From assembly GCA_964057225.1 (NCBI GenBank), contig CAXKVF010000075.1, forward strand, positions 248,001 to 312,000: a stretch of DNA of 64,000 nucleotides, in the 5' to 3' direction. This DNA comes from Auanema rhodensis (lineage: Eukaryota > Animalia > Nematoda). The notes under the pieces were generated by a model. The model saw only the letters and a list, made by a program, of their open reading frames with translations. It had not been told where the DNA came from and did no database searches. The stretch's first letter is position 1, and each line of letters starts with the position of its first letter. Positions 1 to 64,000 of this stretch are shown in pieces. Both the position numbers and the translations under genes were made by a program.

Positions 1-3000
1 CAAGTGCACATCACGTGTACATTTAATTAGCATAAATTAAAGTTCACGTAAATTTCAAAGTCATGGTTACCATGAACCAATATCAATAAAAATTTGTTTT
101 TAGACTAATATGGACATGGGGAATCTAATTTTGAAAACCGCATCTCTTTATCTTTCACGTGAAGCGAGTTACATACCAAGTGCACATCACGTGTACATTT
201 AATTAGCATAAATTAAAGTTCACGTAAATTTCAAAGTCATGGTTACCATGAACCAATATCAATAAAAATTTGTTTTTAGACTAATATGGACATGGGGAAT
301 CTAATTTTGAAAACCGCATCTCTTTATCTTTCACGTGAAGCGAGTTACATACCAAGTGCACATCACGTGTACATTTAATTAGCATAAATTAAAGTTCACG
401 TAAATTTCAAAGTCATGGTTACCATGAACCAATATCAATAAAAATTTGTTTTTAGACTAATATGGACATGGGGAATCTAATTTTGAAAACCGCATCTCTT
501 TATCTTTCACGTGAAGCGAGTTACATACCAAGTGCACATCACGTGTACATTTAATTAGCATAAATTAAAGTTCACGTAAATTTCAAAGTCATGGTTACCA
601 TGCACCAATATCAATAAAAATTTGTTTTTAGACTAATATGGACATGGGGAATCTAATTTTGAAAACCGCATCTCTTTATCTTTCACGTGAAGCGAGTTAC
701 ATACCAAGTGCACATCACGTGTACATTTAATTAGCATAAATTAAAGTTCACGTAAATTTCAAAGTCATGGTTACCATGCACCAATATCAATAAAAATTTG
801 TTTTTAGACTAATATGGACATGGGGAATCTAATTTTGAAAACCGCATCTCTTTATCTTTCACGTGAAGCGAGTTACATACCAAGTGCACATCACGTGTAA
901 AATTAATTAGCATAAATTAAAGTTCACGTAAATTTCAAAGTCATGGTTACCATGAACCAATATCAATAAAAATTTGTTTTTAGACTAATATGGACATCGG
1001 GAATCTAATTTTGAAAACCGCATCTCTTTATCTTTCACGTGAAGCGAGTTACATACCAAGTGCACATCACGTGTACATTTAATTAGCATAAATTAAAGTT
1101 CACGTAAATTTCAAAGTCATGGTTACCATGAACCAATATCAATAAAAATTTGTTTTTAGACTAATATGGACATGGGGAATCTAATTTTGAAAACCGCATC
1201 TCTTTATCTTTCACGTGAAGCGAGTTACGTACCAAGTGCACATCACGTGTACAATTAATTAGCATAAATTAAAGTTCACGTAAATTTCAAAGTCATGGTT
1301 ACCATGAACCAATATCAATAAAAATTTGTTTTTAGACTAATATCGACATGGGGAATCTAATTTTGAAAACCGCATCTCTTCATCTTTCACGTGAAGCGAG
1401 TTACATACCAAGTGCACATCACGTGTACATTTAATTAGCATAAATTAAAGTTCACGTAAATTTCAAAGTCATGGTTACCATGAACCAATATTAATAAAAA
1501 TTTGTTTTTAGACTAATATGGACATGAGGAATCTAATTTTGAAAACCGCATCTCTTTATCTTTCACGTGAAGCGAGTTACATACCAAGTGCACATCACGT
1601 GTACATTTAATTAGCATAAATTAAAGTTCACGTAAATTTCAAAGTCATGGTTACCATGAACTAATATCAATAAAAATTTGTTTTTAGACTAATATGGACA
1701 TGGGGAATCTAATTTTGAAAACCGCATCTCTTTATCTTTCACGTGAAGCGAGTTACATTCCAAGTGCACATCACGTGTACATTTAATTAGCATAAATTAA
1801 AGTTCACGTAAATTTCAAAGTCATGGTTACCATGAACCAATATCAATAAAAATTTGTTTTTAGACTAATATGGACATGGGGAATCTAATTTTGAAAACCG
1901 CATCTCTTTATCTTTCACGTGAAGCGAGTTACATTCCAAGTGCACATCACGTGTACATTTAATTAGCATAAATTAAAGTTCACGTAAATTTCAAAGTCAT
2001 GGTTACCATGAACCAATATCAATAAAAATTTGTTTTTAGACTAATATGGACATGGGGAATCTAATTTTGAAAACCGCATCTCTTTATCTTTCACGTGAAG
2101 CGAGTTACATACCAAGTGCACATCACGTGTACATTTAATTAGCATAAATTAAAGTTCACGTAAATTTCAAAGTCATGGTTACCATGAACTAATATCAATA
2201 AAAATTTGTTTTTAGACTAATATGGACATGGGGAATCTAATTTTGAAAACCGCATCTCTTTATCTTTCACGTGAAGCGAGTTACATACCAAGTGCACATC
2301 ACGTGTACATTTAATTAGCATAAATTAAAGTTCACGTAAATTTCAAAGTCATGGTTACCATGAACCAATATCAATAAAAATTTGTTTTTAGACTAATATG
2401 GACATGGGGAATCTAATTTTGAAAACCGCATCTCTTTATCTTTCACGTGAAGCGAGTTACATACCAAGTGCACATCACGTGTACATTTAATTAGCATAAA
2501 TTAAAGTTCACGTAAATTTCAAAGTCATGGTTACCATGAAGCAATATCAATAAAAATTTGTTTTTAGACTAATATGGACATGGGGAATCTAATTTCGAAA
2601 ACCGCATCTCTTTATCTTTCACGTGAAGCGAGTTACATACCAAGTGCACATCACGTGTACATTTAATTAGCATAAATTAAAGTTCACGTTAATTTCAAAG
2701 TCATGGTTACCATGAACCAATATCAATGAAAATTTGTTTTTAGACTAATATGGACATGGGGAATCTAATTTTGAAAACCGCATCTCTTTATCTTTCACGT
2801 GAAGCGAGTTACATACCAAGTGCACATCACGTGTACATTTAATTAGCATAAATTAAAGTTCACGTAAATTTCAAAGTCATGGTTACCATGAACTAATATC
2901 AATAAAAATTTGTTTTTAGACTAATATGGACATGGGGAATCTAATTTTGAAAACCGCATCTCTTTATCTTTCACGTGAAGCGAGTTACATACCAAGTGCA

Positions 3001-3696
3001 CATCACGTGTACATTTAATTAGCATAAATTAAAGTTCACGTAAATTTCAAAGTCATGGTTACCATGAACCAATATAGATAAAAATTTGTTTTTAGACTAA
3101 TATGGACATGGGGAATCTAATTTTGAAAACCGCATCTCTTTATCTTTCACGTGAAGCGAGTTACATACCAAGTGCACATCACGTGTACATTTAATTAGCA
3201 TAAATTAAAGTTCACGTAAATTTCAAAGTCATGGTTACCATGAACTAATATCAATAAAAATTTGTTTTTAGACTAATATGGACATGGGGAATCTAATTTT
3301 GAAAACCGCATCTCTTTATCTTTCACGTGAAGCGAGTTACATACCAAGTGCACATCACGTGTACATTTAATTAGCATAAATTAAAGTTCACGTAAATTTC
3401 AAAGTCATGGTTACCATGAACCAATATCAATAAAAATTTGTTTTTAGACTAATATGGACATGGGGAATCTAATTTTGAAAACCGCATCTCTTTATCTTTC
3501 ACGTGAAGCGAGTTACATACCAAGTGCACATCACGTGTACATTTAATTAGCATAAATTAAAGTTCACGTAAATTTCAAAGTCATGGTTACCATGAACCAA
3601 TATCAATAAAAATTTGTTTTTAGACTAATATGGACATGGGGAATCTAATTTTGAAAACCGCATCTCTTTATCTTTCACGTGAAGCGAGTTACATAC

Positions 3697-6160
3697 CAAG
3701 TGCACATCACGTGTACATTTAATTAGCATAAATTAAAGTTCACGTAAATTTCAAAGTCATGGTTACCATGAACCAATATCAATAAAAATTTGTTTTTAGA
3801 CTAATATGGACATGGGGAATCTAATTTTGAAAACCGCATCTCTTTATCTTTCACGTGAAGCGAGTTACATACCAAGTGCACATCACGTGTACATTTAATT
3901 AGCATAAATTAAAGTTCACGTAAATTTCAAAGTCATGGTTACCATGCACCAATATCAATAAAAATTTGTTTTTAGACTAATATGGACATGGGGAATCTAA
4001 TTTTGAAAACCGCATCTCTTTATCTTTCACGTGAAGCGAGTTACATACCAAGTGCACATCACGTGTACATTTAATTAGCATAAATTAAAGTTCACGTAAA
4101 TTTCAAAGTCATGGTTACCATGAACCAATATCAATAAAAATTTGTTTTTAGACTAATATGGACATGGGGAATCTAATTTTGAAAACCGCATCTCTTTATC
4201 TTTCACGTGAAGCGAGTTACATACCAAGTGCACATCACGTGTACATTTAATTAGCATAAATTAAAGTTCACGTAAATTTCAAAGTCATGGTTACCATGAA
4301 CCAATATCAATAAAAATTTGTTTTTAGACTAATATGGACATGGGGAATCTAATTTTGAAAACCGCATCTCTTTATCTTTCACGTGAAGCGAGTTACATAC
4401 CAAGTGCACATCACGTGTACATTTAATTAGCATAAATTAAAGTTCACGTAAATTTCAAAGTCATGGTTACCATGAACCAATATTAATAAAAATTTCTTTT
4501 TAGACTAATATGGACATGAGGAATCTAATCTTGAAAACCGCATCTCTTCATCTTTCACGTGAAGCGAGTTACATACCAAGTGCACATCACGTGTACATTT
4601 AATTAGCATAAATTAAAGTTCACGTAAATTTCAAAGTCATGGTTATCATTCACCAATATCAATAAAAATTTGTTTTTAGACTAATATGGACATGGGGAAT
4701 CTAATTTTGAAAACCGCATCTCTTTATCTTTCACGTGAAGCGAGTTACATACCAAGTGCACATCACGTGTACATTTAAATAGCATAAATTAAAGTTCACG
4801 TAAATTTCAAAGTCATGGTTACCATGCACCAATATCAATAAAAATTTGTTTTTAGACTAATATGGACATGGGGAATCTAATTTTGAAAACCGCATCTCTT
4901 TATCTTTCACGTGAAGCGAGTTACATACCAAGTGCACATCACGTGTACATTTAATTAGCATAAATTAAAGTTCACGTAAATTTCAAAGTCATGGTTACCA
5001 TGAACCAATATCAATAAAAATTTGTTTTTAGACTAATATGGACATGGGGAATCTAATTTTGAAAACCGCATCTCTTTATCTTTCACGTGAAGCGAGTTAC
5101 ATACCAAGTGCACATCACGTGTACATTTAATTAGCATAAATTAAAGTTCACGTAAATTTCAAAGTCATGGTTACCATGCACCAATATCAATAAAAATTTG
5201 TTTTTAGACTAATATGGACATGGGGAATCTAATTTTGAAAACCGCATCTCTTTATCTTTCACGTGAAGCGAGTTACATACCAAGTGCACATCACGTGTAC
5301 ATTTAATTAGCATAAATTAAAGTTCACGTAAATTTCAAAGTCATGGTTACCATGAACCAATATCAATAAAAATTTGTTTTTAGACTAATATGGACATGGG
5401 GAATCTAATTTTGAAAACCGCATCTCTTTATCTTTCACGTGAAGCGAGTTACATACCAAGTGCACATCACGTGTACATTTAATTAGCATAAATTAAAGTT
5501 CACGTAAATTTCAAAGTCATGGTTACCATGAACCAATATCAATAAAAATTTGTTTTTAGACTAATATGGACATGGGGAATCTAATTTTGAAAACCGCATC
5601 TCTTTATCTTTCACGTGAAGCGAGTTACATACCAAGTGCACATCACGTGTACATTTAATTAGCATAAATTAAAGTTCACGTAAATTTCAAAGTCATGGTT
5701 ACCATGAACCAATATTAATAAAAATTTGTTTTTAGACTAATATGGACATGAGGAATCTAATCTTGAAAACCGCATCTCTTCATCTTTCACGTGAAGCGAG
5801 TTACATACCAAGTGCACATCACGTGTACATTTAATTAGCATAAATTAAAGTTCACGTAAATTTCAAAGTCATGGTTATCATTCACCAATATCAATAAAAA
5901 TTTGTTTTTAGACTAATATGGACATGGGGAATCTAATTTTGAAAACCGCATCTCTTTATCTTTCACGTGAAGCGAGTTACATACCAAGTGCACATCACGT
6001 GTACATTTAAATAGCATAAATTAAAGTTCACGTAAATTTCAAAGTCATGGTTACCATGCACCAATATCAATAAAAATTTGTTTTTAGACTAATATGGACA
6101 TGGGGAATCTAATTTTGAAAACCGCATCTCTTTATCTTTCACGTGAAGCGAGTTACATAC
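3697..6160. repeat. Tandem 7-monomer (1232-bp) duplication within satellite
   Basis: Rare consecutive variant monomers (TATTAAT/GAGG/AATCT/TTCA, then GGTTATCATTCACC, then TTAAAT+CACC) occur at 4401/4577/4753 and again at 5633/5809/5985. Confidence 0.9.
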
Positions 6161-6688
6161 CAAGTGCACATCACGTGTACATTTAATTAGCATAAATTAA
6201 AGTTCACGTAAATTTCAAAGTCATGGTTACCATGAAGCAATATCAATAAAAATTTGTTTTTAGACTAATATGGACATAGGGAATCTAATTTTGAAAACCG
6301 CATCTCTTTATCTTTCACGTGAAGCGAGTTACATACCAAGTGCACATCACGTGTACATTTAATTAGCATAAATTAAAGTTCACGTAAATTTCAAAGTCAT
6401 GGTTACCATGAACCAATATCAATAAAAATTTGTTTTTAGACTAATATGGACATGGGGAATCTAATTTTGAAAACCGCATCTCTTTATCTTTCACGTGAAG
6501 CGAGTTACATACCAAGTGCACATCACGTGTACATTTAATTAGCATAAATTAAAGTTCACGTAAATTTCAAAGTCATGGTTACCATGAACTAATATCAATA
6601 AAAATTTGTTTTTAGACTAATATGGACATGGGGAATCTAATTTTGAAAACCGCATCTCTTTATCTTTCACGTGAAGCGAGTTACATAC

Positions 6689-9600
6689 CAAGTGCACATC
6701 ACGTGTACATTTAATTAGCATAAATTAAAGTTCACGTAAATTTCAAAGTCATGGTTACCATGAACCAATATCAATAAAAATTTGTTTTTAGACTAATATG
6801 GACATGGGGAATCTAATTTTGAAAACCGCATCTCTTTATCTTTCACGTGAAGCGAGTTACATACCAAGTGCACATCACGTGTACATTTAATTAGCATAAA
6901 TTAAAGTTCACGTAAATTTCAAAGTCATGGTTACCATGAACCAATATCAATAAAAATTTGTTTTTAGACTAATATGGACATGGGGAATCTAATTTTGAAA
7001 ACCGCATCTCTTTATCTTTCACGTGAAGCGAGTTACATACCAAGTGCACATCACGTGTACATTTAATTAGCATAAATTAAAGTTCACGTAAATTTCAAAG
7101 TCATGGTTACCATGCACCAATATCAATAAAAATTTGTTTTTAGACTAATATGGACATGGGGAATCTAATTTTGAAAACCGCATCTCTTTATCTTTCACGT
7201 GAAGCGAGTTACATACCAAGTGCACATCACGTGTACATTTAATTAGCATAAATTAAAGTTCACGTAAATTTCAAAGTCATGGTTACCATGAAGCAATATC
7301 AATAAAAATTTGTTTTTAGACTAATATGGACATGGGGAATCTAATTTTGAAAACCGCATCTCTTTATCTTTCACGTGAAGCGAGTTACATACCAAGTGCA
7401 CATCACGTGTACATTTAATTAGCATAAATTAAAGTTCACGTAAATTTCAAAGTCATGGTTACCATGAACCAATATCAATAAAAATTTGTTTTTAGACTAA
7501 TATGGACATGGGGAATCTAATTTTGAAAACCGCATCTCTTTATCTTTCACGTGAAGCGAGTTACATACCAAGTGCACATCACGTGTACATTTAATTAGCA
7601 TAAATTAAAGTTCACGTAAATTTCAAAGTCATGGTTACCATGAACCAATATCAATAAAAATTTGTTTTTAGACTAATATGGACATGGGGAATCTAATTTT
7701 GAAAACCGCATCTCTTTATCTTTCACGTGAAGCGAGTTACATACCAAGTGCACATCACGTGTACATTTAATTAGCATAAATTAAAGTTCACGTAAATTTC
7801 AAAGTCATGGTTACCATGAAGCAATATCAATAAAAGTTTGTTTTTAGACTAATATGGACATGGGGAATCTAATTTTGAAAACCGCATCTCTTTATCTTTC
7901 ACGTGAAGCGAGTTACATACCAAGTGCACATCACGTGTACATTTAATTAGCATTAATTAAAGTTCACGTAAATTTCAAAGTCATGGTTACCATGAACCAA
8001 TATCAATAAAAATTTGTTTTTAGACTAATATGGACATGGGGAATCTAATTTTGAAAACCGCATCTCTTTATCTTTCACGTGAAGCGAGTTACATACCAAG
8101 TGCACATCACGTGTACATTTAATTAGCATAAATTAAAGTTCACGTAAATTTCAAAGTCATGGTTACCATGAAGCAATATCAATAAAAATTTGTTTTTAGA
8201 CTAATATGGACATGGGGAATCTAATTTTGAAAACCGCATCTCTTTATCTTTCACGTGAAGCGAGTTACATACCAAGTGCACATCACGTGTACATTTAATT
8301 AGCATTAATTAAAGTTCACGTAAATTTCAAAGTCATGGTTACCATGAACCAATATCAATAAAAATTTGTTTTTAGACTAATATGGACATGGGGAATCTAA
8401 TTTTGAAAACCGCATCTCTTTATCTTTCACGTGAAGCGAGTTACATACCAAGTGCACATCACGTGTACATTTAATTAGCATAAATTAAAGTTCACGTAAA
8501 TTTCAAAGTCATGGTTACCATGAACCAATATCAATAAAAATTTGTTTTTAGACTAATATGGACATGGGGAATCTAATTTTGAAAACCGCATCTCTTTATC
8601 TTTCACGTGAAGCGAGTTACATACCAAGTGCACATCACGTGTACATTTAATTAGCATAAATTAAAGTTCACGTAAATTTCAAAGTCATGGTTACCATGCA
8701 CCAATATCAATAAAAATTTGTTTTTAGACTAATATGGACATGGGGAATCTAATTTTGAAAACCGCATCTCTTTATCTTTCACGTGAAGCGAGTTACATAC
8801 CAAGTGCACATCACGTGTACATTTAATTAGCATAAATTAAAGTTCACGTAAATTTCAAAGTCATGGTTACCATGAACTAATATCAATAAAAATTTGTTTT
8901 TAGACTAATATGGACATGGGGAATCTAATTTTGAAAACCGCATCTCTTTATCTTTCACGTGAAGCGAGTTACATACCAAGTGCACATCACGTGTACATTT
9001 AATTAGCATAAATTAAAGTTCACGTAAATTTCAAAGTCATGGTTACCATGAACCAATATCAATAAAAATTTGTTTTTAGACTAATATGGACATGGGGAAT
9101 CTAATTTTGAAAACCGCATCTCTTTATCTTTCACCTGAAGCGAGTTACATACCAAGTGCACATCACGTGTACATTTAATTAGCATAAATTAAAGTTCACG
9201 TAAATTTCAAAGTCATGGTTACCATGAACCAATATCAATAAAAATTTGTTTTTAGACTAATATGGACATGGGGAATCTAATTTTGAAAACCGCATCTCTT
9301 TATCTTTCACGTGAAGCGAGTTACATACCAAGTGCACATCACGTGTACATTTAATTAGCATAAATTAAAGTTCACGTAAATTTCAAAGTCATGGTTACCA
9401 TGAAGCAATATCAATAAAAATTTGTTTTTAGACTAATATGGACATGGGGAATCTAATTTTGAAAACCGCATCTCTTTATCTTTCACGTGAAGCGAGTTAC
9501 ATACCAAGTGCACATCACGTGTACATTTAATTAGCATAAATTAAAGTTCACGTAAATTTCAAAGTCATGGTTACCATGCACCAATATCAATAAAAATTTG

Positions 9601-12600
9601 TTTTTAGACTAATATGGACATGGGGAATCTAATTTTGAAAACCGCATCTCTTTATCTTTCACGTGAAGCGAGTTACATACCAAGTGCACATCACGTGTAC
9701 AATTAATTAGCATAAATTAAAGTTCACGTAAATTTCAAAGTCATGGTTACCATGAAGCAATATCAATAAAAATTTGTTTTTAGACTAATATGGACATGGG
9801 GAATCTAATTTTGAAAACCGCATCTCTTTATCTTTCACGTGAAGCGAGTTACATACCAAGTGCACATCACGTGTACATTTAATTAGCATAAATTAAAGTT
9901 CACGTAAATTTCAAAGTCATGGTTACCATGAAGCAATATCAATAAAAATTTGTTTTTAGACTAATATGGACATGGGGAATCTAATTTTGAAAACCGCATC
10001 TCTTTATCTTTCACGTGAAGCGAGTTACATACCAAGTGCACATCACGTGTACATTTAATTAGCATAAATTAAAGTTCACGTAAATTTCAAAGTCATGGTT
10101 ACCATGCACCAATATCAATAAAAATTTGTTTTTAGACTAATATGGACATGGGGAATCTAATTTTGAAAACCGCATCTCTTTATCTTTCACGTGAAGCGAG
10201 TTACATACCAAGTGCACATCACGTGTACAATTAATTAGCATAAATTAAAGTTCACGTAAATTTCAAAGTCATGGTTACCATGAAGCAATATCAATAAAAA
10301 TTTGTTTTTAGACTAATATGGACATGGGGAATCTAATTTTGAAAACCGCATCTCTTTATCTTTCACGTGAAGCGAGTTACATACCAAGTGCACATCACGT
10401 GTACATTTAATTAGCATAAATTAAAGTTCACGTAAATTTCAAAGTCATGGTTACCATGAAGCAATATCAATAAAAATTTGTTTTTAGACTAATATGGACA
10501 TGGGGAATCTAATTTTGAAAACCACATCTCTTTATCTTTCACGTGAAGCGAGTTACATACCAAGGGCACATCACGTGTACATTTAATTAGCATAAATTAA
10601 AGTTCACGTAAATTTCAAAGTCATGGTTACCATGAACCAATATCAATAAAAATTTGTTTTTAGACTAATATGGACATGGGGAATCTAATTTTGAAAACCG
10701 CATCTCTTTATCTTTCACGTGAAGCGAGTTACATACCAAGTGCACATCACGTGTACATTTAATTAGCATAAATTAAAGTTCACGTAAATTTCAAAGTCAT
10801 GGTTACCATGAACCAATATCAATAAAAATTTGTTTTTAGACTAATATGGACATGGGGAATCTAATTTTGAAAACCGCATCTCTTTATCTTTCACGTGAAG
10901 CGAGTTACATACCAAGTGCACATCACGTGTACATTTAATTAGCATAAATTAAAGTTCACGTAAATTTCAAAGTCATGGTTACCATGAACCAATATCAATA
11001 AAAATTTGTTTTTAGACTAATATGGACATGGGGAATCTAATTTTGAAAACCGCATCTCTTTATCTTTCACGTGAAGCGAGTTACATACCAAGTGCACATC
11101 ACGTGTACATTTAATTAGCATAAATTAAAGTTCACGTAAATTTCAAAGTCATGGTTACCATGCACCAATATCAATAAAAATTTGTTTTTAGACTAATATG
11201 GACATGGGGAATCTAATTTTGAAAACCGCATCTCTTTATCTTTCACGTGAAGCGAGTTACATACCAAGTGCACATCACGTGTACATTTAATTAGCATAAA
11301 TTAAAGTTCACGTAAATTTCAAAGTCATGGTTACCATGAAGCAATATCAATAAAAATTTGTTTTTAGACTAATATGGACATGGGGAATCTAATTTTGAAA
11401 ACCGCATCTCTTTATCTTTCACGTGAAGCGAGTTACATACCAAGTGCACATCACGTGTACATTTAATTAGCATAAATTAAAGTTCACGTAAATTTCAAAG
11501 TCATGGTTACCATGAACCAATATCAATAAAAATTTGTTTTTAGACTAATATGGACATGGGGAATCTAATTTTGAAAACCGCATCTCTTTATCTTTCACGT
11601 GAAGCGAGTTACATACCAAGTGCACATCACGTGTACATTTAATTAGCATAAATTAAAGTTCACGTAAATTTCAAAGTCATGGTTACCATGAACCAATATC
11701 AATAAAAATTTGTTTTTAGACTAATATGGACATGGGGAATCTAATTTTGAAAACCGCATCTCTTTATCTTTCACGTGAAGCGAGTTACATACCAAGTGCA
11801 CATCACGTGTACATTTAATTAGCATAAATTAAAGTTCACGTAAATTTCAAAGTCATGGTTACCATGAAGCAATATCAATAAAAGTTTGTTTTTAGACTAA
11901 TATGGACATGGGGAATCTAATTTTGAAAACCGCATCTCTTTATCTTTCACGTGAAGCGAGTTACATACCAAGTGCACATCACGTGTACATTTAATTAGCA
12001 TTAATTAAAGTTCACGTAAATTTCAAAGTCATGGTTACCATGAACCAATATCAATAAAAATTTGTTTTTAGACTAATATGGACATGGGGAATCTAATTTT
12101 GAAAACCGCATCTCTTTATCTTTCACGTGAAGCGAGTTACATACCAAGTGCACATCACGTGTACATTTAATTAGCATAAATTAAAGTTCACGTAAATTTC
12201 AAAGTCATGGTTACCATGAAGCAATATCAATAAAAATTTGTTTTTAGACTAATATGGACATGGGGAATCTAATTTTGAAAACCGCATCTCTTTATCTTTC
12301 ACGTGAAGCGAGTTACATACCAAGTGCACATCACGTGTACATTTAATTAGCATTAATTAAAGTTCACGTAAATTTCAAAGTCATGGTTACCATGAACCAA
12401 TATCAATAAAAATTTGTTTTTAGACTAATATGGACATGGGGAATCTAATTTTGAAAACCGCATCTCTTTATCTTTCACGTGAAGCGAGTTACATACCAAG
12501 TGCACATCACGTGTACATTTAATTAGCATAAATTAAAGTTCACGTAAATTTCAAAGTCATGGTTACCATGAACCAATATCAATAAAAATTTGTTTTTAGA

Positions 12601-14784
12601 CTAATATGGACATGGGGAATCTAATTTTGAAAACCGCATCTCTTTATCTTTCACGTGAAGCGAGTTACATACCAAGTGCACATCACGTGTACATTTAATT
12701 AGCATAAATTAAAGTTCACGTAAATTTCAAAGTCATGGTTACCATGCACCAATATCAATAAAAATTTGTTTTTAGACTAATATGGACATGGGGAATCTAA
12801 TTTTGAAAACCGCATCTCTTTATCTTTCACGTGAAGCGAGTTACATACCAAGTGCACATCACGTGTACATTTAATTAGCATAAATTAAAGTTCACGTAAA
12901 TTTCAAAGTCATGGTTACCATGAACTAATATCAATAAAAATTTGTTTTTAGACTAATATGGACATGGGGAATCTAATTTTGAAAACCGCATCTCTTTATC
13001 TTTCACGTGAAGCGAGTTACATACCAAGTGCACATCACGTGTACATTTAATTAGCATAAATTAAAGTTCACGTAAATTTCAAAGTCATGGTTACCATGAA
13101 CCAATATCAATAAAAATTTGTTTTTAGACTAATATGGACATGGGGAATCTAATTTTGAAAACCGCATCTCTTTATCTTTCACCTGAAGCGAGTTACATAC
13201 CAAGTGCACATCACGTGTACATTTAATTAGCATAAATTAAAGTTCACGTAAATTTCAAAGTCATGGTTACCATGAACCAATATCAATAAAAATTTGTTTT
13301 TAGACTAATATGGACATGGGGAATCTAATTTTGAAAACCGCATCTCTTTATCTTTCACGTGAAGCGAGTTACATACCAAGTGCACATCACGTGTACATTT
13401 AATTAGCATAAATTAAAGTTCACGTAAATTTCAAAGTCATGGTTACCATGAAGCAATATCAATAAAAATTTGTTTTTAGACTAATATGGACATGGGGAAT
13501 CTAATTTTGAAAACCGCATCTCTTTATCTTTCACGTGAAGCGAGTTACATACCAAGTGCACATCACGTGTACATTTAATTAGCATAAATTAAAGTTCACG
13601 TAAATTTCAAAGTCATGGTTACCATGCACCAATATCAATAAAAATTTGTTTTTAGACTAATATGGACATGGGGAATCTAATTTTGAAAACCGCATCTCTT
13701 TATCTTTCACGTGAAGCGAGTTACATACCAAGTGCACATCACGTGTACAATTAATTAGCATAAATTAAAGTTCACGTAAATTTCAAAGTCATGGTTACCA
13801 TGAAGCAATATCAATAAAAATTTGTTTTTAGACTAATATGGACATGGGGAATCTAATTTTGAAAACCGCATCTCTTTATCTTTCACGTGAAGCGAGTTAC
13901 ATACCAAGTGCACATCACGTGTACATTTAATTAGCATAAATTAAAGTTCACGTAAATTTCAAAGTCATGGTTACCATGAAGCAATATCAATAAAAATTTG
14001 TTTTTAGACTAATATGGACATGGGGAATCTAATTTTGAAAACCGCATCTCTTTATCTTTCACGTGAAGCGAGTTACATACCAAGTGCACATCACGTGTAC
14101 ATTTAATTAGCATAAATTAAAGTTCACGTAAATTTCAAAGTCATGGTTACCATGCACCAATATCAATAAAAATTTGTTTTTAGACTAATATGGACATGGG
14201 GAATCTAATTTTGAAAACCGCATCTCTTTATCTTTCACGTGAAGCGAGTTACATACCAAGTGCACATCACGTGTACAATTAATTAGCATAAATTAAAGTT
14301 CACGTAAATTTCAAAGTCATGGTTACCATGAAGCAATATCAATAAAAATTTGTTTTTAGACTAATATGGACATGGGGAATCTAATTTTGAAAACCGCATC
14401 TCTTTATCTTTCACGTGAAGCGAGTTACATACCAAGTGCACATCACGTGTACATTTAATTAGCATAAATTAAAGTTCACGTAAATTTCAAAGTCATGGTT
14501 ACCATGAAGCAATATCAATAAAAATTTGTTTTTAGACTAATATGGACATGGGGAATCTAATTTTGAAAACCACATCTCTTTATCTTTCACGTGAAGCGAG
14601 TTACATACCAAGGGCACATCACGTGTACATTTAATTAGCATAAATTAAAGTTCACGTAAATTTCAAAGTCATGGTTACCATGAACCAATATCAATAAAAA
14701 TTTGTTTTTAGACTAATATGGACATGGGGAATCTAATTTTGAAAACCGCATCTCTTTATCTTTCACGTGAAGCGAGTTACATAC
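6689..14784. repeat. Tandem 23-monomer (4048-bp) duplication within satellite
   Basis: Private CACCTG variant at 9135 and 13183; AAAGTTT variant in monomers at 7745 and 11793. The whole ordered series of variants in monomers 39-61 is repeated in 62-84. Confidence 0.93.
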
Positions 14785-17700
14785 CAAGTGCACATCACGT
14801 GTACATTTAATTAGCATAAATTAAAGTTCACGTAAATTTCAAAGTCATGGTTACCATGAACCAATATCAATAAAAATTTGTTTTTAGACTAATATGGACA
14901 TGGGGAATCTAATTTTGAAAACCGCATCTCTTTATCTTTCACGTGAAGCGAGTTACATACCAAGTGCACATCACGTGTACATTTAATTAGCATAAATTAA
15001 AGTTCACGTAAATTTCAAAGTCATGGTTACCATGAACCAATATCAATAAAAATTTGTTTTTAGACTAATATGGACATGGGGAATCTAATTTTGAAAACCA
15101 CATCTCTTTATCTTTCACGTGAAGCGAGTTACATACCAAGGGCACATCACGTGTACATTTAATTAGCATAAATTAAAGTTCACGTAAATTTCAAAGTCAT
15201 GGTTACCATGAAGCAATATCAATAAAAATTTGTTTTTAGACTAATATGGACATGGGGAATCTAATTTTGAAAACCACATCTCTTTATCTTTCACGTGAAG
15301 CGAGTTACATACCAAGGGCACATCACGTGTACATTTAATTAGCATAAATTAAAGTTCACGTAAATTTCAAAGTCATGGTTACCATGAACCAATATCAATA
15401 AAAATTTGTTTTTAGACTAATATGGACATGGGGAATCTAATTTTGGAAACCGCATCTCTTTATCTTTCACGTGAAGCGAGTTACATACCAAGTGCACATC
15501 ACGTGTACATTTAATTAGCATAAATTAAAGTTCACGTAAATTTCAAAGTCATGGTTACCATGAACCAATATCAATAAAAATTTGTTTTTAGACTAATATG
15601 GACATGGGGAATCTAATTTTGAAAACCGCATCTCTTTATCTTTCACGTGAAGCGAGTTACATACCAAGTGCACATCACGTGTACATTTAATTAGCATAAA
15701 TTAAAGTTCACGTAAATTTCAAAGTCATGGTTACCATGAACCAATATCAATAAAAATTTGTTTTTAGACTAATATGGACATGGGGAATCTAATTTTGAAA
15801 ACCGCATCTCTTTATCTTTCACGTGAAGCGAGTTACATACCAAGTGCACATCACGTGTACATTTAATTAGCATAAATTAAAGTTCACGTAAATTTCAAAG
15901 TCATGGTTACCATGAACCAATATCAATAAAAATTTGTTTTTAGACTAATATGGACATGGGGAATCTAATTTTGAAAACCACATCTCTTTATCTTTCACGT
16001 GAAGCGAGTTACATACCAAGTGCACATCACGTGTACATTTAATTAGCATAAATTAAAGTTCACGTAAATTTCAAAGTCATGGTTACCATGAAGCAATATC
16101 AATAAAAATTTGTTTTTAGACTAATATGGACATGGGGAATCTAATTTTGAAAACCACATCTCTTTATCTTTCACGTGAAGCGAGTTACATACCAAGGGCA
16201 CATCACGTGTACATTTAATTAGCATAAATTAAAGTTCACGTAAATTTCAAAGTCATGGTTACCATGAAGCAATATCAATAAAAATTTGTTTTTAGACTAA
16301 TATGGACATGGGGAATCTAATTTTGAAAACCACATCTCTTTATCTTTCACGTGAAGCGAGTTACATACCAAGGGCACATCACGTGTACATTTAATTAGCA
16401 TAAATTAAAGTTCACGTAAATTTCAAAGTCATGGTTACCATGAAGCAATATCAATAAAAATTTGTTTTTAGACTAATATGGACATGGGGAATCTAATTTT
16501 GAAAACCACATCTCTTTATCTTTCACGTGAAGCGAGTTACATACCAAGGGCACATCACGTGTACATTTAATTAGCATAAATTAAAGTTCACGTAAATTTC
16601 AAAGTCATGGTTACCATGAACCAATATCAATAAAAATTTGTTTTTAGACTAATATGGACATGGGGAATCTAATTTTGGAAACCGCATCTCTTTATCTTTC
16701 ACGTGAAGCGAGTTACATACCAAGTGCACATCACGTGTACATTTAATTAGCATAAATTAAAGTTCACGTAAATTTCAAAGTCATGGTTACCATGAACCAA
16801 TATCAATAAAAATTTGTTTTTAGACTAATATGGACATGGGGAATCTAATTTTGAAAACCGCATCTCTTTATCTTTCACGTGAAGCGAGTTACATACCAAG
16901 TGCACATCACGTGTACATTTAATTAGCATAAATTAAAGTTCACGTAAATTTCAAAGTCATGGTTACCATGAACCAATATCAATAAAAATTTGTTTTTAGA
17001 CTAATATGGACATGGGGAATCTAATTTTGAAAACCGCATCTCTTTATCTTTCACGTGAAGCGAGTTACATACCAAGTGCACATCACGTGTACATTTAATT
17101 AGCATAAATTAAAGTTCACGTAAATTTCAAAGTCATGGTTACCATGAACTAATATCAATAAAAATTTGTTTTTAGACTAATATGGACATGGGGAATCTAA
17201 TTTTGAAAACCGCATCTCTTTATCTTTCACGTGAAGCGAGTTACATACCAAGTGCACATCACGTGTACATTTAATTAGCATAAATTAAAGTTCACGTAAA
17301 TTTCAAAGTCATGGTTACCATGAACCAATATCAATAAAAATTTGTTTTTAGACTAATATGGACATGGGGAATCTAATTTTGAAAACCGCATCTCTTTATC
17401 TTTCACGTGAAGCGAGTTACATACCAAGTGCACATCACGTGTACATTTAATTAGCATAAATTAAAGTTCACGTAAATTTCAAAGTCATGGTTACCATGAA
17501 CCAATATCAATAAAAATTTGTTTTTAGACTAATATGGACATGGGGAATCTAATTTTGAAAACCGCATCTCTTTATCTTTCACGTGAAGCGAGTTACATAC
17601 CAAGTGCACATCACGTGTACATTTAATTAGCATAAATTAAAGTTCACGTAAATTTCAAAGTCATGGTTACCATGAACCAATATCAATAAAAATTTGTTTT

Positions 17701-18480
17701 TAGACTAATATGGACATGGGGAATCTAATTTTGAAAACCGCATCTCTTTATCTTTCACGTGAAGCGAGTTACATACCAAGTGCACATCACGTGTACATTT
17801 AATTAGCATAAATTAAAGTTCACGTAAATTTCAAAGTCATGGTTACCATGAAGCAATATCAATAAAAATTTGTTTTTAGACTAATATGGACATGGGGAAT
17901 CTAATTTTGAAAACCGCATCTCTTTATCTTTCACGTGAAGCGAGTTACATACCAAGTGCACATCACGTGTACATTTAATTAGCATAAATTAAAGTTCACG
18001 TAAATTTCAAAGTCATGGTTACCATGAACCAATATCAATAAAAATTTGTTTTTAGACTAATATGGACATGGGGAATCTAATTTTGAAAACCGCATCTCTT
18101 TATCTTTCACGTGAAGCGAGTTACATACCAAGTGCACATCACGTGTACATTTAATTAGCATAAATTAAAGTTCACGTAAATTTCAAAGTCATGGTTACCA
18201 TGAAGCAATATCAATAAAAATTTGTTTTTAGACTAATATGGACATGGGGAATCTAATTTTGAAAACCGCATCTCTTTATCTTTCACGTGAAGCGAGTTAC
18301 ATACCAAGTGCACATCACGTGTACATTTAATTAGCATAAATTAAAGTTCACGTAAATTTCAAAGTCATGGTTACCATGAACCAATATCAATAAAAATTTG
18401 TTTTTAGACTAATATGGACATGGGGAATCTAATTTCGAAAACCGCATCTCTTTATCTTTCACGTGAAGCGAGTTACATAC

Positions 18481-21400
18481 CTAGTGCACATCACGTGTAC
18501 AATTAATTAGCATAAATTAAAGTTCACGTAAATTTCAAAGTCATGGTTACCATGAACCAATATCAATAAAAATTTGTTTTTAGACTAATATGGACATGGG
18601 GAATCTAATTTTGAAAACCACATCTCTTTATCTTTCACGTGAAGCGAGTTACATACCAAGGGCACATCACGTGTACATTTAATTAGCATGAATTAAAGTT
18701 CACGTAAATTTCAAAGTCATGGTTACCATGAAGCAATATCAATAAAAATTTGTTTTTAGACTAATATGGACATGGGGAATCTAATTTTGAAAACCACATC
18801 TCTTTATCTTTCACGTGAAGCGAGTTACATACCAAGGGCACATCACGTGTACATTTAATTAGCATAAATTAAAGTTCACGTAAATTTCAAAGTCATGGTT
18901 ACCATGAACCAATATCAATAAAAATTTGTTTTTAGACTAATATGGACATGGGGAATCTAATTTTGAAAACCGCATCTCTTTATCTTTCACGTGAAGCGAG
19001 TTACATACCAAGTGCACATCACGTGTACATTTAATTAGCATAAATTAAAGTTCACGTAAATTTCAAAGTCATGGTTACCATGAAGCAATATCAATAAAAA
19101 TTTGTTTTTAGACTAATATGGACAGGGGGAATCTAATTTTGAAAACCGCATCTCTTTATCTTTCACGTGAAGCGAGTTACATACCAAGTGCACATCACGT
19201 GTACATTTAATTAGCATAAATTAAAGTTCACGTAAATTTCAAAGTCATGGTTACCATGAACCAATATCAATAAAAATTTGTTTTTAGATTAATATGGACA
19301 TGGGGAATCTAATTTTGAAAACCGCATCTCTTTATCTTTCACGTGAAGCGAGTTACATACCAAGTGCACATCACGTGTACATTTAATTAGCATAAATTAA
19401 AGTTCACGTAAATTTCAAAGTCATGGTTACCATGAACCAATATCAATAAAAATTTGTTTTTAGACTAATATGGACATGGGGAATCTAATTTTGAAAACCG
19501 CATCTCTTTATCTTTCACGTGAAGCGAGTTACATACCAAGTGCACATCACGTGTACATTTAATTAGCATAAATTAAAGTTCACGTAAATTTCAAAGTCAT
19601 GGTTACCATGAAGCAATATCAATAAAAATTTGTTTTTAGACTAATATGGACATGGGGAATCTAATTTTGAAAATCGCATCTCTTTATCTTTCACGTGAAG
19701 CGAGTTACATACCAAGTGCACATCACGTGTACATTTAATTAGCATAAATTAAAGTTCGCGTAAATTTCAAAGTCATGGTTACCATGCACCAATATCAATA
19801 AAAATTTGTTTTTAGACTAATATGGACATGGGGAATCTAATTTTGAAAACCGCATCTCTTTATCTTTCACGTGAAGCGAGTTACATACCTAGTGCACATC
19901 ACGTGTACAATTAATTAGCATAAATTAAAGTTCACGTAAATTTCAAAGTCATGGTTACCATGAAGCAATATCAAAAAAAATTTGTTTTTAGACTAATATG
20001 GACATGGGGAATCTAATTTTGAAAACCGCATCTCTTTATCTTTCACGTGAAGCGAGTTACATACCAAGTGCACATCACGTGTACATTTAATTAGCATAAA
20101 TTAAAGTTCACGTAAATTTCAAAGTCATGGTTACCATGAAGCAATATCAATAAAAATTTGTTTTTAGACTAATATGGACATGGGGAATCTAATTTTGAAA
20201 ACCACATCTCTTTATCTTTCACGTGAAGCGAGTTACATACCAAGGGCACATCACGTGTACATTTAATTAGCATAAATTAAAGTTCACGTAAATTTCAAAG
20301 TCATGGTTACCATGAACCAATATCAATAAAAATTTGTATTTAGACTAATATGGACATGGGGAATCTAATTTTGAAAACCGCATCTCTTTATCTTTCACGT
20401 GAAGCGAGTTACATACCAAGTGCACATCACGTGTACATTTAATTAGCATAAATTAAAGTTCACGTAAATTTCAAAGTCATGGTTACCATGAACCAATATC
20501 AATAAAAATTTGTTTTTAGACTAATATGGACATGGGGAATCTAATTTTGAAAACCGCATCTCTTTATCTTTCACGTGAAGCGAGTTACATACCAAGTGCA
20601 CATCACGTGTACATTTAATTAGCATAAATTAAAGTTCACGTAAATTTCAAAGTCATGGTTACCATGAACCAATATCAATAAAAATTTGTTTTTAGACTAA
20701 TATGGACATGGGGAATCTAATTTTGAAAACCGCATCTCTTTATCTTTCACGTGAAGCGAGTTACATACCAAGTGCACATCACGTGTACATTTAATTAGCA
20801 TAAATTAAAGTTCACGTAAATTTCAAAGTCATGGTTACCATGAACCAATATCAATAAAAATTTGTTTTTAGACTAATATGGACATGGGGAATCTAATTTT
20901 GAAAACCGCATCTCTTTATCTTTCACGTGAAGCGAGTTACATACCAAGTGCACATCACGTGTACATTTAATTAGCATAAATTAAAATTCACGTAAATTTC
21001 AAAGTCATGGTTACCATGAACCAATATCAATAAAAATTTGTTTTTAGACTAATATGGACATGGGGAATCTAATTTTGAAAACCGCATCTCTTTATCTTTC
21101 ACGTGAAGCGAGTTACATACCTAGTGCACATCACGTGTACAATTAATTAGCATAAATTAAAGTTCACGTAAATTTCAAAGTCATGGTTACCATGAACCAA
21201 TATCAATAAAAATTTGTTTTTAGACTAATATGGACATGGGGAATCTAATTTTGAAAACCACATCTCTTTATCTTTCACGTGAAGCGAGTTACATACCAAG
21301 GGCACATCACGTGTACATTTAATTAGCATAAATTAAAGTTCACGTAAATTTCAAAGTCATGGTTACCATGAAGCAATATCAATAAAAATTTGTTTTTAGA

Positions 21401-24400
21401 CTAATATGGACATGGGGAATCTAATTTTGAAAACCACATCTCTTTATCTTTCACGTGAAGCGAGTTACATACCAAGGGCACATCACGTGTACATTTAATT
21501 AGCATAAATTAAAGTTCACGTAAATTTCAAAGTCATGGTTACCATGAACCAATATCAATAAAAATTTGTTTTTAGACTAATATGGACATGGGGAATCTAA
21601 TTTTGAAAACCGCATCTCTTTATCTTTCACGTGAAGCGAGTTACATACCAAGTGCACATCACGTGTACATTTAATTAGCATAAATTAAAGTTCACGTAAA
21701 TTTCAAAGTCATGGTTACCATGAACCAATATCAATAAAAATTTGTTTTTAGACTAATATGGACATGGGGAATCTAATTTTGAAAACCGCATCTCTTTATC
21801 TTTCACGTGAAGCGAGTTACATACCAAGTGCACATCACGTGTACATTTAATTAGCATAAATTAAAGTTCACGTAAATTTCAAAGTCATGGTTACCATGAA
21901 CCAATATCAATAAAAATTTGTTTTTAGACTAATATGGACATGGGGAATCTAATTTTGAAAACCGCATCTCTTTATCTTTCACGTGAAGCGAGTTACATAC
22001 CAAGTGCACATCACGTGTACATTTAATTAGCATAAATTAAAGTTCACGTAAATTTCAAAGTCATGGTTACCATGAAGCAATATCAATAAAAATTTGTTTT
22101 TAGACTAATATGGACATGGGGAATCTAATTTTGAAAACCGCATCTCTTTATCTTTCACGTGAAGCGAGTTACATACCAAGTGCACATCACGTGTACATTT
22201 AATTAGCATAAATTAAAGTTCACGTAAATTTCAAAGTCATGGTTACCATGAACCAATATCAATAAAAATTTGTTTTTAGATTAATATGGACATGGGGAAT
22301 CTAATTTTGAAAACCGCATCTCTTTATCTTTCACGTGAAGCGAGTTACATACCAAGTGCACATCACGTGTACATTTAATTAGCATAAATTAAAGTTCACG
22401 TAAATTTCAAAGTCATGGTTACCATGAACCAATATCAATAAAAATTTGTTTTTAGACTAATATGGACATGGGGAATCTAATTTTGAAAACCGCATCTCTT
22501 TATCTTTCACGTGAAGCGAGTTACATACCAAGTGCACATCACGTGTACATTTAATTAGCATAAATTAAAGTTCACGTAAATTTCAAAGTCATGGTTACCA
22601 TGAAGCAATATCAATAAAAATTTGTTTTTAGACTAATATGGACATGGGGAATCTAATTTTGAAAACCGCATCTCTTTATCTTTCACGTGAAGCGAGTTAC
22701 ATACCAAGTGCACATCACGTGTACATTTAATTAGCATAAATTAAAGTTCGCGTAAATTTCAAAGTCATGGTTACCATGCACCAATATCAATAAAAATTTG
22801 TTTTTAGACTAATATGGACATGGGGAATCTAATTTTGAAAACCGCATCTCTTTATCTTTCACGTGAAGCGAGTTACATACCTAGTGCACATCACGTGTAC
22901 AATTAATTAGCATAAATTAAAGTTCACGTAAATTTCAAAGTCATGGTTACCATGAAGCAATATCAAAAAAAATTTGTTTTTAGACTAATATGGACATGGG
23001 GAATCTAATTTTGAAAACCGCATCTCTTTATCTTTCACGTGAAGCGAGTTACATACCTAGTGCACATCACGTGTACAATTAATTAGCATAAATTAAAGTT
23101 CACGTAAATTTCAAAGTCATGGTTACCATGAAGCAATATCAAAAAAAATTTGTTTTTAGACTAATATGGACATGGGGAATCTAATTTTGAAAACCGCATC
23201 TCTTTATCTTTCACGTGAAGCGAGTTACATACCAAGTGCACATCACGTGTACATTTAATTAGCATAAATTAAAGTTCACGTAAATTTCAAAGTCATGGTT
23301 ACCATGAAGCAATATCAATAAAAATTTGTTTTTAGACTAATATGGACATGGGGAATCTAATTTTGAAAACCACATCTCTTTATCTTTCACGTGAAGCGAG
23401 TTACATACCAAGGGCACATCACGTGTACATTTAATTAGCATAAATTAAAGTTCACGTAAATTTCAAAGTCATGGTTACCATGAACCAATATCAATAAAAA
23501 TTTGTTTTTAGACTAATATGGACATGGGGAATCTAATTTTGAAAACCGCATCTCTTTATCTTTCACGTGAAGCGAGTTACATACCAAGTGCACATCACGT
23601 GTACATTTAATTAGCATAAATTAAAGTTCACGTAAATTTCAAAGTCATGGTTACCATGAACCAATATCAATAAAAATTTGTTTTTAGACTAATATGGACA
23701 TGGGGAATCTAATTTTGAAAACCGCATCTCTTTATCTTTCACGTGAAGCGAGTTACATACCAAGTGCACATCACGTGTACATTTAATTAGCATAAATTAA
23801 AGTTCACGTAAATTTCAAAGTCATGGTTACCATGAAGCAATATCAATAAAAATTTGTTTTTAGACTAATATGGACATGGGGAATCTAATTTTGAAAACCG
23901 CATCTCTTTATCTTTCACGTGAAGCGAGTTACATACCAAGTGCACATCACGTGTACATTTAATTAGCATAAATTAAAGTTCACGTAAATTTCAAAGTCAT
24001 GGTTACCATGCACCAATATCAATAAAAATTTGTTTTTAGACTAATATGGACATGGGGAATCTAATTTTGAAAACCACATCTCTTTATCTTTCACGTGAAG
24101 CGAGTTACATACCAAGGGCACATCACGTGTACATTTAATTAGCATAAATTAAAGTTCACGTAAATTTCAAAGTCATGGTTACCATGAAGCAATATCAATA
24201 AAAATTTGTTTTTAGACTAATATGGACATGGGGAATCTAATTTTGAAAACCACATCTCTTTATCTTTCACGTGAAGCGAGTTACATACCAAGGGCACATC
24301 ACGTGTACATTTAATTAGCATAAATTAAAGTTCACGTAAATTTCAAAGTCATGGTTACCATGAACCAATATCAATAAAAATTTGTTTTTAGACTAATATG

Positions 24401-27400
24401 GACATGGGGAATCTAATTTTGAAAACCGCATCTCTTTATCTTTCACGTGAAGCGAGTTACATACCAAGTGCACATCACGTGTACATTTAATTAGCATAAA
24501 TTAAAGTTCACGTAAATTTCAAAGTCATGGTTACCATGAACCAATATCAATAAAAATTTGTTTTTAGACTAATATGGACATGGGGAATCTAATTTTGAAA
24601 ACCGCATCTCTTTATCTTTCACGTGAAGCGAGTTACATACCAAGTGCACATCACGTGTACATTTAATTAGCATAAATTAAAGTTCACGTAAATTTCAAAG
24701 TCATGGTTACCATGCACCAATATCAATAAAAATTTGTTTTTAGACTAATATGGACATGGGGAATCTAATTTTGAAAACCACATCTCTTTATCTTTCACGT
24801 GAAGCGAGTTACATACCAAGGGCACATCACGTGTACATTTAATTAGCATAAATTAAAGTTCACGTAAATTTCAAAGTCATGGTTACCATGAAGCAATATC
24901 AATAAAAATTTGTTTTTAGACTAATATGGACATGGGGAATCTAATTTTGAAAACCACATCTCTTTATCTTTCACGTGAAGCGAGTTACATACCAAGGGCA
25001 CATCACGTGTACATTTAATTAGCATAAATTAAAGTTCACGTAAATTTCAAAGTCATGGTTACCATGAACCAATATCAATAAAAATTTGTTTTTAGACTAA
25101 TATGGACATGGGGAATCTAATTTTGAAAACCGCATCTCTTTATCTTTCACGTGAAGCGAGTTACATACCAAGTGCACATCACGTGTACATTTAATTAGCA
25201 TAAATTAAAGTTCACGTAAATTTCAAAGTCATGGTTACCATGAACCAATATCAATAAAAATTTGTTTTTAGACTAATATGGACATGGGGAATCTAATTTT
25301 GAAAACCGCATCTCTTTATCTTTCACGTGAAGCGAGTTACATACCAAGTGCACATCACGTGTACATTTAATTAGCATAAATTAAAGTTCACGTAAATTTC
25401 AAAGTCATGGTTACCATGAACCAATATCAATAAAAATTTGTTTTTAGACTAATATGGACATGGGGAATCTAATTTTGAAAACCGCATCTCTTTATCTTTC
25501 ACGTGAAGCGAGTTACATACCAAGTGCACATCACGTGTACATTTAATTAGCATAAATTAAAGTTCACGTAAATTTCAAAGTCATGGTTACCATGAAGCAA
25601 TATCAATAAAAATTTGTTTTTAGACTAATATGGACATGGGGAATCTAATTTTGAAAACCGCATCTCTTTATCTTTCACGTGAAGCGAGTTACATACCAAG
25701 TGCACATCACGTGTACATTTAATTAGCATAAATTAAAGTTCACGTAAATTTCAAAGTCATGGTTACCATGAACCAATATCAATAAAAATTTGTTTTTAGA
25801 TTAATATGGACATGGGGAATCTAATTTTGAAAACCGCATCTCTTTATCTTTCACGTGAAGCGAGTTACATACCAAGTGCACATCACGTGTACATTTAATT
25901 AGCATAAATTAAAGTTCACGTAAATTTCAAAGTCATGGTTACCATGAACCAATATCAATAAAAATTTGTTTTTAGACTAATATGGACATGGGGAATCTAA
26001 TTTTGAAAACCGCATCTCTTTATCTTTCACGTGAAGCGAGTTACATACCAAGTGCACATCACGTGTACATTTAATTAGCATAAATTAAAGTTCACGTAAA
26101 TTTCAAAGTCATGGTTACCATGAAGCAATATCAATAAAAATTTGTTTTTAGACTAATATGGACATGGGGAATCTAATTTTGAAAACCGCATCTCTTTATC
26201 TTTCACGTGAAGCGAGTTACATACCAAGTGCACATCACGTGTACATTTAATTAGCATAAATTAAAGTTCGCGTAAATTTCAAAGTCATGGTTACCATGCA
26301 CCAATATCAATAAAAATTTGTTTTTAGACTAATATGGACATGGGGAATCTAATTTTGAAAACCGCATCTCTTTATCTTTCACGTGAAGCGAGTTACATAC
26401 CTAGTGCACATCACGTGTACAATTAATTAGCATAAATTAAAGTTCACGTAAATTTCAAAGTCATGGTTACCATGAAGCAATATCAAAAAAAATTTGTTTT
26501 TAGACTAATATGGACATGGGGAATCTAATTTTGAAAACCGCATCTCTTTATCTTTCACGTGAAGCGAGTTACATACCTAGTGCACATCACGTGTACAATT
26601 AATTAGCATAAATTAAAGTTCACGTAAATTTCAAAGTCATGGTTACCATGAAGCAATATCAAAAAAAATTTGTTTTTAGACTAATATGGACATGGGGAAT
26701 CTAATTTTGAAAACCGCATCTCTTTATCTTTCACGTGAAGCGAGTTACATACCAAGTGCACATCACGTGTACATTTAATTAGCATAAATTAAAGTTCACG
26801 TAAATTTCAAAGTCATGGTTACCATGAAGCAATATCAATAAAAATTTGTTTTTAGACTAATATGGACATGGGGAATCTAATTTTGAAAACCACATCTCTT
26901 TATCTTTCACGTGAAGCGAGTTACATACCAAGGGCACATCACGTGTACATTTAATTAGCATAAATTAAAGTTCACGTAAATTTCAAAGTCATGGTTACCA
27001 TGAACCAATATCAATAAAAATTTGTTTTTAGACTAATATGGACATGGGGAATCTAATTTTGAAAACCGCATCTCTTTATCTTTCACGTGAAGCGAGTTAC
27101 ATACCAAGTGCACATCACGTGTACATTTAATTAGCATAAATTAAAGTTCACGTAAATTTCAAAGTCATGGTTACCATGAACCAATATCAATAAAAATTTG
27201 TTTTTAGACTAATATGGACATGGGGAATCTAATTTTGAAAACCGCATCTCTTTATCTTTCACGTGAAGCGAGTTACATACCAAGTGCACATCACGTGTAC
27301 ATTTAATTAGCATAAATTAAAGTTCACGTAAATTTCAAAGTCATGGTTACCATGAAGCAATATCAATAAAAATTTGTTTTTAGACTAATATGGACATGGG

Positions 27401-27632
27401 GAATCTAATTTTGAAAACCGCATCTCTTTATCTTTCACGTGAAGCGAGTTACATACCAAGTGCACATCACGTGTACATTTAATTAGCATAAATTAAAGTT
27501 CACGTAAATTTCAAAGTCATGGTTACCATGCACCAATATCAATAAAAATTTGTTTTTAGACTAATATGGACATGGGGAATCTAATTTTGAAAACCGCATC
27601 TCTTTATCTTTCACGTGAAGCGAGTTACATAC
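18481..27632. repeat. Three related multi-monomer blocks (~15-20-mers) with nested duplications
   Basis: The ordered marker series AGATT, TTCGCG, CTAG+ACAA+CAAAAAAAA occurs at monomers 19185/19713/19889, 22177/22705/22881 and 25697/26225/26401. Confidence 0.88.
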
Positions 27633-27984
27633 CAAGTGCACATCACGTGTACATTTAATTAGCATAAATTAAAGTTCACGTAAATTTCAAAGTCATGGTT
27701 ACCATGAACCAATATCAATAAAAATTTGTTTTTAGACTAATATGGACATGGGGAATATAATTTTGAAAACCGCATCTCTTTATCTTTCACGTGAAGCGAG
27801 TTACATACCAAGTGCACATCACGTGTACATTTAATTAGCATAAATTAAAGTTCACGTAAATTTCAAAGTCATGGTTACCATGCACCAATATCAATAAAAA
27901 TTTGTTTTTAGACTAATATGGACATGGGGAATCTAATTTTGAAAACCGCATCTCTTTATCTTTCACGTGAAGCGAGTTACATAC

Positions 27985-30900
27985 CAAGTGCACATCACGT
28001 GTACATTTAATTAGCATAAATTAAAGTTCACGTAAATTTCAAAGTCATGGTTACCATGCACCAATATCAATAAAAATTTGTTTTTAGACTAATATGGACA
28101 TGGGGAATCTAATTTTGAAAACCGCATCTCTTTATCTTTCACGTGAAGCGAGTTACATACCAAGTGCACATCACGTGTAAAATTAATTAGCATAAATTAA
28201 AGTTCACGTAAATTTCAAAGTCATGGTTACCATGAACCAATATCAATAAAAATTTGTTTTTAGACTAATATGGACATCGGGAATCTAATTTTGAAAACCG
28301 CATCTCTTTATCTTTCACGTGAAGCGAGTTACATACCAAGTGCACATCACGTGTACATTTAATTAGCATAAATTAAAGTTCACGTAAATTTCAAAGTCAT
28401 GGTTACCATGAACCAATATCAATAAAAATTTGTTTTTAGACTAATATGGACATGGGGAATCTAATTTTGAAAACCGCATCTCTTTATCTTTCACGTGAAG
28501 CGAGTTACATACCAAGTGCACATCACGTGTACATTTAATTAGCATAAATTAAAGTTCACGTAAATTTCAAAGTCATGGTTACCATGCACCAATATCAATA
28601 AAAATTTGTTTTTAGACTAATATGGACATGGGGAATCTAATTTTGAAAACCGCATCTCTTTTTCTTTCACGTGAAGCGAGTTACATACCAAGTGCACATC
28701 ACGTGTACATTTAATTAGCATAAATTAAAGTTCACGTAAATTTCAAAGTCATGGTTACCATGCACCAATATCAATAAAAATTTGTTTTTAGACTAATATG
28801 GACATGGGGAATCTAATTTTGAAAACCGCATCTCTTTATCTTTCACGTGAAGCGAGTTACATACCAAGTGCACATCACGTGTACAATTAATTAGCATAAA
28901 TTAAAGTTCACGTAAATTTCAAAGTCATGGTTACCATGAAGCAATATCAATAAAAATTTGTTTTTAGACTAATATGGACATGGGGAATCTAATTTTGAAA
29001 ACCGCATCTCTTTATCTTTCACGTGAAGCGAGTTACATACCAAGTGCACATCACGTGTACATTTAATTAGCATAAATTAAAGTTCACGTAAATTTCAAAG
29101 TCATGGTTACCATGAAGCAATATCAATAAAAATTTGTTTTTAGACTAATATGGACATGGGGAATCTAATTTTGAAAACCACATCTCTTTATCTTTCACGT
29201 GAAGCGAGTTACATACCAAGGGCACATCACGTGTACATTTAATTAGCATAAATTAAAGTTCACGTAAATTTCAAAGTCATGGTTACCATGAACCAATATC
29301 AATAAAAATTTGTTTTTAGACTAATATGGACATGGGGAATCTAATTTTGAAAACCGCATCTCTTTATCTTTCACGTGAAGCGAGTTACATACCAAGTGCA
29401 CATCACGTGTACATTTAATTAGCATAAATTAAAGTTCACGTAAATTTCAAAGTCATGGTTACCATGAACCAATATCAATAAAAATTTGTTTTTAGACTAA
29501 TATGGACATGGGGAATCTAATTTTGTAAACCGCATCTCTTTATCTTTCACGTGAAGCGAGTTACATACCAAGTGCACATCACGTGTACATTTAATTAGCA
29601 TAAATTAAAGTTCACGTAAATTTCAAAGTCATGGTTACCATGAACCAATATCAATAAAAATTTGTTTTTAGACTAATATGGACATGGGGAATCTAATTTT
29701 GAAAACCGCATCTCTTTATCTTTCACGTGAAGCGAGTTACATACCAAGTGCACATCACGTGTACATTTAATTAGCATAAATTAAAGTTCACGTAAATTTC
29801 AAAGTCATGGTTACCATGCACCAATATCAATAAAAATTTGTTTTTAGACTAATATGGACATGGGGAATCTAATTTTGAAAACCGCATCTCTTTATCTTTC
29901 ACGTGAAGCGAGTTACATACCAAGTGCACATCACGTGTACATTTAATTAGCATAAATTAAAGTTCACGTAAATTTCAAAGTCATGGTTACCATGAACCAA
30001 TATCAATAAAAATTTGTTTTTAGACTAATATGGACATGGGGAATCTAATTTTGAAAACCGCATCTCTTTATCTTTCACGTGAAGCGAGTTACATACCAAG
30101 TGCACATCACGTGTACATTTAATTAGCATAAATTAAAGTTCACGTAAATTTCAAAGTCATGGTTACCATGCACCAATATCAATAAAAATTTGTTTTTAGA
30201 CTAATATGGACATGGGGAATCTAATTTTGAAAACCGCATCTCTTTATCTTTCACGTGAAGCGAGTTACATACCAAGTGCACATCACGTGTAAAATTAATT
30301 AGCATAAATTAAAGTTCACGTAAATTTCAAAGTCATGGTTACCATGAACCAATATCAATAAAAATTTGTTTTTAGACTAATATGGACATCGGGAATCTAA
30401 TTTTGAAAACCGCATCTCTTTATCTTTCACGTGAAGCGAGTTACATACCAAGTGCACATCACGTGTACATTTAATTAGCATAAATTAAAGTTCACGTAAA
30501 TTTCAAAGTCATGGTTACCATGAACCAATATCAATAAAAATTTGTTTTTAGACTAATATGGACATGGGGAATCTAATTTTGAAAACCGCATCTCTTTATC
30601 TTTCACGTGAAGCGAGTTACATACCAAGGGCACATCACGTGTACATTTAATTAGCATAAATTAAAGTTCACGTAAATTTCAAAGTCATGGTTACCATGCA
30701 CCAATATCAATAAAAATTTGTTTTTAGACTAATATGGACATGGGGAATCTAATTTTGAAAACCGCATCTCTTTTTCTTTCACGTCAAGCGAGTTACATAC
30801 CAAGTGCACATCACGTGTACATTTAATTAGCATAAATTAAAGTTCACGTAAATTTCAAAGTCATGGTTACCATGCACCAATATCAATAAAAATTTGTTTT

Positions 30901-33900
30901 TAGACTAATATGGACATGGGGAATCTAATTTTGAAAACCGCATCTCTTTATCTTTCACGTGAAGCGAGTTACATACCAAGTGCACATCACGTGTACAATT
31001 AATTAGCATAAATTAAAGTTCACGTAAATTTCAAAGTCATGGTTACCATGAAGCAATATCAATAAAAATTTGTTTTTAGACTAATATGGACATGGGGAAT
31101 CTAATTTTGAAAACCGCATCTCTTTATCTTTCACGTGAAGCGAGTTACATACCAAGTGCACATCACGTGTACATTTAATTAGCATAAATTAAAGTTCACG
31201 TAAATTTCAAAGTCATGGTTACCATGAAGCAATATCAATAAAAATTTGTTTTTAGACTAATATGGACATGGGGAATCTAATTTTGAAAACCACATCTCTT
31301 TATCTTTCACGTGAAGCGAGTTACATACCAAGGGCACATCACGTGTACATTTAATTAGCATAAATTAAAGTTCACGTAAATTTCAAAGTCATGGTTACCA
31401 TGAACCAATATCAATAAAAATTTGTTTTTAGACTAATATGGACATGGGGAATCTAATTTTGAAAACCGCATCTCTTTATCTTTCACGTGAAGCGAGTTAC
31501 ATACCAAGTGCACATCACGTGTACATTTAATTAGCATAAATTAAAGTTCACGTAAATTTCAAAGTCATGGTTACCATGAACTAATATCAATAAAAATTTG
31601 TTTTTAGACTAATATGGACATGGGGAATCTAATTTTGAAAACCGCATCTCTTTATCTTTCACGTGAAGCGAGTTACATACCAAGTGCACATCACGTGTAC
31701 ATTTAATTAGCATAAATTAAAGTTCACGTAAATTTCAAAGTCATGGTTACCATGAACCAATATCAATAAAAATTTGTTTTTAGACTAATATGGACATGGG
31801 GAATCTAATTTTGAAAACCGCATCTCTTTATCTTTCACGTGAAGCGAGTTACATACCAAGTGCACATCACGTGTACATTTAATTAGCATAAATTAAAGTT
31901 CACGTAAATTTCAAAGTCATGGTTACCATGAACCAATATCAATAAAAATTTGTTTTTAGACTAATATGGACATGGGGAATCTAATTTTGAAAACCGCATC
32001 TCTTTATCTTTCACGTGAAGCGAGTTACATACCAAGTGCACATCACGTGTACATTTAATTAGCATAAATTAAAGTTCACGTAAATTTCAAAGTCATGGTT
32101 ACCATGAACCAATATCAATAAAAATTTGTTTTTAGACTAATATGGACATGGGGAATCTAATTTTGAAAACCGCATCTCTTTATCTTTCACGTGAAGCGAG
32201 TTACATACCAAGTGCACATCACGTGTACATTTAATTAGCATAAATTAAAGTTCACGTAAATTTCAAAGTCATGGTTACCATGCACCAATATCAATAAAAA
32301 TTTGTTTTTAGACTAATATGGACATGGGGAATCTAATTTTGAAAACCGCATCTCTTTATCTTTTACGTGAAGCGAGTTACATAAAAAGTGCACATCACGT
32401 GTACATTTAATTAGCATAAATTAAAGTTCACGTAAATTTCAAAGTCATGGTTACCATGAACCAATATCAATAAAAATTTGTTTTTAGACTAATATGGACA
32501 TGGGGAATCTAATTTTGAAAACCGCATCTCTTTATCTTTCACGTGAAGCGAGTTACATACCAAGTGCACATCACGTGTACATTTAATTAGCATAAATTAA
32601 AGTTCACGTAAATTTCAAAGTCATGGTTACCATGCACCAATATCAATAAAAATTTGTTTTTAGACTAATATGGACATGGGGAATCTAATTTTGAAAACCG
32701 CATCTCTTTATCTTTCACGTGAAGCGAGTTACATACCAAGGGCACATCACGTGTACATTTAATTAGCATAAATTAAAGTTCACGTAAATTTCAAAGTCAT
32801 GGTTACCATGAACCAATATCAATAAAAATTTGTTTTTAGACTAATATGGACATGGGGAATCTAATTTTGAAAACCGCATCTCTTTATCTTTCACGTGAAG
32901 CGAGTTACATACCAAGTGCACATCACGTGTACATTTAATTAGCATAAATTAAAGTTCACGTAAATTTCAAAGTCATGGTTACCATGAACCAATATCAATA
33001 AAAATTTGTTTTTAGACTAATATGGACATGGGGAATCTAATTTTGAAAACCGCATCTCTTTATCTTTCACGTGAAGCGAGTTACATACCAAGTGCACATC
33101 ACGTGTACATTTAATTAGCATAAATTAAAGTTCACGTAAATTTCAAAGTCATGGTTACCATGAACCAATATCAATAAAAATTTGTTTTTAGACTAATATG
33201 CACATGGGGAATCTAATTTTGAAAACCGCATCTCTTTATCTTTCACGTGAAGCGAGTTACATACCAAGTGCACATCACGTGTACATTTAATTAGCATAAA
33301 TTAAAGTTCACGTAAATTTCAAAGTCATGGTTACCATGCACCAATATCAATGAAAATTTGTTTTTAGACTAATATGGACATGGGGAATCTAATTTTGAAA
33401 ACCGCATCTCTTTATCTTTCACGTGAAGCGAGTTACATACCAAGTGCACATCACGTGTACAATTAATTAGCATAAATTAAAGTTCACGTAAATTTCAAAG
33501 TCATGGTTACCATGAAGCAATATCAATAAAAATTTGTTTTTAGACTAATATGGACATGGGGAATCTAATTTTGAAAACCGCATCTCTTTATCTTTCACGT
33601 GAAGCGAGTTACATACCAAGTGCACATCACGTGTACATTTAATTAGCATAAATTAAAGTTCACGTAAATTTCAAAGTCATGGTTACCATGAAGCAATATC
33701 AATAAAAATTTGTTTTTAGACTAATATGGACATGGGGAATCTAATTTTGAAAACCACATCTCTTTATCTTTCACGTGAAGCGAGTTACATACCAAGGGCA
33801 CATCACGTGTACATTTAATTAGCATAAATTAAAGTTCACGTAAATTTCAAAGTCATGGTTACCATGAACCAATATCAATAAAAATTTGTTTTTAGACTAA

Positions 33901-35376
33901 TATGGACATGGGGAATCTAATTTTGAAAACCGCATCTCTTTATCTTTCACGTGAAGCGAGTTACATACCAAGTGCACATCACGTGTACATTTAATTAGCA
34001 TAAATTAAAGTTCACGTAAATTTCAAAGTCATGGTTACCATGAACTAATATCAATAAAAATTTGTTTTTAGACTAATATGGACATGGGGAATCTAATTTT
34101 GAAAACCGCATCTCTTTATCTTTCACGTGAAGCGAGTTACATACCAAGTGCACATCACGTGTACATTTAATTAGCATAAATTAAAGTTCACGTAAATTTC
34201 AAAGTCATGGTTACCATGAACCAATATCAATAAAAATTTGTTTTTAGACTAATATGGACATGGGGAATCTAATTTTGAAAACCGCATCTCTTTATCTTTC
34301 ACGTGAAGCGAGTTACATACCAAGTGCACATCACGTGTACATTTAATTAGCATAAATTAAAGTTCACGTAAATTTCAAAGTCATGGTTACCATGAACCAA
34401 TATCAATAAAAATTTGTTTTTAGACTAATATGGACATGGGGAATCTAATTTTGAAAACCGCATCTCTTTATCTTTCACGTGAAGCGAGTTACATACCAAG
34501 TGCACATCACGTGTACATTTAATTAGCATAAATTAAAGTTCACGTAAATTTCAAAGTCATGGTTACCATGAACCAATATCAATAAAAATTTGTTTTTAGA
34601 CTAATATGGACATGGGGAATCTAATTTTGAAAACCGCATCTCTTTATCTTTCACGTGAAGCGAGTTACATACCAAGTGCACATCACGTGTACATTTAATT
34701 AGCATAAATTAAAGTTCACGTAAATTTCAAAGTCATGGTTACCATGCACCAATATCAATAAAAATTTGTTTTTAGACTAATATGGACATGGGGAATCTAA
34801 TTTTGAAAACCGCATCTCTTTATCTTTTACGTGAAGCGAGTTACATAAAAAGTGCACATCACGTGTACATTTAATTAGCATAAATTAAAGTTCACGTAAA
34901 TTTCAAAGTCATGGTTACCATGAACCAATATCAATAAAAATTTGTTTTTAGACTAATATGGACATGGGGAATCTAATTTTGAAAACCGCATCTCTTTATC
35001 TTTCACGTGAAGCGAGTTACATACCAAGTGCACATCACGTGTACATTTAATTAGCATAAATTAAAGTTCACGTAAATTTCAAAGTCATGGTTACCATGCA
35101 CCAATATCAATAAAAATTTGTTTTTAGACTAATATGGACATGGGGAATCTAATTTTGAAAACCGCATCTCTTTATCTTTCACGTGAAGCGAGTTACATAC
35201 CAAGGGCACATCACGTGTACATTTAATTAGCATAAATTAAAGTTCACGTAAATTTCAAAGTCATGGTTACCATGAACCAATATCAATAAAAATTTGTTTT
35301 TAGACTAATATGGACATGGGGAATCTAATTTTGAAAACCGCATCTCTTTATCTTTCACGTGAAGCGAGTTACATAC
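27985..35376. repeat. Overlapping 12-monomer (2112-bp) and 14-monomer (2464-bp) duplications
   Basis: GTGTAAAATT+CATCGG monomer at 28161 and 30273; TTTTACG + ATAAAAAG variant at 32384 and 34848, with matching neighbours. Confidence 0.85.
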
Positions 35377-38300
35377 CAAGTGCACATCACGTGTACATTT
35401 AATTAGCATAAATTAAAGTTCACGTAAATTTCAAAGTCATGGTTACCATGCACCAATATCAATAAAAATTTGTTTTTAGACTAATATGGACATGGGGAAT
35501 CTAATTTTGAAAACCGCATCTCTTTATCTTTCACGTGAAGCGAGTTACATACCAAGTGCACATCACGTGTACATTTAATTAGCATAAATTAAAGTTCACG
35601 TAAATTTCAAAGTCATGGTTACCATGAAGCAATATCAATAAAAATTTGTTTTTAGACTAATATGGACATGGGGAATCTAATTTTGAAAACCGCATCTCTT
35701 TATCTTTCACGTGAAGCGAGTTACATACCAAGTGCACATCACGTGTACATTTAATTAGCATAAATTAAAGTTCACGTAAATTTCAAAGTCATGGTTACCA
35801 TGCACCAATATCAATAAAAATTTGTTTTTAGACTAATATGGACATGGGGAATCTAATTTTGAAAACCGCATCTCTTTTTCTTTCACGTGAAGCGAGTTAC
35901 ATACCAAGTGCACATCACGTGTACATTTAATTAGCATAAATTAAAGTTCACGTAAATTTCAAAGTCATGGTTACCATGCACCAATATCAATAAAAATTTG
36001 TTTTTAGACTAATATGGATATGGGGAATCTAATTTTGAAAACCGCATCTCTTTATCTTTCACGTGAAGCGAGTTACATACCAAGTGCACATCACGTGTAC
36101 AATTAATTAGCATAAATTAAAGTTCACGTAAATTTCAAAGTCATGGTTACCATGAAGCAATATCAATAAAAATTTGTTTTTAGACTAATATGGACATGGG
36201 GAATCTAATTTTGAAAACCGCATCTCTTTATCTTTCACGTGAAGCGAGTTACATACCAAGTGCACATCACGTGTACATTTAATTAGCATAAATTAAAGTT
36301 CACGTAAATTTCAAAGTCATGGTTACCATGAAGCAATATCAATAAAAATTTGTTTTTAGACTAATATGGACATGGGGAATCTAATTTTGAAAACCGCATC
36401 TCTTTATCTTTCACGTGAAGCGAGTTACATACCAAGTGCACATCACGTGTACATTTAATTAGCATAAATTAAAGTTCACGTAAATTTCAAAGTCATGGTT
36501 ACCATGAACCAATATCAATAAAAATTTGTTTTTAGACTAATATGGACATGGGGAATCTAATTTTGAAAACCGCATCTCTTTATCTTTCACGTGAAGCGAG
36601 TTACATACCAAGTGCACATCACGTGTACATTTAATTAGCATAAATTAAAGTTCACGTAAATTTCAAAGTCATGGTTACCATGAACCAATATCAATAAAAA
36701 TTTGTTTTTAGACTAATATGGACATGGGGAATCTAATTTTGAAAACCGCATCTCTTTATCTTTCACGTGAAGCGAGTTACATACCAAGTGCACATCACGT
36801 GTACATTTAATTAGCATAAATTAAAGTTCACGTAAATTTCAAAGTCATGGTTACCATGAACCAATATCAATAAAAATTTGTTTTTAGACTAATATGCACA
36901 TGGGGAATCTAATTTTGAAAACCGCATCTCTTTATCTTTCACGTGAAGCGAGTTACATACCAAGTGCACATCACGTGTACATTTAATTAGCATAAATTAA
37001 AGTTCACGTAAATTTCAAAGTCATGGTTACCATGCACCAATATCAATGAAAATTTGTTTTTAGACTAATATGGACATGGGGAATCTAATTTTGAAAACCG
37101 CATCTCTTTATCTTTCACGTGAAGCGAGTTACATACCAAGTGCACATCACGTGTACATTTAATTAGCATAAATTAAAGTTCACGTAAATTTCAAAGTCAT
37201 GGTTACCATGAAGCAATATCAATAAAAATTTGTTTTTAGACTAATATGGACATGGGGAATCTAATTTTGAAAACCGCATCTCTTTATCTTTCACGTGAAG
37301 CGAGTTACATACCAAGTGCACATCACGTGTACATTTAATTAGCATAAATTAAAGTTCACGTAAATTTCAAAGTCATGGTTACCATGAACCAATATCAATA
37401 AAAATTTGTTTTTAGACTAATATGGACATGGGGAATCTAATTTTGAAAACCGCATTTCTTTATCTTTCACGTGAAGCGAGTTACATACCAAGTGCACATC
37501 ACGTGTACATTTAATTAGCATAAATTAAAGTTCACGTAAATTTCAAAGTCATGGTTACCATGCACCAATATCAATAAAAATTTGTTTTTAGACTAATATG
37601 GACATGGGGAATCTAATTTTGAAAACCGCATCTCTTTTTCTTTCACGTGAAGCGAGTTACATACCAAGTGCACATCACGTGTACATTTAATTAGCATAAA
37701 TTAAAGTTCACGTAAATTTCAAAGTCATGGTTACCATGCACCAATATCAATAAAAATTTGTTTTTAGACTAATATGGACATGGGGAATCTAATTTTGAAA
37801 ACCGCATCTCTTTATCTTTCACGTGAAGCGAGTTACATACCAAGTGCACATCACGTGTACAATTAATTACCATAAATTAAAGTTCACGTAAATTTCAAAG
37901 TCATGGTTACCATGAAGCAATATCAATAAAAATTTGTTTTTAGACTAATATGGACATGGGGAATCTAATTTTGAAAACCGCATTTCTTTATCTTTCACGT
38001 GAAGCGAGTTACATACCAAGTGCACATCACGTGTACATTTAATTAGCATAAATTAAAGTTCACGTAAATTTCAAAGTCATGGTTACCATGCACCAATATC
38101 AATAAAAATTTGTTTTTAGACTAATATGGACATGGGGAATCTAATTTTGAAAACCGCATCTCTTTTTCTTTCACGTGAAGCGAGTTACATACCAAGTGCA
38201 CATCACGTGTACATTTAATTAGCATAAATTAAAGTTCACGTAAATTTCAAAGTCATGGTTACCATGCACCAATATCAATAAAAATTTGTTTTTAGACTAA

Positions 38301-39600
38301 TATGGACATGGGGAATCTAATTTTGAAAACCGCATCTCTTTATCTTTCACGTGAAGCGAGTTACATACCAAGTGCACATCACGTGTACAATTAATTACCA
38401 TAAATTAAAGTTCACGTAAATTTCAAAATCATGGTTACCATGAAGCAATATCAATAAAAATTTGTTTTTAGACTAATATGGACATGGGGAATCTAATTTT
38501 GAAAACCGCATCTCTTTATCTTTCACGTGATGCGAGTTACATACCAAGTGCACATCACGTGTACATTTAATTAGCATAAATTAAAGTTCACGTAAATTTC
38601 AAAGTCATGGTTACCATGAAGCAATATCAATAAAAATTTGTTTTTAGACTAATATGGACATGGGGAATCTAATTTTGAAAACCACATCTCTTTATTTTTC
38701 ACGTGAAGCGAGTTACATACCAAGTGCACATCACGTGTACATTTAATTAGCATAAATTAAAGTTCACGTAAATTTCAAAGTCATGGTTACCATGAACCAA
38801 TATCAATAAAAATTTGTTTTTAGAATAATATGGACATGGGGAATCTAATTTTGAAAACCGCATCTCTTTATCTTTCACGTGAAGCGAGTTACATACCAAG
38901 TGCACATCACGTGTACATTTAATTAGCATAAATTAAAGTTCACGTAAATTTCAAAGTCATGGTTACCATGAACTAATATCAATAAAAATTTGTTTTTAGA
39001 CTAATATGGACATGGGGAATCTAATTTTGAAAACCGCATCTCTTTATCTTTCACGTGAAGCGAGTTACATACCAAGTGCACATCACGTGTACATTTAATT
39101 AGCATAAATTAAAGTTCACGTAAATTTCAAAGTCATGGTTACCATGAACCAATATCAATAAAAATTTGTTTTTAGACTAATATGGACATGGGGAATCTAA
39201 TTTTGAAAACCGCATCTCTTTATCTTTCACGTGAAGCGAGTTACATACCAAGTGCACATCACGTGTACATTTAATTAGCATAAATTAAAGTTCACGTAAA
39301 TTTCAAAGTCATGGTTACCATGAACCAATATCAATAAAAATTTGTTTTTAGACTAATATGGACATGGGGAATTTAATTTTGAAAACCGCATCTCTTTATC
39401 TTTCACGTGAAGCGAGTTACATACCAAGTGCACATCACGTGTACATTTAATTAGCATAAATTAAAGTTCACGTAAATTTCAAAGTCATGGTTACCATGAA
39501 CCAATATCAATAAAAATTTGTTTTTAGACTAATATGGACATGGGGAATCTAATTTTGAAAACCGCATCTCTTTATCTTTCACGTGAAGCGAGTTACATAC

Positions 39601-42600
39601 CAAGTGCACATCACGTGTACATTTAATTAGCATAAATTAAAGTTCACGTAAATTTCAAAGTCATGGTTACCATGCACCAATATCAATAAAAATTTGTTTT
39701 TAGACTAATATGGACATGGGGAATCTAATTTTGAAAACCGCATCTCTTTATCTTTCACGTGAAGCGAGTTACATACCAAGTGCACATCACGTGTACATTT
39801 AATTAGCATAAATTAAAGTTCACGTAAATTTCAAAGTCATGGTTACCATGCACCAATATCAATAAAAATTTGTTTTTAGACTAATATGGACATGGGGAAT
39901 CTAATTTTGAAAACCGCATCTCTTTATCTTTCACGTGAAGCGAGTTACATACCAAGTGCACATCACGTGTACATTTAATTAGCATAAATTAAAGTTCACG
40001 TAAATTTCAAAGTCATGGTTACCATGAAGCAATATCAATAAAAATTTGTTTTTAGACTAATATGGACATGAGGAATCTAATTTTGAAAACCGCATCTCTT
40101 TATCTTACACGTGAAGCGAGTTACATACCAAGTGCACATCACGTGTACATTTAATTAGCATAAATTAAAGTTCACGTAAATTTCAAAGTCATGGTTACCA
40201 TGAAGCAATATCAATAAAAATTTGTTTTTAGACTAATATGGACATGGGGAATCTAATTTTGAAAACCGCATCTCTTTATCTTTCACGTGAAGCGAGTTAC
40301 ATACCAAGTGCACATCACGTGTACATTTAATTAGCATAAATTAAAGTTCACGTAAATTTCAAAGTCATGGTTACCATGAACCAATATCAATAAAAATTTG
40401 TTTTTAGACTAATATGGACATGGGGAATCTAATTTTGAAAACCGCATTTCTTTATCTTTCACGTGAAGCGAGTTACATACCAAGTGCACATCACGTGTAC
40501 ATTTAATTAGCATAAATTAAAGTTCACGTAAATTTCAAAGTCATGGTTACCATGCACCAATATCAATAAAAATTTGTTTTTAGACTAATATGGACATGGG
40601 GAATCTAATTTTGAAAACCGCATCTCTTTTTCTTTCACGTGAAGCGAGTTACATACCAAGTGCACATCACGTGTACATTTAATTAGCATAAATTAAAGTT
40701 CACGTAAATTTCAAAGTCATGGTTACCATGCACCAATATCAATAAAAATTTGTTTTTAGACTAATATGGACATGGGGAATCTAATTTTGAAAACCGCATC
40801 TCTTTATCTTTCACGTGAAGCGAGTTACATACCAAGTGCACATCACGTGTACATTTAATTAGCATAAATTAAAGTTCACGTAAATTTCAAAGTCATGGTT
40901 ACCATGCACCAATATCAATAAAAATTTGTTTTTAGACTAATATGGACATGGGGAATCTAATTTTGAAAACCGCATCTCTTTTTCTTTCACGTGAAGCGAG
41001 TTACATACCAAGTGCACATCACGTGTACATTTAATTAGCATAAATTAAAGTTCACGTAAATTTCAAAGTCATGGTTACCATGCACCAATATCAATAAAAA
41101 TTTGTTTTTAGACTAATATGGACATGGGGAATCTAATTTTGAAAACCGCATCTCTTTATCTTTCACGTGAAGCGAGTTACATACCAAGTGCACATCACGT
41201 GTACAATTAATAAGCATAAATTAAAGTTCACGTAATTTTCAAAGTCATGGTTACCATGAAGCAATATCAATAAAAATTTGTTTTTAGACTAATATGGACA
41301 TGGGGAATCTAATTTTAAAAACCGCATCTCTTTATCTTTCACGTGAAGCGAGTTACATACCAAGTGCACATCACGTGTACATTTAATTAGCATAAATTAA
41401 AGTTCACGTAAATTTCAAAGTCATGGTTACCATGAAGCAATATCAATAAAAATTTGTTTTTAGACTAATATGGACATGGGGAATCTAATTTTGAAAACCA
41501 CATCTCTTTATCTTTCACGTGAAGCGAGTTACATACCAAGTGCACATCACGTGTACATTTAATTAGCATAAATTAAAGTTCACGTAAATTTCAAAGTCAT
41601 GGTTACCATGAACCAATATCAATAAAAATTTGTTTTTAGACTAATATGGACATGGGGAATCTAATTTTGAAAACCGCATCTCTTTATCTTTCACGTGAAG
41701 CGAGTTACATACCAAGTGCACATCACGTGTACATTTAATTAGCATAAATTAAAGTTCACGTAAATTTCAAAGTCATGGTTACCATGAACCAATATCAATA
41801 AAAATTTGTTTTTAGACTAATATGGACATGGGGAATCTAATTTTGAAAACCGCATCTCTTTATCTTTCACGTGAAGCGAGTTACATACCAAGTGCACATC
41901 ACGTGTACATTTAATTAGCATAAATTAAAGTTCACGTAAATTTCAAAGTCATGGTTACCATGAACCAATATCAATAAAAATTTGTTTTTAGACTAATATG
42001 GACATGGGGAATCTAATTTTGAAAACCGCATCTCTTTATCTTTCACGTGAAGCGAGTTACATACCAAGTGCACATCACGTGTACATTTAATTAGCATAAA
42101 TTAAAGTTCACGTAAATTTCAAAGTCATGGTTACCATGAACCAATATCAATAAAAATTTGTTTTTAGACTAATATGGACATGGGGAATCTAATTTTGAAA
42201 ACCGCATCTCTTTATCTTTCACGTGAAGCGAGTTACATACCAAGTGCACATCACGTGTACATTTAATTAGCATAAATTAAAGTTCACGTAAATTTCAAAG
42301 TCATGGTTACCATGCACCAATATCAATAAAAATTTGTTTTTAGACTAATATGGACATGGGGAATCTAATTTTGAAAACCGCATCTCTTTATCTTTCACGT
42401 GAAGCGAGTTACATACCAAGTGCACATCACGTGTACATTTAATTAGCATAAATTAAAGTTCACGTAAATTTCAAAGTCATGGTTACCATGCACCAATATC
42501 AATAAAAATTTGTTTTTAGACTAATATGGACATGGGGAATCTAATTTTGAAAACCGCATCTCTTTATCTTTCACGTGAAGCGAGTTACATACCAAGTGCA

Positions 42601-44000
42601 CATCACGTGTACATTTAATTAGCATAAATTAAAGTTCACGTAAATTTCAAAGTCATGGTTACCATGAAGCAATATCAATAAAAATTTGTTTTTAGACTAA
42701 TATGGACATGGGGAATCTAATTTTGAAAACCGCATCTCTTTATCTTACACGTGAAGCGAGTTACATACCAAGTGCACATCACGTGTACATTTAATTAGCA
42801 TAAATTAAAGTTCACGTAAATTTCAAAGTCATGGTTACCATGAAGCAATATCAATAAAAATTTGTTTTTAGACTAATATGGACATGGGGAATCTAATTTT
42901 GAAAACCGCATCTCTTTATCTTTCACGTGAAGCGAGTTACATACCAAGTGCACATCACGTGTACATTTAAATAGCATAAATTAAAGTTCACGTAAATTTC
43001 AAAGTCATGGTTACCATGAACCAATATCAATAAAAATTTGTTTTTAGACTAATATGGACATGGGGAATCTAATTTTGAAAACCGCATTTCTTTATCTTTC
43101 ACGTGAAGCGAGTTACATACCAAGTGCACATCACGTGTACATTTAATTAGCATAAATTAAAGTTCACGTAAATTTCAAAGTCATGGTTACCATGCACCAA
43201 TATCAATAAAAATTTGTTTTTAGACTAATATGGACATGGGGAATCTAATTTTGAAAACCGCATCTCTTTTTCTTTCACGTGAAGCGAGTTACATACCAAG
43301 TGCACATCACGTGTACATTTAATTAGCATAAATTAAAGTTCACGTAAATTTCAAAGTCATGGTTACCATGCACCAATATCAATAAAAATTTGTTTTTAAA
43401 CTAATATGGACATGGGGAATCTAATTTTGAAAACCACATCTCTTTATCTTTCACGTGAAGCGAGTTACATACCAAGTGCACATCACGTGTACATTTAATT
43501 AGCATAAATTAAAGTTCACGTAAATTTCAAAGTCATGGTTACCATGCACCAATATCAATAAAAATTTGTTTTTAGACTAATATGGACATGGGGAATCTAA
43601 TTTTGAAAACCGCATCTCTTTATCTTTCACGTGAAGCGAGTTACATACCAAGTGCACATCACGTGTACATTTAATTAGCATAAATTAAAGTTCACGTAAA
43701 TTTCAAAGTCATGGTTACCATGAACCAATATCAATAAAAATTTGTTTTTAGACTAATATGGACATGGGGAATCTAATTTTGAAAACCGCATCTCTTTATC
43801 TTTCACGTGAAGCGAGTTACATACCAAGTGCACATCACGTGTACAATTAATAAGCATAAATTAAAGTTCACGTAAATTTCAAAGTCATGGTTACCATGAA
43901 GCAATATCAATAAAAATTTGTTTTTAGACTAATATGGACATGGGGAATCTAATTTTAAAAACCGCATCTCTTTATCTTTCACGTGAAGCGAGTTACATAC
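39601..44000. repeat. Diverged 15-monomer (2640-bp) duplication
   Basis: TTACACG variant in monomers at 39953 and 42593; ACAATTAATAAG+TTTTAAAA monomer at 41185 and 43825. Confidence 0.82.
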
Positions 44001-47000
44001 CAAGTGCACATCACGTGTACATTTAATTAGCATAAATTAAAGTTCACGTAAATTTCAAAGTCATGGTTACCATGAACCAATATCAATAAAAATTTGTTTT
44101 TAGACTAATATGGACATGGGGAATCTAATTTTGAAAACCGCATCTCTTTATCTTTCACGTGAAGCGAGTTACATACCAAGTGCACATCACGTGTACATTT
44201 AATTAGCATAAATTAAAGTTCACGTAAATTTCAAAGTCATGGTTACCATGCACCAATATCAATAAAAATTTGTTTTTAGACTAATATGGACATGGGGAAT
44301 CTAATTTTGAAAACCGCATCTCTTTATCTTTCACGTGAAGCGAGTTACATACCAAGTGCACATCACGTGTACATTTAATTAGCATAAATTAAAGTTCACG
44401 TAAATTTCAAAGTCATGGTTACCATGAACCAATATCAATAAAAATTTGTTTTTAGACTAATATGGACATGGGGAATCTAATTTTGAAAACCGCATTTCTT
44501 TATATTTCACGTGAAGCGAGTTACATACCAAGTGCACATCACGTGTACATTTAATTAGCATAAATTAAAGTTCACGTAAATTTCAAAGTCATGGTTACCA
44601 TGCACCAATATCAATAAAAATTTGTTTTTAGACTAATATGGACATGGGGAATCTAATTTTGAAAACCGCATTTCTTTATATTTCACGTGAAGCGAGTTAC
44701 ATACCAAGTGCACATCACGTGTACATTTAATTAGCATAAATTAAAGTTCACGTAAATTTCAAAGTCATGGTTACCATGCACCAATATCAATAAAAATTTG
44801 TTTTTAGACTAATATGGACATGGGGAATCTAATTTTAAAAACCGCATCTCTTTTTCTTTCACGTGAAGCGAGTTACATACCAAGTGCACATCACGTGTAC
44901 ATTTAATTAGCATAAATTAAAGTTCACGTAAATTTCAAAGTCATGGTTACCATGCACCAATATCAATAAAAATTTGTTTTTAGACTAATATGGACATGGG
45001 GAATCTAATTTTGAAAACCGCATCTCTTTATCTTTCACGTGAAGCGAGTTACATACCAAGTGCACATCACGTGTACATTTAATTAGCATAAATTAAAGTT
45101 CACGTAAATTTCAAAGTCATGGTTACCATGAACCAATATCAATAAAAATTTGTTTTTAGACTAATATGGACATGGGGAATCTAATTTTGAAAACCGCATT
45201 TCTTTATATTTCACGTGAAGCGAGTTACATACCAAGTGCACATCACGTGTACATTTAATTAGCATAAATTAAAGTTCACGTAAATTTCAAAGTCATGGTT
45301 ACCATGAACCAATATCAATAAAATTTTGTTTTTAGACTAATATGGACATGGGGAATCTAATTTTGAAAACCGCATTTCTTTATATTTCACGTGAAGCGAG
45401 TTACATACCAAGTGCACATCACGTGTACATTTAATTAGCATAAATTAAAGTTCACGTAAATTTCAAAGTCGTGGTTACCATGCACCAATATCAATAAAAA
45501 TTTGTTTTTAGACTAATATGGACATGGGGAATCTAATTTTAAAAACCGCATCTCTTTTTCTTTCACGTGAAGCGAGTTACATACCAAGTGCACATCACGT
45601 GTACATTTAATTAGCATAAATTAAAGTTCACGTAAATTTCAAAGTCATGGTTACCATGCACCAATATCAATAAAAATTTGTTTTTAGACTAATATGGACA
45701 TGGGGAATCTAATTTTGAAAACCGCATCTCTTTATCTTTCACGTGAAGCGAGTTACATACCAAGTGCACATCACGTGTACATTTAATTAGCATAAATTAA
45801 AGTTCACGTAAATTTCAAAGTCATGGTTACCATGAACCAATATCAATAAAAATTTGTTTTTAGACTAATATGGACATGGGGAATCTAATTTTGAAAACCG
45901 CATCTCTTTATCTTTCACGTGAAGCGAGTTACATACCAAGTGCACATCACGTGTACATTTAATTAGCATAAATTAAAGTTCACGTAAATTTCAAAGTCAT
46001 GGTTACCATGCACCAATATCAATAAAAATTTGTTTTTAGACTAATATGGACATGGAGAATCTAATTTTGAAAACCGCATCTCTTTATCTTTCACGTGAAG
46101 CGAGTTACATACCAAGTGCACATCACGTGTACATTTAATTAGCATAAATTAAAGTTCACGTAAATTTCAAAGTCATGGTTACCATGCACCAATATCAATA
46201 AAAATTTGTTTTTAGACTAATATGGACATGGGGAATCTAATTTTGAAAACCGCATCTCTTTATCTTTCACGTGAAGCGAGTTACATACCAAGTGCACATC
46301 ACGTGTACATTTAATTAGCATAAATTAAAGTTCACGTAAATTTCAAAGTCATGGTTACCATGAACCAATATCAATAAAAATTTGTTTTCAGACTAATATG
46401 GACATGGGGAATCTAATTTTGAAAACCGCATTTCTTTATCTTTCACGTGAAGCGAGTTACATACCAAGTGCACATCACGTGTACATTTAATTAGCATAAA
46501 TTAAAGTTCACGTAAATTTCAAAGTCATGGTTACCATGAACCAATATCAATAAAAATTTGTTTTTAGACTAATATGGACATGGGGAATCTAATTTTGAAA
46601 ACCGCATCTCTTTATCTTTCACGTGAAGCGAGTTACATACCAAGTGCACATCACGTGTACATTTAATTAGCATAAATTAAAGTTCACGTAAATTTCAAAG
46701 TCATGGTTACCATGAACCAATATCAATAAAAATTTGTTTTTAGACTAATATGGACATGGGGAATCTAATTTTGAAAACCGCATCTCTTTATCTTTCACGT
46801 GAAGCGAGTTACATACCAAGTGCACATCACGTGTACATTTAATTAGCATAAATTAAAGTTCACGTAAATTTCAAAGTCATGGTTACCATGCACCAATATC
46901 AATAAAAATTTGTTTTTAGACTAATATGGACATGGAGAATCTAATTTTGAAAACCGCATCTCTTTATCTTTCACGTGAAGCGAGTTACATACCAAGTGCA

Positions 47001-48224
47001 CATCACGTGTACATTTAATTAGCATAAATTAAAGTTCACGTAAATTTCAAAGTCATGGTTACCATGCACCAATATCAATAAAAATTTGTTTTTAGACTAA
47101 TATGGACATGGGGAATCTAATTTTGAAAACCGCATCTCTTTATCTTTCACGTGAAGCGAGTTACATACCAAGTGCACATCACGTGTACATTTAATTAGCA
47201 TAAATTAAAGTTCACGTAAATTTCAAAGTCATGGTTACCATGAACCAATATCAATAAAAATTTGTTTTCAGACTAATATGGACATGGGGAATCTAATTTT
47301 GAAAACCGCATTTCTTTATCTTTCACGTGAAGCGAGTTACATACCAAGTGCACATCACGTGTACATTTAATTAGCATAAATTAAAGTTCACGTAAATTTC
47401 AAAGTCATGGTTACCATGAACCAATATCAATAAAAATTTGTTTTTAGACTAATATGGACATGGGGAATCTAATTTTGAAAACCGCATCTCTTTATCTTTC
47501 ACGTGAAGCGAGTTACATACCAAGTGCACATCACGTGTACATTTAATTAGCATAAATTAAAGTTCACGTAAATTTCAAAGTCATGGTTACCATGCACCAA
47601 TATCAATAAAAATTTGTTTTTAGACTAATATGGACATGGGGAATCTAATTTTGAAAACCGCATCTCTTTATCTTTCACGTGAAGCGAGTTACATACCAAG
47701 TGCACATCACGTGTACATTTAATTAGCATAAATTAAAGTTCACGTAAATTTCAAAGTCATGGTTACCATGCACCAATATCAATAAAAATTTGTTTTTAGA
47801 CTAATATGGACATGGGGAATCTAATTTTGAAAACCGCATCTCTTTATCTTTCACGTGAAGCAAGTTACATACCAAGTGCACATCACGTGTACATTTAATT
47901 AGCATAAATTAAAGTTCACGTAAATTTCAAAGTCATGGTTACCATGAACCAATATCAATAAAAATTTGTTTTCAGACTAATATGGACATGGGGAATCTAA
48001 TTTTGAAAACCGCATTTCTTTATCTTTCACGTGAAGCGAGTTACATACCAAGTGCACATCACGTGTACATTTAATTAGCATAAATTAAAGTTCACGTAAA
48101 TTTCAAAGTCATGGTTACCATGCACCAATATCAATAAAAATTTGTTTTTAGACTAATATGGACATGGGGAATCTAATTTTGAGAACCGCATCTCTTTATC
48201 TTTCACATGAAGCGAGTTACATAC

Positions 48225-50336
48225 CAAGTGCACATCACGTGTACATTTAATTAGCATAAATTAAAGTTCACGTAAATTTCAAAGTCATGGTTACCATGAA
48301 GCAATATCAATAAAAATTTGTTTTTAGACTAATATGGACATGGGGAATCTAATTTTGAAAACCGCATCTCTTTATCTTTCACGTGAAGCGAGTTACATAC
48401 CAAGTGCACATCACGTGTACATTTAATTAGCATAAATTAAAGTTCACGTAAATTTCAAAGTCATGGTTACCATGAACCAATATCAATAAAAATTTGTTTT
48501 TAGACTAATATGGACATGGGGAATCTAATTTTGAAAACCGCATTTCTTTATCTTTCACGTGAAGCGAGTTACATACCAAGTGCACATCACGTGTACATTT
48601 AATTAGCATAAATTAAAGTTCACGTAAAATTCAAAGTCATGGTTACCATGAACCAATATCAATAAAAATTTGTTTTTAGACTAATATGGACATGGGGAAT
48701 CTAATTTTGAAAACCGCATCTCTTTATCTTTCACGTGAAGCGAGTTACATACCAAGTGCACATCACGTGTACATTTAATTAGCATTAATTAAAGTTCACG
48801 TAAATTTCAAAGTCATGGTTACCATGAACCAATATCAATAAAAATTTGTTTTTAGACTAATATGGACATGGGGAATCTACTTTTGAAAACCGCATCTCTT
48901 TATCTTTCACGTGAAGCGAGTTACATACCAAGTGCACATCACGTGTACATTTAATTAGCATAAATTAAAGTTCACGTAAAATTCAAAGTCATGGTTACCA
49001 TGAACCAATATCAATAAAAATTTGTTTTTAGACTAATATGGACATGGGGAATCTAATTTTGAAAACCGCATCTCTTTATCTTTCACGTGAAGCGAGTTAC
49101 ATACCAAGTGCACATCACGTGTACATTTAATTAGCATAAATTAAAGTTCACGTATATTTCAAAGTCATGGTTACCATGAACTAATATCAATAAAAATTTG
49201 TTTTTAGACTAATATGGACATGGGGAATCTAATTTTGAAAACCGCATCTCTTTATCTTTCACGTGAAGCGAGTTACATACCAAGTGCACATCACGTGTAC
49301 ATTTAATTAGCATAAATTAAAGTTCACGTAAATTTCAAAGTCATGGTTACCATGAAGCAATATCAATAAAAATTTGTTTTTAGACTAATATGGACATGGG
49401 GAATCTAATTTTGAAAACCGCATCTCTTTATCTTTCACGTGAAGCGAGTTACATACCAAGTGCACATCACGTGTACATTTAATTAGCATAAATTAAAGTT
49501 CACGTAAATTTCAAAGTCATGGTTACCATGAACCAATATCAATAAAAATTTGTTTTTAGACTAATATGGACATGGGGAATCTAATTTTGAAAACCGCATT
49601 TCTTTATCTTTCACGTGAAGCGAGTTACATACCAAGTGCACATCACGTGTACATTTAATTAGCATAAATTAAAGTTCACGTAAAATTCAAAGTCATGGTT
49701 ACCATGAACCAATATCAATAAAAATTTGTTTTTAGACTAATATGGACATGGGGAATCTAATTTTGAAAACCGCATCTCTTTATCTTTCACGTGAAGCGAG
49801 TTACATACCAAGTGCACATCACGTGTACATTTAATTAGCATTAATTAAAGTTCACGTAAATTTCAAAGTCATGGTTACCATGAACCAATATCAATAAAAA
49901 TTTGTTTTTAGACTAATATGGACATGGGGAATCTACTTTTGAAAACCGCATCTCTTTATCTTTCACGTGAAGCGAGTTACATACCAAGTGCACATCACGT
50001 GTACATTTAATTAGCATAAATTAAAGTTCACGTAAAATTCAAAGTCATGGTTACCATGAACCAATATCAATAAAAATTTGTTTTTAGACTAATATGGACA
50101 TGGGGAATCTAATTTTGAAAACCGCATCTCTTTATCTTTCACGTGAAGCGAGTTACATACCAAGTGCACATCACGTGTACATTTAATTAGCATAAATTAA
50201 AGTTCACGTATATTTCAAAGTCATGGTTACCATGAACTAATATCAATAAAAATTTGTTTTTAGACTAATATGGACATGGGGAATCTAATTTTGAAAACCG
50301 CATCTCTTTATCTTTCACGTGAAGCGAGTTACATAC
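48225..50336. repeat. Tandem 6-monomer (1056-bp) duplication
   Basis: Series AAGC / CATTT / AAAATT / CATT+TACT / AAAATT / GTATA+AACT occurs at 48225-49280 and 49281-50336. Confidence 0.9.
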
Positions 50337-53300
50337 CAAGTGCACATCACGTGTACATTTAATTAGCATAAATTAAAGTTCACGTAAATTTCAAAGTCAT
50401 GGTTACCATGAAGCAATATCAATAAAAATTTGTTTTTAGACTAATATGGACATGGGGAATCTAATTTTGAAAACCGCATCTCTTTATCTTTCACGTGAAG
50501 CGAGTTACATACCAAGTGCACATCACGTGTACATTTAATTAGCATAAATTAAAGTTCACGTAAATTTCAAAGTCATGGTTACCATGCACCAATATCAATA
50601 AAAATTTGTTTTTAGACTAATATGGACATGGGGAATCTAATTTTGAGAACCGCATCTCTTTATCTTTCACGTGAAGCGAGTTACATACCAAGTGCACATC
50701 ACGTGTACATTTAATTAGCATAAATTAAAGTTCACGTAAATTTCAAAGTCATGGTTACCATGAAGCAATATCAATAAAAATTTGTTTTTAGACTAATATG
50801 GACATGGGGAATCTAATTTTGAAAACCGCATCTCTTTATCTTTCACGTGAAGCGAGTTACATACCAAGTGCACATCACGTGTACATTTAATTAGCATAAA
50901 TTAAAGTTCACGTAAATTTCAAAGTCATGGTTACCATGAACCAATATCAATAAAAATTTGTTTTTAGACTAATATGGACATGGGGAATCTAATTTTGAAA
51001 ACCGCATCTCTTTATCTTTCACGTGAAGCGAGTTACATACCAAGTGCACATCACGTGTACATTTAATTAGCATAAATTAAAGTTCACGTAAATTTCAAAG
51101 TCATGGTTACCATGAACCAATATCAATAAAAATTTGTTTTTAGACTAATATGGACATGGGGAATCTAATTTTGAAAACCGCATTTCTTTATATTTCACGT
51201 GAAGCGAGTTACATACCAAGTGCACATCACGTGTACATTTAATTAGCATAAATTAAAGTTCACGTAAATTTCAAAGTCATGGTTACCATGCACCAATATC
51301 AATAAAAATTTGTTTTTAGACTAATATGGACATGGGGAATCTAATTTTGAAAACCGCATTTCTTTATATTTCACGTGAAGCGAGTTACATACCAAGTGCA
51401 CATCACGTGTACATTTAATTAGCATAAATTAAAGTTCACGTAAATTTCAAAGTCATGGTTACCATGAACCAATATCAATAAAATTTTGTTTTTAGACTAA
51501 TATGGACATGGGGAATCTAATTTTGAAAACCGCATTTCTTTATATTTCACGTGAAGCGAGTTACATACCAAGTGCACATCACGTGTACATTTAATTAGCA
51601 TAAATTAAAGTTCACGTAAATTTCAAAGTCATGGTTACCATGCACCAATATCAATAAAAATTTGTTTTTAGACTAATATGGACATGGGGAATCTAATTTT
51701 AAAAACCGCATCTCTTTTTCTTTCACGTGAAGCGAGTTACATACCAAGTGCACATCACGTGTACATTTAATTAGCATAAATTAAAGTTCACGTAAATTTC
51801 AAAGTCATGGTTACCATGCACCAATATCAATAAAAATTTGTTTTTAGACTAATATGGACATGGGGAATCTAATTTTGAAAACCGCATCTCTTTATCTTTC
51901 ACGTGAAGCGAGTTACATACCAAGTGCACATCACGTGTACATTTAATTAGCATAAATTAAAGTTCACGTAAATTTCAAAGTCATGGTTACCATGAACCAA
52001 TATCAATAAAAATTTGTTTTTAGACTAATATGGACATGGGGAATCTAATTTTGAAAACCGCATCTCTTTATCTTTCACGTGAAGCGAGTTACATACCAAG
52101 TGCACATCACGTGTACATTTAATTAGCATAAATTAAAGTTCACGTAAATTTCAAAGTCATGGTTACCATGCACCAATATCAATAAAAATTTGTTTTTAGA
52201 CTAATATGGACATGGAGAATCTAATTTTGAAAACCGCATCTCTTTATCTTTCACGTGAAGCGAGTTACATACCAAGTGCACATCACGTGTACATTTAATT
52301 AGCATAAATTAAAGTTCACGTAAATTTCAAAGTCATGGTTACCATGCACCAATATCAATAAAAATTTGTTTTTAGACTAATATGGACATGGGGAATCTAA
52401 TTTTGAAAACCGCATCTCTTTATCTTTCACGTGAAGCGAGTTACATACCAAGTGCACATCACGTGTACATTTAATTAGCATAAATTAAAGTTCACGTAAA
52501 TTTCAAAGTCATGGTTACCATGCACCAATATCAATAAAAATTTGTTTTCAGACTAATATGGACATGGGGAATCTAATTTTGAAAACCGCATTTCTTTATC
52601 TTTCACGTGAAGCGAGTTACATACCAAGTGCACATCACGTGTACATTTAATTAGCATAAATTAAAGTTCACGTAAATTTCAAAGTCATGGTTACCATGAA
52701 CCAATATCAATAAAAATTTGTTTTTAGACTAATATGGACATGGGGAATCTAATTTTGAAAACCGCATCTCTTTATCTTTCACGTGAAGCGAGTTACATAC
52801 CAAGTGCACATCACGTGTACATTTAATTAGCATAAATTAAAGTTCACGTAAATTTCAAAGTCATGGTTACCATGCACCAATATCAATAAAAATTTGTTTT
52901 TAGACTAATATGGACATGGGGAATCTAATTTTGAAAACCGCATCTCTTTATCTTTCACGTGAAGCGAGTTACATACCAAGTGCACATCACGTGTACATTT
53001 AATTAGCATAAATTAAAGTTCACGTAAATTTCAAAGTCATGGTTACCATGAACCAATATCAATAAAAATTTGTTTTTAGACTAATATGGACATGGGGAAT
53101 CTAATTTTGAAAACCGCATCTCTTTATCTTTCACGTGAAGCGAGTTACATACCAAGTGCACATCACGTGTACATTTAATTAGCATAAATTAAAGTTCACG
53201 TAAATTTCAAAGTCATGGTTACCATGCACCAATATCAATAAAAATTTGTTTTTAGACTAATATGGACATGGAGAATCTAATTTTGAAAACCGCATCTCTT

Positions 53301-56300
53301 TATCTTTCACGTGAAGCGAGTTACATACCAAGTGCACATCACGTGTACATTTAATTAGCATAAATTAAAGTTCACGTAAATTTCAAAGTCATGGTTACCA
53401 TGCACCAATATCAATAAAAATTTGTTTTTAGACTAATATGGACATGGGGAATCTAATTTTGAAAACCGCATCTCTTTATCTTTCACGTGAAGCGAGTTAC
53501 ATACCAAGTGCACATCACGTGTACATTTAATTAGCATAAATTAAAGTTCACGTAAATTTCAAAGTCATGGTTACCATGAACCAATATCAATAAAAATTTG
53601 TTTTCAGACTAATATGGACATGGGGAATCTAATTTTGAAAACCGCATTTCTTTATCTTTCACGTGAAGCGAGTTACATACCAAGTGCACATCACGTGTAC
53701 ATTTAATTAGCATAAATTAAAGTTCACGTAAATTTCAAAGTCATGGTTACCATGAACCAATATCAATAAAAATTTGTTTTTAGACTAATATGGACATGGG
53801 GAATCTAATTTTGAAAACCGCATCTCTTTATCTTTCACGTGAAGCGAGTTACATACCAAGTGCACATCACGTGTACATTTAATTAGCATAAATTAAAGTT
53901 CACGTAAATTTCAAAGTCATGGTTACCATGAAGCAATATCAATAAAAATTTGTTTTTAGACTAATATGGACATGGGGAATCTAATTTTGAAAACCGCATC
54001 TCTTTATCTTTCACGTGAAGCGAGTTACATACCAAGTGCACATCACGTGTACATTTAATTAGCATAAATTAAAGTTCACGTAAATTTCAAAGTCATGGTT
54101 ACCATGCACCAATATCAATAAAAATTTGTTTTTAGACTAATATGGACATGGAGAATCTAATTTTGAAAACCGCATCTCTTTATCTTTCACGTGAAGCGAG
54201 TTACATACCAAGTGCACATCACGTGTACATTTAATTAGCATAAATTAAAGTTCACGTAAATTTCAAAGTCATGGTTACCATGCACCAATATCAATAAAAA
54301 TTTGTTTTTAGACTAATATGGACATGGGGAATCTAATTTTGAAAACCGCATCTCTTTATCTTTCACGTGAAGCGAGTTACATACCAAGTGCACATCACGT
54401 GTACATTTAATTAGCATAAATTAAAGTTCACGTAAATTTCAAAGTCATGGTTACCATGAACCAATATCAATAAAAATTTGTTTTCAGACTAATATGGACA
54501 TGGGGAATCTAATTTTGAAAACCGCATTTCTTTATCTTTCACGTGAAGCGAGTTACATACCAAGTGCACATCACGTGTACATTTAATTAGCATAAATTAA
54601 AGTTCACGTAAATTTCAAAGTCATGGTTACCATGAACCAATATCAATAAAAATTTGTTTTTAGACTAATATGGACATGGGGAATCTAATTTTGAAAACCG
54701 CATCTCTTTATCTTTCACGTGAAGCGAGTTACATACCAAGTGCACATCACGTGTACATTTAATTAGCATAAATTAAAGTTCACGTAAATTTCAAAGTCAT
54801 GGTTACCATGCACCAATATCAATAAAAATTTGTTTTTAGACTAATATGGACATGGGGAATCTAATTTTGAAAAGCGCATCTCTTTATCTTTCACGTGAAG
54901 CGAGTTACATACCAAGTGCACATCACGTGTACATTTAATTAGCATAAATTAAAGTTCACGTAAATTTCAAAGTCATGGTTACCATGCACCAATATCAATA
55001 AAAATTTGTTTTTAGACTAATATGGACATGGGGAATCTAATTTTGAAAACCGCATCTCTTTATCTTTCACGTGAAGCAAGTTACATACCAAGTGCACATC
55101 ACGTGTACATTTAATTAGCATAAATTAAAGTTCACGTAAATTTCAAAGTCATGGTTACCATGAACCAATATCAATAAAAATTTGTTTTCAGACTAATATG
55201 GACATGGGGAATCTAATTTTGAAAACCGCATTTCTTTATCTTTCACGTGAAGCGAGTTACATACCAAGTGCACATCACGTGTACATTTAATTAGCATAAA
55301 TTAAAGTTCACGTAAATTTCAAAGTCATGGTTACCATGCACCAATATCAATAAAAATTTGTTTTTAGACTAATATGGACATGGGGAATCTAATTTTGAGA
55401 ACCGCATCTCTTTATCTTTCACATGAAGCGAGTTACATACCAAGTGCACATCACGTGTACATTTAATTAGCATAAATTAAAGTTCACGTAAATTTCAAAG
55501 TCATGGTTACCATGAAGCAATATCAATAAAAATTTGTTTTTAGACTAATATGGACATGGGGAATCTAATTTTGAAAACCGCATCTCTTTATCTTTCACGT
55601 GAAGCGAGTTACATACCAAGTGCACATCACGTGTACATTTAATTAGCATAAATTAAAGTTCACGTAAATTTCAAAGTCATGGTTACCATGAACCAATATC
55701 AATAAAAATTTGTTTTTAGACTAATATGGACATGGGGAATCTAATTTTGAAAACCGCATTTCTTTATCTTTCACGTGAAGCGAGTTACATACCAAGTGCA
55801 CATCACGTGTACATTTAATTAGCATAAATTAAAGTTCACGTAAAATTCAAAGTCATGGTTACCATGAACCAATATCAATAAAAATTTGTTTTTAGACTAA
55901 TATGGACATGGGGAATCTAATTTTGAAAACCGCATCTCTTTATCTTTCACGTGAAGCGAGTTACATACCAAGTGCACATCACGTGTACATTTAATTAGCA
56001 TTAATTAAAGTTCACGTAAATTTCAAAGTCATGGTTACCATGAACCAATATCAATAAAAATTTGTTTTTAGACTAATATGGACATGGGGAATCTACTTTT
56101 GAAAACCGCATCTCTTTATCTTTCACGTGAAGCGAGTTACATACCAAGTGCACATCACGTGTACATTTAATTAGCATAAATTAAATTTCACGTAAAATTC
56201 AAAGTCATGGTTACCATGAACCAATATCAATAAAAATTTGTTTTTAGACTAATATGGACATGGGGAATCTAATTTTGAAAACCGCATCTCTTTATCTTTC

Positions 56301-57552
56301 ACGTGAAGCGAGTTACATACCAAGTGCACATCACGTGTACATTTAATTAGCATAAATTAAAGTTCACGTATATTTCAAAGTCATGGTTACCATGAACTAA
56401 TATCAATAAAAATTTGTTTTTAGACTAATATGGACATGGGGAATCTAATTTTGGAAACCGCATCTCTTTATCTTTCACGTGAAGCGAGTTACATACCAAG
56501 TGCACATCACGTGTACATTTAATTAGCATAAATTAAAGTTCACGTAAATTTCAAAGTCATGGTTACCATGAAGCAATATCAATAAAAATTTGTTTTTAGA
56601 CTAATATGGACATGGGGAATCTAATTTTGAAAACCGCATCTCTTTATCTTTCACGTGAAGCGAGTTACATACCAAGTGCACATCACGTGTACATTTAATT
56701 AGCATAAATTAAAGTTCACGTAAATTTCAAAGTCATGGTTACCATGCACCAATATCAATAAAAATTTGTTTTTAGACTAATATGGACATGGGGAATCTAA
56801 TTTTGAGAACCGCATCTCTTTATCTTTCACGTGAAGCGAGTTACATACCAAGTGCACATCACGTGTACATTTAATTAGCATAAATTAAAGTTCACGTAAA
56901 TTTCAAAGTCATGGTTACCATGAAGCAATATCAATAAAAATTTGTTTTTAGACTAATATGGACATGGGGAATCTAATTTTGAAAACCGCATCTCTTTATC
57001 TTTCACGTGAAGCGAGTTACATACCAAGTGCACATCACGTGTACATTTAATTAGCATAAATTAAAGTTCACGTAAATTTCAAAGTCATGGTTACCATGAA
57101 CCAATATCAATAAAAATTTGTTTTTAGACTAATATGGACATGGGGAATCTAATTTTGAAAACCGCATTTCTTTATCTTTCACGTGAAGCGAGTTACATAC
57201 CAAGTGCACATCACGTGTACATTTAATTAGCATAAATTAAAGTTCACGTAAAATTCAAAGTCATGGTTACCATGAAGCAATATCAATAAAAATTTGTTTT
57301 TAGACTAATATGGACATGGGGAATCTAATTTTGAAAACCGCATCTCTTCATCTTTCACGTGAAGCGAGTTACATACCAAGTGCACATCACGTGTACATTT
57401 AATTAGCATAAATTAAAGTTCACGTAAATTTCAAAGTCATGGTTACCATGAACCAATATCAATAAAAATTTGTTTTTAGACTAATATGGACATGGGGAAT
57501 CTAATTTTGAAAACCGCATCTCTTTATCTTTCACGTGAAGCAAGTTACATAC

Positions 57553-60500
57553 CAAGTGCACATCACGTGTACATTTAATTAGCATAAATTAAAGTTCACG
57601 TAAATTTCAAAGTCATGGTTACCATGAACCAATATCAATAAAAATTTGTTTTTAGACTAATATGGACATGGGGAATCTAATTTTGAAAACCGCATCTCTT
57701 TATCTTTCACGTGAAGCAAGTTACATACCAAGTGCACATCACGTGTACATTTAATTAGCATAAATTAAAGTTCACGTAAATTTCAAAGTCATGGTTACCA
57801 TGAACCAATATCAATAAAAATTTGTTTTCAGACTAATATGGACATGGGGAATCTAATTTTGAAAACCGCATTTCTTTATCTTTCACGTGAAGCGAGTTAC
57901 ATACCAAGTGCACATCACGTGTACATTTAATTAGCATAAATTAAAGTTCACGTAAATTTCAAAGTCATGGTTACCATGCACCAATATCAATAAAAATTTG
58001 TTTTTAGACTAATATGGACATGGGGAATCTAATTTTGAGAACCGCATCTCTTTATCTTTCACGTGAAGCGAGTTACATACCAAGTGCACATCACGTGTAC
58101 ATTTAATTAGCATAAATTAAAGTTCACGTAAATTTCAAAGTCATGGTTACCATGAAGCAATATCAATAAAAATTTGTTTTTAGACTAATATGGACATGGG
58201 GAATCTAATTTTGAAAACCGCATCTCTTCATCTTTCACGTGAAGCGAGTTACATACCAAGTGCACATCACGTGTACATTTAATTAGCATAAATTAAAGTT
58301 CACGTAAATTTCAAAGTCATGGTTACCATGAACCAATATCAATAAAAATTTGTTTTTAGACTAATATGGACATGGGGAATCTAATTTTGAAAACCGCATC
58401 TCTTTATCTTTCACGTGAAGCGAGTTACATACCAAGTGCACATCACGTGTACATTTAATTAGCATAAATTAAAGTTCACGTAAATTTCAAAGTCATGGTT
58501 ACCATGCACCAATATCAATAAAAATTTGTTTTTAGACTAATATGGACATGGGGAATCTAATTTTGAAAACCGCATCTCTTTATCTTTCACGTGAAGCAAG
58601 TTACATACCAAGTGCACATCACGTGTACATTTAATTAGCATAAATTAAAGTTCACGTAAATTTCAAAGTCATGGTTACCATGAACCAATATCAATAAAAA
58701 TTTGTTTTCAGACTAATATGGACATGGGGAATCTAATTTTGAAAACCGCATTTCTTTATCTTTCACGTGAAGCGAGTTACATACCAAGTGCACATCACGT
58801 GTACATTTAATTAGCATAAATTAAAGTTCACGTAAATTTCAAAGTCATGGTTACCATGCACCAATATCAATAAAAATTTGTTTTTAGACTAATATGGACA
58901 TGGGGAATCTAATTTTGAGAACCGCATCTCTTTATCTTTCACGTGAAGCGAGTTACATACCAAGTGCACATCACGTGTACATTTAATTAGCATAAATTAA
59001 AGTTCACGTAAAATTCAAAGTCATGGTTACCATGAACCAATATCAATAAAAATTTGTTTTTAGACTAATATGGACATGGGGAATCTAATTTTGAAAACCG
59101 CATCTCTTTATCTTTCACGTGAAGCGAGTTACATACCAAGTGCACATCACGTGTACATTTAATTAGCATTAATTAAAGTTCACGTAAATTTCAAAGTCAT
59201 GGTTACCATGAACCAATATCAATAAAAATTTGTTTTTAGACTAATATGGACATGGGGAATCTACTTTTGAAAACCGCATCTCTTTATCTTTCACGTGAAG
59301 CGAGTTACATACCAAGTGCACATCACGTGTACATTTAATTAGCATAAATTAAAGTTCACGTAAATTTCAAAGTCATGGTTACCATGCACCAATATCAATA
59401 AAAATTTGTTTTTAGACTAATATGGACATGGGGAATCTAATTTTGAAAACCGCATCTCTTTATCTTTCACGTGAAGCAAGTTACATACCAAGTGCACATC
59501 ACGTGTACATTTAATTAGCATAAATTAAAGTTCACGTAAATTTCAAAGTCATGGTTACCATGAACCAATATCAATAAAAATTTGTTTTCAGACTAATATG
59601 GACATGGGGAATCTAATTTTGAAAACCGCATTTCTTTATCTTTCACGTGAAGCGAGTTACATACCAAGTGCACATCACGTGTACATTTAATTAGCATAAA
59701 TTAAAGTTCACGTAAATTTCAAAGTCATGGTTACCATGCACCAATATCAATAAAAATTTGTTTTTAGACTAATATGGACATGGGGAATCTAATTTTGAGA
59801 ACCGCATCTCTTTATCTTTCACGTGAAGCGAGTTACATACCAAGTGCACATCACGTGTACATTTAATTAGCATAAATTAAAGTTCACGTAAAATTCAAAG
59901 TCATGGTTACCATGAACCAATATCAATAAAAATTTGTTTTTAGACTAATATGGACATGGGGAATCTAATTTTGAAAACCGCATCTCTTTATCTTTCACGT
60001 GAAGCGAGTTACATACCAAGTGCACATCACGTGTACATTTAATTAGCATTAATTAAAGTTCACGTAAATTTCAAAGTCATGGTTACCATGAACCAATATC
60101 AATAAAAATTTGTTTTTAGACTAATATGGACATGGGGAATCTACTTTTGAAAACCGCATCTCTTTATCTTTCACGTGAAGCGAGTTACATACCAAGTGCA
60201 CATCACGTGTACATTTAATTAGCATAAATTAAAGTTCACGTAAATTTCAAAGTCATGGTTACCATGCACCAATATCAATAAAAATTTGTTTTTAGACTAA
60301 TATGGACATGGGGAATCTAATTTTGAAAACCGCATCTCTTTATCTTTCACGTGAAGCAAGTTACATACCAAGTGCACATCACGTGTACATTTAATTAGCA
60401 TAAATTAAAGTTCACGTAAATTTCAAAGTCATGGTTACCATGAACCAATATCAATAAAAATTTGTTTTCAGACTAATATGGACATGGGGAATCTAATTTT

Positions 60501-61952
60501 GAAAACCGCATTTCTTTATCTTTCACGTGAAGCGAGTTACATACCAAGTGCACATCACGTGTACATTTAATTAGCATAAATTAAAGTTCACGTAAATTTC
60601 AAAGTCATGGTTACCATGCACCAATATCAATAAAAATTTGTTTTTAGACTAATATGGACATGGGGAATCTAATTTTGAGAACCGCATCTCTTTATCTTTC
60701 ACGTGAAGCGAGTTACATACCAAGTGCACATCACGTGTACATTTAATTAGCATAAATTAAAGTTCACGTAAATTTCAAAGTCATGGTTACCATGAAGCAA
60801 TATCAATAAAAATTTGTTTTTAGACTAATATGGACATGGGGAATCTAATTTTGAAAACCGCATCTCTTCATCTTTCACGTGAAGCGAGTTACATACCAAG
60901 TGCACATCACGTGTACATTTAATTAGCATAAATTAAAGTTCACGTAAATTTCAAAGTCATGGTTACCATGAACCAATATCAATAAAAATTTGTTTTTAGA
61001 CTAATATGGACATGGGGAATCTAATTTTGAAAACCGCATCTCTTTATCTTTCACGTGAAGCGAGTTACATACCAAGTGCACATCACGTGTACATTTAATT
61101 AGCATAAATTAAAGTTCACGTAAATTTCAAAGTCATGGTTACCATGCACCAATATCAATAAAAATTTGTTTTTAGACTAATATGGACATGGGGAATCTAA
61201 TTTTGAAAACCGCATCTCTTTATCTTTCACGTGAAGCAAGTTACATACCAAGTGCACATCACGTGTACATTTAATTAGCATAAATTAAAGTTCACGTAAA
61301 TTTCAAAGTCATGGTTACCATGAACCAATATCAATAAAAATTTGTTTTCAGACTAATATGGACATGGGGAATCTAATTTTGAAAACCGCATTTCTTTATC
61401 TTTCACGTGAAGCGAGTTACATACCAAGTGCACATCACGTGTACATTTAATTAGCATAAATTAAAGTTCACGTAAATTTCAAAGTCATGGTTACCATGCA
61501 CCAATATCAATAAAAATTTGTTTTTAGACTAATATGGACATGGGGAATCTAATTTTGAGAACCGCATCTCTTTATCTTTCACGTGAAGCGAGTTACATAC
61601 CAAGTGCACATCACGTGTACATTTAATTAGCATAAATTAAAGTTCACGTAAATTTCAAAGTCATGGTTACCATGAAGCAATATCAATAAAAATTTGTTTT
61701 TAGACTAATATGGACATGGGGAATCTAATTTTGAAAACCGCATCTCTTTATCTTTCACGTGAAGCGAGTTACATACCAAGTGCACATCACGTGTACATTT
61801 AATTAGCATTAATTAAAGTTCACGTAAATTTCAAAGTCATGGTTACCATGAACCAATATCAATAAAAATTTGTTTTTAGACTAATATGGACATGGGGAAT
61901 CTACTTTTGAAAACCGCATCTCTTTATCTTTCACGTGAAGCGAGTTACATAC
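57553..61952. repeat. 5-monomer (880-bp) higher-order repeat, 5 units
   Basis: Triplet of monomers GAAGCAAG / TTCAG+CATTT / GAGAAC recurs every 880 bp (starting 57553, 58433, 59313, 60193, 61073); slots 4-5 vary between units. Confidence 0.9.
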
Positions 61953-62173
61953 CAAGTGCACATCACGTGTACATTTAATTAGCATAAATTAAAGTTCACG
62001 TAAATTTCAAAGTCATGGTTACCATGCACCAATATCAATAAAAATTTGTTTTTAGACTAATATGGACATGGGGAATCTAATTTTGAGAACCGCATCTCTT
62101 TATCTTTCACGTGAAGCGAGTTACATACCAAGTGCACATCACGTGTACATTTAATTAGCATAAATTAAAGTTT

Positions 62174-62202
62174 CATCACGTGTACATTTAATTAGCATAA
62201 AT
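62174..62202 (+). repeat. 29-bp direct re-copy of satellite monomer positions 9-37 at the retroelement 5' junction
   Basis: CATCACGTGTACATTTAATTAGCATAAAT at 62137-62165 is repeated exactly at 62174-62202, after TAAAGTT and one extra T. Confidence 0.95.
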
Positions 62203-62304
62203 CGTTGACCTAGTTTCCTCGTTGACCTAGTTTCCTCGTTGACCTAGTTTCCTCGTTGACCTAGTTTCCTCGTTGACCTAGTTTCCTCGTTGACCTAGTT
62301 TCCT
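62203..62304 (+). repeat. Six perfect tandem copies of 17-bp CGTTGACCTAGTTTCCT
   Basis: Units start at 62203, 62220, 62237, 62254, 62271 and 62288; no mismatches; unrelated to the satellite monomer. Confidence 0.98.
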
Positions 62305-62504
62305 GGCCACGGAAGGTGATCCCTGCTCTGCTCTGTTCGTTCCTGCCGTCTTCAGCCGTATCTGTCTGGATTTTATTCGTCGGATTGGTTTTTTTTCAAG
62401 GTACGCTCACTTTTTCTCTCGTTCTTTTTTTCTCTTCTTTTTATTTATCTTCACTTTATTTATTTATTTTTTTTTTCTCTCACCTCTCTTTATATTGTTT
62501 CATT
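62305..62504 (+). promoter_or_regulatory. Putative LINE 5' UTR / internal promoter region with long pyrimidine (T-rich) tract
   Basis: Lies between the 17-bp repeats and the first ATG (62505); ~62389-62504 is dominated by T/C runs. LINEs generally use internal Pol II promoters. Confidence 0.6.
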
Positions 62505-63578
62505 ATGTCTTTTGTGACCAATGATTTTCTTACAAGTGCTCTCGAAACATTTTCCAAATCACTTGAATGCTCATTTGCTAAACTTTCAAGCGATATAAAA
62601 AATGAGCTTAATTGTATGAAAATCAAAGTCAGTTCTCACGAGGCTCGCTTGAACCTTATCGAAACGGATTTCAAATCTCGTTTGGAAAAGTTAGAGCAGA
62701 AGCTTGCCAGTTTTTCTCAACCATCTCCTCACTGTAATTCCGTTTCCATTGCATCATCTTCCCAATTAAATGTTGCATGCCAGCTACAAAAATTGAGATC
62801 AGAGGAGACAAAATACTCTTACCGCAGTAACCGGGCTCTCTGGTTTCGCGTACCTTTGACTTCAGATGAATTTCCAAACGATCCACTTTCATTATTGAAA
62901 CTCATCGTCAAGAAGTCCAATGATAGTACTTTGTCTTCTCTTATCGATAGCAACCAAATCACAATTGCACGCTCTACTCTCAAATCAAACTTTCCTGGTC
63001 CCTTAATTATTACTTGTCCCTCCATCGATTTACGAGACAGAACTATCGAGGTTATCAAAGCCAACAAATCTAAGTGCTTCATTACTCTTTCCAAAACATT
63101 CCTACGCCGCGACTACCTTCCTTTTGAAATTGAACTAGAAAAAAGTTTACGCGCCGAAGCTAAAATTAAAAATGAAAACAATCTTAAAAGCGTTTTTCTT
63201 GTACGCGATCTCAAACTGATAGAAGTATCTCGTAAACCGATCACCACCCTATCCCCTACCACTAACATCATAGCTACTAATTCCAACGGTCCAATTTCTA
63301 AAACTTCTTATAATACCCACAATTGTCCTGTTTCATTAACCACATTAGACGTTGTTTCTAGTCCTCCTTGTAAATCGGGCAGATCCAGTCGGTCTAAGGA
63401 AAGGCAAAAACCAGTCTCCAAGGATAAAATGCTTTCCATTAGTCCTAGAAGACGGAAAAATCCACCCCGTAATGCCAAGTCTAGTACCATTGAACCAACT
63501 GGACCTATTGCCAGATCTACAAGTAGCCCTCTAGCAACCTCTTTGTCTCTTACGCATGATAACCTGTCCTTTCGTTAA
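62505..63578 (+). CDS. LINE ORF1 protein (357 aa), putative RNA-binding/chaperone
   Basis: First ATG of the track ORF is 62505 (MSFVTNDF...). Heptad coiled coil (LSSDIKNEL...RLNLIETDFKSRLEKLEQKL), RSNRALWFRVP and PGPLIITC in positions typical of an ORF1 RRM, FLRRDY...EKSLRAEA...N...FLVRDLKL CTD-like motif, and an S/T/P/basic disordered tail. Directly upstream of an APE ORF. Confidence 0.85.
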   Translation: MSFVTNDFLTSALETFSKSLECSFAKLSSDIKNELNCMKIKVSSHEARLNLIETDFKSRLEKLEQKLASFSQPSPHCNSVSIASSSQLNVACQLQKLRSEETKYSYRSNRALWFRVPLTSDEFPNDPLSLLKLIVKKSNDSTLSSLIDSNQITIARSTLKSNFPGPLIITCPSIDLRDRTIEVIKANKSKCFITLSKTFLRRDYLPFEIELEKSLRAEAKIKNENNLKSVFLVRDLKLIEVSRKPITTLSPTTNIIATNSNGPISKTSYNTHNCPVSLTTLDVVSSPPCKSGRSSRSKERQKPVSKDKMLSISPRRRKNPPRNAKSSTIEPTGPIARSTSSPLATSLSLTHDNLSFR

Positions 63579-64000
63579 CAATGTTTCTGTCAATACCCAA
63601 TCTAGCTCATTAATCATTTCTAATCTTTCTGTTCACTGTTACAATGCCCGCTCTATTCTTAACAAATTACATCTACTCCCAATCGTTCTTTTGTCTGACT
63701 CCCCTGATATAGTTGCTATATCAGAAACCTGGCTTCATTCTCAGTTTAACACTGACCTATTACCACTGAGAGACACCTACAGTATCCTTAGAGCTGATAG
63801 ATGTACCTCTCGTGGAGGTGGTGTACTTCTTTTCATTAAAAAACACATTAACTTCCGTCTTGTCTCTTGTTCCTCTCATCTATCTTCTGTCCAATTTTTA
63901 AATATTGTAATAACTTCATTAAATGCTGTTTTCTCTATTTGCTACCGCTCTCCTTCATCAACTCACGCCGACTTTTCTGAATATCTTTCGGATATTGAGA
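63556..64000 (+). CDS. LINE ORF2 (pol) N-terminus: apurinic/apyrimidinic-like (APE/EEP) endonuclease domain; open to window end
   Basis: Manual translation from ATG 63556: MITCPFVNNVSVNTQSSSLIISNLSVHCYNARSILNKLHLLPIVLLSDSPDIVAISETWLHSQFNTDLLPLRDTYSILRADRCTSRGGGVLLFIKKHINFRLVSCSSHLSSVQFLNIVITSLNAVFSICYRSPSSTHADFSEYLSDIE. Motifs YNARS (63640), ISETWL (SETW at 63721), DR..RGGGV (RGGGV at 63811) and YRSPS (63943) are canonical; no stop in 148 codons. Confidence 0.95.
   Translation, partial: MITCPFVNNVSVNTQSSSLIISNLSVHCYNARSILNKLHLLPIVLLSDSPDIVAISETWLHSQFNTDLLPLRDTYSILRADRCTSRGGGVLLFIKKHINFRLVSCSSHLSSVQFLNIVITSLNAVFSICYRSPSSTHADFSEYLSDIE

Follow-up and report, generated by a model that had tools for sequence, protein, structure and literature searches.

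A young LINE that very likely integrates sequence-specifically into AT-1, a satellite eliminated from the soma of Auanema rhodense

Site-specific LINEs are known to target rRNA genes, telomeric repeats, microsatellites, small RNA genes and other transposons, and most of the target-specific families fall into the early-branched, Tx1 and R1 groups (Kojima and Jurka, PMC4640811). TRAS and SART of the silkworm are R1-clade elements specific to telomeric repeats; related TRAS and SART families take opposite strands of one repeat. R1 and R2 of arthropods and R4 of Ascaris insert precisely into their repeats, they carry no poly(A), and their 3' UTR is recognised by the reverse transcriptase; their variable 5' junctions come from template jumps. 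YURE of sea squirts shows weak preference for a U2-derived satellite (PMC4640811), and it is the sole published case, in the literature we searched, of a LINE associated with a longer-unit satellite. G2/Jockey-3 of Drosophila centromeres is a LINE enriched in satellite-rich chromatin; it is not known to have a sequence-specific insertion site. The literature we searched describes no LINE that targets a non-genic satellite with a long unit, and none that targets soma-eliminated DNA.

Here, we describe one locus of the nematode Auanema rhodense, at which a LINE (copy A) interrupts the 176-bp satellite AT-1. Very likely, it is a young and apparently autonomous LINE that integrates sequence-specifically into AT-1; the role of its endonuclease is inferred, without biochemical evidence. 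Like TRAS and SART, it is an endonuclease-type LINE joined to one nucleotide of a non-coding tandem repeat, and, as in those families, relatives take opposite strands of the same repeat. Different from TRAS and SART, whose target is the 5-bp telomeric unit, the element occupies a 176-bp satellite in a nematode host; it has no poly(A), its ORF1 has no zinc knuckles, and the profile of its endonuclease fits L1 EN far better than TRAS1 EN, with R1Bm EN unmatched. It shares nucleotide-precise insertion into a multicopy repeat, the absence of poly(A) and variable 5' junctions with R1, R2 and R4; however, those elements interrupt functional rRNA genes, whereas the AT-1 target is non-genic and discarded from the soma. 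R2 and R4 also possess a restriction-like endonuclease, whereas that of the AT-1 element is of AP type. YURE is weakly specific, has a restriction-like endonuclease and associates with a gene-derived satellite, whereas the AT-1 families are near-absolute in their use of two exact positions. Compared to G2/Jockey-3, the site of the AT-1 element is exact to the base. By its behaviour, the element belongs among the target-specific LINEs.

The germline genome of A. rhodense is 180 Mb in size and has seven chromosomes, 11 Mb being left unplaced; somatic cells lose 61% of the genome, from the 12-cell stage (doi 10.64898/2026.08.27.747507). The same preprint describes tandem-repeat arrays with units of 167-504 nt, and transposon domains in half of the protein-coding genes of the eliminated DNA. 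AT-1 is an autosomal-terminal satellite, "present on all autosomes" and eliminated from the soma; its somatic loss was seen by FISH (doi 10.64898/2026.08.27.747507). A term search of the preprint's text found no passage on site-specific insertion.

The AT-1 array and the element inserted in it

The window, the whole stretch of 64,000 nucleotides analysed here, corresponds to C82:248001-312000 of an assembly of 180.9 Mb in 112 contigs. To the right it was extended by L031 (C82:310001-320000), where window position equals L031 position plus 62000. Monomer positions are numbered from the C of CAAGTGCACATCACGTG. All features listed below are on the + strand; coordinates are those of the window unless L031 is named.

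1..62172, +: 176-bp satellite array (TRF), which we take to be AT-1; target DNA
62140..62172, +: left 33-bp target-site duplication, monomer positions 12-44
62173..62202, +: extra 30-nt 5' piece, a T followed by monomer positions 9-37
62203..62304, +: reiterated 5' end, the first 17 nt of the element six times in tandem without mismatch
62305..62504, +: remaining 5' UTR, with T-rich tracts
62505..63578 (ATG to stop), +: ORF1, 357 aa, open
63556 to L031 4390 (L031 1556-4390), +: ORF2, 944 aa, intact
to L031 4891, +: 3' UTR, 501 nt, ending in ...AATAAACGTCCGAA

Up to position 62172, the window is one unbroken 176-bp array, in which TRF counted 353 copies with 98% matches and zero indels. On average, a monomer departs from the array consensus by 1.2 bases; the final 20 monomers before the element are 0-2 bases off, so the array does not degenerate at its edge. 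The AT-1 FISH probe of the preprint, a 28-mer, corresponds exactly to monomer positions 171-176 plus 1-22 and occurs 302 times without mismatch in the window; owing to this exact match, the satellite is taken as AT-1 of A. rhodense. The contig of the window is unplaced, and its somatic elimination rests on the preprint, with no measurement in the present analysis. Genome-wide, a 31-nt AT-1 target window occurs 152,562 times, from which AT-1 makes up at least 26.9 Mb, ∼15% of the genome. Each monomer contains three CACGT motifs, at positions 12, 45 and 156. Derivation of the satellite from the LINE, or carriage of its own target site by the LINE, was rejected for the families examined; the longest word common to the satellite and the LINE is 10 nt, equal to chance expectation.

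Copy A is 4.7 kb in length. It starts at window position 62173 and ends at L031 4891, 2,891 bases beyond the window end. The reiteration at its 5' end has a period of 17 and 100% matches (TRF). ORF2 begins 23 nt before the end of ORF1 and is read in a different frame. Neither a poly(A) nor an A-rich tail is present at the 3' end of copy A, and the final ...AATAAACGTCCGAA is single-copy sequence without a terminal repeat. At L031 4892 the satellite restarts (CACGTGTAC...), in register and 98% homogeneous, and continues for at least 29 further monomers. The right copy of the duplication (L031 4892-4924) is identical to the left one in 33/33 positions, and deletion of the element together with one duplication restores a perfect monomer at the locus.

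Most of what the preliminary description had claimed from sequence alone is confirmed by these data. It had described a satellite that stays uniform and keeps its register as far as the junction, a retained 5' UTR, an uninterrupted ORF1 and an open ORF2, and all of these held. Downstream resumption of the satellite with a target-site duplication, which it had proposed as a check, was also observed (33 bp, from L031 4892); disruption of ORF2 further on, which would have spoken against it, was not found, the frame being open through L031 4390.

Insertion sites of copy A's family and its sister families

For copy A's family and the sister families alike, the census was based on exact terminal motifs, in copy A's family the 18-nt 3' terminus; older, diverged copies are not counted. 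The terminus occurs seven times in the genome. Five of the seven are followed by CACGTGTACATT, giving the junction CAT/CACGTG (the slash marks the junction), that is, 11/12 of the monomer. On contig C4 the terminus is followed by CGTGTAC, and the junction lies 2 bp further on, at position 14. The seventh, at C7:10850922, is off the canonical junction, and its flank was not read. The six readable copies, which are located on five contigs (two on C82, one each on C81, C83, C5 and C4), all have one orientation relative to the monomer:

Copy A (window, C82): full-length, with six 17-mers and the extra piece; 33-bp duplication
Copy B (92 kb away on C82, where the array itself is inverted): full-length, with a different head; 6-bp duplication, CACGTG
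C83 copy: truncated at element position 3827; 5-bp duplication
C81 copy: truncated at element position 4207; 4-5-bp duplication
C5 copy: truncated at 2961 and joined to an inverted fragment; duplication not readable
C4 copy: truncated at 2323 and adjoining a different 350-bp satellite; duplication not readable

Judged by their 5' ends, duplication lengths and contigs, the six readable copies are separate insertion events. The independent copies join AT-1 at one nucleotide, CAT/CACGTG, and in one orientation. If insertion were uniform over the 352 position-and-strand states, the chance of five further same-strand insertions within 2 bp would be ∼6e-10. Among the three CACGT motifs of the monomer, only the first, at position 12, is used by the family. 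The 5'-truncated copies keep the common 3' end; their variable truncation and the short target-site duplications are marks of target-primed reverse transcription. The duplication of copy A is unusually long; those of three other family copies are 4-6 bp.

The preliminary description inferred, at its core, that a LINE family targeting the 176-bp repeat had recently inserted into the array, and this is supported. A shared insertion coordinate, likewise anticipated there, held for the readable family copies, with five at the same position, the sixth 2 bp away, and one orientation. The proposed cut near monomer positions 34-44 failed: the priming junction is CAT/CACGTG, at 11/12, and the AAAGTT site that had been named is only the 5' junction of copy A.

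When the 5' 1.8 kb and the 3' UTR were used as queries, many related copies came up; their nucleotide identity is 64-82%, and almost all have AT-1 in their flanks. Family C, with ∼60% protein identity to copy A's family, ends in ...CCCGTTCAA; all of its 41 exact termini are followed by ACGTGTACA, placing them at position 12/13, one base over and on the same strand. The count of 41/41 overstates the number of independent events, since many of the junctions were co-amplified with the satellite; they form regular blocks, 527 bp apart on C4 and about 1,963 bp apart on C7.

Further families, with ∼65% protein identity to copy A's family and ending in ...CCTTGAC, are inserted in the reverse orientation. 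Their site is TTA/AAG, position 39/40, which is 28 bp from the CACGTG site. Twenty-four of 28 termini are at 39/40 (22 canonical and two with 4 extra bases); among the off-site termini, two are at position 103, representing one duplicated event, and two are outside the satellite. By their 5' ends, at least a dozen of these insertions are independent. Target-site duplications are 3-7 bp in 12/14 cases; a 34-bp duplication and a target deletion of 24 bp also occur. By coincidence, these sister families join AT-1 near the site of the preliminary description, but on the other strand. Families using the two AT-1 sites are 60-66% identical in protein.

ORF2 of copies A and B differs at 27 of 2,835 bases, 20 of which are third codon positions, with 9 amino acids changed; the rough dN/dS is 0.16. 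As the differences are mostly synonymous, divergence took place under selection for function. Across the families, the N-terminal part of ORF2 (630-648 aa) is free of stops in all of the 17 copies sampled, and ORF1 is full-length (353-357 aa) and stop-free in 12/16. Copy A is intact and, as we infer from its open ORFs, its identical duplications and the mostly synonymous changes, was recently active.

Proteins, clade tests and the tree

In ORF2, Pfam identified Exo_endo_phos (5.6e-10) and Exo_endo_phos_2 (6.4e-10) at aa 40-234 and RVT_1 (4.8e-35) at aa 518-729. These domain matches define copy A as an endonuclease-plus-reverse-transcriptase LINE, in which an AP-type endonuclease is followed by the reverse transcriptase in one protein. 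The SETW, GDLNFP and SDH motifs are conserved across all families, and the YADD active-site motif is present. No RNase H family was found in the Pfam scan of ORF2. No Cys-His motif was found in ORF2 residues 730-944, i.e. after the reverse transcriptase, and no CCHC zinc-knuckle pattern in either ORF1 or ORF2. A long coiled coil at the N terminus of ORF1 is followed by a central α/β domain and a tail that is basic and disordered; the AlphaFold model of ORF1 shows a confident 65-residue helix (residues 6-70, pLDDT above 90). In a fold comparison of the ORF1 model with the PDB, every one of the ten top matches was the human L1 ORF1p trimer, with borderline E values of ∼1e-3.

The endonuclease profile matched L1 EN (2v0s) in the PDB with E 1.7e-11 and TRAS1 EN (1wdu) with E 0.009, and gave no match to R1Bm EN; this is a weak test. 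With phmmer, the endonuclease alone found nothing in the PDB. A word-based protein search returned 178 matches, almost none named, the best being 33% identical and unnamed; matches in the ESM Atlas had generic names only, and Pfam scans of two database matches and of the C-terminal part added no information.

Clade placement was considered against three groups. In the CR1 clade, the 3' end is a short tandem repeat without poly(A). The element has no poly(A), but such a terminal repeat, one CR1 hallmark, is missing; "CR1-like", the term used in the preliminary description, is a tentative label with no placement among reference clades behind it. ORF1 of the R1 clade bears CCHC zinc knuckles. Membership in R1 fails two weak tests: the element is without zinc knuckles, and its endonuclease profile fits L1 EN better than TRAS1 EN. 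The L1/Tx1 group is marked by a cysteine-histidine motif after the reverse transcriptase and by a poly(A) or A-rich tail; both hallmarks are absent from the element.

A maximum-likelihood tree was built from the first ∼640 residues of ORF2. All AT-1 family copies form one clade (100/100) with a long stem, apart from the nearest database proteins. The earliest branch is family C; copy A's family and the opposite-strand families are sister groups, a node of moderate support (84/83). This order fits a single target switch, from the CACGTG site to the site on the opposite strand. Comparison of endonuclease and reverse-transcriptase divergence in sliding-window identity, as a clue to retargeting, gave no clear signal.

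Proposed mechanism, alternative explanations and meaning

In the mechanism that we propose, the element's own endonuclease would nick the bottom strand at 11/12; this step is inferred and has no biochemical evidence. There is a one-base ambiguity, and both same-strand families could be nicking at 12/13. The 3' end that the nick releases would serve as primer for reverse transcription, which would start right at the 3' terminus of the RNA, without poly(A). Within the 3' UTR, the reverse transcriptase is inferred to bind a structured core of ∼150 nt that is conserved. The top strand would usually be cut 4-6 bp downstream, in copy A 33 bp downstream; at the 5' end of the RNA, the enzyme would have slipped, re-copying the last 17 nt six times in copy A.

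The ∼150-nt core is common to all families and is 78-82% conserved, above the coding sequence; of its 47 predicted pairs, 9 have compensatory changes. Rfam contained no known RNA family matching the element at E up to 1. By analogy with other LINEs without poly(A), the core is a putative reverse-transcriptase binding site. Support for specificity encoded by the endonuclease is indirect alone, and comes from the short duplications at the site and the lack of target homology in the 3' UTR.

At the 5' end, copy B carries three imperfect units of 21-24 nt in place of the six 17-mers, and similar reiterations are found in sister copies, both full-length and truncated. They suggest that the enzyme repeatedly re-copies the final 17-24 nt of the template. 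Both junctions of the 30-nt satellite piece of copy A are unique in the 181-Mb genome, with its more than 150,000 monomers, and the piece therefore arose with the insertion of copy A. It could derive from transcription of a parent copy, with its junction at position 37, starting from upstream satellite; alternatively, a template switch to the satellite before joining could have produced it. As to 5' transduction, the point at which the satellite piece meets the 17-mer was looked for elsewhere in the genome; copy A alone has this junction, and transduction is neither proven nor excluded. Landing of the element in a pre-existing irregular monomer was rejected; the AAAGTT/TCATCACG junction occurs once genome-wide.

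Besides cleavage at the site by the endonuclease, the junction could be set by RNA-DNA homology: a satellite tail acquired by read-through would anneal at any nick, and the boundary would be inherited from the parent. Without poly(A) and in a uniform repeat, read-through transcripts would indeed bear such a tail; the 30 nt of satellite at the 5' end of copy A show that the element can take satellite sequence along, and there are occasional long duplications (33 and 34 bp) and the 24-bp target deletion. However, random nicks predict duplications spread across the whole monomer, whereas those observed are 4-6 bp in three of the four read in copy A's family and 3-7 bp in 12/14 from the sister families; because the duplications cluster at 3-7 bp, the breaks lie at the junction itself. 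None of seven representative 3' UTRs matches either target site better than shuffled controls, and the orientation is fixed despite CACGTG being a palindrome. We consider this explanation unlikely.

Less likely still is a single old insertion, later multiplied by array amplification or segmental duplication, so that the junction would reflect shared ancestry. Some sister copies were clearly co-amplified, as seen from their regular spacing on C4 and C7, and several loci are exact duplicates (L019/L020, L049/L050, L052/L053). However, the six family copies, spread over five contigs, vary in their 5' ends and in the length of their duplications; most of the changes that separate copies A and B are synonymous and so date from replication under selection, not from after a duplication; and the two common sites are used by families only 60-66% identical in protein. 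A third possibility is random insertion with survival only in soma-eliminated DNA, the satellite serving as a safe haven. Weak selection against insertions is expected in a germline-restricted satellite that makes up ∼15% of the genome. Survivorship explains the enrichment in the satellite, but not the use of one position and strand out of 352, and this alternative is all but excluded. Sequence-specific integration into AT-1 remains the very likely reading. As all somatic cells lose AT-1 at the 12-cell stage, the family lives in DNA where an insertion should be of little cost to its host.

The wider proposal, that at least four LINE families are specialised on one germline-only satellite, that the endonuclease was retargeted once and that the lineage is essentially confined to eliminated DNA, could equally well prove right or wrong. 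If it is true, the LINE radiation on AT-1 offers a direct test case for eliminated DNA as a refuge of transposons, and also for whether transposons shape the eliminated arrays. If the endonuclease reads the site, the AT-1 LINEs would provide two related natural enzymes, each with its own DNA target known to the base, from which to learn how LINE endonucleases gain specificity, and they would be markers for dating the growth and turnover of eliminated arrays. They would also represent a concrete transposon niche made by programmed DNA elimination, in which a LINE could multiply where its landing costs the host little.

Structure of the 5' junctions

Two copies carry unusually long target-site duplications, and both duplications cover both target sites of the AT-1 satellite monomer (11|12 and 39|40). 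The duplication of the window copy (window 62140-62172) is 33 bp in length and corresponds to monomer positions 12-44; that at the 5' junction of L007, an opposite-strand copy, is 34 bp in length and corresponds to monomer positions 6-39. In each of them, the second cut is located 5-6 nt away from the nick site of the other families, a closeness that may be due to chance.

In the window copy, one short piece follows the duplication:

Window 62173-62202: satellite-derived piece, 30 nt, separating the element from its left target-site duplication

Each of the two junctions of this piece was found once only genome-wide. A template switch and 5' transduction are both possible origins of the piece, and neither is favoured.

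At the 5' junction, the opening 17-24 nt of an inserted copy recur in tandem. Such reiteration was observed in the window copy (window 62203-62304) and at seven other loci (L045, L042, L056, L003, L005, L007 and L014), L045 having at least three tandem units of one 19-mer; it is present in full-length copies as well as in 5'-truncated copies of the sister families. The pattern resembles a reverse transcriptase copying the end of its template again.

The 3' UTR core and an ORF2 homologue

All families have one 3' UTR core in common:

L031 (C82:310001-320000) 4520-4700 and the corresponding parts of loci L040, L057, L072, L073 and L071: conserved 3' UTR core, ~150 nt

For this core, 47 base pairs were predicted, 9 of them compensatory; comparison with Rfam gave no match. 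The core is a putative binding element for the reverse transcriptase.

Among the proteins from the database search for ORF2 relatives, P0031 is a LINE ORF2 homologue that carries the label of a hypothetical protein of Candidatus Thiodiazotropha taylori, a bacterium whose genome was assembled from a metagenome; the sequence probably represents host DNA that was binned alongside the symbiont.

Rearranged copies, satellite borders and apparent co-amplification

One locus contains two window-family fragments in opposite orientations:

L075 (C5:21796000-21803500), oriented positions 2420-5138: head-to-head pair of window-family fragments

Element positions 3566-4550 are inverted and are followed by 2961-4689 in direct orientation; the inverted fragment joins the satellite near monomer position 40. 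Classic twin priming was ruled out, because the element ranges of the two fragments overlap.

The C4 copy of the window family (L074, C4:4568000-4574500) lies exactly between AT-1 and another, 350-bp tandem repeat laid out as inverted arrays; the LINE therefore marks the border of two satellites. At G000 C7:10850922-10850939, where the flank was not read, one exact window-family 3' terminus lacks the canonical satellite site directly behind it.

The 3' ends of family C, the same-strand sister family, are evenly spaced, at 527 bp on C4 (C4:13129577-13136422) and at ~1,963-2,315 bp on C7 (C7:480947-549541). LINE fragments were apparently amplified together with the satellite as higher-order units; since family C 3' ends recur on C7 in this way, AT-1-like sequence is also present on that contig.
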